Shown here: in pieces, positions 1 through 64,000 of the stretch | How the letters are laid out: each line of letters begins with the position of its first letter | Numbering within the stretch: the stretch's first letter is position 1 | DNA from: an uncultured Planctomycetaceae bacterium | GTDB taxonomy: Bacteria > Planctomycetota > Planctomycetia > Isosphaerales > Isosphaeraceae | DNA: 64,000 nt | Direction of reading: 5' to 3' | NCBI GenBank assembly: GCA_963833985.1 | Contig: CAWIAD010000002.1 | Span: 4,768,001 to 4,832,000 of the forward strand | Notes under the pieces: model-generated | Database searches by the model: none | Seen by the model: the letters and a program-made list of their open reading frames with translations, nothing else | What the model was told of the DNA's origin: nothing | Position numbers and translations under genes: made by a program

Positions 1-124
1 GTAGGGGCTGGAATGGAGCCCGGTGATGAACCCCTCGACCACGCTGCGGGCCAGCAGCGACAGGTTCTTCACCCGGCCGAGCGCCGCGGGGTCGAGATAC
101 TGGTACGAGCGCCTCCCGGCTCAT
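1..124 (-). CDS. DUF58 domain-containing protein, 5' end only (runs off the window; apparent +1 frameshift just after the ATG)
   Basis: The minus strand reads YQYLDPAALGRVKNLSLLARSVVEGFITGLHSSPY, the typical DUF58 N-terminus. The ATG at 124-122 overlaps the upstream TGA (ATGA) but is one base out of frame; removing one G from CCGGGAGG gives MSRRRSYQYLDP. Confidence 0.8.
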   Translation of the reverse strand, partial: MSREALVPVSRPRGARPGEEPVAAGPQRGRGVHHRAPFQPL

Positions 125-2427
125 CGTAGTTGACACCTCCGGCGGAGGACCCACTCGGTGGAGAGCACCCCCACGAAGACCACCCAGAAGATCCGGGGGA
201 AGTAGAGCGGCTGCTCGAGCGCCACGTGCCTGCGCTTCTCCCTGCGATCGAGCTCGCCCAGCAACTGATCGGCCTCGGTGATGTGGAAATAACGCCCGCC
301 CGTCGCGGAGGCAATCCGCGAGAGGAGCGCGTCGTCGAGGTCCAGCCGATCGAACTCGAGGTTGGGACGGCCCACCTCCACGCTCATCGGGTCGGCCAGC
401 AGGCTGGCTCCATCAAGCGTGGCGCGAACGGCAATCGTGTGGCTGCCGGGGCTCTTCGGCTCGAAGGTTCCGCGGTAGCTGCCCGCCGACCCCGCCACGG
501 CGGTCAGGGTCACGGTATCCGTCGTCCCCTGCGGCGTCTTCACCTGGGCGACGGTCTCGGCCTTCTCGGTACCTTCGCCCTCCCGGGTGCGGACCGCGGC
601 CTCGATGGTGACGGCCGCGTCGGGCTCGTAGTAGGCCTTGTCGGTGCGGGCCGTCACACCCGCCTCGGTCTTGACGTCGGCCGTGCGGTTGGCCAGCCAG
701 CGGATCATCTGTCCCCAGAACCGGGAGAACGGTGATTCCTGGTCCAGCGCCCGCGGCACCTGCTGCCAGTTCCGCGTGGTATCGCTGGTGAAGACGGCCG
801 TCCGGCCCTTGCTTGCCGGCTGGACGGCCAGGACGGGGAGCTTGCCGTCCCCGGAAGGGTGCGTGGCCAGGACAAGAGCACCGGGCCGGGCCGCGGCCAC
901 CCGCACGCAGCCGTCCAGCGGAGGCAGCCCTGATACCTGCGCGGCCGCGCCCGGCCCCGGGAAGAACTTCGCGATGTTGGCGAAGATCGGATGGTCGCGG
1001 CCGGCCGGGGTCAGGATCGGCAGGAACGGATCGGTGATCTGGCCGATGCCGCGATCGCCCGTGACGACCGGCAGAATCGCCTCCAGGGCCGTCTTGCCGT
1101 AGCCGCCCGGTCCCAGGCTGTGGTAGCCGCCGAAGGCCAAGAGCCCCGCACCCGCGCGAACGCGCTGCACCAGAAGCTGCATCGGCTGCGGCTTCCAGTA
1201 GCTGCTGTCCAGGTCGCCCAGCAAGAACACATCGAACTTCTCCAGCGTGGCGGCGTCGCTGGGCAAACCATCAAGCTTCAGGCCCTCCATGTTCGTGCGC
1301 TGGAGGAACGTCCCCGGGCGGGTCTGCACCAGGGCACAGAACTCCAGATCCGGATCGCGCGACAGGAACCGCTGGACGATTGCCCCGTATTCGGCCCGCA
1401 ACGTTCCCTCCAGGTAGAGGACGCGAATCTTGCTATCCACCACCTGGGCGACGGCCGAGCGGTGGTTGTTCTGGGCGACCTTCTCGTCCACAAAGGGCGG
1501 GATGCGGACGGTGTAGGTGTGCCGTCCTTTCACCGCGGGCACGAACTGGAAGACAACCGGCTGCGCTGGCTCACCCGCGCCGAGCACGACCTCCACCTGG
1601 TCGAGCGTCTTGCCGTCCTCCTCGAGGATCGCCCGCGTGACTTGCCCGCCCAGGCCCGACTGGCCCACCTGGGCCGTGATCCGGGCCTTGTTATTCACAG
1701 GCAACTGCTCGGGACAGTCCAGGTCCGTGATCCGCACGTCGCGGTAGGAAGGGCTGTTCTTCAAGCTGTTGCCGACGCCGATGGAATGCACCACCACACC
1801 GAGCTTCCGCGCCGCGGCCACCGGGTCGCCAGCGGCGTTGTGCACGCCGTCGGAAAAGATCACCACGGCCTCGACGTCGCGCTTCGGCACGACGCGTGAC
1901 CCGGCCACCACGGCGCGCGTGAGCGAGGTCGCCTCGCCGGTCGGTTTCAGCCGCCCCAGCTCGCCCGCCTGCTCCAGGGGGACGGCCCGGTCCGAGAACT
2001 CCAGCACGTGCAGGTCGAAATCGCGCTTCAGCCGGCTTGACCAGTCGAGCGCACGTGCCCGCGCCAGGTCGAACCGGCTGGCCCCGCTCGCGTCGTCGGC
2101 CGTGCCCATCGACGCCGAGGTATCGAGCGCCAGGATCACCGCCTTCCGCTCCATCTCCTGGCGCTGGAGGCTGACAACCGGCCGGAACAGCAGCAGCACC
2201 ACCAGCAGGATGGCCACGGCGCGGAGCGCGAACAGGAGCCGCCATCGCGAGGGCATCACCTGGGCGAAGATGCGGCGGTAGAACACGCCCGCCAGCACGA
2301 CCGCCGCCGTGGCGACCGTCAGCATGGTCAGGACGCTATGCCCCTGTTCGAGTGCAATCTGAAACACAAAGCCTGCCCGGTCCGGCGCTGGACCTCGCGA
2401 TGTTATCCTGTTCAAGAATTCTCGCAC
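121..2427 (-). CDS. Membrane-anchored vWA domain plus glutamine-amidotransferase-like (DUF1355-type) protein
   Basis: N-terminal TM helices (LFALRAVAILLVVLLLFRP), MIDAS motif DTSASM, VIFSDG, an Ig-like segment, a GATase1-like region (RVLYLEG, GLLAFGGYHSLGPGGY, FWGQMIRWL) and a C-terminal TM ending EWVLRRR. Confidence 0.85.
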   Translation of the reverse strand: MREFLNRITSRGPAPDRAGFVFQIALEQGHSVLTMLTVATAAVVLAGVFYRRIFAQVMPSRWRLLFALRAVAILLVVLLLFRPVVSLQRQEMERKAVILALDTSASMGTADDASGASRFDLARARALDWSSRLKRDFDLHVLEFSDRAVPLEQAGELGRLKPTGEATSLTRAVVAGSRVVPKRDVEAVVIFSDGVHNAAGDPVAAARKLGVVVHSIGVGNSLKNSPSYRDVRITDLDCPEQLPVNNKARITAQVGQSGLGGQVTRAILEEDGKTLDQVEVVLGAGEPAQPVVFQFVPAVKGRHTYTVRIPPFVDEKVAQNNHRSAVAQVVDSKIRVLYLEGTLRAEYGAIVQRFLSRDPDLEFCALVQTRPGTFLQRTNMEGLKLDGLPSDAATLEKFDVFLLGDLDSSYWKPQPMQLLVQRVRAGAGLLAFGGYHSLGPGGYGKTALEAILPVVTGDRGIGQITDPFLPILTPAGRDHPIFANIAKFFPGPGAAAQVSGLPPLDGCVRVAAARPGALVLATHPSGDGKLPVLAVQPASKGRTAVFTSDTTRNWQQVPRALDQESPFSRFWGQMIRWLANRTADVKTEAGVTARTDKAYYEPDAAVTIEAAVRTREGEGTEKAETVAQVKTPQGTTDTVTLTAVAGSAGSYRGTFEPKSPGSHTIAVRATLDGASLLADPMSVEVGRPNLEFDRLDLDDALLSRIASATGGRYFHITEADQLLGELDRREKRRHVALEQPLYFPRIFWVVFVGVLSTEWVLRRRCQLR

Positions 2428-2669
2428 CCACTCGGCGTGCCGTCAAATCGACGCGCGACAGCCCGGGCCCGTTTCCTTCCCGGACGGGGAAAGAGAAGGC
2501 CAGCTTCGATCACCGTGCAAGCACGCACGAGACGCCGTCCACCTCGGGGCGGAGAGCGCCGGTGGGACTGCGGCGAGCGGCACAGGCGCCGGATCACGAG
2601 GCGGTCTGCCAGCGTGATGTGGCTTCGGGCGGGGCCGGCATGAGTGATCTCGCAAGCCAGGCCGTCACG

Positions 2670-3407
2670 TTAACCGGTCGCGTTCCCGCTCTGGCTACTC
2701 AGCCGAGCCACGAAACGGGCGTGCTCAGCTGAGCTCAGCCCCTGCCGTAGAACCTCCTGCACGCGGGTCTTGTCGCCCCGCACCAAGGCGCCCGCATCGA
2801 GCCAGAGGCCCGCAAAAATCGTGCTGCGGAGAATGCCGTCGGCGTCCGGGACGAGAGGGACGTACCTTCCCTCACGGTTGACGAACCAGTCGACCTGGCG
2901 ATCGAGCACGCGCCAGACGATGTACTCGCCGACGCCGTTGCGCTGGAGCGCTTCCATCTTTCTGCCGAGATCGTAGCTGACGCTGCTGGAGGCAACTTCG
3001 GCGACCAGATCGGGCGCTCCTTCCAGATAGTCATCCGCGCTGATGCCTACCTGACCGCCACGCTCGGGCCGGATGAACAGGCAAGCGTCAGGCTGAGGCT
3101 CATTGGTCGGGTCGAGGCGAATGGTGCCATTATCGCCAGCTTCAACTCCAGGGGTTTCTGTCTCGTACTTTCCTAGCCAGTTCACCAGCCGGGCATGCGG
3201 GTGGCTATGCCGTTCGTGGCGCACCGGTGAGGGAATGTAGACTTCTCCTTCGATCAGCTCCGCCTTCTTGAGATGCGGCATCGCATCGTATCTGCGTTCG
3301 AACTCGTCGCGGGTCAGGCGGTCGCCGTTTTCGAGCGGAGGGATGAATCCGTTCCCGGCGGTCATGCTGGGTTCCGTTGTCAGGACCGGTCGGGTTGAGG
3401 CGGCCAT
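2670..3407 (-). CDS. Uma2 (DUF820) family putative endonuclease
   Basis: PPLENGDRLTRDEFERRY, KAELIEGEV, EPQPD, APDLVAEVASSS and GVGEYIVW motifs. Confidence 0.92.
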   Translation of the reverse strand: MAASTRPVLTTEPSMTAGNGFIPPLENGDRLTRDEFERRYDAMPHLKKAELIEGEVYIPSPVRHERHSHPHARLVNWLGKYETETPGVEAGDNGTIRLDPTNEPQPDACLFIRPERGGQVGISADDYLEGAPDLVAEVASSSVSYDLGRKMEALQRNGVGEYIVWRVLDRQVDWFVNREGRYVPLVPDADGILRSTIFAGLWLDAGALVRGDKTRVQEVLRQGLSSAEHARFVARLSSQSGNATG

Positions 3408-3767
3408 GGAATGAGCCTCCGAACGCGGACTTCCTCTGCTCGAGCAACTTGATTCATCCTAGGCGATCTCGCAGCCTCGGCCAAGCCGATGAATGAGATT
3501 CCCCGGCGGATGACCCAGGAGAAACGCACGGCGGCCAGCACTCCGAAGTTCGAATCCGAAGTCGAGTCGATCCGCCGTTGCGTTCACCAAAACGGCCCTT
3601 CGGTGCTGAGGAGTGAGTCCACCAGACCGCACTCGCGCAGGGTCTCGTCTCCTCGCTCACCATCCCCTTGGATCCAGTTCAAGTAGCCGTCCCGAAGGGA
3701 GCCGGTTGATGACGGGTCGCTTCTCTCAAAGAAGAACAGACATCACTGAATAGGAATTCTTTAGCTG

Positions 3768-3991
3768 GTAGGGTGTGTCAAGCGGAGCGACGACGCACCG
3801 TGCTGGCAGATCCACCCCGTACCTCCTTTACTGGACTTCTTGGAGCCACGGGACTGGTGGTGATGGAAACGGAGGGGATCGGCCAGCCGCATGCCTGATC
3901 GCGGGAGGTTGGCAGATGCAAGCAAAGCCAGGCTGCCAGGGCGGCCAACGGCGTGTTCCGGTGCGTCGTCGCTGCGCTTGACACACGGTAC
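3768..3991. repeat. Inverted pair of GTAG-type REP elements (REPIN-like)
   Basis: GTAGGGTGTGTCAAGCGGAGCGACGACGCACCG at 3768-3800 and its near-perfect reverse complement CGGTGCGTCGTCGCTGCGCTTGACACACGGTAC at 3959-3991. Confidence 0.85.
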
Positions 3992-4126
3992 AAGTGTCGG
4001 ACACTCCCGGGCCTTCCAGGAGCAGCAAGGGAATGAACGGTCGGAGCTTGTTCAGTTCGGCGGCGTTCCACGTGAACACGGTGGTCCCCAGGTTCCGGGA
4101 TCCCCGGGCCGTGCAGCCTGGAAGCC

Positions 4127-4159
4127 GTAGGGTGAGTCGGGCGGAGCCACAACGCACCG
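4127..4159 (+). repeat. Degenerate copy of the same GTAG REP family
   Basis: GTAGGGTGAGTCGGGCGGAGCCACAACGCACCG aligns with the 3768 and 15833 copies. Confidence 0.65.
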
Positions 4160-4363
4160 CAGGAAGTTGCGGCCTTGAGCTCATGGAGCGTGGTTCCTCT
4201 GCGGCCTCTGTCCCGACACGCAGACGGGCGATCTCGCCACGCTCCAGCGTCCAGGGAGCTAGAACGATCGCCGCTCGTCGCGGCCACTCGCTTGCTTGGC
4301 CTCGTCGGTTGCGCTACGATGAGTGCCAGGGGCCAGGTCGTGCCGCATCACGAAGCGAGGGCG

Positions 4364-5176
4364 ATGCCGATGTTCAGGATCATGTTCCGCGAATGCCCTG
4401 ACCGGAGCCACGGCTGGCTGTTGTCTTTCTGCCTGGCACTCGCGATGCTGGCCGTCGAGAGCGAGAACACGGCGCGCGGCCAGGGCCAGGACAACCAGTT
4501 TCCGGCCGGCTTCATCGCACTGTTCAACGGGCACGACCTTGCCGGGTGGAAGGTGCCGGAAGGAGATGGCGGGCACTGGAAGGTCACCGATGGCGCGATT
4601 GACTACGACGCCCAGAGCGAGGCCCCGGGCGACAAGAGCCTCTGGCTGGAGCGCGAGTTCACCGACTTCGAGCTGCACATCGACTGGCGGCTGAAGGAAG
4701 CGCCCTACATCAACGAGAATGTTCCTTACATCCTGCCGGACGGCAACCACGCGCGTGACATCCAGGGCAAGGAGCTCAAGCTGGCGCTGCCTGACGCCGA
4801 CTCGGGCGTTTATCTGCGCGGCTCGGGGCGGCACCAGGTCAACATCTGGTGCTGGCCGATCGGCTCGGGAGAGATGTACGGCATCCGCACCGATCCCGGT
4901 ACGGCGCCGGAGCTGCGGGCGGCCGTGACGCCGAGGATGCAGGCGGATCATCCGGTCGGCCAGTGGAACCGATTCGAGATCACCGTCCGCGGCCATACGG
5001 TCAGGACCATTCTGAACGGCAAGGTGGTGATCCCGGGCGCCGTCATTCCCGACCTGCCTGCGCGCGGCCGGCTGGCGCTTCAGCATCACGGCGGGAAGAG
5101 GAACGGCCAGTGGGCCGGACCGCCGAGCCTCGTGCAGTACAAGAATATCTTCATCAAGGAGATCACTCCTGAGTGA
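4364..5176 (+). CDS. Secreted DUF1080 (3-keto-disaccharide hydrolase-like) protein
   Basis: Signal-like segment, then GFIALFNGHDLAGW, FTDFELHIDW, DSGVYLR, GQWNRFEITV, GRLALQHHG, YKNIFIKE. Start moved from 4175 to the ATG at 4364. Confidence 0.85.
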   Translation: MPMFRIMFRECPDRSHGWLLSFCLALAMLAVESENTARGQGQDNQFPAGFIALFNGHDLAGWKVPEGDGGHWKVTDGAIDYDAQSEAPGDKSLWLEREFTDFELHIDWRLKEAPYINENVPYILPDGNHARDIQGKELKLALPDADSGVYLRGSGRHQVNIWCWPIGSGEMYGIRTDPGTAPELRAAVTPRMQADHPVGQWNRFEITVRGHTVRTILNGKVVIPGAVIPDLPARGRLALQHHGGKRNGQWAGPPSLVQYKNIFIKEITPE

Positions 5177-5285
5177 GCCGGCGCCGGCGCCCACAAGACA
5201 GAGGCGATACCCTCCAGGATCCAGGAACGACGCAATGTCGCGTGCCAATTTGACCGAGGCGTGCCAAGAAAGTGAGGCAACTCTC

Positions 5286-6113
5286 ATGGCAGACCCCCTT
5301 TCCGGCAAGGTGGCCGTGATCACGGGCGGAGCAACGGGCATCGGCAAGGCCGTGGCCACGCGGCTGGCGGCCGCGGGTGCCAGGGTCCTGATCGCCGGCC
5401 GCGACCACGTGCGCGGCAAGACCTCCGCCTTCGACCTGGCGAAACAAGGTTACGAGGTCAAGTTCCTGCGCACCGATGTCCGCATCGAGAACGCCATCAG
5501 CGGCCTCTTCGACCAGGCGCTCGACCTCTACGGTGGCCTAGACTTCCTGTTCAATAACGCGGGCATCGAGGGCGTTTTCGGGCCGATCAGCCAGAGCTCC
5601 GAGGAGATTGTCGAGGACGTGCTGTCCATCAACGTCAAGGGCGTGTTCCTGTGCATGAAGCAGGTGCTGCCGCTGTTCGCCCGGCAAGGGGGCGGCATCA
5701 TCGTGAACACCTCGTCGTTCGTGGGCACGGTCTTGCCGTTCCCCGACGCGGTGCTCCTGGGCGCCACGCAGGCCGGCGTGATCAGCATGACGCAGTCGGT
5801 GGCCGCCGGCTTCACGGGCGAGAACATCCGCGTCTTTGCCGTCTGCCCCTGGCTTACAGACACGGCCTGGGTCGATCGCCTCACTCACCATCAGGCCGAA
5901 GCCAAGAGCCGGCTCGCCGGCATGAACCCCAGCGGCCAGGCCGCCAGCCCCGAGGACGTCGCCAACGTGGTCCTGGCCATGTTCTCCGGCGACCCGGCTT
6001 ACCACAGCGGTGACGCCGTCCTGGTCGATCACGGCGGCACCACCCAGAAGATCCGGCCGATGTCGGTGGTAAGCGAGGGCAGCCCCTCCGCTCGTCCGAT
6101 GAGTCACGGCTGA
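5286..6113 (+). CDS. Short-chain dehydrogenase/reductase family protein with a degenerate active site
   Basis: TGGATGIG, LFNNAGIEG and IVNTSS are present; the YxxxK position reads LGATQ. Confidence 0.88.
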   Translation: MADPLSGKVAVITGGATGIGKAVATRLAAAGARVLIAGRDHVRGKTSAFDLAKQGYEVKFLRTDVRIENAISGLFDQALDLYGGLDFLFNNAGIEGVFGPISQSSEEIVEDVLSINVKGVFLCMKQVLPLFARQGGGIIVNTSSFVGTVLPFPDAVLLGATQAGVISMTQSVAAGFTGENIRVFAVCPWLTDTAWVDRLTHHQAEAKSRLAGMNPSGQAASPEDVANVVLAMFSGDPAYHSGDAVLVDHGGTTQKIRPMSVVSEGSPSARPMSHG

Positions 6114-6133
6114 GTGGACAGTCGGCAGTCGGC

Positions 6134-6229
6134 TTTGTAGGGTGGGTCGAGCCGCAGGCGAGGCCCACCAGGGCGGCAGCGGCCAGTTTGTAGGGTGGGT
6201 CGAGCCGCAGGCGAGGCCCACCAGGGCGG
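6134..6229 (+). repeat. Two direct copies of a 43-bp GTAG REP hairpin
   Basis: TTTGTAGGGTGGGTCGAGCCGCAGGCGAGGCCCACCAGGGCGG at 6134-6176 and 6187-6229, with a GGTGGG/CCCACC stem and flanking CAGTCGG/CAGTGGC heptamers. Confidence 0.9.
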
Positions 6230-6279
6230 AAGTCGGCAGTGGCCAGTCGACAGTTATGGTTGGGACGGGCCAAAGCCAA

Positions 6280-6365
6280 CATCCCCTCGTGGGATACGAT
6301 TCCAATCGTGTCGCTCTTCGCTCTCCATCCCCTCGTGGGATACGATTCCAATCGTGTCGCTCTTC
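6280..6365 (+). repeat. Two direct copies of a 40-bp palindromic REP-like unit (second family)
   Basis: CATCCCCTCGTGGGATACGATTCCAATCGTGTCGCTCTTC at 6280-6319 and 6326-6365, with an internal hairpin GATACGATT-CC-AATCGTGTC. Confidence 0.9.
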
Positions 6366-6417
6366 AGCCTCACGATAAACTCGTCCGTTGCATCATGGCA
6401 CGCGCGGAGTCTTCCCC

Positions 6418-7479
6418 ATGGCTCGAAAGCGCCGTCTTTTCGGGACTCTGCTGAAGGTCACGCTCTGCGCGGCGGTTGTGGTCCTGCTCGTCCTCGCCGG
6501 AATCGTGGCCTGGGCGCCGATCCGCCAGGCGTGGCTGCGCCACAGGCTTGCCCGGCAACTGCGCGACCCGAGCCCTGCGCTGCGACAGGCTGCCGCCGAC
6601 AAGCTGCACTCACTGGGACAGGGCGCGGAAGCCGTCCTCATTGACGCGGTTCACGACCCCGACGCCGACGTGCGACTGCTGGCATGCGACCGGCTGAGCT
6701 GGTTCAACGAACTCTCCAGGCAGCGGCTGGAGGCGCTCCTGCGTGCTGCCCACGACCCCTCGCGCAAGGTACGCAGAGCTGCGTTCCGCGCCCTGGGATT
6801 CATGGGAACCGGTCTGGGCGTGAGCATGAGTCGCGAGGAAACCGCAGCCATCGGTGAGCGGCTCCGTGCCGGCCTGACGGACGAGGACTCCGCCGCGCGT
6901 CGCGCCGCAGCGACCGCCCTCGCCACGTATCCCGCGGAGCTGGAGAAGGCGGTCCAGGTCCTGACCCGGAGCCTGAGCGACCCAGAGCCGACCGTGCGCC
7001 TGGCCTGCGCACTCGCTTTGTTCAAGGTCCGCGGAGCCGGATGCGAATTGCCCGTTGCCGCGCTGAAGTCGCTCATCACGGAATCGGTCTCGGCGCCGCT
7101 CTCCGAGGCGCCCATCAGTCCCAGCGGAATTCTCTATGAGCTGGATCAACTGGCACCCGCCGAGGCTGCCTCTCTGCTGCCGACATTCATCGCGTGGGTC
7201 CGCAGTTCGTCCGTGCCGCACCAGCGCGCCGGGCTTGATTGCCTGAGGATTCTCGGTCCACGTGCCCGGTCCGCCATCCCGGCCATCGAGGGCCTTCTGA
7301 GTCATGCGGACTATCGGATCCGCGAGGTCTCCGCGCTCACGATCATCGAGATCGATGTTCCGTCGGCCCAGGTCGCTATTGCCGCCCTGCGACGCATGTC
7401 CACTGACCCCCAGGTTCCGAAGCCCTATCGCGACCGGTTCCTGCAAGATCTTGATGATCCAAGGTTGAAGAAAAACTGA
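6418..7479 (+). CDS. Membrane-anchored HEAT-repeat protein
   Basis: N-terminal basic stretch plus TM helix; repeats LRDPSPALRQAAA, HDPDADVRLLAC, HDPSRKVRRAA, TDEDSAARRAAA, SDPEPTVRLACA. Confidence 0.85.
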   Translation: MARKRRLFGTLLKVTLCAAVVVLLVLAGIVAWAPIRQAWLRHRLARQLRDPSPALRQAAADKLHSLGQGAEAVLIDAVHDPDADVRLLACDRLSWFNELSRQRLEALLRAAHDPSRKVRRAAFRALGFMGTGLGVSMSREETAAIGERLRAGLTDEDSAARRAAATALATYPAELEKAVQVLTRSLSDPEPTVRLACALALFKVRGAGCELPVAALKSLITESVSAPLSEAPISPSGILYELDQLAPAEAASLLPTFIAWVRSSSVPHQRAGLDCLRILGPRARSAIPAIEGLLSHADYRIREVSALTIIEIDVPSAQVAIAALRRMSTDPQVPKPYRDRFLQDLDDPRLKKN

Positions 7480-7513
7480 TCCGTACGTGGTTCCGCTCAG
7501 CTCACCGTGCTCG

Positions 7514-11339
<3,826 letters not shown>

Positions 11340-11372
11340 GATCGTGCGCTCCTGGCTTGTGGTCGACGAGTG

Positions 11373-11984
11373 TTATGAAGTCAAAAGGGAATCACCTTCC
11401 ACTGCTTCGATCACCGCTCGCAGTCGGGCCATGACCCGGCTCCTGGCGATGTAGACGGCACCGACCGAGATCCCCGCGGTGGCCGCGGCTGTCGCGGGCT
11501 CCTGCCCGTCCACCGCGGTCAGCCAGAAGGCCTTCCAGGTGGAGTCGCGGAACTCGCCGCGAACCTGCTCGGCCGCCCAGTGAAACAGCCGGCGGCGATA
11601 CTCGGCGTCGAAGAACGCCGTTTCCGCCGCATCGGGCGCCGGGACGCGGTCGAGCAGCTCGCGGACATCCGAATCTCCCGTCGCCTGCGGCCGGACCCGC
11701 CGGGCGGCGAGCAGATTGATCATCAGGTTGCGGGCAATCCGGAACAGCCAGCCGCGGAACGACCCCCGCGCCGGGTCGGGATCATACCGGTCAATCGCAC
11801 CGGCCACGGCCCGGAAGACCTCCTGCGCCAGGTCGGCCGCATCCGCCTCCTGAAATCCCTTGGCCCGCGCCAGCCGGTCGATGAGCGGTGCGTAGATCGC
11901 CACGAACTCTCCCCAGGCCCGCGAATCGCCGGGATCCTTGAGCCGGACCAGAAGGCTCTGCCGGGTCGCTGGTGAATCGGTCAT
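11373..11984 (-). CDS. ECF RNA polymerase sigma factor (planctomycete kinase-associated type)
   Basis: TRQSLLVRLKD, AWGEFVAIY, DAADLAQEV, GSFRGWLFRIARN, GISVGAVYIARSRV. GGAGGA RBS before the ATG at 11984; directly upstream of the kinase. Confidence 0.93.
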   Translation of the reverse strand: MTDSPATRQSLLVRLKDPGDSRAWGEFVAIYAPLIDRLARAKGFQEADAADLAQEVFRAVAGAIDRYDPDPARGSFRGWLFRIARNLMINLLAARRVRPQATGDSDVRELLDRVPAPDAAETAFFDAEYRRRLFHWAAEQVRGEFRDSTWKAFWLTAVDGQEPATAAATAGISVGAVYIARSRVMARLRAVIEAVEGDSLLTS

Positions 11985-12412
11985 GCACGTCCTCCACCCA
12001 GGAACACAGCCCACCCCGGAAAGTCTTTCGGAGATTCTCGCCGGCCACCGAGCCACCCGCCAATTTTGGGTTCGTTTTGAGCCGCTGAGAGACCAGGTTT
12101 TTCACTTTATCTCCCTTTCCTAGAGAACTTTACGTCGGCCAAGATTTGGCTTCGTTCGCGCCGTTTCCGGCAAGCCCGTGTGCCATGCAATCCCTATAGA
12201 GGCCACATGCCGGCATGCGCGGGGCAGATTATCCACGTCCCGGAGACGAATTGCCCCTCTTCCGAGTATGGTGCAAGACAGCCCGGGGCGAGGGCGTTTC
12301 CGCGCAATCCGCGGAAGATCCGACGGATACCTGAGCCCGTCGGCGGGCGGACTGCGGCTGCTCCTGGAACTGCCGAAGCTGAAAATCGGTCCGGAGAGGA
12401 AGAAACCCGGAA

Positions 12413-13006
12413 TCACTCTCGCCGTACAACCCGCCTGTCGATCGCGGACTCAAGCCACGCCGTGCGTTCGGGCTCTGTCGCCGCGAAGGGCGACCACTCC
12501 TTGCGAATGAGGTCGATATCGATCTCGTCGCGATTGGCGGTCAGCAGGGTCTCGATGTCGATCTGGTCCTGAGGCCGGAAGGCGACCATCTTGGTGAGAA
12601 TCAACCCCTCGGCGGTGGCTACGCGGACCGTGTGACCTTCCGTCCACTCCAGGCGCGCGGCATCGGCGAGCGTTCGCGAGTAAAGGGGTAGGACCGGCTT
12701 GAGCCAGTCTATTCGAACTCCGCCGAACGGGAACGAGGCCACATGCTCCCGAACAAACTGCTTGATGACGATCGTTGGATCGAGCCCGAAACCCCGCTCG
12801 ACAAGGTCGTCCAGCAGTCCGGGCAACACGATCTGCGGAACCTCGAGCAGGAAGTCGACATCCCGAGTGAACCGGGGACGGCCGCGGAGTACGATCGCCA
12901 ACCCGCCGATGAGCGCGTAGCGAATCGATCGGGCATCAAACGCCTCGGCCAGAGATTCGACGGCCCGCACGGAATCGCCGGGCAAGAGGTTGGGGTCAAC
13001 GTTCAT
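12413..13006 (-). CDS. Nucleotidyltransferase, MenT1/DUF6036 (AbiEii superfamily)-like putative toxin
   Basis: YALIGGLAIVLRGRPRFTRDVDFL, VATAEGLILTKMVA and RPQDQIDIETL motifs. Start at ATG 13006, overlapping the upstream small gene. Confidence 0.8.
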   Translation of the reverse strand: MNVDPNLLPGDSVRAVESLAEAFDARSIRYALIGGLAIVLRGRPRFTRDVDFLLEVPQIVLPGLLDDLVERGFGLDPTIVIKQFVREHVASFPFGGVRIDWLKPVLPLYSRTLADAARLEWTEGHTVRVATAEGLILTKMVAFRPQDQIDIETLLTANRDEIDIDLIRKEWSPFAATEPERTAWLESAIDRRVVRRE

Positions 13007-13228
13007 GACGTGCGATGAAATCCCGGATGTTGCGTCGCTCGAGGAGCTTCTGCTCGTCAGCATACTGCTTCGCCCAGGCAGCCTTTGGCGACTTGCTCAG
13101 GAGGAACCTGCCAGCGGACAGCAGGCTGCGAATGGACCGCACGCGCTCCGCCGGCGAGAGCGCCGGAATCTCGCAACATCTTCCAGAATCACCTCGGTGT
13201 CGCTCGGAAACTTCATGGGCAGGTCCAT
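12996..13228 (-). CDS. Small putative antitoxin (~77 aa; one-base frameshift near 13163)
   Basis: GGAGGA RBS and ATG at 13228. Adding one G gives MDLPMKFPSDTEVILEDVARFRALSPAERVRSIRSLLSAGRFLL...FIARHER. Its stop overlaps the NTase start. Confidence 0.7.
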
Positions 13229-13296
13229 GGTCCGTCCTCCTGTCCGCGGTTCGTCGCCCGTATTGTAGCAGGCGAGACCGGGCCGCTGGAAATGGC

Positions 13297-13950
13297 TCAC
13301 CTTCGACCTTTCCTGTCCGGCGTTCCCGGCTTCCGTTCTGCCGCCTTGCGCTGACCTTCCTCGAGTGCCTTCGCCCCAAGCTGGATGGAGCGAACGTAAA
13401 GCAGTGCTTTCAGTTCCATTCCTGGCGCACCCTTGTCGCGGCTGTGCAGCAGGTAACGCTCCGGCCTGGCATCCGGATCGGACCGGACGTAGACGATGCC
13501 CGAGAGAGTGCCTTCGATTTTCTGACCGTTCTGGAGCGTGATGGCGTGGCCGTACTCGCGGATGGGATAGCTGCGGCCGGTGTAGTACTTCTCGTCGCTG
13601 GCGTTCTCCTTGAATCGCCATTCCTGCTCGTTCCACTCCTTCCGCACCGTGCAGTCGATGCGCCGGATCACCCGCAGGGGGATCTCCCGGTGCTTCTTCT
13701 GCTGCTCGTCGAAGATTTTCAGCCGGGTGTCGCGGGTGAGCTGGATGATCCCCGGATGGATCTTGCCGTCGGAGGTTTCCACGAACCCGGGGACGGCATC
13801 ATCGCGGCTCCTGTCAGCGCGCTCGGAGGGCGAGCCAAACGGGTTCAGCGCAGGGGGTTCGGACTGCTGGGCCGGCGCCGGCAGCGGCCAGGCCAGGAAA
13901 AGAACGATTCCAGGCAGCCAGGGAAGTGGTCGCGGGGCGCAGCGGTGCAT
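13297..13950 (-). CDS. Secreted hypothetical protein
   Basis: Signal peptide (LPGIVLFLAWPLPAPAQ), strong host-like codon bias, divergent from the DUF4159 gene. Confidence 0.75.
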   Translation of the reverse strand: MHRCAPRPLPWLPGIVLFLAWPLPAPAQQSEPPALNPFGSPSERADRSRDDAVPGFVETSDGKIHPGIIQLTRDTRLKIFDEQQKKHREIPLRVIRRIDCTVRKEWNEQEWRFKENASDEKYYTGRSYPIREYGHAITLQNGQKIEGTLSGIVYVRSDPDARPERYLLHSRDKGAPGMELKALLYVRSIQLGAKALEEGQRKAAERKPGTPDRKGRR

Positions 13951-14189
13951 CGGCGAGCCTCCGGAAGGACGCGGAGCCCGGTGGCAGCAGGGCGGGCGGG
14001 CGCTGCCGCAGCCTGCCGGACCGTGGAGCGGGCTCCCATCGAAGATTATAGTGGAAGGAGTGGGTCACCGGTCAGGTCCCGGGAGCGTATTCAGGAAGGG
14101 GCGGTGCGGCCTCCGCTTCTCTGGATGCATTCCCGAAGCGAAGCCGGCCACCCACCCCACACGCGCAGGCGTTACTAAAGGACAACACG

Positions 14190-15770
14190 ATGTCGGCGGC
14201 AAAGCACACAGGCGATGGTGAGCTGTCGCGCAGGCAATTTGTGAAGGACTCCGCGGTCGCCTACTGGACCGCGGCCGGGGCAGCCGGATCCGGGCTGCTT
14301 GCCATGCCGGGGGCCGGATGGGCCCAGGAGGGGTCCGGCCCGGTCGATTGCGGTCCGCCGCCGAAGGCCAGGCCGCAAAGCCGGACCGGCGGTGAGTCGT
14401 TCCCGCCGCTCCCCTTGCCCGCCACGCCGTTGCGGCGCACCGAGAAGAAGCGACCGCCGGCGCCCCCCTCGCTGGTCGGCAAGATGGCCCTGGGGCCGGT
14501 GCGCTGACGTGCGCCGGGGCGACCAGCGCGTGCAGTACCGCGACTGGATGACCGACCCGGCCGACCTCGACAGCCTGCTGGCGTGGACCAACGAGAAGCT
14601 GGGCATCCACTACGGCAAGGCAGAAGCCGACTTCGAGCACTTCTCGTTCGATCCGCGGGAACTGCCGGCATTGCTCTTCGCCGGCCACAACAGCTTCACC
14701 CTGGGCGACGAGGTGCGCCAGAGGCTGGCGCGGTACGTACTGGACGGCGGCATGATCATCGGCGACGCCTGCTGCGGCTGGAAAGACTTCAACGACGCAT
14801 TCCGCCGCGAGGTCGAAGCCACCTTCCCGGGCCGGCCGCTCCGGAAGCTCACGGTCGACGACCCCATCTTCTCGTCCTATTATAAGTTAAGCCAGTTTCA
14901 CTACCAGAAGGCCGACGGCTCGAGGTACGAGGAGGCACCCTGTCTCGAGGGCATTTCCGTCGGCTGCCGCACGGCGCTGGTGTACTCGCCGGTCGACCTC
15001 ACCTGCGGATGGGACGGCCACGACCATCCCCGCGGACTGCGGGTGGTGATCGACCAGTCCCGCCAGATTGGCGCCAACTACATCACCTACTTGCTGGGCA
15101 GCTACCAGCTCGGCCGCTTCCTGAGCAGTACCAAGGTTTACCACGAGGCCGACGCCGCCAGCCGCGACGATTTCTTGTTCGCCCAGCTCGTGCACGACGG
15201 CGACTGGGACCCTGACCCCTCAGCCGTGCACAACCTGCTCAAGCACGTGCGCGACAACTCGACCTTGACCATCAAGTTCAAGAAGGTGAGCGTCCGGCCC
15301 CGGGACCCCAAGGCGATGGGCTATCCCCTGCTCTACATGACGGGCCACCACGAATTCCACTGGAATGACGAGGAGCGAGCCTGGCTACAGCACTACATCA
15401 AGGCCGGCGGCATGCTTCTGGCCGACGCCTGCTGCGGCCGGCTGGCGTTCGACCTGGCCTTCCGGCGCGAGATCGCCGGGGTCCTGCCCGAACACTCGCT
15501 CCAGTCGATCCCGCCCGACCACCCGCTGTACCACGCGCACTACGACATCGGCCGGGTGGAGTACACGCCGCGCGTCGCCGAAGACTTCGGCGCCAGAGCG
15601 CACCGAGCCTCTCGGGCATCACGCTCGACGGCCGGCTCGCCGTGGTCTACAGCCGGTTTGACCTGGGCAACGGCTGGGAGCAATTCCCTCACCCTTACAC
15701 CTACGGCTACAGCGACAAGGACGCGCTGGCGATCGGCACCAACGTGATCGTCACGGCAGTAACCCATTGA
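14190..15770 (+). CDS. Tat-exported double-DUF4159 protein (frameshifts near 14505 and 15598)
   Basis: SRRQFVK Tat motif; PLPLPATPLRRTEKKRPP; two domains, each with a GG..GDACCG-type motif (LLFAGH / LLYMTGH). The reconstructed C-terminus GITLDGRLAVVYSRFDLGNGWE...GTNVIVTAVTH stops at 15770. Confidence 0.8.
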
Positions 15771-15832
15771 GGGAGACCTCAGAGGTAATGTGACGGGCCG
15801 GCAAAGCGCCCGATCGCGCCCGCCGGAGTGAC

Positions 15833-15865
15833 GTAGGGTGCGTCCAGCGCAGCGACGACGCACCG
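15833..15865 (+). repeat. GTAG REP element (same family as 3768)
   Basis: GTAGGGTGCGTCCAGCGCAGCGACGACGCACCG, intergenic. Confidence 0.85.
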
Positions 15866-15908
15866 AGTTTAAACATCATACCACCCGAGCGAATCAGGAA
15901 TCGCCCTC

Positions 15909-18900
15909 ATGTCGCCCCAGGCAGACCTTGTGACCGCCCGGCTGCGAAAGACCTGGCTCCAGTGGTGGACCTGCTCGTTCTGGAGTGGGGCGGTGCTTTC
16001 CCTGGTGGTCTCCCTGGCCACGCTGCTGCTCTTCGTCACGGCCGACGCCCTGCTCCGGCTGCCGCAGCGCGTGATCTTGCCCCTGTTCGCGTTCTGGGTC
16101 GTCCTCAGCCTCATCTGCGTTGCGGCCCTGCTGTACCGCCAGCGGCGCGGCCGGCGCAGCCTGGAGGCCACGGCACGGCGGGTCGAGCTGGCGTTTCCGG
16201 AGCTGGAAAGCCATCTCATCAATCTCGTCCAGTTTGCCGGGCGCGACGGGCTGGAGGACGATCCATTCCGCCGCGCCGCCATCGCCCAGTCGGCGGTCGC
16301 GGTGGCAGACATCCCCTTCCACCAGGCCGCCAGCCGGGAGACGCGGTGGCGCCGGTTTCTGCTCTGCATGCAGACTCCGCAGGACCTGCTGGAAGCGTTC
16401 TTCGTGCTCGCGCTGGTACTCGGCCTGGCTCTACTCCTGGGAGCACTCCTGCCCACCTGGGGATCATCGACCCGGCGCATGCTGCACCCCTTCACGTTCG
16501 TCCCCACGCGCGGCTCGGTCCAGATCGTCAAGGTGACGCCCGGCGATGCCGAGGTGCTCCTGGGCGCCAGTCTGGAGATCACCGCCGAGATCGCTCACCC
16601 GAACCGCAAGGCGTATCCCGCCACGCTCTACGTCCGCCAGGAAGGAAAGCCGGAGTCCGCCCAGCCGATGCTCGCTGATGAGACCGGCGGCCGCTACGTC
16701 GCCGCGCTCTCCCAGGTGCTCGCTCCGCTTGGATACCGGCTCCAGATCGGCGATTCGCAGACGCCGGTCTACCAGGTCACCACCTATCAGAAGCCGTCCG
16801 TCGCCGGGGTGGAAGTGGCCTACGAGTTCCCCTCGTATCTGAACCGGCCGCGGGAAGTGGTCCGGCAGACGCAGGGCGATCTGGAGGCGCCCCAGTTCAC
16901 CCGGGCCGAGCTGAAAATCCACCCCACGGCGCCCATTGCCCGGGGCCAGCTCGTGCTGGGAGACACGACGATCGAGGGCCAGGTCGGCGACGACGGCAAG
17001 ACGCTCCACGCCCGGCTTCTGCTGCGGGACACGACCACGTACACCATCCACCTGTTCACCGCAACGGGCCATACCGATCCGCAGCCGCGGGTGAACCAGT
17101 TGAAGGTGCTGAGCGACGCGCCCCCGACCGTGGCCATCGTGGAGCCGGCTGGCGAGACAACCGTCGCCGTGGGCGGCAAGCCGAACATCGTGGTCCGGGC
17201 CGGCGATGATTACGGGCTGGGCGAGGTGCGGATCGAGTCCCGGATCGAGTCCCCGGGCGCGGATGCGACTCCGGCGGCTGTCCGTACGGAGGCGCGGTGG
17301 ACGACGTTCGCCGCCACCGGTGCGGTCCAGAGCCAGAACCTTGCCCTGGATGCGGCCAGGGTGAAGCCGGGGCAGACGGTCTGGGTACGGGCCGTCGCGC
17401 GCGACACGCGGAACGTCAAGCTCCCCGAGCTGGAGCTCGGGCCCCAGGAGTCGGCCTCGCCCTGGCTGCCAATCCACCTCGTGGCCGCCGAGAACAAGGC
17501 GAAGGCGGATCTCGCCCAGCTTGAAAGCCTGCGAACCGCCCTCGCGCGCATCCTTCAGGACCAGCTCCGGGCCCGGGCGGAGACCGCCGGCTTGCCCCGG
17601 AGTGGGACCGATGCCGAGGCCGGCAGCCATGCAACCGCCCTCCGCAGCCAGCAGGTCGGCATCCAGAAGGCGTCAGCGGTCCTCGTGGAGGCGATCGCCG
17701 CGACCGGCGATGCCGATACAGTGGACATCAAGCGTGCGCTCGGCAAGCTGGCCTTCGGCGCGATGGTCCAGGCCATCCGTCAGGCCGAACTGCTGCAACA
17801 GGTCAAGCTGCTGTCCGGGTTCACCAGGCCGGCCGGGGAACTGGGGGCCACCCAGGAGCAGATCATCGACGTGCTGCGCAGAATGCTCGGCGAGCTGCGC
17901 AGGGAAGCGGCCGACGTGCTGGCCGAGCTCAAGAAGCGGCCCGACACGCAGCTTCCCGCGGACGTCCAGAGCAAGCTGCGGGACCTGAAGGACAAGCTCG
18001 CCGAGTTCCTCAAGCAGCAGAAGAAGGTCATCGAGGCCACCGAGAACCTGGCCAAGAAGCCGGTCGAGGATTTCACCGAGAAGGAGAAGCAACTGCTCAA
18101 GGACCTCGCCGCGGCCGAGGACGAATGGGCCAGGTTCATGGCCGACAAGCACACTGACCTGAGCAAGCTTCCCGAGCAGGACTTCTCCAATCCGAGCCTG
18201 CTCAAGGAGCTGGTCGAGGTGCAGACCGAGCTCAAGATGGCCAAGGACGCGCTCACCAAGAAGACCGCCGACATCGCCGTGCCGCTCGAGCAGCTCGGGG
18301 CCGAGATGGCCAAGGAGATGACCACCAATATCGAGAAGTGGCTCCCGGACACGCCCGACCGCGAGCGCTGGAGCCAGGAAGAGCCGCTCACCGGCGACAT
18401 GAAGGAAGCCCCCATGGCCGAGCTTCCCAGGGAGATGGAAGACATCGTCGGCAAGCTCATGGAGGGCGAGGAAGACCTGTTCAACGAGATGGAAGACGCG
18501 TCGAGTACCTGGGCCGACTCGCTGGACAAGGGGGCCGGCTGGGATGCCATGGACGGCCCGATCTCGAACAACAGCGCACGCGGGGTGACCGGCAATCGCC
18601 TCCCCAATACCAGCGAGATCGCCGGGCGCAGTGGCGAGGGACGGCAGGGCAAGTCGAGCGGCGAGTTCGTGGGCGACACGGCTGTAGGGAAGGGGGGCAG
18701 GAACACGCCCAGCCGGCTCACGCCCGACGCCTTCGTGAAAGGGCAGGTCAAGGACTACAGCAAGGACCCCGTGGGCGGTGCCACCGGCGGCGGCAAGGAG
18801 AGCGGCGCCGGCGGTGAGGGACTGCACGGACCGATCCCCGACCGGCCGGCGCGCGACATGGGCCGCCTGGCGACCAGGCAGGCCCAGCTTCGCAACAAGG

Positions 18901-19265
18901 CCGAGGGGGTCGACCTCCGCTTCAAGGTGCTCAAGTACCACCACAACGACCTCAAGCGGATGATCGACGTGATGGCCACCGTCGAAACCGACCTCAAGGC
19001 CGGTCGCTACCAGAGCGCCCTGCGCCGTCGCGACGTGCTGCTCCAGGGCCTCGGCCAGGTGAAGACCTACCTGAAAGGCGAGTTCACCGTCCGGCAGGAC
19101 CGCACCGCCAACCTGCCGACCGATGTCCAGAAAGAGATCCTGGGCAGCATGCAGGAGCCGTCTCCACCCGGCTGGGAAGAGCTCAACCGGCAGTATTTCG
19201 AGCGGCTCACCTCGGCGCCGTCCGGGACACCCGCCTCCAGCAAGCCTCAGCCCGAAAAGAAGTGA
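15909..19265 (+). CDS. Large membrane-anchored Ig-like/coiled-coil protein (DUF4175-like)
   Basis: Three N-terminal TMs, ARRVELAFPEL, a beta-rich region with DAPPTV and AGDDYGL motifs, a long E/K/Q-rich coiled coil, a Gly-rich tail and PGWEELNRQYFERL. Confidence 0.78.
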   Translation: MSPQADLVTARLRKTWLQWWTCSFWSGAVLSLVVSLATLLLFVTADALLRLPQRVILPLFAFWVVLSLICVAALLYRQRRGRRSLEATARRVELAFPELESHLINLVQFAGRDGLEDDPFRRAAIAQSAVAVADIPFHQAASRETRWRRFLLCMQTPQDLLEAFFVLALVLGLALLLGALLPTWGSSTRRMLHPFTFVPTRGSVQIVKVTPGDAEVLLGASLEITAEIAHPNRKAYPATLYVRQEGKPESAQPMLADETGGRYVAALSQVLAPLGYRLQIGDSQTPVYQVTTYQKPSVAGVEVAYEFPSYLNRPREVVRQTQGDLEAPQFTRAELKIHPTAPIARGQLVLGDTTIEGQVGDDGKTLHARLLLRDTTTYTIHLFTATGHTDPQPRVNQLKVLSDAPPTVAIVEPAGETTVAVGGKPNIVVRAGDDYGLGEVRIESRIESPGADATPAAVRTEARWTTFAATGAVQSQNLALDAARVKPGQTVWVRAVARDTRNVKLPELELGPQESASPWLPIHLVAAENKAKADLAQLESLRTALARILQDQLRARAETAGLPRSGTDAEAGSHATALRSQQVGIQKASAVLVEAIAATGDADTVDIKRALGKLAFGAMVQAIRQAELLQQVKLLSGFTRPAGELGATQEQIIDVLRRMLGELRREAADVLAELKKRPDTQLPADVQSKLRDLKDKLAEFLKQQKKVIEATENLAKKPVEDFTEKEKQLLKDLAAAEDEWARFMADKHTDLSKLPEQDFSNPSLLKELVEVQTELKMAKDALTKKTADIAVPLEQLGAEMAKEMTTNIEKWLPDTPDRERWSQEEPLTGDMKEAPMAELPREMEDIVGKLMEGEEDLFNEMEDASSTWADSLDKGAGWDAMDGPISNNSARGVTGNRLPNTSEIAGRSGEGRQGKSSGEFVGDTAVGKGGRNTPSRLTPDAFVKGQVKDYSKDPVGGATGGGKESGAGGEGLHGPIPDRPARDMGRLATRQAQLRNKAEGVDLRFKVLKYHHNDLKRMIDVMATVETDLKAGRYQSALRRRDVLLQGLGQVKTYLKGEFTVRQDRTANLPTDVQKEILGSMQEPSPPGWEELNRQYFERLTSAPSGTPASSKPQPEKK

Positions 19266-19271
19266 ACGAGC

Positions 19272-20634
19272 ATGCAATCCGCAAGTCTGCTCCTGGAACA
19301 AGTGCGACCCGCCGCTTCGAAAACATGGGCGGATGCGGGGTGGCGCTCTGCCTTCCGGCTCTTACCCCTTTCCAGCTTCTCAGCCTTCGGCTGGATCTTG
19401 ACCCTGCTGATGATCTCGGCCGTTCCCGCACTGGCTCAGCAACCGGCCACCGGTTCTTCCAGGAAGCTCGTCATCCCGTTTGATTTTGAGTCCAGGTTCG
19501 ACGAGGGCGAGTACGGCCAGACGATTGGCGATATGCTCTGGACCAGGCTCCATCGCGAGGGCGGCTTCATCCTCCCCGAATCCATGCAGGACGTCCGTGA
19601 CTGGAGCCAGCGCCACCCATACCCTCCCCGGCCCCGATACACCGCTCGCGAAGATGAAGGAGATCGTCGTCACCGAGCAGGCGGGGGATATCGGCATCTG
19701 GGGCAAGGTAGAGCGCGTGCCCGGCTTCGAGACCGACGTCTACGACCTCTGGATCAACGTCGCCGATTTTTCGACCGACCCTCCCCGCTGGATCTATCAA
19801 AAGAAGGCCCGCACGAAGACCGTCAGCGAGATTCCTCACCTCTATGTCAAGGAAGCGCTCGACCGACTTTACGGCCGCACGGAGCAAGCAGCCGGCGGGC
19901 CGGATCCCGCGCTGGAGGAACGCTGGCGCACGGCTCCGAACCTGGTGAAGGGCGACTTCGAGCAAGGGCGTGCCGCGCCGACCGGCTGGGACCCCCTGCC
20001 CCACGGTGTCACCTGGGTGCCAGAAAAAGCCAGAGACGGGAAGGCCGGCAACCGCATCATCCGGTTCACGATGAACGAAGACGTGGCGGGATCGACCGGC
20101 GTGCTCTACTACAGCAGCCTCTTCCCGGTCGAGGAAGGGGCGACCTATCGCTTCCAGTGCCGCTGGCAAACGACCGGCTCGGCTGCCAAGGTCTTCATCA
20201 AGTGCTACGACGAACTGCCGACCTCATTCCGCACCCGCGCCGACGGCGATGCGCTGAAGACGGAGAAACGCGAGATCTATCGCAGCCAGCAGAATCTCCA
20301 GGGTCATCCCGGTGCCTGGAACGTGCAGACCGAGGACTTCACGCCCGAGCACACCCAGTTCACTCCCCGGTGGGGTCGCGTGATGCTCTACGCCTTCTGG
20401 CCGGCGGGAAGCGTCGCATGGGATGACGTCGTCGTGAAGCAGATCAAACCGGCCCCTCCACGGCAGGGCGCAAAGGTCCGTCGTCCTTCCACGGAAACGA
20501 GGGTCCGGAGCCAGGAGATGGAAGACGATTCCCCAGCCCCGAAGGCCCCACAATTTCCCGGCAAAACGCGAGGTCGGCCGCGGCCAGGAATAAACTCGGG
20601 TCCGGATGCCTCGCGCTCGTCACTGCCAGGTTGA
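19272..20634 (+). CDS. Secreted hypothetical protein with a C-terminal CBM-like beta-sandwich (frameshift near 19617)
   Basis: Signal LLMISAVPALAQ in the first frame. The second frame carries PNLVKGDFE...GWD, VEEGATYRF and VAWDDVVVKQ, typical of CBM4/9-like folds. Confidence 0.65.
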
Positions 20635-20723
20635 TCTTGCCCCACTTTCCCGCCATCCTGGAGAGCATGCTCCAGAAGTCTTCCCTCTGGACAGCCACAA
20701 CTGCGCAGGAAGGCGAGGCGACG

Positions 20724-22568
20724 ATGACGATGCTGCATTGGTCCTGGACCTGTTTGGTGCTGCCGGTAATGGCCGTGCTGCCGATGATCGGCGCGGGCTC
20801 GGCCCGCGCCGGCGACGACATCCGCGATGAGGATCTGGCCGCCGTGGCGAAGGCGGACGATCTGCTCAAGGCCATGACGCTGGACGAGAAGATTGGCCAG
20901 ATGACCCAGGCCGACCTGAAGGCCATCAAGGATCAGAACGACATCACCCGCTTCGCCCTGGGCTCGGTGCTCAGCGGCGGTGATTCAGACCCCGACGACA
21001 TCACGCCCGCAGGCTGGGCCAGGACGCACGACGAACTTCAATCCTACGCCCTCAAGAGCCGCCTCAAGGTCCCGCTGATCTACGGGATCGACGCGGTCCA
21101 CGGGCACAACAACGTGGATGGCGCGGTGATCTTCCCGCACAACGTCGGCCTGGGCGCGACACGCGATCCCGGACTGGTCGAGAAGGCCGCGCGAGTCACC
21201 GCGCTCGAACTCGTGGGCACCGGTATCCGCTGGGCCTTCGCACCCTGCCTGGCCGTCGCTCGCGACGAGCGCTGGGGCCGGACTTACGAGAGCTTCGGAG
21301 AAAACCCTGAGCTCGTGCGCGAGATCGGCGCCGCCGCGGTACGCGGCCTCCAGGGGCCCACGCTGGGAGACACCACTTCGGTACTCGCCTGCGCCAAACA
21401 CTTCCTGGGCGACGGCGGCACGACCCACGGCGTGGATCAGGGAAACACCCAGTGCGATCTGGCCACACTCAAGAAGATCCACCTTCCCGGCTACCTCGGC
21501 GCATTCCAGGCCGGGGCGGGGTCGGTCATGCCCTCTTACAGTAGCTGGAACGGCAAGAAGATGCACGGCAACCGTGACCTTCTGACCGGGCTGCTCAAGC
21601 AGGAGCTCGGCTTCTCCGGCTTCATCGTCTCCGACTGGGCCGCCATCGACCAGCTCTCGCGTGATTACAAGACGGCCATCGAGCACTCGATCAATGCCGG
21701 CCTCGACATGGTCATGATCCCCTCTGGGCCAGGGCAAAGAAACAACTATGTCGATTTCATCCGCCTGCTCAAGGAACTGGTGCGGGAGGGGAAAGTGCCG
21801 GAATCCCGGATCGACGACGCGGCCCGACGCATCCTCCTGGTGAAGGCCCGGATGCACCTGTTTGACCATCCCTGCTCTGATCCGTCGCTGACTTCGGCCG
21901 TCGGCTCGGCCGAGCATCGCCAGGTGGCGCGGCAGTGCGTGCAAAAGTCGCTCGTGCTGCTCAAGAATGAGAAACGTGTGCTGCCGGTCTCGAAGCAGGC
22001 CAGGCGTATCGTCCTCGTGGGCAAGGCGGCCGACGACCTGGGAATCCAGTGCGGAGGCTGGACGATCGCCTGGCAAGGTAAAACGGGCCGCGTCACCCAG
22101 GGCGGCACGACGCTCCTGGCCGCCATGAAGCAGGCCGTCCCGTCAGGCACCGAGGTGGTTCATTCCCCTGACGGCTCAGGCGCCGCGGGGGCCGACGCGG
22201 TGATCGTGGTCATCGGCGAGCGCCCCTATGCCGAGATGCGGGGCGATCGCAGGGACCTGAGCCTGCCCGCGGAGGACCTCGCCGCACTGAAGACCGCGAA
22301 AGCGGCCGGTGTCCCCGTGGCGACCGTGGTCTACTCGGGCCGCCCCGTGCTGCTCGGCCCCGTGCTGGAATCGAGCGATGCCGTACTGGCCGCCTGGCTC
22401 CCCGGTACCGAGGGTGCGGGCATCGCCGACGTGCTCCTGGGCGACGTCAAGCCAACCGGCAAGCTCCCCCACTCCTGGCCCCGCTCGATGGACCAGGTCC
22501 CCTGCAACCTCGACGACGGCACCGCCGCCGATCCGCTCTTCCCTTATGGCTACGGCCTGAGCTACTAA
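20724..22568 (+). CDS. Glycoside hydrolase family 3 beta-glucosidase, secreted
   Basis: MTLDEKIGQM, DAVHGH, RWGRTYESFGE, CAKHF, IVSDW (nucleophile Asp), LVLLKN, AWLPGTEG and LFPYGYGLSY. Confidence 0.95.
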   Translation: MTMLHWSWTCLVLPVMAVLPMIGAGSARAGDDIRDEDLAAVAKADDLLKAMTLDEKIGQMTQADLKAIKDQNDITRFALGSVLSGGDSDPDDITPAGWARTHDELQSYALKSRLKVPLIYGIDAVHGHNNVDGAVIFPHNVGLGATRDPGLVEKAARVTALELVGTGIRWAFAPCLAVARDERWGRTYESFGENPELVREIGAAAVRGLQGPTLGDTTSVLACAKHFLGDGGTTHGVDQGNTQCDLATLKKIHLPGYLGAFQAGAGSVMPSYSSWNGKKMHGNRDLLTGLLKQELGFSGFIVSDWAAIDQLSRDYKTAIEHSINAGLDMVMIPSGPGQRNNYVDFIRLLKELVREGKVPESRIDDAARRILLVKARMHLFDHPCSDPSLTSAVGSAEHRQVARQCVQKSLVLLKNEKRVLPVSKQARRIVLVGKAADDLGIQCGGWTIAWQGKTGRVTQGGTTLLAAMKQAVPSGTEVVHSPDGSGAAGADAVIVVIGERPYAEMRGDRRDLSLPAEDLAALKTAKAAGVPVATVVYSGRPVLLGPVLESSDAVLAAWLPGTEGAGIADVLLGDVKPTGKLPHSWPRSMDQVPCNLDDGTAADPLFPYGYGLSY

Positions 22569-22592
22569 GTAGCTCCCCGTAAGAGGGAAAGT

Positions 22593-22644
22593 GTGGAACG
22601 GCCGCCCTCGGCCGTCCTGAGCCAGCCGAGGGCGGCTGGCCCAG
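22593..22644. terminator. GC-rich hairpin (REP-like doublet or terminator) after the GH3 gene
   Basis: GCCGCCCTCGGC ... GCCGAGGGCGGC inverted repeat; no clear U-tract. Confidence 0.55.
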
Positions 22645-22770
22645 ATTCCAAGAGGCGAGGATCTATTTAGGCGAGACGATTCGGCGGATCTCGTAAAACA
22701 TTGCGGACCGAACGGACCGAACACCGTGGGTTCTCCAGGTTCGGCTGATGATCCAGGTCAAGGGGATGTG

Positions 22771-24102
22771 ATGACAATGACGCGCTGGTTCGACTCGCTC
22801 CAGTCCGCGATCGAGACCTCGTCGGTTCGCGTGGGCATCATCGGGTTGGGGTACGTTGGTCTGCCGCTCGCCCGTGCCTTCGCCGCGAAAGGCATCGCAG
22901 TCCTTGGCTTCGACGTCGATCCCGAAAAAGTCGCCAGGCTGGACCGTGGCCAGAGCTACATCGGCCACATTCCCGATGAAACGATCCGGCAGATGCGCGC
23001 GCAGGGGTTCGAGGCAACCACGTCCTTCGAGCGGCTGGACGAGCCCGACGTGATCATCATCTGCGTGCCAACCCCCTTGACCGACGCCCGCGAACCCGAC
23101 CTGACCTATATCGTGAAGTCGGCCGAGGCGATCGCATCACGCTTACGTCCGGGCCAGCTCATCGTGCTCGAGAGCACGACTTATCCCGGGACCACGCGTG
23201 ACGTTCTGCTCCCTGTGCTGGCGGCGCGGGGGTTGACCCCGGGCACCGACTTTTTCCTCGCATTCAGCCCGGAGCGTGAAGATCCGGGCAACCCCCAGTT
23301 CTCGGCGCCCACCATTCCCAAGGTCGTGGGAGGGCTGGACGCCGCCAGCCTCGAGCTCGCCGCGGCCCTTTACGGCAAGGTGGTCGTCCGCGTCGTGCCG
23401 GTCTCGAGCCCCGAGGTGGCCGAGGCCTCCAAGATCCTCGAGAACACGTACCGCGCCGTGAACATCGCCCTGGTGAACGAGCTGAAGATGCTCTACGACC
23501 GCATGGGCATCAACGTCTGGGAGGTGATCGAGGCGGCGAAGAGCAAGCCCTTTGGCTTCCAGGCGTTCTATCCGGGCCCCGGCCTGGGCGGCCACTGTAT
23601 CCCGATCGATCCCTTTTACCTCACCTGGGTGGCCCGCAAGCACGGCCTGGCCACGCGTTTCATCGAGCTGGCCGGAGAAATCAACACGGCGATGCCCGCT
23701 TACGTGGTCAGCCGGGTGGCCGATGCGCTGAATTCTGACCGCAAATCCATCAACGGCAGCAAGATCACGCTGCTGGGCATGGCCTACAAGAAGGACGTGG
23801 ACGATCCTCGCGAGTCCCCCGGTTTCGAGCTCATGCAGTTGCTTTTGAACAAGGGGGCCGAGGTTCGCTACAACGACCCCCACATCCCCGTGCTGCCGCC
23901 GATGCGCCACTATCCGAACCTGCACATGTCGAGCACCGCATTGACCCCCGAGTTCCTCGCCGCGCAGGATTGCGTCCTCATCGTCACCGACCACTCGGCC
24001 TACGACTGGCCCTGGATCGCCACCCATGCCCATCTCATCGTCGATACCCGCAATGCCCTGAAAAACGTCTCCAGTTCGCAAGCCACGATCGTCCGGGGAT
24101 GA
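22771..24102 (+). CDS. wbpA: Nucleotide-sugar dehydrogenase (UDP-GlcNAc 6-dehydrogenase, WbpA/WecC family)
   Basis: GLGYVGLP, ICVPTP, LESTTYPGTT, FSPEREDPGN, ENTYRAVNIALVNE, GPGLGGHCIPIDP and AYKKDVDDPRESP. Confidence 0.9.
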   Translation: MTMTRWFDSLQSAIETSSVRVGIIGLGYVGLPLARAFAAKGIAVLGFDVDPEKVARLDRGQSYIGHIPDETIRQMRAQGFEATTSFERLDEPDVIIICVPTPLTDAREPDLTYIVKSAEAIASRLRPGQLIVLESTTYPGTTRDVLLPVLAARGLTPGTDFFLAFSPEREDPGNPQFSAPTIPKVVGGLDAASLELAAALYGKVVVRVVPVSSPEVAEASKILENTYRAVNIALVNELKMLYDRMGINVWEVIEAAKSKPFGFQAFYPGPGLGGHCIPIDPFYLTWVARKHGLATRFIELAGEINTAMPAYVVSRVADALNSDRKSINGSKITLLGMAYKKDVDDPRESPGFELMQLLLNKGAEVRYNDPHIPVLPPMRHYPNLHMSSTALTPEFLAAQDCVLIVTDHSAYDWPWIATHAHLIVDTRNALKNVSSSQATIVRG

Positions 24103-24446
24103 TGTCCCCGGCTTTTTCCTTTTGATGTCCCGTGGGCCCCGCGGCGCGGGCTCGTCCGCGCCAGAGACTTGCGAAGAGCCTCAGGTCACTCGCCCCGAGA
24201 CGATGTGATACCTTCAAGGAACGGGACCCGGCGATGGTTGGCTTTGCAGTCGGGAGAAAAGCGAAGGCTCGAAGTGCGCGCAAGTTCCGGCACGGCGGAT
24301 CGGTCGATGAAACGCCATCGTTTCGTCGTGACGCTACCACAACCGGGCCGGGCGACACCGCGCCGTGTAGCCTCCGTTCTGCCGGCTGGCGGGCTGTGCG
24401 GCTGGCTTCCTGAGGGAACATGTCGGTCTGCAAGGTCGGGAAGCTC

Positions 24447-25439
24447 TTACCGCGGTAGGGGCGAAAGTTCGAGATCGCTCGTACCCGCTTCGCCCGGCTG
24501 CGAAGCCTGGTTACGCCTGTACAGGGATGTCCGGAGGCGGCTGCCGGCCGACCAGATCCTGTGGCTCAATCGCGCGGCGATCGACCGGGCGGCCAGGCCA
24601 TACTGGCCCATTCCGAGCTGCCAGCGGAACCCATGGGCCCAGACGGCTCCGAACCGCGTCACGGTATCAATGGCGCGCCAGTCGATCTCACACCGCGATC
24701 CCAGGTGGTTCACAAGATGGTCGAGCACACTCCCCCCGTACGGCCTGCCCCGGGATGTATAGAAATGGAGAATCCTGGCATGGAGGGCCAAACTCGGGTG
24801 GGTAAGGACCATCGCATTCAGGTCGACGGGCAGGATGGCAGGACGGATGCCCAGCGCCTCGATGGCGCTATTGAACGACGGCTGGTCACGATACTCTCCA
24901 ACCTGATCGAACAGGGCCTTCCATCTCCGATGCCACTCGAGCCCCAGGGCTCGGGCCTCGGGCTGATTGCCAAAGTGGATGACGCCGCTATTCAGGTAGC
25001 ACTGCTGAGGTTGGTGCCAGCCTGCCCCCAGGAAGAGCCGGCGGACGTCATCAGGGAAGTGCGGCTCGGGATCGACGGGATTGCGGTCGAACGCCACCGA
25101 CAGCGGTGCGGCCGTCTCGAAGATCTCGTCGAAAGGCCGGATCGGCAGCGTGTCGGCATCGAGAAACAGGAACGGTCCATCGACGACTTGCCGCATCGAC
25201 GTCTTGAGAAACCGGCTCCTCGGCGCCAGGTCTTCAAGTCCGGTCTCCAGGACAACCAGCTGGTCGGCCAGGCACCTGGCATCGAACGGGGTGCGTGCGG
25301 GCAAGCGGGATGTCGCGGCATCCATGAGGATCGTGATGCGGGCCGCGGGATGAAGTCGGCGCACGCACATGGCCGAGATGTAGGTCATCTCAGGGTAACA
25401 GTCGTCCCCGGAACTCGAGATACAATAACAGACATGCAT
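24447..25439 (-). CDS. Glycosyltransferase, GT8-like
   Basis: FLFLDADTL (DxD), YLNSGVIHF, DQPSFN and ILHFY. Confidence 0.78.
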   Translation of the reverse strand: MHVCYCISSSGDDCYPEMTYISAMCVRRLHPAARITILMDAATSRLPARTPFDARCLADQLVVLETGLEDLAPRSRFLKTSMRQVVDGPFLFLDADTLPIRPFDEIFETAAPLSVAFDRNPVDPEPHFPDDVRRLFLGAGWHQPQQCYLNSGVIHFGNQPEARALGLEWHRRWKALFDQVGEYRDQPSFNSAIEALGIRPAILPVDLNAMVLTHPSLALHARILHFYTSRGRPYGGSVLDHLVNHLGSRCEIDWRAIDTVTRFGAVWAHGFRWQLGMGQYGLAARSIAARLSHRIWSAGSRLRTSLYRRNQASQPGEAGTSDLELSPLPR

Positions 25440-26053
25440 AGAATGCTTGAAAACCGCGTGCGGCGTTGTCGCGGTGCGCAGAGAACGTCCACTGGGAAAG
25501 GGCAACACTGACTGGGCCACCGAACACGTTGAGCAGATCGCTTCTTCGGGAATGCCGCCTGGCGTCGAGCAGCAGTGTGGCAGTGGCCGTCGTTGGGGGA
25601 GTCAGATCCGTTCGTAAAGCGATCGATCGGTTCATCATCGGTAGCTGGGGGCGAAGGTTCAACATCCAAAACTTAGGACAAGTTCTGAGGTAGAGTCAAG
25701 CAGAAAACGACGGGATCTCGCACTCGCGCACCCGCATCAGCGCCGGCAACTTGCTTTCTTACGAAGTGGTGTCCACGGCCCCGGCCGTGGACACCTTCGC
25801 GGACGAGCGGGAAAGGCATGAGGATGGGATGGACGACACCGCGGGCCGGTCGACCCGATCGCGTGTTGGCTCGCAGCGGGCAGTGGCCGGGGTGGTGCCT
25901 GCCCGCCTGCCTGCCAGAGCGAGACGGCTGGCCCGAGACGGCCCGCCCGGCTCAAGGACTGGTCTTCCTGGACCATGAGCGGGCGGGACTGCAAGGCTCG
26001 GGCGATTGTGGCGCAATCGACCTTTGCGGTTCGTTGCGCCTCAGGCGGTCCAC

Positions 26054-26838
26054 TCAGGCCTTGCCCTTTGCGGTGCGCCGACGGCGCCGCCAGACGTTGG
26101 CACCGAAGCCCAGAGCGCCAGGCCGGCGATGGCAAAAGTGCTGGGTTCGGGGACGGCAGCGGGGGTGACAGTCACCGCACCGAGAAGGATATTCGGGTAG
26201 ACGGTCGTGGGGTTCCACCAGGGGCCGGTCGTGTACGATTTGTGAACCTCGGTAATCAGATACTGGAAGTCCGTCGCTCCAGGTCCGATCTGAAGGCTCA
26301 GCGAGCTACCCTGGCCATACGTCCCCATGAGGCTATTGTTGGCCAGGTCATAGACAGCCGCGACATCGTGGCTACTGTTCTGCACGCTGCCGAATGTGAT
26401 GTAATACGGCTGGCTCTGCTGGACGGCCGAGAAATCCAGTTTGATACCATAACCGTAGACGATCTCGTTGTTGCCCGTGGGGTCGGACTTCAGACCTAGT
26501 CCGGTTTCGTTCGACACCGGCGCCTTCTCGTACAGAGTATTGCTGCCCGATGTCGACGCAGAGCCCGCGTTGGTCAACGAATAATCGCTTTGTTTGATCG
26601 AGATGCCCTGAATGGCCGTCGCCGTCAGGGACTGACCGGAGATCGTGTACGTTTGCGAGTAAAGACCCGTATTGTTGTTCGAGGTGAAGTTAAAAAACGT
26701 CACCTGCGCCTGTGCAGACGCGCCGAGCGATAGCACCACGGCCATCGCCAGTAGACCACTGAATCGTCTCACGGAAATTCTCCTGGGATAATGCTGGGAA
26801 CGGTTTTCGATAATCTCAAACTTTTGTGCCTTGCTCAC
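26054..26838 (-). CDS. PEP-CTERM sorting domain protein (one-base frameshift in the tail near 26119)
   Basis: Signal peptide ending ASAQA, Ser/Thr/Asn-rich body. Adding one G gives VPEPSTFAIAGLGALGFGANVWRRRRRTAKGKA with a stop at 26054. Confidence 0.88.
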
Positions 26839-27028
26839 ACTGAGTCACAGGCTTGCAAAGCAGGTTTACCGGGGTGACCGAGAGCGATGAAGCCTTCGGT
26901 CGAAGCTTACGGGTTCGGGAGCTGTGGGTTTCCTCCTTTCTGCTTGACTCGGTGATCAGCCTTGTGTCAGGAGCGAGTTGGCGACTCATCGGAGCCGACG
27001 TAGATCGAGTACTTGAACCCGCATCCTT

Positions 27029-30000
27029 TCAACTGCTCCCGGTCTGGCCGAGTGGTAAGTCCTTGTGCATTTGTTGCAGCACTGCCTGCTCAAGTGCGTC
27101 AAGCATTTGAGCCTTCAGGCCAAGCTTTTCGGCGTCCCCCATTTCTTTTCGCGCCAGGTCGGACTGGCCTTGTGCCTGAAGCGCCCAGGCCAGGTGAAAT
27201 GCGAAGCGCGGCACCTTGGGCGCCTGTTTTCGGATCGACCGCAGCGCCTCCACTGCCTGATCGATCTGGCCGGCCTTGATCCGGACAACAGCCTGCGTAT
27301 CGAGCACGGACACGTTCTCTCCGAGAGTCTCGGCCGCCCGATTGATGAGCTCCAGGGCCTCCTGGGGCTTGCCCTGATCTCGCATGGCCAGCAGCCAGGC
27401 CAGCGCATTGAGGGCACCGACGTTTTCGGGGTCGCTCGCCAGCGTGCGACGGCACAGCGTCTCCGCCTCGTCGTAATGATTCTGGCGAATCCAGATCGCG
27501 CTCAGGCCCCCGACCAGCACGGCTGAGTCGGGCCGCTTCTGAAGCGCCTCAACGCTCCAGGCTTCCACCTGGTGTTTCTGGGCCTCATCCGCTGACGGTG
27601 CATCGAAGACCGAGATCGCGGCTGCGGCAACCATTTCGGGACGACAGGTTGACCAGGCCTTCCGGAAGATGGTCATTGCCTCGTTCACGCGGTCCTGAGC
27701 GACGAGGAACCGCGCCAGGGCGAGAACGCGCTCGGGCTCCCTGGGGTCGCGAGCGATGTAGGCCTTGTAGGCTTGCTCGGCCTCCCTGGTAAACCCGTAA
27801 CGGCTCAGGAGGTCGGCCACGAGGCCGATCTGGTCCGGAATCTGGCGGCCGCGGGCGACAAGAAGCGCCAGAACCTGCGGCTTGCGATTCCGCACGTCAA
27901 GGAGTCGCGCCTCCAGCTCCAGCGCCGCGATTCCGTTCGGCTCTACCTGCTTCAGCTCGCCCAGCCAGCGCTCGGCCTGATCAAGCTGGTTCTGGCCGAT
28001 CCAGTAATTGACAAAGTGGGCCAGGTGCTGCGGGCTCCTGGTCCTTGATTTCAAAAGCTTGAACATCTCGTCCTGGTACTTCTGCTCCTCGCGCTGGGCC
28101 AGGTAGAGCTGGGCCAGCAGGAATTGCTCGTTGGAATCCAGCCGGTTCGCAGCCCCCAGCGGCTCAAGAACATCGACGGCCTCGCCGCGCCGGCTCGGCC
28201 GCAGCGCCAGCAAGTTCCCCTTGAGGAGCTGATCCGCCACGCTGCCCGGGTCGTCCTTCAGGTTCTGCTCGACGAGCGCGAGCGCCTGATCCTGGGCGGC
28301 CAGCCGGCCCCTGCCCAGCAGCAGCTCGGCACGGGTCCGGTGGATCCACGCCTTGTCGGTCCTGGATACCTGCGCAAGCTGTTCGAGCCAGTTCAGGAAT
28401 TCCTCGACCTTGTCGGGGCGGTTCTGGGCGGCGGCCACGATCGTGGCGATCTTCAGCGCCTCGGGATCAGCCGGCTTCCCACCAGAGTTCAGGGCCTTGC
28501 CTATCTGCGCCTCGGCCCGCTTCAGATCGCCAACGGCCATCCAGCAGAGAGCCAGTGTCACGTCGGCCCGATCGGCGGGCAGGGCCTGCTGGGCCGCGTC
28601 GATCGCGCTCTTGGCCTGATCGATCTGCCTGGTCTGCGTGAGGTACTGCACGTGGGCCAGCCACGCCTCGGGTACTCCCGGGCCCAGTTCCACGGCCCGC
28701 CGGAATTCCTTGCCCGCCGCCTCGTTCCGCCCCGCGGTCGCGTAGAACCGGCCGAGCGCAAGATGGTCGCCGGCGCGGGTCGAGGTGTCGCTGTAGACCT
28801 GGCGCACCAGCGCGATCCCCTCGTCGAAACTCTGCTTTTGCATCGCCTCGACGGCCTTGATGAGGGTGATCTCGTCGAGGGCGACGCCGCGCTCCCGCAG
28901 CACCTGGGCGACGTGATCAATTTCCGCGAACCGGCTGCGCTGGTAGAGCAACCCCACGAGCCGGCGCGCGAACGACGGCTGGACGTTGCCCAGGTCAACG
29001 GCGCGGAGATCCTGCTCGATCGCCAGGTCGAGATTGCCGGCCAGATCGGCGAGCTCACCAGTCAGGGTCGGCCCGGCCCACCAGTCGGGCCGCTGCTGCT
29101 CGATCTCGGCCGCCAGCACACGGGCTTGCTCCAGGTCCTGGGAAACCCCCTTCCGTGCCTTTTCGATCAGCAGTGCCGCCTGGGCGAACCGCCAGTGCGT
29201 CCCCCTGTCGCCCTCCAGCTTGTGCAGGTCCTGGACGAGATCGGCGGCAGCCGCGTGGTCGCCGGCCTCGATGGCCAGATCGAAGAGGGTCAGCCGGACC
29301 TGGAGGTTCTCCGGCTGGAGCGCGGCCAGCTCGGCCAGGTGCTCCCGCGCCCTGGCCGGCTCACGGAGACGAATCTCCGTCACCGTCAGCCCGTCCAGAA
29401 ATGCGGGCCGGTCGGCGGCGGCAACCTGCGCCCGCGTCTCCGCCAGCTTCGCCACGGCGGCCTTCGCTGCTTCATCACCTTGCCGCCCCCAGTGGTCCAG
29501 ACGGGCGAGCTGGATGGACAGGCTCGGGCCCAGATCCTTTTCCGCCTGGTCGATGATCTTCAAGGATTCCACTCCCTTGCCCTGGCGCTGGGCAACCCGG
29601 GCAAGAGCAAGCCGGTACGGGAGATTGCGCGGGTCCTTCGCCTGGGCCTCGGTGAGCAGCTTCCCGGCCTCGTCCATCCGGTCCCGGGCGACCAGCATCT
29701 CGGCTCGGAGCAGCGTCAGCCGCTCGGCCGAACCGGGCAGGGCCTTGCCGGCAAGGCTCAACTGCCGTTCGACTTCACGCCAGACAGCCGGGTCGCGCGG
29801 TGTCCGGTTGGCTTTCTGAATCAAGGCCGACAGGAGATCGAGCCTGAGCTCGGGCACACGCTCCGCCAGGGGTGCGAGCACCGCGATCGCGTCATCGAGC
29901 TTGCCGGCTCGCACCAGCGAGCGGGCGTACTCGACGCGCGTCGATTCGCCCGCGAGCCGGTTCTCCGCCACGTCCCGCAGCGCCCGGAGCCTTTGCTCCT

Positions 30001-31261
30001 CGGCCCCGACCCGGCCGTAGCACTCGACGAGCATGCGATTGAGCGGGGCGTCGAGTTGCGGCAGCGACTTCAAAAGGGCCCGCGCCGACTCGATCTTGGG
30101 GATCGCCTCGGCCCACTGCTTGCGCTGAAAGAGGACCTTCGCATCCAGGTAGCGCCCGAGCGTCTCGCCCATGCCCGCGTCCCGCAGCCGCGTGATGTAG
30201 CTCTCGGCCTGATTCTCGCCGTCGATCTTGTTTTCCGAACTGAGCGTGTCCGCCAGCCGGAAGGCGAGATCCGGGGAAGGATGCTCCTTGTCGGCCTGCC
30301 GCAGGACCGCCTCGGCCCGGTCGAGGTGTCCATCGCGCGTCTCCAGCTCCGCCAGGGCGATCGGGAAGGCGATATTCCCGGCATGCCGCTTCATCCCCTT
30401 CTGGAGATATCCCCGCGCCCCGGCCAGATCCTGCTTCTGCTCGGCCGCCAGCGCCGCGGTCAGGAGGACATCGGGGTCCTCGGGTGCCAGTTGCAAAGCC
30501 TGCTTCAGATCAGCCTCTGGCGCGGGCGGGCGGAACTCCGCGAGATATCGGAACCGCTCGAGGCGAGCGTGGCCCGAGCCCGGGTTGCTGGCGAGCATCC
30601 AGTCGATCTCGCGGTCGGCCTCCCTGGGATCCTTGCCCAGAGATCCACGCTCCAGACGGGCAAGCTGGACGTAGCTGAAAAGCCGGCTCGGATCGTACGA
30701 GATCGCCTCCTCGAACTCACTGGCCGCCGCCGGGAAATCGGCATCCAGAAGCAGGCATTTGCCATCGAGCTCCTTCAGTTCCGCGAGCTCGACCGCGGCG
30801 CTGGCGACGTCGGTGGCGTCCTGGCTCTTCTCCAGCTTGTTGGCGGCACGGCCAATCAGGTCTTTCAGGAAGCGCCTGGCGTCGGCCGTTCGTTCCGGCC
30901 GCAGTTCCAGTGCCAAGTCCACGCTGCGCCGTTCCAGCGCCTGGTCGTCAGGATTGTGACTCAGGGCCTCCTGATAGACCAGGTAAACCTGCTCCCGGCG
31001 CCGGGGATCCGTCGTGGACTCATCGGTCAGACGGGCATACGACCGCCAGGTCTCGCTATCGTTCGGCCGCAGGCCGAGGTACCGATGGAGTGCCTCCGCG
31101 GCTGTGGCCCGGTTGCCCTGCAACTCCTCCTTGCGAGCACGTTCGATCAGGGCGAAGGCATTGCGTTGCACCTGTCGGCTACGAACAAAGCAGGCCGCGC
31201 CGCCCAGGACGCAGAGTGCCAGGACCGCGCCCGCCAGGAGAACTACGTTAACCTTTCTCAT
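27029..31261 (-). CDS. Giant tetratricopeptide-repeat protein (PrsT-like, EPS/PEP-CTERM-associated)
   Basis: N-terminal TM, 1410 aa of helical repeats, C-terminal ALNALAWLLA...VLDTQAVV...FHLAWAL. Confidence 0.85.
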   Translation of the reverse strand: MRKVNVVLLAGAVLALCVLGGAACFVRSRQVQRNAFALIERARKEELQGNRATAAEALHRYLGLRPNDSETWRSYARLTDESTTDPRRREQVYLVYQEALSHNPDDQALERRSVDLALELRPERTADARRFLKDLIGRAANKLEKSQDATDVASAAVELAELKELDGKCLLLDADFPAAASEFEEAISYDPSRLFSYVQLARLERGSLGKDPREADREIDWMLASNPGSGHARLERFRYLAEFRPPAPEADLKQALQLAPEDPDVLLTAALAAEQKQDLAGARGYLQKGMKRHAGNIAFPIALAELETRDGHLDRAEAVLRQADKEHPSPDLAFRLADTLSSENKIDGENQAESYITRLRDAGMGETLGRYLDAKVLFQRKQWAEAIPKIESARALLKSLPQLDAPLNRMLVECYGRVGAEEQRLRALRDVAENRLAGESTRVEYARSLVRAGKLDDAIAVLAPLAERVPELRLDLLSALIQKANRTPRDPAVWREVERQLSLAGKALPGSAERLTLLRAEMLVARDRMDEAGKLLTEAQAKDPRNLPYRLALARVAQRQGKGVESLKIIDQAEKDLGPSLSIQLARLDHWGRQGDEAAKAAVAKLAETRAQVAAADRPAFLDGLTVTEIRLREPARAREHLAELAALQPENLQVRLTLFDLAIEAGDHAAAADLVQDLHKLEGDRGTHWRFAQAALLIEKARKGVSQDLEQARVLAAEIEQQRPDWWAGPTLTGELADLAGNLDLAIEQDLRAVDLGNVQPSFARRLVGLLYQRSRFAEIDHVAQVLRERGVALDEITLIKAVEAMQKQSFDEGIALVRQVYSDTSTRAGDHLALGRFYATAGRNEAAGKEFRRAVELGPGVPEAWLAHVQYLTQTRQIDQAKSAIDAAQQALPADRADVTLALCWMAVGDLKRAEAQIGKALNSGGKPADPEALKIATIVAAAQNRPDKVEEFLNWLEQLAQVSRTDKAWIHRTRAELLLGRGRLAAQDQALALVEQNLKDDPGSVADQLLKGNLLALRPSRRGEAVDVLEPLGAANRLDSNEQFLLAQLYLAQREEQKYQDEMFKLLKSRTRSPQHLAHFVNYWIGQNQLDQAERWLGELKQVEPNGIAALELEARLLDVRNRKPQVLALLVARGRQIPDQIGLVADLLSRYGFTREAEQAYKAYIARDPREPERVLALARFLVAQDRVNEAMTIFRKAWSTCRPEMVAAAAISVFDAPSADEAQKHQVEAWSVEALQKRPDSAVLVGGLSAIWIRQNHYDEAETLCRRTLASDPENVGALNALAWLLAMRDQGKPQEALELINRAAETLGENVSVLDTQAVVRIKAGQIDQAVEALRSIRKQAPKVPRFAFHLAWALQAQGQSDLARKEMGDAEKLGLKAQMLDALEQAVLQQMHKDLPLGQTGSS

Positions 31262-31366
31262 GTGTCACCACCCAACCAGCAGCATCATAAGACTTGTTCC
31301 AACAACCGCGACTCTGTTCGCAAGGCGGCCTTACACTGCCCGCGGGCCGATTTCATCAGATTGCAG

Positions 31367-32143
31367 CTAGCTGGCGTAGGTTGGACGAACGTGCGAGCTG
31401 ACAGCAATTGGCTCTCCCTGCGGCAAGGGCTCGACGGGGAGTTGATTGTAAAGGGGAAACCGGAAAATCCTGGCGATGACAGGACCGGGAACACACAGCA
31501 AGCCGAACACAGTGGCCAGCGCAATTCTCAGGTCGAGCCAGATTCCATGGTGATCGCGGTAGTAGAGGTCGTAACGCAGCTTGGTGCGCACTGCATCCAG
31601 GTTGGTGTCGGGGCCCTGAAGAACCTGGGCCAATCCGCTGAGTCCTGGTCGAACCAGGAGGCGGTCGCGATAGTTCGAGAAACAACGATCGAGTTGTTCA
31701 GCGATCTCCGGCCGCTCGGGACGGGGGCCGATGAGACTCATTTCACCTCGAACGACATTGACCAGCTGCGGAAGTTCGTCGAGGTGCGTGGCGCGGAGAA
31801 GACGCCCCAGCCGGGTGACTCTCGGATCACCCTGGCCTGACCACACCGGACCAGAATTCCGCTCGCAGTCCACATACATGGTCCGGATCTTGTGGATGCA
31901 AAAAAGCCTCCCACCAGATCCCAGCCGTCTCTGCGAGTAGATGGGGGAACCTTTTGAACCCAAGCGAACGGCGATCAGGCAGAGCAGGATGACGGGAGAC
32001 GTCAGCGTCAGCAGAACGGCCGCAAACAAAACGTCAATAATCGTTTTAAACCGATCGTAAATGGATTTGTCGATCGATCGAACCGGGAGTGAAACCGCCA
32101 TCAACTGAATACCGGAATCCTCGTTCTTGCTCAATGCAAGCAT
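31367..32143 (-). CDS. Priming sugar transferase (bacterial sugar transferase family)
   Basis: SQRRLG, KIRTM, DPRVTRLGRLLRATHLDELPQLVNV, GEMSLIGPRPERP, RPGLSGLAQV, YDLYY. The start could be 32257, 32143 or 32101. Confidence 0.93.
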   Translation of the reverse strand: MLALSKNEDSGIQLMAVSLPVRSIDKSIYDRFKTIIDVLFAAVLLTLTSPVILLCLIAVRLGSKGSPIYSQRRLGSGGRLFCIHKIRTMYVDCERNSGPVWSGQGDPRVTRLGRLLRATHLDELPQLVNVVRGEMSLIGPRPERPEIAEQLDRCFSNYRDRLLVRPGLSGLAQVLQGPDTNLDAVRTKLRYDLYYRDHHGIWLDLRIALATVFGLLCVPGPVIARIFRFPLYNQLPVEPLPQGEPIAVSSHVRPTYAS

Positions 32144-32806
32144 GATCCAGAATCCGCGTCGTTGTACCTTGTCGATGCAAATCAACACTAACACTCGCAG
32201 ACAGTCATCGAGAACAGGACCGTTCTGATCCATCGGGGCGAGGCCAGCTTTCCGCACAATGATCCAGCAGCCTCATGGCACTAGCCGCCAGACCTTCAAG
32301 TCCAACACTTATCCGCCTCGCCGGGATCGACGCTGCCTTGCTGCTCACAATCATCCCTGTCTCTGTCGACCACTGAGTGATATCACCGAGGCTACAATGT
32401 TTGATGACTTGTTATACAGGTACCAAGACGGAGATTCAAGAACAAAGAACTCACGACCATCGGCAAAAAAGGCCGCTGTCATGCTTTCCACGCTAAATAG
32501 TGTCTCAATGGGTCGCCTCAGATAGCCATTCCTCGGCACTCGCAACGCCTGAGCGCTACCATAATTCGGTGGAGACTTGTCATAAGCATCGCTGCCGTAA
32601 CGGTTAGTATGAGGAGTTCGCCTCCCCGATGACGAGCTGGAATTCACAGCCATGGCTCACGAAAGAAAACAAACAATTGCATGGCTGCATGTCGACAAAT
32701 AGCGACATAAGCACGGAGTCCTGGAGCCCCGTCAACCAGACATGGATCATCTCTTGAGACTTTTGTCCACTACTGGGTATTCAGTATAGTAGGAAGGAGT
32801 CCAAGT

Positions 32807-33605
32807 ATGAACAAGAGATACATCGTGCGATCGTTGACCGAATAACGTGCCCAGTTGGAATCGCTCATCACCAATGGGAGGTCGGCCGCGCGTAAGTTGA
32901 CTGGGGCGTAAATCCTGCTGAAGACCGACCGTTGTAGACCTGGTCCGACCTGGTCAGACGAGCGGAGCACCAAGACTCCGGATCTCGGAGTGATCACGGT
33001 CCACCGAGTCCGCCGTCCGCTCGTCAAGGGTGGCCTTGATGGCGCCCTCGTCCGCCGTCCCGTACCGCGTCGTCCACGAATGCTCGACAGTGAGCAGGAG
33101 ACCCGCCTGATCGCCCTGGCGTGTGGAAGCACGCCGGCAGGTCGGTGTCGCTGCACGCGGAGACCCGGACCCAGAGGACGAGGAGCCGGGTCAGCCACGT
33201 CGCGTGGACCACGATTACGGGCTCACATTATTTGTGACTCGTTATATGTTCATTCATCGACCGATTGGCTAGCGGTGAGCGTGGATCACGCCACAATGCA
33301 GCAAGGTGGAACGGGCACAGTGCGTCAAGCAACTGCTCGAGAAGCATGATCCGCAGGTGGAGCGTCTGGTGCTGGTTCGGGACAACCTCAATACGCACAC
33401 CGGTGGGGCACTGTACGAAGCCTTTGCCACAGCGGAAGCGACGCCGTTGTGGGAGCGGCTGGAGGTCCACTCTACGCCCAAGCATGGCAGTTGGTTGAAT
33501 ATGGCGGAGACCGAATTGAGTGTTCGTTCCGGTCAAAGCCTTGACTGCCGGATCGACGAGGTAGCGGTATCGCGGCACAAAAGACATTGGCAGTTTAATT
33601 TAGGA
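32807..33605 (+). mobile_element. Degenerate IS630-family transposase
   Basis: AAGGAG plus ATG at 32807 (MNKRYIV), ILLKTD, LDSEQETRLIALAC, then VLVRDNLNTH and TPKHGSWLNMAETELSV. Contains internal stops, frameshifts and an apparent internal deletion. Confidence 0.88.
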
Positions 33606-34196
33606 TAAGCTTATCAAAGAATATGGTCCGCGCCCGCTTTGCCGGGGAAGCTCCAGCATCCCAGGAACAGCGGGGAACCCTGTCTCCCGAATCGTTCAGC
33701 CCATATCATTAACGCATGTCTTGTGGCAATCGTTCAGGCAGAGAGTGCTGGATGCCAAATCCGCCCGGGTTGGACACAACATACTTGTGAACCCAGTACA
33801 GCGTATTAGTCTAGCACCGCTCGCACGAGTAGAACTCTTACTTGCTCACAACAGTTCAAGCACAGTGCATACGTGCACGCCGCGTTGAGTTGCTTGGCGC
33901 AGGTTGCAAGGCTCTCGTAACTGTTGCGCAGCGTTCCGATCAGGAATCGCCGTCCCGCAGTGCGCTCGGTGCTGCGCCTCGCAGTGAGAGCAATGAGCTA
34001 TGCAGTTCATGAGGGATGGATTGGGAAAATCTCGCACATTTGCTGCCCGGGCATAAACGGATCTAGGGTTGAGCTGAAGAGCTGCCCTTTTTCCTTCCTC
34101 GACTCGCCGCTGAGTGCCGCGATCCTGCCGACTTCTGATCGACCCCGTATTTCCTAAGCGGAATCGCATTCCCGCTGATCCACGGAGTTTGCCCCG

Positions 34197-37100
34197 ATGA
34201 CTCGCTCCCTCAACCGGAACGAACATGCTGTTGTCAGCCACTTGAGAGCGAACCTCAGTCAGCGGCGACGTCGCCGCCCCCGGCCCGCACTACAGCTCGA
34301 GAGGCTCGAGGACCGACAGCTTCTCAGCAATGCGACGGCCTCGTTCATCAAGACCGACACGGCGGCTCAGGGTAACTGGATCAAGGCCTACGGGTCGCAG
34401 GGATATGACGTCATCGGCAGCTCGGCTACGTTGCCGAGCTACGCCACCGTCGCTCCTTCGGCGCAATCCAGTTACACGTGGGCGACAAATTCGAGCGACC
34501 CGCGCGCGCTCCAGACGGCCGGCGGCACCAGCCGCGTCGCGGCCTGCTGGTATTCTAGCTCGAGTTTTTCGGTCAACGTGAATTTGACTGACGGCCAGCA
34601 GCACGACCTGGAGTTGTATTTCGTCGACTGGGACAGCACCGGCCGCAAGGAGCAAATCCAGATCAGCAACGCCTCAACCGGCGCGGTTCTGGATACTGAG
34701 ACCGTGAGCTGCTTCCACAACGGCGTCTATCTGGACTACGCCGTGAGCGGCAACGTGAACATCAAGATCACCCACACGGCCGGGGCCAACGCCGTGCTCA
34801 GCGGATTGTTCGTTGATCCGCCCTCGACCGTATCACCGGTGCTTTTCCATGACAACTTCAGCTCCAGCCCACCAGGCTGCGCCTGGTCCTTCGTCGGCGG
34901 AACATGGCAGATCAGCAATAACGCGCTCAGCCAGACCAGCACGGCCGCGGGCGATCCCAAGAAAGCCATGGTCACCAACCAGACGTTCCCCAGCAACGTC
35001 ATGATCACGGCCGAGGTCAAGGTCAACACATGGAACGCGGGGGACTCTGCGCGCGCCGGAGTCGGCCTGGACACGAACACGAGCACCGGGAACGGATTCA
35101 ACCTGTTGTTCCACGGCACGAACCAGGTCCAGTTTCTCAACGATAAGATCGCCTGGGGCAACGCCTACACCTTCAACTGGCAGGTCGGCACCTGGTACTG
35201 GTTCCAGCTCGCGAACGTCAACGGAACGCTGGAAGGCAAGGTCTGGGCAGCGGGCACCGCGGAACCGCAGAACTGGATGTTCCAGCAGACGGGTTGGACA
35301 AATCCGCAAGGCACCGCGCCGGCGTTGAACGGAGGCTCGGCCAGCGGTACGACCGGCAGTGACACCGCCTCCTTCGCTTCGGTCTCCGTGACCGCAACCA
35401 GCGTGCAGCCCGACACCGCGAGCGCAGGTTCCGCGCTCACGGCGAACGCCGGCGCAGCGGTGAGCTTTAGCCAGGCGGCCGCAACGGGCACCGGTCCCCT
35501 CACGTACGCCTGGAACTTCGGCGACGGTACGACGGCGACCGGTTCGCTCAATCCCAGCCACGTCTATGCGAACCCGGGCAGCGACACAGCGACGCTGACG
35601 GTCACCGACGCACTCGGCATTCCGGTCACGAGCAGTGTGACCACGACCGTCAACGACGTGGCGCCGACGGCGCGCGTGACGGTCCCGGCATCGGGCGCCG
35701 TGGGCACCGCGCAGAGCTTTACAGCCAGCGCGACGGATGTGAGCCCGGCCGTGCAGGCCGCGGGCTTCGCCTACGCCTGGAACTTTGGCGACGGCAGCAC
35801 CGGCAGCGGCGCCGCGCCCGCCCACACTTACTCCGCCGCCGGCACGTACACGGTGACCGTGGCGGCCACCGACGAATACGGCAAGACAGGAACCGCCAGC
35901 GGAACGATCTCGATATTCGGCCCGCCAACCGTGAGTGCAGGCCCTGCCCTGACCGTCAGCGCCGGTTCGTCCCTGGGCTTCAGCCAGGCGACCGAAACCG
36001 GTGGCACGGCGCCCTTCAGCTATAGCTGGAACTTCGGTGACGGCTCAACGGCAACCGGCAGCTTGAACCCGTCGCACACCTACGCGGACCCGGGCAGCTA
36101 CACGGCCACGATGACCGTCACCGATGCCAACAAGCTGACGGCGACCAGCTCGGTCGCCGTCACGGTCAACGACGTGGCGCCGACGGTGACCTATACGGAT
36201 CCCCCGGCGACTGTGGGCTCGCCGGTCAGCTTCACCGCCAGCGCAACAGACATCAGCCCGGCGGTTCAGGCCGCGGGCTTCACATACGCCTGGAACTTCG
36301 GCGACGGCAACACAGGCACCGGCGCCAGCACCAGCCACATCTATGCGTCGGCCGGGACGTACACCGTCACGGTGACGGCGACGGACATGTACGGCAAGGC
36401 GGGAACAACCAGCGGAACGGTCACAATCGTGCCACCGAGCGGATCGCTGTCTGTCAATGCCGGCGGCAACCTCACGACCAGCGCCGGCTCCTCGGTCACA
36501 TTCGCCGGGTCGGTCTCGGGAGGCACCGCCCCCTACACATACTCCTGGAACTTCGGCGACGGCACGACCTCCGCCGCGAACTCAGCCAGCTTCGTGAACA
36601 CCGACACGACGACCCAGGGCAACTGGAGCGGGACCTACGGCGCTGCGGGCTATGACGTGATCGGCTCGACCACGAGCCTGCCCTCGTATGCCACGGTGAC
36701 ACCTTCGGGGCAATCTTCGTGGACCTGGGCGGCCTCAACAACGGACGCACGCGGACTGCAAGTCCCCGGATCGAGCAACCGGATCGCCGCTTGCTGGTAC
36801 AGTACCACATCGTTCACGATCGACGTTAATCTCACCGACGGCCAGATGCACTCTATTAGCCTCTACGCGGTAGACTGGCTTTCGCAAGGACGGACGGAAC
36901 AGATTCAGGTACTGGATGGCACAAACGGGACAGTACTGAACACCCAATCCATAAGTAACTTCACCAATGGCGAATACCTGAACTGGAATGTCTCAGGCCA
37001 TGTAAGTTTCGTGATCACGGACGTAGCGGGGGTCAGTGCTTGCGTCAGTGGCCTCTTCATCGGGAATGGATCACCCGGTGGTGGTAGCAGTCTCGCTCCA

Positions 37101-38891
37101 TCGCACGTGTATGCGAACCCCGGCAGCTACACAGCCACCCTGACCGCGAGTGATTCGGCCGGACACACCGCCAGCTCGAGTGCCACCGTATCGGTCAACG
37201 ACGTGCCGCCGACCGTGACCCTCACTGATCCGCCCGCATACGCGGGAGCACCCGTCAACTTCACCGCCAGCGCGACCGATGTGAGCCCGGCCGTGCAGGC
37301 CGCTGGCTTCACTTACGCCTGGAACTTCGGCGACGGCAGCACCGGCAGCGGTGCCAACACCAGCCATACATACACGACCGCTGGAACTTACACAGTGATG
37401 GTCTCCGCCACGGACGAGTACGGCAATGCAGGCACGGCAAGCGTCACGATGGTCGTCAGCAACTCGACGCCCAATGGGAACACCATGGTCCTGCAGAACT
37501 TTGACGGCTCCACCCTTCCCACGAACGGATCCGGCGACACCTACCCCAGTATCTACACAGGTGAAGGTGCGGTCGGCACAGTCAGCCTCAACACGACCAA
37601 CGCGATCGAGGGCAACAGCTTCCAGGCGAATATCACCTCCGGAGCAGCGTACATCCAGTTCAACCCTTACGGCGCTGGAGCGATGACGCCCAGGACCTTC
37701 GCCAGCTATTACGCAAATAATAACTCGACCGGCGGCCTTGCGATCGCTCCCGGCTGGCAGTACAACACGTACGACCACCTGAGCTTCTGGGTTTTGCGAC
37801 CCACCACGGCCACCCCGCTTGCCACCGGTGGAATGGACAACGTCGAATTCGGGACCTACGTCAAGCAGATCACCAATGCCAATTCGCAATCGGACGAGGC
37901 AGGAGGCATGCACTACTACAATGATCTCAACCTACCCAATAACGGCCAGTGGACGCAAGTGATCATCAACATGTACCCGCAACACTATCGCGGTGAGACC
38001 GCGGGTGAAACTCCGACGGGTACTGTTTATCCGACCGCGACGAACGGCCCATGGGGCGGAGCCGATCCTCTGAATACTTATAATTATTTCGATACATTGA
38101 CCAGGTTCTACTTCAACGAGTTGCACGCTGGCGCCGGAACTTTTCTGTTCGATGACTTCCAGTTTTACCAGGCGTCCTACCCTCAGGACGATGCCCAGGT
38201 CTCCTCGCTGAGCGGAACCTACAACCCGAACAATAACGAAGTGACCGTAACCTGGGCCCGCCCTGATAATGATAATTCCGTCAATGTCGATGTTCGTTAT
38301 TCCTTCAGCGACATCAACCAGATCGGCTGGAACGCAGCGACACCTGCACCCAACGGGATCCTTACTCCTCCTGGCTGGCAGGGATACGACGGCATGGTGT
38401 ATGACACGACGGCTCTGCCGCTTGCGGGCCACTCGGTCGTCTACATCGCTATTAGGCCGGAGAATTCACCCAACGGACTTTTCTCGGAGATCGCAGTTCC
38501 GATCTATGGAGTCGGCCAGAACCCGGCCCCCGCGTCCGCTTCCTTCCAAAGCTCGGTTTCGAGCAGTACTCCGTCGATTGCCTCCCCCGCGACGCCGTCG
38601 TCCAGCTCCGCAGTCACAGTGATTCAAGCTGGCATGGAGACACTTCAGCCCACAAGCCTATCAGAGTCCTCTGGGACCCTGGGCAACCAGGCGAGCTCGG
38701 TGAGCATCATGGCGCCCGGAGCGATAACCACGCATCAAGGACAGACTGTGCCGCAAGGACCTCGGGTGGCGACCAAGGCCAAAGCGGTGCAGCCCCCGCA
38801 GGCCGCAGTCCAGTCCCGAATCGCTCCGAGCCGCCTTGTGATCAACGATGATGGGGCACAGGTCCGTCGGTCTCATCTCACCGGAGCCTGA
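34197..38891 (+). CDS. Large secreted surface protein: planctomycete LERLEDR-LLS motif, two copies of a beta-rich domain, lectin-like domain, six PKD domains, unknown C-terminal domain
   Basis: RRRRRP...LERLEDRQLLS; six WNFGDG motifs; a duplicated DTxxQGNW...AACWY domain; very Ser/Thr/Ala/Gly-rich. Confidence 0.88.
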   Translation: MTRSLNRNEHAVVSHLRANLSQRRRRRPRPALQLERLEDRQLLSNATASFIKTDTAAQGNWIKAYGSQGYDVIGSSATLPSYATVAPSAQSSYTWATNSSDPRALQTAGGTSRVAACWYSSSSFSVNVNLTDGQQHDLELYFVDWDSTGRKEQIQISNASTGAVLDTETVSCFHNGVYLDYAVSGNVNIKITHTAGANAVLSGLFVDPPSTVSPVLFHDNFSSSPPGCAWSFVGGTWQISNNALSQTSTAAGDPKKAMVTNQTFPSNVMITAEVKVNTWNAGDSARAGVGLDTNTSTGNGFNLLFHGTNQVQFLNDKIAWGNAYTFNWQVGTWYWFQLANVNGTLEGKVWAAGTAEPQNWMFQQTGWTNPQGTAPALNGGSASGTTGSDTASFASVSVTATSVQPDTASAGSALTANAGAAVSFSQAAATGTGPLTYAWNFGDGTTATGSLNPSHVYANPGSDTATLTVTDALGIPVTSSVTTTVNDVAPTARVTVPASGAVGTAQSFTASATDVSPAVQAAGFAYAWNFGDGSTGSGAAPAHTYSAAGTYTVTVAATDEYGKTGTASGTISIFGPPTVSAGPALTVSAGSSLGFSQATETGGTAPFSYSWNFGDGSTATGSLNPSHTYADPGSYTATMTVTDANKLTATSSVAVTVNDVAPTVTYTDPPATVGSPVSFTASATDISPAVQAAGFTYAWNFGDGNTGTGASTSHIYASAGTYTVTVTATDMYGKAGTTSGTVTIVPPSGSLSVNAGGNLTTSAGSSVTFAGSVSGGTAPYTYSWNFGDGTTSAANSASFVNTDTTTQGNWSGTYGAAGYDVIGSTTSLPSYATVTPSGQSSWTWAASTTDARGLQVPGSSNRIAACWYSTTSFTIDVNLTDGQMHSISLYAVDWLSQGRTEQIQVLDGTNGTVLNTQSISNFTNGEYLNWNVSGHVSFVITDVAGVSACVSGLFIGNGSPGGGSSLAPSHVYANPGSYTATLTASDSAGHTASSSATVSVNDVPPTVTLTDPPAYAGAPVNFTASATDVSPAVQAAGFTYAWNFGDGSTGSGANTSHTYTTAGTYTVMVSATDEYGNAGTASVTMVVSNSTPNGNTMVLQNFDGSTLPTNGSGDTYPSIYTGEGAVGTVSLNTTNAIEGNSFQANITSGAAYIQFNPYGAGAMTPRTFASYYANNNSTGGLAIAPGWQYNTYDHLSFWVLRPTTATPLATGGMDNVEFGTYVKQITNANSQSDEAGGMHYYNDLNLPNNGQWTQVIINMYPQHYRGETAGETPTGTVYPTATNGPWGGADPLNTYNYFDTLTRFYFNELHAGAGTFLFDDFQFYQASYPQDDAQVSSLSGTYNPNNNEVTVTWARPDNDNSVNVDVRYSFSDINQIGWNAATPAPNGILTPPGWQGYDGMVYDTTALPLAGHSVVYIAIRPENSPNGLFSEIAVPIYGVGQNPAPASASFQSSVSSSTPSIASPATPSSSSAVTVIQAGMETLQPTSLSESSGTLGNQASSVSIMAPGAITTHQGQTVPQGPRVATKAKAVQPPQAAVQSRIAPSRLVINDDGAQVRRSHLTGA

Positions 38892-39081
38892 AGTGTCCCG
38901 ACCGATGTTTCGCATGAAGCCTCGGTCGGGCTCTTGAACTGAACCAACCTGCCACCGCCGCGGGGCCTGGCCACTCAAACTCGGAGATGATCCAGGAAGA
39001 CATGAAAATCCTGGAACCACGGAGAGCATACAGATCACGGAGAAAAGAATATGGTGAGGAGAAAGACGATAGAGTTTGAAA

Positions 39082-40177
39082 TCACTGTCTACCTGCGGGC
39101 TTGATCTCGCCCAGTGGGATGGAAATCTGAGAAAACCGTCTCGAGTTCTGGGGTTTGATCGCGATGTACACGACCGGATGGCCTTCCAGAGGCAAGGCTC
39201 GAGTGGCATACAGCATGCCGTTGTACCCCTGCCAGCCCGGAGGTTTGATGATTCCCTTCGGCGCAGGCCTGGCGGCATTCCAGCCAACCTGGTGGATGTC
39301 TTCGAACGCGTAGCGCACCTCGTGGGGGATGTTGTTCTCGTCCTTGGGCCGGCGCCAGGTCACGATCAGGTCGTTCCGCCCTGGGTCATGGGTGCCGGTG
39401 ATCGAGTAAACCTGGGCGTCGTTCTCGGGCGCGGTCTCCTGGTAAAACGCGATATCGTCGATCAGGTACGTGCCGATCGCGCCAGAGACTCGTGTCGTCG
39501 ATGTAGAAACGGGTCAAAGCGTCGAAGTAGTTAAACCGCGGCTCGTCCGTGGGGTGGGGCAAATATCCGGCGTCCACACCGCCGCTCTCACCTCGCCGGT
39601 GGTCAGGATGCATGTTGAGTATCACCTGCGTCCACCGGCCGTTGTTGGGTAGATTAAGCTTGTGGTAGTAGTGATTGCCTCCCGTCTCGTCGGACCTGGT
39701 ATCAGGGTTGGCGACTCGCTTGACGAACGTGCCGAACTCGACGTTCGCTCTGCCACCGGTGTCGAGCGGTGAGGCCGATGTGGGCCGCTTGATCCAGAAG
39801 CTCATCCGGTTGTACGTGTTGAACCGCCAAATCGAGGGGCGCGAGACGTGATCACGGGCGAATCCGCGTTTCTCGTTATCATAAGGGTTGAACTGGAGGT
39901 AGAGGCCCTTGGAGGTGATGATGGCCTGAAGGCTATTGCCGGTGATTGCGTCCCGGGAATTCAGCCCGACGGTACCCACGCTCCCTTCACCACCGTACAC
40001 GCTGGGATACGTTTCTCCTGCGGAATTCTTAGGAATCGCTCGTTCATTGAAATCAATCAAAGTCATATGATCTTCGCTCTGATCGTTGGCGGCGGCGGGA
40101 CGATCTGCTTTCCCGGCACACGACACAGCGACCACGACCAGCGCAAGCGCCAAAGTGGTTCCATATTGAAGAATCAT
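39082..40177 (-). CDS. Putative lipoprotein, paralogous to the C-terminal domain of the PKD protein (frameshift near 39485)
   Basis: MILQYGTTLALALVVVAVS-C lipobox-like signal. Joining the frames gives ...LTRFYIDD..SGAIGTYLIDDIAFYQE..ENDAQVYSITGTHDPGRNDLIVTWRRP..., collinear with 37485-38510. Confidence 0.8.
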
Positions 40178-40190
40178 GATCGAGTTGCCT

Positions 40191-41285
40191 TTAGGAAATG
40201 AGTTTTCCAGAACTCTTCTCGAGTATGTCCACAATCCTGCGGGAGGCCTGGCCATCCCAGAGCTCGGGTATCCTCCGCGCGACTTGTCCTTGCGCCAGGG
40301 TCTGGAGCGCCGTCGCGACGATACGATCGGGGTCGAGACCGACCAGGTGATTGGTTCCCTGGTCGATGGTGATGGGCCGCTCGGTGTTGTTCCGCAAGGT
40401 CAGGCAGGGCACACCAAGGACGGTCGTCTCTTCCTGGATACCTCCGGAATCAGTCAGGACCAGCCGCGCCTCAGCCAGCAGCTTCATGAAGTCGAGGTAG
40501 CCAAGGGGTTCGGTGACGATCAGCCCTGGCAATGCGGCGAGGTCACGGCCCTCAAGCGCCTTGCGTGTGCGGGGGTGGACCGGGAAGACGATCGGCAGCT
40601 CGCCCTGGAGCCGGGCGATCGCCGCGAGGATTCCCGCGAGGACCTGGGGATCATCGACATTCGCCGGCCGGTGCAGCGTCAGCACGCCAAAGGGGCGGCC
40701 CTCCAGGTGCAGATCCTCCCGGATCATGGAGCGGCGGCTCAGGTCCCGGCAGGCCAGGAGGGTGTCGATCATGACGTTGCCGACGAGGTGAATCCGCTCC
40801 TCCGCGACCCCCTCGCGGCGGAGGTTGGCCACGCCGCTGGGCTCGGTCACGAACAGCCAGTGGCTGATCGCGTCGGTGAGGATGCGGTTGATCTCCTCGG
40901 GCATGGTGCGATCGAAGCTGCGTAGGCCCGCTTCAACGTGCGCCACCGGGACGCCCAGCTTGACGGCGGTCAGAGCACAGGCAATCGTCGAGTTGACATC
41001 CCCGACGACCACCACCGCATCGGGCTTTTGCTCGAGTACGACCGGCTCGAACCGTTTCATCACCTCGGCCGTCTGCACGGCGTGGCTACCCGAGCCAATG
41101 CCCAGGTCGATGTCCGGCCGGGGAATCTTCAATTCCTCGAAGAACAGCCTGGACATGCGCTCGTCATAATGTTGACCGGTATGCACGAGGAATGCCTCGA
41201 TACCGGCACGGCAGTTAACCTCCCACATCAACGGGGCGATCTTCATGAAGTTCGGCCGCGCGCCGGCGACGACAACAACCCTCAT
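40191..41285 (-). CDS. wecB: UDP-N-acetylglucosamine 2-epimerase (non-hydrolysing)
   Basis: GARPNFMKIAP, HTGQHYD, VGDVNST, HVEAGLRS, PEEINR, TLHRPANVD, TDSGGIQEE and TERP. Confidence 0.96.
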   Translation of the reverse strand: MRVVVVAGARPNFMKIAPLMWEVNCRAGIEAFLVHTGQHYDERMSRLFFEELKIPRPDIDLGIGSGSHAVQTAEVMKRFEPVVLEQKPDAVVVVGDVNSTIACALTAVKLGVPVAHVEAGLRSFDRTMPEEINRILTDAISHWLFVTEPSGVANLRREGVAEERIHLVGNVMIDTLLACRDLSRRSMIREDLHLEGRPFGVLTLHRPANVDDPQVLAGILAAIARLQGELPIVFPVHPRTRKALEGRDLAALPGLIVTEPLGYLDFMKLLAEARLVLTDSGGIQEETTVLGVPCLTLRNNTERPITIDQGTNHLVGLDPDRIVATALQTLAQGQVARRIPELWDGQASRRIVDILEKSSGKLIS

Positions 41286-41396
41286 CAGCCCGAGTCTCCC
41301 CAGTCGTTTTCAGGCAGGTGGTGACAAAAATCGATTGTACAGAATGAGTGCCCTCTCCGGGCATTCGACCGAGACCGAGGCCGCTCCCAGTATAGA

Positions 41397-42560
41397 CTAC
41401 AGCAACGTTAGCAAAGGCCATGCATTGCTGCCCCATCCATACAAGGTCTCATACCAGAGACGAAACGACTCCATACTCTGCGCGAATGTACAGATGGGCC
41501 GGTATCCCAGTTCAATCTGAGCTCGTGTGCACTCGTGTGTGACGCAACGCAGTTGGTGCTGCATAAAGCGCATGTCATAAGGCATCCTCTCTTCGGTCAT
41601 GGAGATACGGGTTTTCCCCCTGGCCATCGATTCCACGCGTGACACAATGCTTTTGGGCAAGCGCCTGAGGCCAATACGGGCCAATCTCTCGACCTCGCTG
41701 AAGAGGGGGTCGCCTCGCAGCGTGCTGCGCACGTCGGATGACAACAAATGCTTCACGGACCGCAGGGGAGACAGTCGCCTCTCGCTACGTTCAGTTACGG
41801 TGGTTCGTACCTCGTTGCGGCTAACGGATGGCAGTGGCGGCGATTGGCCAGCCAGCGGCGCCAAGGTTTCCGCCAGTTGACGCCAGGTGGCTGTTTCGCC
41901 ATCCGTTACGAAGATGCGGGTGCCATCGGCTCTGCCGTTGGTCAGTGCAAGGACAATCGCTTCAGCCAGATTCTGCACATCTACGAGGTTGCACGGAGAC
42001 TCGCCGCTTTCGAGCAGTGCAAAATTTCCATTCCGGATCGACTCGATAAGCATGAGAAGATACACAGAATAGGGGCCAGAGATATTGGGCGGGCAGAGTA
42101 TGGTACACGGTAGGCCGTGCCGGCACGCGGAAAGCACCATTTCATCCTGGCGGAGCTTCATGGCGCCGTAGGATCCTGGCAGGACGTCCGGTAGTGCATT
42201 TTCTCTGGTGCTCTCCGGCTTCGGAAGCTCACCGTACACCGCCGTGCTACTCAGGTGCACTAGCCGCTGGACGCCGCTCTTGATGCACGCCCTGAGTAAG
42301 TTACGAAGTCCCTGGAACATCACATCCTCGGATCCCCGAGAGCAGTTGACGACATAGAAGCAACCCGTAATTGCCTCCAGCACGCTTGCGCGGTCTAGCA
42401 AGTCCACCGAGTGCAATTGGAGGCCACGCCGAGCTAGCCGCTGGGCATTGCCGCTGCTATGGGTGAGGGGCCGTACGTGGTAGCTCCCCTCGGCAAGCAG
42501 TCGTTCAACGAGAGCAGCTCCCACTAGACCTGACGCCCCAAGCACGCCGACTGTCTTCAT
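41397..42560 (-). CDS. NAD-dependent epimerase/dehydratase family protein
   Basis: GASGLVG, HLSSTAVYG and YGAMK (YxxxK). Confidence 0.88.
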   Translation of the reverse strand: MKTVGVLGASGLVGAALVERLLAEGSYHVRPLTHSSGNAQRLARRGLQLHSVDLLDRASVLEAITGCFYVVNCSRGSEDVMFQGLRNLLRACIKSGVQRLVHLSSTAVYGELPKPESTRENALPDVLPGSYGAMKLRQDEMVLSACRHGLPCTILCPPNISGPYSVYLLMLIESIRNGNFALLESGESPCNLVDVQNLAEAIVLALTNGRADGTRIFVTDGETATWRQLAETLAPLAGQSPPLPSVSRNEVRTTVTERSERRLSPLRSVKHLLSSDVRSTLRGDPLFSEVERLARIGLRRLPKSIVSRVESMARGKTRISMTEERMPYDMRFMQHQLRCVTHECTRAQIELGYRPICTFAQSMESFRLWYETLYGWGSNAWPLLTLL

Positions 42561-43648
42561 GTTTGCACCTCACGGGTTGCCCAGTACCAATCTTCGCGCA
42601 TGGGACGCCGATGGGCGTAAAGGTCTTCGATCAATCGCAGCGACTCAAGCCCGGCGCGCGCTGTCACCTTGGGACACCCACCTTGGCGGCAGGCTCTCAC
42701 AAAATCTTCCAATTGAAGTTGGAAGACGCTCTTGGCGGTCGCACCATGGGGTTGGCCCTGGCGCCAGACCGCCGTCTCGAGGTCCGGCTCGCCGGAGCGA
42801 CGGAATAGGATCTGGGACTGCGGACCCTCGCGTAGGATCACAATGCCTCCAGTCGTCTCCATCACGAATCCTGACCGCAGGTCAACAGTTTTCGAGAACC
42901 GCGCCGTCCCCTCGAACCGCTGGCCCTGTTCGTAGCGAAACGTCGAGACGGCATTTGCTTCCGGACCGCCCAGCGAGTCATCCTCCAGAGCGACCTCGTC
43001 CGGGTAACCGAACCAGTGGATCATCCGGTCCAGAAAGTGCGATCCGCTGACGACAAGCACGCCCCCCCCAGTGGCCGTGCGGTCGAGGTTGTACGCGGAG
43101 AGTGGCGACCAGCCTCCACGCGTCCCGAATTGATAGGCAAATCGCTTCGGACTGCCGAAGTAGCCGTTCGCCAGCAAGTCCCTCATGAGAACCACGCAGG
43201 CCAGGAAGCGAGTTGAGTAGCCAACAGCAACCACGGTCCCGCTCTCCTCGCCGGCCCGCACGATCGACTCCCCCTCTGCCACAGTCGTGGCCAGGGGCTT
43301 CTCGATGAGCACCGGCACGCCCGCCTTAAGGCATTCCAGGGCTAGGGGATGGTGCGTGTGATTCGGTGTAGCGATCACCACACCGTCGATCTCAGCGAGG
43401 ATCGCGCTGACTTCTGTGGCGATGCGCGGCCGGATGCCGAAGTCGCGCGCCAGGAACTCGGCGCGCTCGTAAACCGAATCTACTAGGGCTGCGAGCTCTA
43501 CTTCCGATGAGCAGAGAGCCGCAGGAACATGCGCATTACGAGCGATCAGGCCCGTCCCGACGATCCCCAGACGAAATCGACAGCTCAAGAAAACGGATCT
43601 CCCCAGGTACAGGATTCTCAGGGCATTGCCCTCGATCCCAGACAACAA
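42557..43648 (-). CDS. Gfo/Idh/MocA family oxidoreductase
   Basis: GIVGTGLIA, IATPNHTH, VLIEKP and GGGVLVVSGSHFLD. Confidence 0.92.
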   Translation of the reverse strand: MLSGIEGNALRILYLGRSVFLSCRFRLGIVGTGLIARNAHVPAALCSSEVELAALVDSVYERAEFLARDFGIRPRIATEVSAILAEIDGVVIATPNHTHHPLALECLKAGVPVLIEKPLATTVAEGESIVRAGEESGTVVAVGYSTRFLACVVLMRDLLANGYFGSPKRFAYQFGTRGGWSPLSAYNLDRTATGGGVLVVSGSHFLDRMIHWFGYPDEVALEDDSLGGPEANAVSTFRYEQGQRFEGTARFSKTVDLRSGFVMETTGGIVILREGPQSQILFRRSGEPDLETAVWRQGQPHGATAKSVFQLQLEDFVRACRQGGCPKVTARAGLESLRLIEDLYAHRRPMREDWYWATREVQT

Positions 43649-43680
43649 TTTGAGTACTGCGCTCCAGCATCACTGACGGG

Positions 43681-44505
43681 CTATTTTTTCCCTTTATCAG
43701 CATTCAGCAACGAGATCACGCGCCGAACGTCGCGCAAGTAGTCCAACCGGCGGTAACGTTCACCACTGACGTAATGGATCGCGATCCCGTCCTTTCTGCG
43801 CTGCGGCGTGTCAGCCTCTCTATTTGAGAGAACCAGGTAGTCTAGCGGCATTGGAAGGGAGCGAACGCACGCGGCGAAGACGTTGAAAACATCCTGCTCG
43901 ATGACGTAATGCATACGCCCAAGAAGACGCTTGACAATTCGGGGAAATTCCAAGAAATCGAACTGTAAGAGCTCCTGTCTCCTCCACAACATCAAACCGC
44001 TATTGAGGTTGACGACCGGTGTTCGGCCCAAGCTTGCGGTATGCTCGAGAACAAGGTGAAAATGTTTGTCATACTGCGAGTGGTCGTGGTCTTGCGCATA
44101 GACAACGCCGACCTCCTCAGGAAAGTCGATAAGAGATGTTTCTGTATTCTTTTTGAAAACAACATCGCTGTCGACAAACAACACCAAAGGGCGCTCACAG
44201 CAAAGCGGCAAAACGAAGAGCTTTAACAAGTGCGGGCTCTCTTTGATCAACTGTTCAGCCTCCAGTGTGATTGGCGGTCGCTGCTCTTCTTTCACGATGC
44301 GGATACCGACAACATGCCGTCTCAACGCGTCCAGGTCATGGGCGTCGAGCGTACCATCGGAAAGCACCGTGACGGCTGGCGACAAGCCCGAGAACAAAAA
44401 GAGGGACTTGATCGCAACAAGATAGGCATGCAGGTTGGACTTATCCAATAGTGTGGCGACCTCAAGCTCTTTCGTTTCCCCTGCCCTAATGGGCGATGTG
44501 GCCAA
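43681..44505 (-). CDS. Glycosyltransferase, GT8-like
   Basis: LFVDSDVVF, NLNSGLMLW, IEQDVF and IHY; start uncertain. Confidence 0.7.
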   Translation of the reverse strand: MATSPIRAGETKELEVATLLDKSNLHAYLVAIKSLFLFSGLSPAVTVLSDGTLDAHDLDALRRHVVGIRIVKEEQRPPITLEAEQLIKESPHLLKLFVLPLCCERPLVLFVDSDVVFKKNTETSLIDFPEEVGVVYAQDHDHSQYDKHFHLVLEHTASLGRTPVVNLNSGLMLWRRQELLQFDFLEFPRIVKRLLGRMHYVIEQDVFNVFAACVRSLPMPLDYLVLSNREADTPQRRKDGIAIHYVSGERYRRLDYLRDVRRVISLLNADKGKK

Positions 44506-44869
44506 GATTCCCCTAAGTGTGCAGCGCGTGATCCATTCTATGTATGTCTTGCGTGACAGTGCGATTTGGACTGCGCCACGGCAGGCGTCTCATCAAGTGA
44601 TTCATCAAGCACGTACCTTTATGAAAATGTAACATCTCAAGGAACACACGAGCAGAGAGGTCGGGAACTTCTTAAACCTTGCGGCCCCTTGACGGGCCAA
44701 TCTGCCTGTGCGCGCTGGACACGATTCAGCAGCCTGCTCTACGGGGCCGTTTCTCTTGATCAGAGACGAAAGGTTCGAAGGTATGGGTGCTCTATCAGCG
44801 CGATGCCCAGAAAATCCACTTCCAGCATCAACCCATTAAGTGCGGGAGCTACGATGAGGTGGCCTTGGC

Positions 44870-45105
44870 GCGGCGTGCGAGTCGAACGCTTGCCGCCTTA
44901 CGCACCGGACCTGAACCAGTCGAGGGATCGTGGCAGCACCTCAAGCACGTGAAGACGCAACCCGGCGATCCCCGATTTGGAAGCACTTCACCTACAACTT
45001 CACTGGGCCATCGGCGGTTTTAGACATAAACTTCGCTTGATTCAATCGTTCTTCGTTGAAGCCGGGCTCGAGGCGGGGACTTTACTAATCGTTGCACAAG
45101 TAGCT
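44870..45105 (+). mobile_element. IS630-family transposase C-terminal remnant
   Basis: VERLPPYAPDLN / VEGSWQHLKHV / LHLQLHWAIGGFRHKLRLIQSFFVEAGL across shifting frames. Confidence 0.78.
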
Positions 45106-45157
45106 TAGCTTTTGGGGCAGGTGGCCACGAGAAAACAGAGACGCCATGCGGGATGAG

Positions 45158-46141
45158 TCAACTTCTTTGCGCAACACTCAGTAGCTCGTGATTCTCGGTC
45201 CTGCTGGGTCCACCGTTCCGGGTCAAACTACGGACCTCGGCGATCGCCCCCAGCGCGAACGCAGCCCGCGTATAGTCCGGAACCCAATCTGTTTGGGACC
45301 AAAGTCGTTTCCACTGGGCGAGCGACCACGACTCAATGGCCTGTCGAAAAAGCCATCGGGGCACTCCACCCCATGTCTTCCCGACTTGGGGAACTCGGTT
45401 GAGGAAGTCTTGCCGGGCGACTGTCTGGCCAATTCCTCGATACCATTCCCAGAGATATGCGCGGGTCAGTCGCCGTTTTACCACAAAATGCTTGACACAT
45501 GCCTGCGGGACCCACACTCCCCTTATCCCCTTGGCCTGAAGCGTCAAGAACAAAGCTGATTCCTCTCCTCGGATCTGGGATGTCCCGTTTAACCCTAAAA
45601 TAGGATCGAAGGGATGCGTCCTAAGCAATTCGGTTCGAAAGGCCATATTAGCCCCATACGGAAACTCGCCATCCGAGAAAAACCGTTGCGTTGCCCCCAA
45701 GTCCCTTAGTACTAGCATTGTCCTCAAATGGAAGATATTCTCGAGAATCCAGGCTGGAGGCGTCGTTTCAAACCAAGGCTCAATGGGTCCCCCGAAAAAC
45801 CCAGCGTCGGGGCAGTTGGCAAAAGCGTTGTTGTAAGCGGCTATCCATTCGGAGTCGACTAGCACATCGTCGTCCGTCCAGATGAACACCTCGCCCTGAG
45901 CGGCGGCCACGGCTCGATTGCGGCTATGACTCTGGCCTTGCCTGGGCTCAAATAGGCGCCGAATGGGTAGGTCGCGTTGATAGCGCTCGATCACGGGGTC
46001 GGTATCATCAGTGCAATTATTATTGACAATTAGCAGTTCCCAGTCCAAATCCGCAGGGATTCGTAGCCCACGCATTCGACATAGAGTCTGGTCGAGTAAG
46101 TTCGCACGATTCCATGTGCAGATTGCGACCGTAACCAGCAT
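45158..46141 (-). CDS. Glycosyltransferase family 2
   Basis: VAICTWNR, IVNNNCTD, SRNRAV, WTDDDV, GANMAFR and GEES. Confidence 0.92.
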   Translation of the reverse strand: MLVTVAICTWNRANLLDQTLCRMRGLRIPADLDWELLIVNNNCTDDTDPVIERYQRDLPIRRLFEPRQGQSHSRNRAVAAAQGEVFIWTDDDVLVDSEWIAAYNNAFANCPDAGFFGGPIEPWFETTPPAWILENIFHLRTMLVLRDLGATQRFFSDGEFPYGANMAFRTELLRTHPFDPILGLNGTSQIRGEESALFLTLQAKGIRGVWVPQACVKHFVVKRRLTRAYLWEWYRGIGQTVARQDFLNRVPQVGKTWGGVPRWLFRQAIESWSLAQWKRLWSQTDWVPDYTRAAFALGAIAEVRSLTRNGGPSRTENHELLSVAQRS

Positions 46142-46439
46142 GGAAAGCTATCCCTTAGTAAAGAGCCGAACAGATTGTGAACGTAAGGCGCGCATGAACG
46201 CTATGCCGGTCATGCGAAGCAGGCCGCGGAATGATTTGTAATGCTCAAGGACGATGCTCCCGATGATCTCTATCTGCGGATCCAGGCAGTCGTCCTGACC
46301 GGCCAAGCCGCGAGCCTCTCATACGGGAATGCAGACAATACCAAGAGCAAGGCCAACTCATGAGCGACAGACTTCGTAAACACCTTCATTTTCTTGTTAT
46401 TCCGGCGATTGGTATGTGATTTTACACGTTGCGAATGAC

Positions 46440-47309
46440 TTAGGTGTTGATGGAGCGTATGTCTGCATGCGTGCTGGTTTCTTGCGCTGGTGATGTTTGC
46501 TTAACCGCGATGATGGTATGATGCATGGAGTTCTCGATTTGGAACGCATGATGCTCCATGATAGCGTCGAAGCCGCTTCGCTCTCTGCTGTCGCCGTGGA
46601 ACTCGATCGCGATCGTATGGACTTGCGACAACCAGCTCAGATCGCCCCGGAATAGATTGACTTCAGCGCCCTCAATATCGACCTTGAGGATATCGACTAC
46701 CGGGAACCTCGATTGTTCGATCAGCTCGTTCATTGTCACAGCTTCGACCTCTTGCATACCCTCATCGAGCGTTTCTTGAACGAACATCGCGAAGTAACGA
46801 TCCTCACCTTCGGGTGGGGCGGCGACGGCCAGCCGCGATTTGCGATCCCAGACGGCGGCCCGAACGGTCCGGCAGCGTCCCGCTTTCGCCAACTCGGTAA
46901 CGTTTTTTTCGAGCAACTCGTAATTCTCAAGGTGGGGCTCAACCGCCAAGATTCGACAAGACGGGTATCGTGCCGCGAAGAGCCTTGTGGCAAGGCCGAT
47001 ATTCGCTCCCAGGTCAATCACGTATTTACAATTCTGTATTCTGTCAGTAACGGCGTTGTAAACACGCTTGATAACAATTTCCTGGAAGTTCTCAGTGTCG
47101 GATCCTTTCCGCCGGAGCCAAATGTCACCATTGATCGGCTGCCTCATCCGAAGCATAAGCATAGGTCTTGCTCGATTTCGAACTTCTGATGTGGCGACAA
47201 TAAAATTTCGGTAGCGGATCGCAGAGCCCAAGGACATAAGCTTCCAATGGTCGAGCAGGAAACGAAGAGTCCAAGATTTCAGAGGGTTATAGAGCATGAG
47301 GGGTCCCAA
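46440..47309 (-). CDS. FkbM family methyltransferase
   Basis: VIDLGANIG, AVEP, ILKVDIEGAE and IEFH. Confidence 0.92.
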   Translation of the reverse strand: MGPLMLYNPLKSWTLRFLLDHWKLMSLGSAIRYRNFIVATSEVRNRARPMLMLRMRQPINGDIWLRRKGSDTENFQEIVIKRVYNAVTDRIQNCKYVIDLGANIGLATRLFAARYPSCRILAVEPHLENYELLEKNVTELAKAGRCRTVRAAVWDRKSRLAVAAPPEGEDRYFAMFVQETLDEGMQEVEAVTMNELIEQSRFPVVDILKVDIEGAEVNLFRGDLSWLSQVHTIAIEFHGDSRERSGFDAIMEHHAFQIENSMHHTIIAVKQTSPAQETSTHADIRSINT

Positions 47310-47341
47310 TGGGTCGATACAGGCGAGACCAGGTTAGAGCC

Positions 47342-48700
47342 TCAGTAATGTGCCGCCGGAGAACGCCTACAGACGTCGACTTCATGGCTTCCGGGGACAA
47401 ATTCACCATTCACCTGCGACCATTCGTAATTGCAAAGCACAACTCCCTGATGGCGGTCGGTCGAAAAGGACTCGCTTCCACGTCCGTCGATGATTTCGAA
47501 CGTCGATGCATCGTCTATCCAATCGGCGACCTCGCCTGCCTCCAACCATAGCCCTATGGTCATTCGCTGCCCGGGCCGGAGCCGCACCGCCTGAAAATGA
47601 CACTCGTAATCCTGGAAACCCTGATTGAGAAAGAGAGGGTATCCGACCTCGCGGGTCCAGCCGGAATGGATCCTCGCGCCGCTGGACGTTGATACATTCA
47701 CAGCCAAGGCCGCATTGGAGATCTGGGTTTGCGACTGGATTCTGACCCGAACGCGCAGGTCCTCGCCGCTCGGATGATTACCCCTCGGCAACCCGTCCGG
47801 CCCTACCAGCCACACATGCGTGAATCGCGCCCGCCCATCTCCAAAACGAGGTCTTGTGGTGAGATCTTCGCCATTGGAGCAGGCGGCTGTGTCTTCCAGG
47901 TAGCTCCTGACAACCTGCCTAGCCGGACCCGAGACTGCGACGCGACCCCGTTCCAGCAAAATAGCCCGCTCGCAAAGACGCGGGATCAAATCCATGTTGT
48001 GGCTGACGAAAAGTATGGACCGTCCGGAGTGGGCGATCTGGTTCATTCGATCAATGCACCGTTTTTGATACGTGGCGTCGCCGACAGCGAGGACCTCATC
48101 GACTAGGAGGATCTCTGGTTCCAGATGAGCCGCGACGGCGAATGCTAGTCGGACGTACATTCCACTCGAATAACGCTTCACCGGAGTGTCGAGAAACTTC
48201 TCGATTTCCGAGAAAGCCACAATCTCGTCGAACTTCCGGTCGATCTCCCGCCGGCTCATGCCCAGGATGCTGCCGTTCAGGAAGATGTTTTCGCGGCCGG
48301 TCAGTTCTGGGTGGAAGCCCGTCCCAACCTCGAGCAGGCTGCCGATGCGGCCGCGAAGCCGGCACCGGCCCGAGGTCGGTTCGGTGATCCGGCTGAGGAT
48401 TTTGAGGAGCGTCGACTTGCCGGCGCCGTTGCGGCCGATGATTCCCACCACTTCGCCGGGCTGCACCTCGAAGCTCACGTCCTTGAGCGCCCAGAAGCGG
48501 TCTGATCGGCCGTCAGCCCCGTTCACATTGTGGGCGTGGCCGTTCCTTCCCCGCAGCCTACGCTTTATGGGTCGCCAGAGCGCGGCCGCTTGCTCCGATA
48601 ACGCTTCACGCAGTGTCCGGTAGCTCGACGAGGAGCGGGCACCGATCCGGTATTGTTTCGACAGGTTCTCGACTCGAATCGCACAGTCCATCTCGATCAA
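47342..48700 (-). CDS. wzt: Polysaccharide ABC transporter ATP-binding protein with a C-terminal Wzt_C domain
   Basis: GRNGAGKST, EVGTGFHPELTGRENI, YSSGM, LVDEVLAVGD, VSH; C-terminal extension RFGDGRARF. Confidence 0.95.
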   Translation of the reverse strand: MIEMDCAIRVENLSKQYRIGARSSSSYRTLREALSEQAAALWRPIKRRLRGRNGHAHNVNGADGRSDRFWALKDVSFEVQPGEVVGIIGRNGAGKSTLLKILSRITEPTSGRCRLRGRIGSLLEVGTGFHPELTGRENIFLNGSILGMSRREIDRKFDEIVAFSEIEKFLDTPVKRYSSGMYVRLAFAVAAHLEPEILLVDEVLAVGDATYQKRCIDRMNQIAHSGRSILFVSHNMDLIPRLCERAILLERGRVAVSGPARQVVRSYLEDTAACSNGEDLTTRPRFGDGRARFTHVWLVGPDGLPRGNHPSGEDLRVRVRIQSQTQISNAALAVNVSTSSGARIHSGWTREVGYPLFLNQGFQDYECHFQAVRLRPGQRMTIGLWLEAGEVADWIDDASTFEIIDGRGSESFSTDRHQGVVLCNYEWSQVNGEFVPGSHEVDVCRRSPAAHY

Positions 48701-48714
48701 TCAACCTCTGTTAA

Positions 48715-49635
48715 TCAGATGATATCCGCGAACCGGTTCTCGACTCGGCGGAAGTAAACGCAGCCGATGAGCAAGACCACCAGCCCGACGGCCGACGAGA
48801 CGGACAGAGCGTACACGTCAAACGGCTCGCCCAGCATGGCCGCGCGGAAGTTGCTGATCAGGCCGTAGGCCGGGTTCAGCGGCAAGAGCAGCCGGGCCCG
48901 CGGCCCGATGCCGCCTTCCTGCTGCATGTAGATGCACGGCGTGGCGAACATCCAGAACTGGACCAGAAACGGCACCACGTGGCGGAAATCGCGATAGGCC
49001 ACCGTGAGCGCCGAGAGCAGCACACCCACGCCCAGCGCGGCGACGACCAGGCCCAGCACGATGGCGGGCGCGATCAGGATGCTCGGTCCCCAGCCCAGGC
49101 CGAAATAGACCATCATCACCAGCAGCATGGCCGAGGCAATGGCGAAATCCACCAGTCCGGCGGCCACCGACCCCATGGGGATCATGAGCCGCGGAAAGTA
49201 GACCTTGGTCACCAGGTTCTGGCTGCCCACCACGCTCTGCCCCGCCTGCGCGATCGCGTTGGAGAAGAACATCCAGGGGACCAGCCCGGCCAGCACGAAC
49301 AGGGAGTAAGGCACAGGACTCGACTCGCTGCCTGCCGCCTTCCGAAAAAAGAGGCTGAAGACGAGCATCGTCGCCAGCGGCTGCAAGAGCGCCCAGGCCG
49401 CGCCCAGCACCGTCTGCTTGTAGCGCACCTTGACGTCGCGCCAGGTCAGAAAGAATAAAAGCTCGCGATAGCGCCAGAGCTCCCCCAGATCCACGAAATG
49501 CCAGCCCCGGCGCCGCTCAATCACCGTCACGATCGAAGCCGGCGGCGGCACTGACTCGATGTTGGCGGCGGAGCTCATCGGGGCGTCCGCTTCCGTCGGG
49601 ACGGCTTCTTCGGACGGGGCATTCGCGACAATCAT
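48715..49635 (-). CDS. wzm: Polysaccharide ABC transporter permease
   Basis: ELWRYRELL, RDVKVRYKQTVLG, LVTKVYFPR, YRDFRH and LNP; start at 49635 or 49578. Confidence 0.95.
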   Translation of the reverse strand: MIVANAPSEEAVPTEADAPMSSAANIESVPPPASIVTVIERRRGWHFVDLGELWRYRELLFFLTWRDVKVRYKQTVLGAAWALLQPLATMLVFSLFFRKAAGSESSPVPYSLFVLAGLVPWMFFSNAIAQAGQSVVGSQNLVTKVYFPRLMIPMGSVAAGLVDFAIASAMLLVMMVYFGLGWGPSILIAPAIVLGLVVAALGVGVLLSALTVAYRDFRHVVPFLVQFWMFATPCIYMQQEGGIGPRARLLLPLNPAYGLISNFRAAMLGEPFDVYALSVSSAVGLVVLLIGCVYFRRVENRFADII

Positions 49636-49799
49636 GGGGCCCAGGGGTTTGAGTTTCGAGCCGAAACACTCACTACCGAACCACGGCGGTGAGCTCTTGC
49701 CCCGAAAGACAGCGAAAGATCTCAGCGTACTATTGAAGGCCGACCAAGGTTGCAAATCCATCCGCGCGAACCTGCTAACCCCTGGGCATTGACCATGAC

Positions 49800-51692
49800 T
49801 CACAGGGTGACGCGATGGCGGGAGCACCAGCTCAACAGAACGTAGAGGGCGAACGGGTGCTGCATGTTGATCCGGCGCGACCCTTTGAGGAATCTTGACC
49901 ACGTCGCGCGTACTCGATCGGGACGAAGCCCGATCGCCGATGCCAGGTCGGGATTGTCGAGCACGCGATCGAGCCGCGGTTTGAGGGCGCCCCGCATCCA
50001 GACCTCATAAGGGATGACGAAACCTTGCTTGCGACGATGGACGACCTCCGGCGGCAAAGCATCGCCCATGCCCTCGACCAGCATGCGTTTCGGCACCGAG
50101 CGCGACATCTTGACCCGAGCCGGCAACGGGGCAACGAACTCGATGAGCCGGTGGTCCAGAAGCGGCAGGCGGACCTCCAGACCGTGGGCCATGCTGCACA
50201 CGTCGGTGTCGCGGAGCAGGGAATTGCGGAGGTAGAAGTTTAATTCAAGCTGAGAAACCTGGTTGAGCAGGTCGCCGGCCAGCTCATCGGGCGGAACGGC
50301 CGACGCGATGAAACTGGCGGCCGGCACCATCTCGGCCGGACGGTCGAGCAGCTCCACCCGCAGGTCATCCCAGAAGACCGCTCGCGCCAGGGAATACGTC
50401 TCGTACATGCTCATCCGGCTCATCAGCAAGCACGCCGCTTTCTGAGTCGAGACCCGCGTCGGCGCCAGCGAACGGATCGCGCGACTGACCAGGTGCCGCA
50501 TGGGCCGGGGCACCGCGCCGAATCCCAGCACTTTCGGGATCAAGCGGAAATTGTCGTAGCCCCCGAAGAGCTCGTCGCCGCCGTGCCCGCAGAGCGCCAC
50601 GGTCAGGCCCGACTGCCTGGCCAGCTCGCAGACGGCGTAGGTGTTGATGCCGTCGATGCTGGGCTGATCGCCGGCCTCGAGAGCGTCGTCGAACCGAGCC
50701 AGGAGATGATCCGGGCTGACCGGCTGGGTGACGTGACGTGTCTGGTACCGCGCAGCCAGTCGTTCGGCAAAAGGTCCTTCTCCATACCCTTTCTCGGTGA
50801 AATGCAGGGTCAGGGTCCGGACGTCATGATGGTCATGCTGAGCGATGGCGGCCACGATCGCGCTGGAGTCGATTCCGCCCGAAAGGAAAACGCCCAGCGG
50901 GACATCGCTGAGCAAGCGGCACTCGACGGCTTCGTCGAAGGTTTTCCGGAACACTGTGGTGAGCTCTCGCGGGGATTGCTTTCCGCCCCCAACCCCAGCG
51001 GAGGCGTACTCATATGGAGACGACCAGTACCGGCGGATCTCCCGGATCCCATCCCGCGCCGAAAACCGCATCCAGTGGCCGGCCGGCAGCAGCCGGACAT
51101 CACGCAAGATGGTCAGCGGCTCGGGGACGGTGCCGTAGGCCAGGTAACCATCCAACGCCTGTCGATCCAGCTTGCGGGGGACCAACCCCGTCGCGAGCAG
51201 GGCACGAAGCTCGCTCGCGAACAGGAACCGGGAACCGACCTGGGCGTAGTACAGAGGCTTGATGCCGAGCCGGTCTCGGCACAAGAAAAGCTCCTGCTCG
51301 TGCGGATCCCAGAGCACGAACGCGAACATCCCGCGGAATCGCTCGACGCAACCCCGGCCCCACTGCCGGTATGCCGCAAGGAGGGTCTCGGTATCGCACG
51401 TCGACCGATATTCTCCGCCCAGCTCTTTCCTCAGCTCGAGATGGTTGTAGATTTCCCCGTTGTAAACCACCCAGCTTTCGCTTTGGGAATCGCGCATGGG
51501 CTGATGCCCAGCCTGGCTGAGATCGAGGATCGCCAGCCGCGAATGCCCCAGGCACAATTCAATTCCTGGTGACTCGGTGGACAACGTCTCGATTCCGGCA
51601 TCGTCAGGTCCTCGGTGGCGCTGGGCCTCGACCATTGAACGGACCCAGTCCACGCAAAGCTCGGAACCCAGGATTCCAGCAACTCCACACAT
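49800..51692 (-). CDS. asnB: Asparagine synthase (glutamine-hydrolysing)-like amidotransferase
   Basis: MCG start, HRGPD, RLAILDL, NGEIYN, RDRLGIKPLYY, LSGGIDSS, GGDELFGGY and EVRLPLLD. Confidence 0.95.
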   Translation of the reverse strand: MCGVAGILGSELCVDWVRSMVEAQRHRGPDDAGIETLSTESPGIELCLGHSRLAILDLSQAGHQPMRDSQSESWVVYNGEIYNHLELRKELGGEYRSTCDTETLLAAYRQWGRGCVERFRGMFAFVLWDPHEQELFLCRDRLGIKPLYYAQVGSRFLFASELRALLATGLVPRKLDRQALDGYLAYGTVPEPLTILRDVRLLPAGHWMRFSARDGIREIRRYWSSPYEYASAGVGGGKQSPRELTTVFRKTFDEAVECRLLSDVPLGVFLSGGIDSSAIVAAIAQHDHHDVRTLTLHFTEKGYGEGPFAERLAARYQTRHVTQPVSPDHLLARFDDALEAGDQPSIDGINTYAVCELARQSGLTVALCGHGGDELFGGYDNFRLIPKVLGFGAVPRPMRHLVSRAIRSLAPTRVSTQKAACLLMSRMSMYETYSLARAVFWDDLRVELLDRPAEMVPAASFIASAVPPDELAGDLLNQVSQLELNFYLRNSLLRDTDVCSMAHGLEVRLPLLDHRLIEFVAPLPARVKMSRSVPKRMLVEGMGDALPPEVVHRRKQGFVIPYEVWMRGALKPRLDRVLDNPDLASAIGLRPDRVRATWSRFLKGSRRINMQHPFALYVLLSWCSRHRVTL

Positions 51693-51704
51693 GACCACGA
51701 ACCT

Positions 51705-52805
51705 CTAACCAACCAACTGGTGACTTCGCTGATGCTCACTCCGGACGATTTCCCGGCTGCGGTCGGCACGGGTTCTCTTGAACAATCGCCTGAGGATTTC
51801 GACGAAACCGTAGATTTCGGCCTCGAATTCAATTTGCGAAAGGGTATCCGCGTCCAGAAATCGTTTCAGAGCCAGGAGTGGCGTTGCGGAATCGTTCAGA
51901 CCGGGGTCGCAGGTCACGGCACTGCAAACCTTCGCGGCGGTCAGCCACGGCCACTGTGCCCTGGACCATAGCCCGCTCGGGTAGCAAAAATGGTTGGGGG
52001 AAACGCCAAGCACGATCTTGAGGAAGGTACGATTGTCTTCGATCTCACGATGGACCACGCATTCCTCGACCGGAAAGCGATGGCGATGCGTGTGCAACTG
52101 AATGCTCACGCCGGACTCCGCCGTCTCCCGGAGCTCATCCGTCGTCATCAGGCTCAAAGACCGGCTCCGGAGCACTCCATGATAGCTCACATCCAGACGG
52201 GCCGCAAGCTCCCTGGAGAGCCGTACGCGTTGATTTTCTGTGAGATGTTCTTCTCCGTACTCAATAATCTGCCAGACCAGCTTGTTCTTGTCGTCCTCGC
52301 TCTGGGAGAAGTCGACGGTTCCATCCCGGTCGAGGTCAAGGCCGCTGAGGTCGAGAGTGGTTCGGCCCGTCTTCCAGAACAAGTACTGGATCACGAGCCG
52401 GAAGATCGGGTTTCTTTGCGCAACGTAGTACGTTGTCACGTAGATCGTGGCCGGGATCTCGAACTGCCGGAGGATCGGCAGTCCAAGCGAATAGTTGCTG
52501 TAGAACCCGTCGTCAAACGTAACGACGATGGCGCTCCTGGGCAAGTCTCCCCGCGCGAGGCCGGCGAGCGCGGCATCCAGGCTGATCACGGTGAAGCGGT
52601 GGTCGCGGAGTGTTTTCAGCCGTTTCGCCAGGATCTCGGGACGCATGAAGAGTCCTGGGCGAAAACGATGTTCGTCACCCAGGGAGAGACCGTGGTAACA
52701 AAGGATCCGCAATTCTTTGGCGGTGCAGCGCCGCGCCAGGCCGAAGAGGCCAAAAAATTTTGCGACGTATAGGACGGCAAGCTTAAAAATCTTGTACATC
52801 AACAT
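51705..52805 (-). CDS. Polysaccharide deacetylase family protein
   Basis: ILCYHG, VTFDDGF, LHTHRH and FCYPSG. Confidence 0.9.
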   Translation of the reverse strand: MLMYKIFKLAVLYVAKFFGLFGLARRCTAKELRILCYHGLSLGDEHRFRPGLFMRPEILAKRLKTLRDHRFTVISLDAALAGLARGDLPRSAIVVTFDDGFYSNYSLGLPILRQFEIPATIYVTTYYVAQRNPIFRLVIQYLFWKTGRTTLDLSGLDLDRDGTVDFSQSEDDKNKLVWQIIEYGEEHLTENQRVRLSRELAARLDVSYHGVLRSRSLSLMTTDELRETAESGVSIQLHTHRHRFPVEECVVHREIEDNRTFLKIVLGVSPNHFCYPSGLWSRAQWPWLTAAKVCSAVTCDPGLNDSATPLLALKRFLDADTLSQIEFEAEIYGFVEILRRLFKRTRADRSREIVRSEHQRSHQLVG

Positions 52806-52808
52806 GAC

Positions 52809-54025
52809 TCATGATCGGCTGAACTCGGCCTGACGAACTCCAGGATGGCGCCCGGTCGACTCAATCTGTTGCCGGAAGAACCGGACCGTCCGCCGAGCCA
52901 CTTCGTCCCAGGAATAGTCGGCCGCATAACCCGCGATCGACTCGCGATCCCACGTCCCGCGCAGGGCCACTTCCAGCGCCTCGCAAAGCGCCTCGGACCA
53001 GCCAGTGGGCACAATGAATCCCCGGTGCGGAGGTGCGACGAGGACCGCGTTATCTCCCGCGGGCGTCGTGACCACGGGCAAGCCGCACGCCATCGCCTCC
53101 AGAATCGCGTTGCAACACCCTTCATCATCGGTCGAGAGTGCGAAGACATCCGCGGCCTGCAGCCATAGCGCAACGGTTTGTGGAGGGAGGGCCCCCGTGA
53201 GTCGAACCGATTCCTGCATTTGCCGCTGTTCGATCCTGCGCCGGAGAAGCTCGGGGTAGGCCGGCTCGTGCGCACCACCCCCGATGATCACCAGTCGAAG
53301 GCGATCGTATTTCGTTCGCAATCGGGCCACCGCATCGACCATATGGTGGTGTCCCTTACCGGCAACGAGCATGCCGACGCTCACGACCAGTTGATCCTCT
53401 TCTCTGACTTCGAGGATTCGACGGGCCTGGTCCCGGTCGCCGAGCCGGAACGTTCGACGATCGACGGCGTTGGGGATGACCTCGATCTTCCCGGCGCGAT
53501 CCCCTGCTCGACGGCAAGCGCTTTGAGAGATTCGGCAACTGTGATGATGCCAGTGCATCGACCTAGGGCCCAGAGCAACTGCTTGCCGCGCCAGCGGTGG
53601 CCTAGGATCGGTCTCTCGAGGCCCCTCATCGTGATAAAGACCGGGCGATCCTGGGCCAGAGCCGCCCGGACGCAGCCTGCGCCCTCAGGATAACCGAAGT
53701 GGGCGTCGATCGCGTCGATGGGATGAGCCTTCTCCAACTCGCTTATTGCGGCCAGAACGGAACGCTTCACCCAGTGGCTGTCCATGCCCTTCAGTATACC
53801 CGGCAGGTAGAACATCCGGCGATGCAAGACGCGCAGGCCATCCTGGTGGTGCATGATCGAAAGGCGGTCCCCGGGCCAGGCTCGCACTATGGGAAACCAG
53901 GGGACAGGATTGATGACCGACACGTCCGCCAGACGGGCCAGGGCCGCAATCCGCCGCTGGATGAACAGCCCCCGGTAAGGATTCCAGGGCGAAGGGTAAT
54001 CGATGCTGACGCTGGCGATCCGCAT
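52809..54025 (-). CDS. Glycosyltransferase family 4 (frameshift near 53491)
   Basis: N-terminal half IDAHFGYPEG; C-terminal half VIPNAVD, KGHH and EGCCNAILEAMACGLPVV in the adjacent frame. Confidence 0.88.
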
Positions 54026-54141
54026 TGGACCCTCATGACCGCTGCCGTAGTCGCGTATGGCTGCCTCGTAACGGGCCGCAGAATCGAGCTGAGATACCGG
54101 CGGAGATCCCCTCGATAATGAGCGATGTCCCTCTAGAACGG

Positions 54142-55377
54142 CTACGGGGTGATCGCCGCCGAGGATCGAGCTCGCCCCTGGCGGCGATCTTTTCTGGACA
54201 AGCCGACCGCCATTCTCTGGTACAGATCGATATAGAGCTCCGCCGACCTGGCCGCGTCGTGATTCCGTTCGACGAAGCGGCGCCCAACAGCGCCCATTGA
54301 AACGCGAAGCCCAGGGTGGTCGAGAAGCCGGACCAGGGCGACTGCCAGGGCCGCGGCATCCTGAGGGGGCGTGAGTATCCCGGTCATCTCATCCTCGACC
54401 AGCTCGCCGTTACCGCCGACCCGCGTGGCGACCACGGGCAGTGCGCAAGCCATCGCCTCCAGGATGGCGAAGCTCAGGCCCTCGGAGATGGAACTCAGGA
54501 CAAAGACATCGCAGGCGGGCAGCAAGTTCTCGAGGTCGCGACGCTGGCCCAGGAAACGAACCGCCCGCGTGATCCCGAGCTCCTCGGCCAGTCTTTGGAG
54601 CTCGTCCCGGCACTCGCCCTCGCCGACGATGAGCAGGAGGGATCCCAGGCTGGAATCTTGAGCTCTTGACTCCATGACCTGTCGCCATGCACGCAGCAGG
54701 GTTTTCTGGTCCTTGACAGGGCGCAGGCCGGCGACATGAACCACGAGAAGTACGTCCGGACCGATGGCCAGCTCGTCGCGGAGGGCCGAACGCCGCGGGT
54801 CTGCGGGAGCTCGAGGACGGAAACGGTCGAGGTCGATCCCGTTGGGGATCACCTCCACGGACTCTTCGGGAATCCCGCTCAGCTCGCAGACCATCCGCCG
54901 GCTGGCCGCGCCAACGGCGGTGACCCGGCTGCCCATGCGGGCGGCCAGCCTGCATTTCAGGCGGTCGCCTCCCGCGAGCTCGTGGACCGGCCGTTCGACG
55001 CCGTGGAAGGTTTGCAAACAGGGACGGCCGGTGATCCGGGCGGCCAGACTGGTATCGAGCCAGGCGAATTGATTATTGCAGTGCAGTACGTCGAGTTGCT
55101 GCCGGCGGGCGAGCAGCCCCAGGCGGGCGCAAAAGCCGACGAGCTTGCTTGGACCCGGCTTGATCACAAAGGCAGGTATCTCGGGGGGCAACAGAGCGAG
55201 CAGACGGAGGTCATCCGAAAGGCTGATGATCGTATGATCGACCAGATCCAGCGTGGTGCGGACAAGCGTGAACACGCCGGTGGCAATACCCCCCGCCCCG
55301 AAGCAATCAACGATATGGCCGATGCGCGGTTTGCAGTGTGCTTGTATTACGGGTGTCTGGGACCTGCGTGAGCCCAC
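54142..55377 (-). CDS. Glycosyltransferase family 4
   Basis: VIPNGID, RPVKDQ and EGLSFAILEAMACALPVVATRVGG. Confidence 0.92.
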   Translation of the reverse strand: MGSRRSQTPVIQAHCKPRIGHIVDCFGAGGIATGVFTLVRTTLDLVDHTIISLSDDLRLLALLPPEIPAFVIKPGPSKLVGFCARLGLLARRQQLDVLHCNNQFAWLDTSLAARITGRPCLQTFHGVERPVHELAGGDRLKCRLAARMGSRVTAVGAASRRMVCELSGIPEESVEVIPNGIDLDRFRPRAPADPRRSALRDELAIGPDVLLVVHVAGLRPVKDQKTLLRAWRQVMESRAQDSSLGSLLLIVGEGECRDELQRLAEELGITRAVRFLGQRRDLENLLPACDVFVLSSISEGLSFAILEAMACALPVVATRVGGNGELVEDEMTGILTPPQDAAALAVALVRLLDHPGLRVSMGAVGRRFVERNHDAARSAELYIDLYQRMAVGLSRKDRRQGRARSSAAITP

Positions 55378-56629
55378 GGCTTTTCTCCTGGTGATGCAAT
55401 CGTGTCAGAACGACCGTGAAGGCGATGAACCAGTAGGCCGGATCGACCTCATGATCGGATTGGGTCAGTCCCCCGCACAGCCAGCCGTAGATGCCGACTT
55501 CCAATCCCGTGGCCAGGATCGCAAGGCGCGTAGGACTTTGCCTATTACCGCTCTTCCTGATCCTCCGCAACTGCCAGATCGATCCACCAAAAGCGTAGGC
55601 CCAGATAGCAAGGCCAAGGTAGCCGGTCTCGCACGCGACAGTGAAAAAAGTATTGTGCGCTGATCTTCTCCCCTCTGTGAGGTACTCGCCAGATAGGTAG
55701 CGCGGACTCACGTCCGGGTAGTTTCGATAGCCCACTCCCATGGGGTAGTCAGCCAAGATCTTCCTGCTGGCCTCGTTGATGACGAAACGGCTGTTTGCCG
55801 ACCCCTCTTCCGTCGGTGCCTGGATCGTTCGCATCCTTTCCCAGTAGTCCTCCGAGGTCAGTCGAAACAAGAAAAGGCCGGCGCCAACAGCCAGCACGGG
55901 GAGCAATCGCAGCGCGTATCGCTTCGGTAGGAACAGCAGGGCGAGAGCACACTCCGCAACCATGGCAAGAAAATAGGTGCGCTGATTGGTCGTGACGATG
56001 CTGCTGAGGACGAGCGGAAGGCTGAGCCAGCACAGTAGGCGTTCATACTTTGTGCCCATCATGGCGAGCAGCAGCAAGGTCGGCAAAAAGATCACCATCA
56101 CCGAACCATGCATGTCGGGCAACACGGCGGCTTCTGTTCTTGCAACACTTTCAGGAACATATCCAAAGCGAACTCCCATCGTATGGAGCAGGGCCGCATG
56201 GAATACGCCGACCAGACAGGCCCTGATGAGCCATGACATCTCTTGTTCGGTTCGCACGATGCTGATGATCAATGACACGAACAGGACGGTCTTCGCGACT
56301 TCAGTGATCGCAGTGATCGCCACTTCAGGGCTCTCCACGGCCCAAAGGGCACTGAGCGCCCCCAGGAACACGAAGGCCCAGAGCGCCCAAACGAGAGACC
56401 CCTCCGCTCCCTCTCGATCCAACGCCCGTGGCCTGTTGAGGAGGTAGCTGACGAGCAGGGCAACTGTGGCGATGAGCTGAAATCGAAGATCAAAGTCAAT
56501 GAAAACATTCGGATTCAGCAGGTAGGCTTCCAGGCAACAGATCACAGCCACCAGAGGATTGAACATCCCGGCGACGACCCCGACCCCCAGCAATGTTGAG
56601 TAGAAGAGGATTCTGACCATAAGGATCAC
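55307..56629 (-). CDS. O-antigen ligase / Wzy polymerase family membrane protein
   Basis: About ten TM segments, TNQRT, a periplasmic loop with SANSR, PMGVG and AHNTF, then ETGYLG. Confidence 0.85.
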   Translation of the reverse strand: MILMVRILFYSTLLGVGVVAGMFNPLVAVICCLEAYLLNPNVFIDFDLRFQLIATVALLVSYLLNRPRALDREGAEGSLVWALWAFVFLGALSALWAVESPEVAITAITEVAKTVLFVSLIISIVRTEQEMSWLIRACLVGVFHAALLHTMGVRFGYVPESVARTEAAVLPDMHGSVMVIFLPTLLLLAMMGTKYERLLCWLSLPLVLSSIVTTNQRTYFLAMVAECALALLFLPKRYALRLLPVLAVGAGLFLFRLTSEDYWERMRTIQAPTEEGSANSRFVINEASRKILADYPMGVGYRNYPDVSPRYLSGEYLTEGRRSAHNTFFTVACETGYLGLAIWAYAFGGSIWQLRRIRKSGNRQSPTRLAILATGLEVGIYGWLCGGLTQSDHEVDPAYWFIAFTVVLTRLHHQEKSRGLTQVPDTRNTSTLQTAHRPYR

Positions 56630-56814
56630 AAAGCCATAAGGCTACTCAAACCGTGGCACGCTATCCACGTCGAAGCCGGCCCTGGGGCAAAATGAGACTC
56701 TGTCGTCAAACCGAAGTTGTAGAGTGAGCGATCCAGGCTCTTGCGTAAGTCCCGCCTCGGGCGGCGGTGTTGGGCGGCCAGCCCACGTTCGCCCTCGAAG
56801 TGCCCGCGCGGGGC

Positions 56815-58266
56815 TCACGGATAGGGGCGGTGTGTGGTGTCGTGCTCAACAAGTGCACTTTGAAGCAACTCGGCGAGCTGGCTAACCTGCTCACGACGGT
56901 GAAATCGGGTAATTGATCGCCCTACGGGTCTGCTTTGAACATCGGACTTGAGATTCAGTTCCAGGTCCATTCGAGCGATCGCGTCGGCGATTGCAGCGGG
57001 TTCATTAGGATCACAAATCTCGCTAGGAACTCCCGCTTGCTCGAGCACATTGGCGATCGCACTCCGCTCAGGCGCCAGGGCGAGAATCGGCCGTCCGACG
57101 GCCAGGTACTCGAACAGCTTGGCGGGGACCTGAAGCTCGGATCCTTCACCGTTGAAACCGACCAGAAGCTGGATGTCCGAGCCCCGTAACGCTTCGAGGG
57201 TTTGCTGATGGGAGACCTGCCCCTTGACCATGACACGGTCCTCGACGCCATGATCAGTCGCGATCGACTGGAGACTACGACCTTCGAACGTGGGAGAGCC
57301 AAGAAGCTGCAAGCATGGGACCCGACTCAGCCGCCGCTGATCCTGGAGGCAGCGTAGCGCCTGGAAAATCGGCGCGGGCCGGCGCGGGCCGTAGAACTCA
57401 CCGGCATGCGTCAAGACCAGGCGATCGGGGCCCGCCTCCCGGCGCGGCTCGATGCTGGTATAATCCTCGGGATCGAATCCGTTGGGGATGGTGGCGAATC
57501 GATCGACCCGATCGGGATACCGCCTGATGAAATCCTCCCGCACAAAGTCACTGTTACAAACCACACGATCGGCGTGCTCGACAACTTGGCGTTCCAACCA
57601 CGCGTCGAAGCGGTCCACCGAGGGATACGACAACTGGCGAAATGGGTTTGCTCGCCAGGGATCGCGAAAATCGGCAACCCAAGGCAAGCCGCTGACTCGC
57701 TTTGCGAGCAGGCCGATCAGGTGGGTCGTCCAGTAGGGAGCGGATGAATATAAAGCGCAGCCGTGATGTCGATGGATCGCGTGCAAAGCAGTCGCTAAAC
57801 CAAAGGGAAGCCAGCCGACAGCTTGATCCGGGATTTGGAGCCACCAGCTCGCCCAATCGATCCAGTTCCGTTCTGACTCGCCATCGGAATCTGTGGAAGA
57901 CGGGGACGGCCGCGAAGCCGTCGATGGGGAGAAAGGGCGGACGAGTCGTTTGACCCCATAGCGAGTTTTGTTGGCCAGGGCAAGCAGATTTGGACCATAC
58001 GTCCGGTAGACAATCAGGTCTTTGGGCAGCCCGAGGAGCAACGCGGGATCGTTTGAGCTGCCCGGTTTCTCTCGAACCGTGACCACGACCGACCGCCAGC
58101 CGTGGCACGGCAAGTGCTTGACGATCGCCCGCGTGCGGTGTGAACCCGAAACCGCGATTGGCGGAAAGTAGTACGCGATGCAGATCAGTGATTTAGGCGA
58201 GCCGTCGTCGACGGTCCCGCAAGTGTTCGCATTTCCTGGAATCATTCTTACAAGTCTATCCCGCAA
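56815..58266 (-). CDS. Glycosyltransferase family 4
   Basis: AYYFPP, WVADFRDPW, IPNGFD and PAKLFEYLAVGRPIL. Confidence 0.9.
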   Translation of the reverse strand: MRDRLVRMIPGNANTCGTVDDGSPKSLICIAYYFPPIAVSGSHRTRAIVKHLPCHGWRSVVVTVREKPGSSNDPALLLGLPKDLIVYRTYGPNLLALANKTRYGVKRLVRPFSPSTASRPSPSSTDSDGESERNWIDWASWWLQIPDQAVGWLPFGLATALHAIHRHHGCALYSSAPYWTTHLIGLLAKRVSGLPWVADFRDPWRANPFRQLSYPSVDRFDAWLERQVVEHADRVVCNSDFVREDFIRRYPDRVDRFATIPNGFDPEDYTSIEPRREAGPDRLVLTHAGEFYGPRRPAPIFQALRCLQDQRRLSRVPCLQLLGSPTFEGRSLQSIATDHGVEDRVMVKGQVSHQQTLEALRGSDIQLLVGFNGEGSELQVPAKLFEYLAVGRPILALAPERSAIANVLEQAGVPSEICDPNEPAAIADAIARMDLELNLKSDVQSRPVGRSITRFHRREQVSQLAELLQSALVEHDTTHRPYP

Positions 58267-58279
58267 GTTCCCTTCTTGT

Positions 58280-59335
58280 TCAGACAGCGACTCGCTTACG
58301 GGCGGTCAAACCGACAAGCAGCGGTCGATTCCTGTACTGACGCAAGACTTCGCAATGTTCTACTTCGAATCCGGATCGCTCGAGGATACGCACGAGTGTT
58401 TTCGGATCATAGCTGGTGTTCCGGGCCAACTTCCTCGCGATCCGGTGGCGCTGCCAGTCCAGCCCCTGTTTCATCAGGTATGACCCCAGCCACTGCCTGG
58501 AGAGATTGAACCGCCTCCAGCCAATCATCCCCGACTGGTCCCAGCACTTACGCCAGAACCCGGGAGCCTCAAGTGTGAGCACAAGTCGGCCATCCCTCGC
58601 CAGGATGCGCCAGTACTCCTCTAGCGCCGACCGTAGTGGAAGGTAATTCAGAGTGACGAAACTCTGGACTTGCGTAAAAACACCATCGATGAACGGCAAG
58701 TTCAGGGCATCCGTGCAGATCCACCGAATCTGTTCACCGAGTCCACATGTTCGCCAAGCGATGGAACCCAGGGAAAGGGCCAGTAAATTGTGGTCGATTC
58801 CGACCAGCATGAGGGGATTGCTCCCAAGAAGCTCGCGGAGGTGTCGGCCGCACGAACAACCTACGTCGAGCACCACGCTCTTCGGTCCCAACTGCGATTG
58901 GGAGAAAAGAAATTGCACCGTCTCCGATGGAACGCAGCTCCCGGACAAGATCTGCTTAAGGTCATGATGGATCTGACTGATGTCTCCCATGGACTCAGCA
59001 AGCAAGCGGGCGAGCGCGGCGTGCGGAACATCGGCTCCCTGGCAGAGCGTTGCGAATTCGTCGATTTCTTGTATGGCACTCTCCTGTTTTTGAGAGCCCA
59101 AACTGTGGAAAACGGAATCCAGCCTCGAGATATCGTCCAACAGCCAAGCTGCCGCGGACGTAAGCCCGCCCCCGGGCAACTGGTAAATCGGATCGCCGAT
59201 ATAATCCAGAACGACACCTTCGACTCGTGTGGGTGCACGACTGAGGAATTGAGATAATACTGCGTCACTGGGACCGGATTCTGAAATAATCGTCGTCTCC
59301 CAAGCAGCGGCGTGGGCTATGTCTTTGCTAATCAA
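58280..59335 (-). CDS. Class I SAM-dependent methyltransferase
   Basis: VLDVGCSCG, VGID, DALNLPF and RILARDGRL; uncharacterised N-terminal extension. Confidence 0.82.
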   Translation of the reverse strand: MISKDIAHAAAWETTIISESGPSDAVLSQFLSRAPTRVEGVVLDYIGDPIYQLPGGGLTSAAAWLLDDISRLDSVFHSLGSQKQESAIQEIDEFATLCQGADVPHAALARLLAESMGDISQIHHDLKQILSGSCVPSETVQFLFSQSQLGPKSVVLDVGCSCGRHLRELLGSNPLMLVGIDHNLLALSLGSIAWRTCGLGEQIRWICTDALNLPFIDGVFTQVQSFVTLNYLPLRSALEEYWRILARDGRLVLTLEAPGFWRKCWDQSGMIGWRRFNLSRQWLGSYLMKQGLDWQRHRIARKLARNTSYDPKTLVRILERSGFEVEHCEVLRQYRNRPLLVGLTARKRVAV

Positions 59336-59356
59336 CTGCCTCTCGATCTGATAATC

Positions 59357-60553
59357 TTACGTACGCGTTTTATTGCAATCGGCCTCCCGAACACGACGTC
59401 CTGAGTTCCGTCCTCCCTTGAGACTCTGAATCGCATCGAGGATTGTCTCGACACGAGAGGACCAATCCTCGTCTCGGACCAAGGCAGACCGCCTCTGGTC
59501 GGCCTCTGGCCTGCGGTCGCTGATCGCGCGTTCCAGCTCGGCAATCCATCCCTCGACCCCGTCCGCGATCCGTACCTCGGGCTCGTAGACCCGGACCTCG
59601 GGTAGTGGAGTGGACACGACCGGTAAGCCGGCCGCCAAGTATTCGCGGAGCTTGATCGGGTTCATGTTGCGCGTCAACTCATTGATCTTATGAGGGATGA
59701 CCGCAACGTCAAAGCCCCGGCTGTAGTGAGGCAGCTCGTCATGGGGCCGTTGTCCCAGAAAGTGCATGTTCTTGATCTTACGGAATCGTTCCACATCGGT
59801 CTGCAGCTTGCCGACCAGGACGATGGACCACGCGGGTCGGCGGTGCGCGATCTCGCCCAGAAGATCAAGGTCTTGCCAGTCTTGAACCAATCCGTAGTAG
59901 CCAATGATCGGCCGTTGCAGGGTCTTCAAGTCGTTGGCCACGGGAAATACGGGATCCAGTGCCTGGGCGAAATGTTCGTAGAGAACCCCGTGCGGCACGT
60001 AGATGGTGTTGGCGTTGAAGGGGCTCTTCGACTCATAGAGCGCTCGACTGGTCGTGATAACCAGGTCGGCTACCTCGCAGAGCTCGCGGTCCAGGCGACG
60101 GGTCGTCTCGACGTCGTACCCTGAGAAAGCGGCAAACTCGTCCACACAATAGTAGATGACAAGCTCCTCGCCGAATCCGCCTAGCAACGGGCCGACGTCC
60201 GCGGTGAAGCTCCAGACCTGGGGCCGAGGTGCTAACTTACGGAGGATCCAGCGGGTCTGCACCGTGACGAGCCAACGATTCAGCTTCCGGACCAGGACCG
60301 AGCTGGGCAGCGGGACGACCAAGGGCGTCAAAACCCAGAGTCGCTCCTGAACCTTGACCAGCCCGCGGCGGAACTGGACAAGCTTTTCCACAATTGAGAT
60401 AACATCTCGGCGATTGAATGAGGGACGGCGCGATGCGTGCCAGTTGATCCACAAGACATGATTCGTTTTCGCAAGCTCGCGCATCACGTGGTGCTTGCTG
60501 GTCGGATCAAAGAAGTAGTTATTCGCCAGGCACACGATCGTTGTTTCGTTCAT
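59357..60553 (-). CDS. Glycosyltransferase (GT4/TuaH-like)
   Basis: TSKHH, YYCVDEF, VPHGV, IIGYYG and NPIKLREYLAAGLPVV. Confidence 0.88.
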   Translation of the reverse strand: MNETTIVCLANNYFFDPTSKHHVMRELAKTNHVLWINWHASRRPSFNRRDVISIVEKLVQFRRGLVKVQERLWVLTPLVVPLPSSVLVRKLNRWLVTVQTRWILRKLAPRPQVWSFTADVGPLLGGFGEELVIYYCVDEFAAFSGYDVETTRRLDRELCEVADLVITTSRALYESKSPFNANTIYVPHGVLYEHFAQALDPVFPVANDLKTLQRPIIGYYGLVQDWQDLDLLGEIAHRRPAWSIVLVGKLQTDVERFRKIKNMHFLGQRPHDELPHYSRGFDVAVIPHKINELTRNMNPIKLREYLAAGLPVVSTPLPEVRVYEPEVRIADGVEGWIAELERAISDRRPEADQRRSALVRDEDWSSRVETILDAIQSLKGGRNSGRRVREADCNKTRT

Positions 60554-60688
60554 CGAGCCCGTTGTCCTTCAGGTGGTGTGGCGATGCCGATTATTAAGCG
60601 AGCAGCGGACGAGTGAGGGCTGACGATTCTGCCGTCGAAAGGAACCTCGTCATTCTTCAGTTTCCGAGTCTGGCGGCCGGAGGCGTGA

Positions 60689-61762
60689 CTAAGGGATGCC
60701 ACGCACAATCATCGGACCGACGATTCGCGTTAAAGCCACCGGCATCTGTTGCCAGCACCGGATCAAAACTTGATAACGAGGACTATCGGGTCTCATCTCC
60801 GATATATTCCCTTTCCGCACGTAGTATTGCCAGGCGGCGGGAACCTCGACGGCGCCCCACTGTTTCTTGAATCGGTAGGTGTTGCTGTCGCGACTAGAGC
60901 GGCCAAAGTCGAAAGTTGCCTGCCCCAGCTCAATCGCACGCTGGAGCAAGTTCCAATAAAGAAGCATGTTCGCGTTTGTATGGTTGTATTCACGGAGAGA
61001 GCTTGCGCTCGGGACCTCTGACACCCCCAAGCCGTGAAGACATAGAGCTGAGGCAACAGGACGTCTCTCCTGGCGTACGACGCACACTTCAGTACGATCG
61101 CCGAACTGCTTGAGCAGACTGCGAAACAACGACTTCCCGTATACCGGTGTGCCCAGGTCGCGCATGTTACGGCTAAAAACGTCGTAAAACTCAGGGAGGA
61201 GGTCCTCTCCGCCCCAACATGTAGAGAGCTTTATCTTCTGAGCTTTTCGAATCTGATTACGAACCTTGGAGTGCAGAGAATCCCAGAGCTTGGCGGACGT
61301 GTCGGGCAACGCGAGTCGCATATGAACCTTTGCTGAAGACGTCAAGTTCAGAGCTAAGTGCTGAACTTCCTTCTCATGACGCAGCTCCAGATAGCGGACG
61401 CGAAGCTGATTGGCCAGCCCTACGGCCGCATCGATGAGCCGCGAGCCGATACCCTCCTCAGCGCACACGATCCCGCCCGTGTTAACATACGGCAGGCTCA
61501 CCAAAAAACTTCCGAAGATGCTGCTCTTGACGAGTGCTAAGAGCAGGCAGCCTTCAATGTCAGTTTCTCGATGCGCGACCAAGGCGTAAGGCTCATGGTG
61601 AAGGCCTCGATCCAATACCGACAGCATCCCTGGATCTTGGCTGAGTGACAAGACACCGCAACTCCGAACGAAAGACTCTAAGCGAGGCAATATACCGGAC
61701 AGATCTTCTTTCCGGTACAGACGGATCGCAACAGACTTCGGTGCAACGCGCATTGATTCCAC
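60689..61762 (-). CDS. FemAB-like (GNAT) protein, XrtA/PEP-CTERM system-associated
   Basis: SLPYVNTGG, YLELR, KVRNQIRKA, NMRDLGTPV, FDFGRS and FKKQWG. Confidence 0.9.
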   Translation of the reverse strand: MESMRVAPKSVAIRLYRKEDLSGILPRLESFVRSCGVLSLSQDPGMLSVLDRGLHHEPYALVAHRETDIEGCLLLALVKSSIFGSFLVSLPYVNTGGIVCAEEGIGSRLIDAAVGLANQLRVRYLELRHEKEVQHLALNLTSSAKVHMRLALPDTSAKLWDSLHSKVRNQIRKAQKIKLSTCWGGEDLLPEFYDVFSRNMRDLGTPVYGKSLFRSLLKQFGDRTEVCVVRQERRPVASALCLHGLGVSEVPSASSLREYNHTNANMLLYWNLLQRAIELGQATFDFGRSSRDSNTYRFKKQWGAVEVPAAWQYYVRKGNISEMRPDSPRYQVLIRCWQQMPVALTRIVGPMIVRGIP

Positions 61763-61901
61763 AATTACACCATATTACTTTTTTGCATAACCAGTATACA
61801 CCGTGCGTAGAAGCAACGAACGGGTCCCTTATCGCTCTATTTGTCACTCTGTCAAGGACTTGATGAACTTGGAAACAACAACTCAAAGTGATATTAGTTT
61901 A

Positions 61902-63086
61902 TCAACGACTCGCCTTCTGCCAGGTGACGCGTTCGACACCCAATAAGCCACGCAACAGCCCTATCAAGGCTGCAGCATTAACCATGCAAAAGTAAAAAGG
62001 TATATTTATGATGGCTGGCCAAGGTTGGTTGGGTTGAGTCGTCCCAATGAGAGCGCATACGTAGAATGTTATTTGAGACAACAGCAGTACCAAAGCGAAG
62101 GGCGAGCATCCACACATGCTTAATTGAGCGACGTTGCACGTTAGGATTGTAAGCAGAAACCATGGGACGAGCCATCTCAATAACTTGTGTGACACGAACG
62201 ACCAGAACAATTGAAACTGACATGGGCGAGGTATAATACTCCCGCGCCGTAGTTCTCTGACAGCCCCGGCAACAATCCTGACCTTGCGACGAAACTCCTG
62301 GCCGACGTCGACCGTGGCATTTTCCGAGGCAAAGGCCGAAGGATCGTAAATGACACGGTAGCCTTGCTTGGCAATCCGCATACCGATAACAAGATCATCT
62401 AGAATCGTGTCGTCCGGCAAGGGAGTAAACAGGCTTTTCCGAACTGCGTACATGCCCCCGTCCACCGTGACGGTCGATCCGAGCACGGACTCCATAAGCT
62501 GAATGAAGCGCTCGTACCGGTAGTACAATCCTTCACTTTCTCCAAAGGGAGCGTCTTCACTACGGATCTTCACGTCCCCCGTTACCGCACCGACTTTCGG
62601 ATCAGCGAAGTGTCGAATCAATCGATGGATTGCCTCAGGATCGAACATCACGTTTGCATCGCACAGCACCACGATGGAGCCTCGAGCCTGTGGGATGGCT
62701 CGATTGAGCACCGAGATCTTGCCAGCTCGTGGCTTATAGGCCAAGAGCAAGATTCCAAGGCATGTATATTCCTTGACGATTGGTTCCGTTTGATCGTCAC
62801 TTCCGTCGGATGCAACTATGATTTCTAATTGCTCGCGGGGATAGGCAACCGCAAGGCTGTTGTCGAGTTTTGCCCGGATTACCGAGCCTTCGTTGTAGGC
62901 AGGAATCACCAGTGAAACTAATGGAAGGTTGGCAGCCGGAGTGACAATGCCTCGCCTGACGAAACGCACAAAAAGCGCAAGTACTAGGAAGTAGCCAAAG
63001 TAGACGTACAACACAACAAGGCATGAAAAGAGGAGAAGAAGGTTAGCCGTCAAATCTGCTAAGTACCTCGAAAAGAAAGGGAGCAC
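61902..63086 (-). CDS. Glycosyltransferase family 2 (membrane)
   Basis: IPAYNE, SDGSDD, CDAN, LYYRYE, DGGMYA, ILDD, EFRRKVRI and SHKLLRW. Confidence 0.92.
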   Translation of the reverse strand: MLPFFSRYLADLTANLLLLFSCLVVLYVYFGYFLVLALFVRFVRRGIVTPAANLPLVSLVIPAYNEGSVIRAKLDNSLAVAYPREQLEIIVASDGSDDQTEPIVKEYTCLGILLLAYKPRAGKISVLNRAIPQARGSIVVLCDANVMFDPEAIHRLIRHFADPKVGAVTGDVKIRSEDAPFGESEGLYYRYERFIQLMESVLGSTVTVDGGMYAVRKSLFTPLPDDTILDDLVIGMRIAKQGYRVIYDPSAFASENATVDVGQEFRRKVRIVAGAVRELRRGSIIPRPCQFQLFWSFVSHKLLRWLVPWFLLTILTCNVAQLSMCGCSPFALVLLLSQITFYVCALIGTTQPNQPWPAIINIPFYFCMVNAAALIGLLRGLLGVERVTWQKASR

Positions 63087-63201
63087 CTCGTTGTGTGGTC
63101 TTGTCTACGGTCGTGTTCATCGAAGGCTTGCTTGCTGAGCAACTGGAACAGACTTGATTGTTCTTTTGTAAATCCAGAATTATCAGCGTCTTCGGCTACC
63201 A

Positions 63202-64000
63202 CTAGCTAGCCAGCCGGGCAGAATCGCGGTAAGGCGTAGGACGATCAAGGAGCCGTCGAGCTAAGTCGACCGCGCGAACGAAAGCGAGACCTGAGAACAG
63301 TTTGATGAGCCGGCCTCGGGTGCCGCGAATCCCCGCGTAGGTCCGGAATCGGTTCAGCCTGCGGAGCGGCAGCCGCGGCTGGTCCGCGTCGAGCTCCCAG
63401 GGATGGAGGTAGAGCATGGTGAGCCGCGTCTCTGGGTCACGACGCGAATGCTCCAGGGCCCGTCTCAGGATGGCCCACGGCAGCAGCCGCAGATAACCGC
63501 CGCCGCCAATGGCCAGGTTCATACCTCCGATGCGTGCCGTCGCCGGGGGAAGTTCGAGGATCCGATGGCGGCGGCCCTCGGCCAGAAAGGGACTCCGCGG
63601 CGCATCGGGGATACCGTAACGGTCGTGGTGAACGGGATAAATCGAGGAGTCGTAGAGGATGCCAAGTTCCGCGAGGATGTCGATTGCCCAGGCCGTCTTT
63701 CGGACCAGGCTGAACGTCGGCGCCCGGTAGCCGAGCACACTGGCGCCGCACGCCTGCTCGAGCGCGTCCCGGCTCTGGCGAACGTCCTCGCGGAACTCCT
63801 TCGGCGTCAGGACGTGGAGGCGGCGGTGATCCCAGCCATGGCTTGCAACCTCGTGCCCCGCGTCGTGAATGGCTCGGACGAGCCAGGGCGATTTCCGGGC
63901 GACCTGGCCGAGAACAAAAAACGTGGCGCGAATCTCCGTTTCCGCCAACCTCTCCAAGATCCAGCTCGTCACCCGGCACATCCGGTCATGGTAGTCCGCC
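63202..64000 (-). CDS. XrtA-system polysaccharide deacetylase (DUF3473), 5' end outside the window
   Basis: ATFFVLG, HEVASHG, GYRAPTFS, YDSS, GGGGYLRL and YLHPWELD. Confidence 0.9.
   Translation of the reverse strand, partial: ADYHDRMCRVTSWILERLAETEIRATFFVLGQVARKSPWLVRAIHDAGHEVASHGWDHRRLHVLTPKEFREDVRQSRDALEQACGASVLGYRAPTFSLVRKTAWAIDILAELGILYDSSIYPVHHDRYGIPDAPRSPFLAEGRRHRILELPPATARIGGMNLAIGGGGYLRLLPWAILRRALEHSRRDPETRLTMLYLHPWELDADQPRLPLRRLNRFRTYAGIRGTRGRLIKLFSGLAFVRAVDLARRLLDRPTPYRDSARLAS

Follow-up and report, generated by a model that had tools for sequence, protein, structure and literature searches.

A two-domain module of predicted CBM-like fold in a surface protein and a small secreted protein of an exosortase-type exopolysaccharide locus

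What does an unnamed protein module do when it is encoded twice, once in a large surface protein and once in a small secreted protein, inside a locus for exopolysaccharide (EPS) synthesis? In soil, sediment and sludge, bacteria form flocs and biofilms by means of exosortase-linked exopolysaccharides, and little is known about the ways in which proteins hold or shape such polymers. We analysed a stretch of 64,000 nucleotides (the window) from an uncultured Planctomycetaceae bacterium, a soil-type planctomycete, for which a sequence-only reading had proposed that one domain of about 330 aa serves as a glycan module at two sites. The features are collected in Table 1.

Table 1. Features of the locus, numbered from the first nucleotide of the window.
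Feature	Position	Strand	Description
PrsT-like TPR protein and priming sugar transferase	27029..32257	-	far side of the surface gene
1564-aa surface protein	34197..38891	+	ExLExRxL, two CBM-like domains, ~200-aa domain, seven PKD domains, module, tail
Surface copy of the module	37485..38510	+	residues 1097-1438 of the 1564-aa ORF
Module domain 1 (residues 1-232)	37485..38180	+	CBM11-like beta-sandwich with long inserted loops (predicted fold)
Module domain 2 (residues 237-342)	38193..38510	+	Fn3-like (predicted fold); highly conserved across the family
S/T/A/P-rich 126-aa tail	38511..38888	+	low complexity, basic end; no PEP-CTERM match
Small copy, C-terminal part	39082..39477	-	last strand of domain 1 and Fn3-like domain
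Frameshift site	39478..39490	-	13 nt against four codons in the closest relatives
Small copy, N-terminal part	39491..40177	-	lipobox-like signal (VAVSC), then module residues 1-213
wecB, UDP-GlcNAc 2-epimerase	40191..41285	-	directly upstream of the small copy
Shared EPS core	49800..63981	-	AsnB amidotransferase, deacetylase, GT4s, Wzy-like, GT2, FemAB-like (TIGR03019), DUF3473 deacetylase

The duplication was confirmed with tblastn, in which the surface copy of the module matched the minus-strand gene in two frames (combined E 5e-99). Identity was 50% (105/212) over 40066-39494 and 58% (71/123) over 39474-39112, on either side of the frameshift and in line with the estimate by eye of about one half, and blastn between the two copies gave 67% over 708 nt. 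All six motif pairs quoted in the sequence-only reading were found in both copies. The two genes are convergent, as had been described, with a gap of 190 nt (38892-39081); a promoter and terminator scan gave no signal above shuffles, and a terminator was not found between them. Genome-wide, no module copies were detected besides these two. The module is not the C-terminal domain of the PKD protein, as the 126-aa tail comes after it. It is indeed used twice, but is predicted to consist of two domains and not one.

In the predicted structure (pLDDT 94) domain 1 resembled CBM11 most closely, with Z 11.8 and rmsd 3.4 to 1v0a over 153 aligned residues at 18% identity. The next structural matches were the CBM44-type 2c4x (Z 11.7), a chondroitin lyase N-domain (Z 11.5) and CBM22 (Z 10.7). 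Foldseek agreed on CBM11 for domain 1 (E 1.3e-5), and domain 2 matched 6mfa (Z 9.1, rmsd 2.7, 86 aligned). The named Atlas clusters all belonged to the CBM clan (SGBP-B, CBM30, CBM11 and CBM27, 0.91-0.93), and a BFVD fold search returned only tail and CBM-like rows, all at low TM. The predicted CBM-like fold supports a glycan-related role of the module. No sequence match was found in Pfam, NCBIfam or the PDB, nor in PHROG with the surface copy as query, in agreement with the earlier statement that no family could be recognised. Neither copy matched the CBM11 model PF03425, nor did any of 93 members when E values up to 1 were allowed (among 25 of 33 families listed), and hhalign against CBM11, whose alignment was thin with 10 sequences, gave probabilities of 0.25% and 8.5%. 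The kinship with CBM11 therefore rests on fold, and no characterised family explains both copies. YTGEG/YSGEG, His143/His102 and Trp156/Trp113 could be aligned by eye with the CBM11 chain, and from this alignment the conserved G123, Y125, H143, Y145, R207 and Y209 would fall on the concave face. Structural calcium sites are a feature of CBM11, and D223, conserved at 94%, is found in the last strand at the place expected for such a site. A literature search returned no description of the module; an unnamed family is hard to find by words.

Relatives of the module number in the hundreds, and 238 full-length members were aligned, 175 of them no longer than 480 aa. In a set whose sequences fall to about 30% identity, 73 alignment columns, rich in His, Arg, Glu and Tyr, were at least 80% conserved. 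The conserved charged and His residues are R98, E138, H143, H146, H164, H167, R169, D203, R207, E234, K261, E269 and H278, and the motifs HYY, HPxHxRG and YFDxLTRFY all lie within domain 1. None of the 54 long forms carried a catalytic CAZyme domain above the Pfam cut-off (no GH); the closest were a CEMIP beta-helix (P0125) and a GH99 below the cut-off (P0199), and otherwise only accessory domains were present (Ig, PKD, LamG, Fn3, dockerin). Weak lyase-type matches were obtained for one member each (Polysacc_lyase, E 0.011; Cip1-like, E 0.078). In the best 50 structural rows a PL7/PL20-type catalytic jelly-roll was not among the listed matched domains, and Cip1 had a TMq of 0.25 (Foldseek). 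Also among the long forms were four ECF sigma fusions, in which the conserved His/Arg/Glu/Lys/Asp set is degenerate, and one FecR fusion, with a hydrophobic helix preceding the module; these suggest a sensor-like use. Phage copies of the module were located among head genes.

As assembled, the minus-strand gene is homologous to the module throughout but is not a single ORF. The break falls between IDDT and IGTY, outside any long homopolymer. The N-terminal part is 66% and the C-terminal part 73% identical to the intact relative P0013, and both halves are free of stops and keep nearly all conserved residues. Comparing orthologues, 17 of 120 were broken in this genome versus 2 of 120 in controls (Fisher p 4.5e-4). 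This genome-wide excess makes an assembly error the most likely source of the frameshift, which does not point to the pseudogene that the sequence-only reading had allowed for. Programmed frameshifting was considered, as one further locus (L004) breaks at the same junction, and was rejected: in the L004 assembly wecB, asnB, wzy and two GTs are split too and the module break sits in a C run, the gene is intact in more than 200 relatives, and a truncated product would lack the final sandwich strand. The small copy starts 14 nt past the wecB stop and is likely co-transcribed with wecB. A lipobox Cys after a hydrophobic stretch was matched by regex (not SignalP) in the small copy and in P0013. The description as a stand-alone lipoprotein thus fits this copy but not the family at large, as only 22 of the 150 short forms have a lipobox and the partner in G075, a Planctomycetia genome with a similar pair, lacks one.

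The surface protein has the planctomycete surface motif ExLExRxL at residue 34 (regex), which is described as a surface signal in PMC8567305; the Pfam model PF07595 gave no match at E 0.01. Seven PKD domains (PKD_4) were detected, along with two CBM-like beta-sandwich copies of about 165 aa at residues ~44-210 and ~790-960, the second spotted by eye in the translation. The first was predicted at pLDDT 97, with Z 10.7 to 6d50 and CBM35/CBM6-like rows, and is followed by an uncharacterised domain of about 200 aa at residues 211-410. No PEP-CTERM sorting domain was found in either gene with NCBIfam at E 0.001, and no C-terminal anchor was recognised in the surface protein.

The placement of the module inside an EPS locus was supported. 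A FemAB-like protein above the TIGR03019 cut-off is encoded within the window, and some 6-9 kb past its end come the genes for an exosortase and Wzc (L128), the exosortase scoring 163 bits against a TIGR02602 cut-off of 105.55 at L128:5749-6684. Wzy, AsnB, GT4s and WecB form the core common to the EPS loci compared; wecB is directly upstream of the small copy also in G075, G380 (L086), L022 and L004, and in G075 asnB is directly beside wecB. Among the loci of relatives, 17/36 were EPS clusters, spanning Planctomycetota, Fibrobacterota and Gammaproteobacteria, against a background of 14 in 507 20-kb windows of this genome. The full module was present in exactly 3 of 400 Planctomycetia genomes (G075, G049 and G380), and the same three alone had an orthologue (71-77%) of the GT at 59360-60553, the other 24 matches being at most 45%; G555 also has both. 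By this co-occurrence with the GT the module marks one polymer subtype among exosortase-type EPS loci. Of the expected Wzm/Wzt-PEP-CTERM setting, the host cluster has the exosortase; a comparison of 20 EPS-type stretches, many of them incomplete, gave no match to Wzm or Wzt. The 19 non-EPS loci included three beside GH28 or GH123 genes, and sulfatase neighbours were seen as well. In 40 relatives neither this EPS locus nor the module was found.

Pairs of a surface protein and a short form, which had been expected to co-occur, recurred in 6/36 loci, all of them EPS clusters (6/17 versus 0/19 others), but 30/36 loci had a single copy, and the pair is therefore optional. Homologues are thus mostly single, yet linked to EPS. 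Besides the window, convergent pairs were found in G075, L022 and L004, and tandem pairs in L005, L007 and L019. The order of wecB, short copy and convergent surface copy was kept in G075 and L022, and in L004 with two genes between. In all four convergent pairs the second copy bears the ExLExRxL motif. In a tree of 57 of the 238 rows (LG+G4 without mixture) the short partners did not form one clade, with three changes in 200 of 200 bootstrap trees; the AU test gave p 0.008 for a group that was named after a tree had been seen. The pair is therefore not one inherited two-gene system as far as this tree of 57 rows goes.

The copies also differ in charge and conservation. The surface copy is acidic (net -20), as had been noted, but the small copy is neutral and not basic, with 34 D+E and 34 K+R (net 0, or -1 within the HMM envelope). 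Most family members are more acidic than the small copy (its rank is 217/238; median -11), and the longer copy was the more acidic one in 6/6 scored pairs. Every other extracellular segment measured in the surface protein was acidic (pI 4.05-4.8), the 126-aa tail alone being basic. Because the whole surface protein is acidic, the acidity of its module likely reflects the extracellular location rather than a designed charge pair. Over 98 conserved columns the surface copy departed from consensus in 19 and the small copy in 4, and the short copy was better conserved in all four locus-confirmed pairs scored (short/surface 4/19, 13/17, 3/6 and 1/6). The changes in the surface copy include R74S, R98H, H146N, H164Y, E234Q, K261D, H268V and H278N. 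The His set is kept in other surface copies (L022, L019, P0112), and H164 is missing from both G075 copies. Of the proposal that the same module acts at both sites, the shared family and a glycan-related role are supported, but equivalence of the copies is improbable, since several residues that might be taken for catalytic ones are changed in the surface copy (H146N, H164Y, E234Q).

The reading that we prefer, with belief and doubt about evenly balanced, is a new family of EPS-binding modules used at two addresses, the envelope and a surface protein. The module, predicted to be a CBM11-like sandwich joined rigidly to the Fn3-like domain, would bind the polymer that the exosortase-type, Wzy-containing cluster around it produces. 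The small copy would be exported by its signal peptide, lipid-anchored here and cleaved in G075, and, co-transcribed with biosynthetic genes, would act at the cell envelope where it may hold or guide the nascent polymer. The ExLExRxL protein would be exported to the surface, its PKD stalk presenting the module and further CBM-like domains as a matrix adhesin, and the surface copy would tether polymer outside the cell. The predicted fold, the EPS linkage and the recurring pair speak for such a two-site system; the optional pairing and the neutral small copy do not. The conserved His/Arg/Glu/Lys/Asp set, judged from the alignment, looks more enzyme-like than expected of a binding module. The mostly stand-alone form, the 19/36 non-EPS loci, the single-copy loci and the absence of one clade for the pair were also counted against EPS binding. 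For the L022 pair, a predicted complex that included Zn and Ca scored 0.00 and was given no weight for or against binding.

The conserved residue set, the dominance of stand-alone secreted forms, the purely accessory partners of the long forms (the pattern of a catalytic core) and the better conserved short copies would also suit a new polysaccharide-processing enzyme, a lyase, hydrolase or esterase. On this view the small copy at the envelope would be active and trim or clear polymer, and the surface copy here would be decayed and binding-only. Envelope enzymes in alginate, Psl or Pel operons offer a model for such a small copy, and the GH28, GH123 and sulfatase neighbours at non-EPS loci fit as well. 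However, the galactose-binding-like fold is rarely catalytic, the His set persists in other surface copies, and H164 cannot be an essential catalytic residue everywhere because neither G075 copy has it; in the best 50 structural rows no lyase or hydrolase catalytic domain was the matched part, an absence that may or may not tell against an enzyme. We regard the enzyme, the main rival reading, as somewhat unlikely. A broader version seems less likely again: across phyla, a new enzyme family that processes EPS would be built on the CBM11-like sandwich plus Fn3, its His/Glu/Arg site lying where the two domains meet, and would serve one exosortase-linked polymer type alone. Repeated duplication would have given an active enzyme at the envelope and an acidified twin at the surface (here, without the second site, a matrix lectin), and the module would have been borrowed by ECF sigma factors as a polymer sensor and by phages as a virion component. 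The pairing may instead be incidental, a mobile secreted module having been duplicated and shuffled onto a surface protein in a horizontally moved EPS island, with no shared job and possibly a true pseudogene in the small gene. The single-copy loci, the repeated origin of pairs, the absence from 40 relatives and a break outside any long homopolymer agree with this, but the conserved gene order, the restriction of pairs to EPS loci, the well-kept halves of the small gene and the genome-wide frameshift excess make it improbable. Least probable is a protein-protein anchor, with the acidic surface copy binding to the neutral copy at the envelope and the adhesin thereby kept on the cell. The charge asymmetry, the lack of a recognised C-terminal anchor and the protein-binding ability of CBM-like folds (7zkq, a complex I assembly factor, Z 11.1) would allow it, but most loci have one copy, the short copy is neutral and not complementary, and acidity is common to the whole surface protein.

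If EPS binding is borne out, the module would found a new CBM family and could serve to probe a polymer not yet characterised, and cutting would give a new CAZyme family on a seldom catalytic fold. The unnamed module is small, soluble and well-folded by prediction, and within at least three phyla it is a marker of one polymer subtype. Because the conserved envelope copy and the diverged surface copy form a natural matched pair, binding can be tested directly against catalysis.

Classical CBMs are attached to catalytic domains. CBM11 (PF03425; CtCBM11, PDB 1v0a) is a type B beta-glucan-binding module (PMC4416756). The likeness to it consists of the fold of domain 1 and a few short motifs aligned by eye, whereas the module has about 60 extra loop residues carrying the conserved His/Arg/Glu set, an obligate Fn3-like partner, a mostly stand-alone form and no Pfam or profile-profile kinship, and is linked to EPS synthesis where CBM11 is appended to cellulases. 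SGBP-B (PF18329), CBM30, CBM22, CBM27 and Lyase_N were near in structure as well (nearest named Atlas clusters 0.91-0.93; structural rows Z 9-11.5). Surface glycan-binding proteins resemble the surface protein in architecture, an Ig stalk plus a terminal binding module; unlike these and the CBM clan, the module has no sequence match and its context is biosynthetic, not utilisation, in about half of the loci.

RbmA is encoded together with the genes of its polymer. Matrix proteins that bind the cell's own EPS are described for Vibrio (RbmA, with Fn3 domains, PMC5605196) and Pseudomonas (LecB on Psl, PMC6522473), and as secreted proteins they offer a works-like analogy for the surface copy; no homology to either is shown, and here a predicted CBM-Fn3 unit ends a PKD stalk and has an envelope twin. 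CBM114 of Bacillus cereus PelA-DA binds nascent polymer near the export site, but it is alpha/beta/alpha and fused to a deacetylase (PMC13254593), whereas the module is all-beta with no recognised catalytic partner. With XrtA/PEP-CTERM exopolysaccharide loci, as covered in the accessible portions of Haft et al. 2006 (PMC1569441) and the epsSMASH preprint (10.64898/2025.12.21.693542), the host cluster shares the exosortase, TIGR03019, DUF3473 deacetylase, amidotransferase, PrsT-like TPR protein and Wzc; it differs in that neither copy matches PEP-CTERM and in having the module, which is not among the components named in those portions.

The large surface protein and the small gene facing it carry one unnamed module, and the whole-length likeness proposed in the sequence-only reading was confirmed. 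Residues 1097-1438 of the large protein matched the small gene in two frames with 50% (105/212) and 58% (71/123) identity (E 5e-99), and the DNA of the two copies was 67% identical across 708 nt. No other copies were found in the 10.16-Mb, two-contig genome. Searches of Pfam, NCBIfam and PDB sequence families gave no match for either copy, in agreement with the earlier view that the module has no recognised family, and word searches of the literature did not turn up any account of it. In charge, the surface copy agrees with the earlier statement that it is acidic (28 D+E vs 8 K+R), and the large protein's remaining extracellular segments are acidic to the same degree. The small copy had been called basic, but it is neutral (34 D+E, 34 K+R).

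Features of the window discussed in the text
Feature	Coordinates	Strand	Remarks
Short ORF fragments	32770-33608		upstream of surface gene; GC 55%
Large surface-protein ORF	34197-38891	+	1564 aa (translation)
N-terminal ~165-aa domain	34326-34826	+	first copy
Trp-rich ~200-aa domain	34827-35430	+	residues 211-410
N-terminal ~165-aa domain, repeat	about 36560-37080	+	second copy
Small-copy gene	40177-39082	-	convergent with large ORF, 190 nt between
Break past TRFY motif	39478-39490		
Likely inserted block	41397-49902		epimerase, oxidoreductase, GT8-like, GT2, FkbM methyltransferase, wzt, wzm; between asnB and wecB
GT4	52812-54025		split
GT	59360-60553		orthologues in three genomes

The break in the small gene falls after IDDT and before IGTY, where it has 13 nt against four codons in close relatives. 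Its halves were 66% and 73% identical to a single intact relative (P0013, 375 aa), and despite the break 94 of the 98 conserved columns in the copy fitted the consensus. For an assembly test, 214 genes were called in 19 stretches of G004 (same genus) and four of G075, another planctomycete genome, and 120 of them had an orthologue at ≥50% identity and ≥75% coverage. Seventeen of these 120 (~14%) were frameshifted in the window's own genome, whereas in the reverse test two of 120 were broken (Fisher p 4.5e-4). Of these two, the first was the same ambiguous pair and the second an artefact of repeat modules. This genome-wide excess points to an assembly error, which we regard as very probable, and not to a pseudogene, the outcome that the sequence-only reading had set against its own proposal. 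The GT4 gene is also split and is whole in G075; further split-gene findings from this genome deserve doubt. Breaks at most about 15 codons past the TRFY motif were seen in four independent sequences (the window, L004:14520-14545, and the proteins P0086 and P0106). They are probably due to chance in error-prone assemblies, with the clustering itself unexplained.

The AlphaFold2 model (93 sequences; pLDDT 94.2, pTM 0.93) was almost entirely beta, and divided what had been taken for one domain into two. Residues 1-232 resemble the CBM11 sandwich 1v0a (Z 11.8, rmsd 3.4, 153 aligned, 18% identity; Foldseek agreed), in a tie with other CBM-clan domains, and residues 237-342 resemble Fn3 domains (Z about 9). 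An Atlas search with domain 1 of P0013 returned CBM-clan families only. A 10-row CBM11 alignment gave no match in profile comparison, which argues for a shared fold and not for CBM11 membership. With short motifs aligned by eye to the CBM11 chain, G123, Y125, H143, Y145, R207 and Y209 would lie on the concave face, the one on which CBM11 binds sugar. At the 98 columns (≥70% conserved) the surface copy departed from the consensus 19 times and the small copy four times. The surface copy retains E138, H143, Y145, H167, R169, D203, R207 and Y209 and has lost R74, N97, R98, H146, H164, E234, K261, H268, E269, H278 and N302; judged from CBM11 topology, the lost set would cluster near the domain junction. 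Most of the losses are common to its small clade. Other surface copies retain the set and H164 is missing from both G075 copies, so loss is not a rule.

The repeated ~165-aa domain of the large protein had 230 matches, is unnamed in Pfam and was predicted to be a CBM-like beta-sandwich (pLDDT 97, Z 10.7), a candidate second unnamed CBM family. The Trp-rich domain had no match in Pfam. Given the predicted repeated domain, the large protein can be read as combining a surface motif with several CBM-like domains and seven PKD spacers, and no catalytic domain was recognised in it. The upstream ORF fragments presumably resemble an IS630-type transposase remnant.

Relatives of similar length numbered 109 and longer ones 20, the window's own among the latter; a wider search at E 0.001 yielded 790 representatives, 276 of them at 1e-30, and the best 150 were retrieved. 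Among 238 aligned distinct full-length modules, 175 belong to proteins of ≤480 aa. Titled loci came from Planctomycetota, Fibrobacterota, Gammaproteobacteria, Bacteroidota, Melainabacteria, a CPR bacterium and a Woesearchaeote. The lipoprotein nature ascribed to the small copy applies to some short forms: a lipobox expression matched only 22 of 150 with an N-terminal extension, and the intact G075 short copy has none. A short PxxPxxLxV tail, possibly a sorting signal, ends 31 of 150 short forms. One 1036-aa protein (P0130) carries two modules, and the long forms P0116, P0118 and P0119, whose contigs are equal in length, may be three copies within one locus. Five of 54 long forms join the module, set after a hydrophobic helix, to an ECF sigma factor (four) or FecR (one); these candidate polymer sensors (P0149, P0141, P0153, P0136, P0228) have several conserved residues altered. 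Phage copies lie near head, terminase and portal genes (L064/L149, L148:7893-9008, L150:7944-9062), stand-alone or terminal in a 966-aa protein, with conserved residues largely retained in L064.

The host cluster is of the exosortase/PEP-CTERM type: a FemAB-like TIGR03019 passes its cut-off, as do an exosortase and Wzc just beyond the window end. Genes were scanned (heuristic caller, ORFs ≥90 aa) in 36 non-redundant loci of ≥5 kb: 14 of 15 from a first set, 20 of 49 from a second (28 short and one duplicate dropped), G075 and G380. A locus was scored as EPS if it held Wzy, Wzx, WecB, DUF3473 or exosortase, or at least two GT/AsnB genes. Seventeen of the 36, related loci among them and hence not independent, were EPS loci, against 14 of 507 20-kb windows of the own genome under the same rule by blastp, probably an undercount (any marker, 37/507). 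The proposed tie to polysaccharide loci thus stands for part of the family; the remaining 19 have surroundings such as degradative genes, housekeeping genes and a phage. Neither the module nor the locus Wzy was found in 40 relatives. Among 400 Planctomycetia genomes the full module occurred in G075, G049 and G380, and only these had a 71-77% orthologue of the GT at 59360-60553 (24 others, ≤45%). Five distant partial matches in the genome G389 (L087, L088) each span part of domain 1 only, in open frames of 700-1470 aa, two of which, when scanned, carried Calx-beta and Ig domains; they may represent a relative of the module that lacks its Fn3 partner. Wzm/Wzt, earlier put forward for testing as shared context, were not found beside module relatives, and the block that holds them is absent from the same place in G075. 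This block, with GC down to 54-55% at 44-48 kb, is likely a later insertion and may provide for a second polymer or a side chain.

Surface and small-protein pairs do recur as proposed, although most loci are not two-copy: two modules were present in six of 36 loci, all six EPS loci. The two copies converge in G075, L022 and L004 (in L004 at a distance of 3 kb and with one copy broken) and run in tandem in L005, L007 and L019. In G075, as in the window, wecB is followed by the short copy and then by the convergent surface protein, and the EPS orthologues stand at 54-77%. ExLExRxL, given as a planctomycete surface signal in PMC8567305, was on the second copy in all four convergent cases. The longer copy was more acidic in six of six scored pairs (net charge long/short -20/-1, -13/-1, -17/0, -17/+2, -15/-4, -9/-6), and the family-wide trend was the same (median -17 for 39 long vs -10 for 175 short). 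On a 57-row tree, short partners needed three changes in 200 of 200 bootstrap trees, as did long partners, and the grouping of 12 short neutral forms, picked after the first tree, into one clade was rejected (AU p 0.008). This implies either a repeated origin of the pair or its reshuffling. Each Fibrobacterota pair consisted of sisters. Whole-genome copy counts in five genomes were 3, 2, 2, 1 and 1.

The best reading, to which we give about an even chance, is a polymer-binding module that would be deployed at two addresses. Such a recognition role fits the predicted fold, the exact co-occurrence with one GT, the ECF sigma/FecR fusions and the phage copies at head genes. Its main rival, an enzyme with the surface copy as decayed twin, draws on the stand-alone habit of the module, its purely accessory fusion partners and its conserved ionisable residues, and appears rather doubtful. 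We consider it improbable that the duplication is incidental, and very improbable that the copies serve module-module anchoring.

Overall, the module defines a genuine family, as yet unnamed and with a predicted CBM fold, that is linked to one exosortase-type polymer and is paired optionally and repeatedly. The module is no CBM11 member by sequence or architecture, and its copies are not among the PEP-CTERM proteins. It is proposed to work like a type B CBM or like the self-EPS matrix proteins RbmA and LecB, with CBM114 of PelA-DA (PMC13254593) as a precedent.
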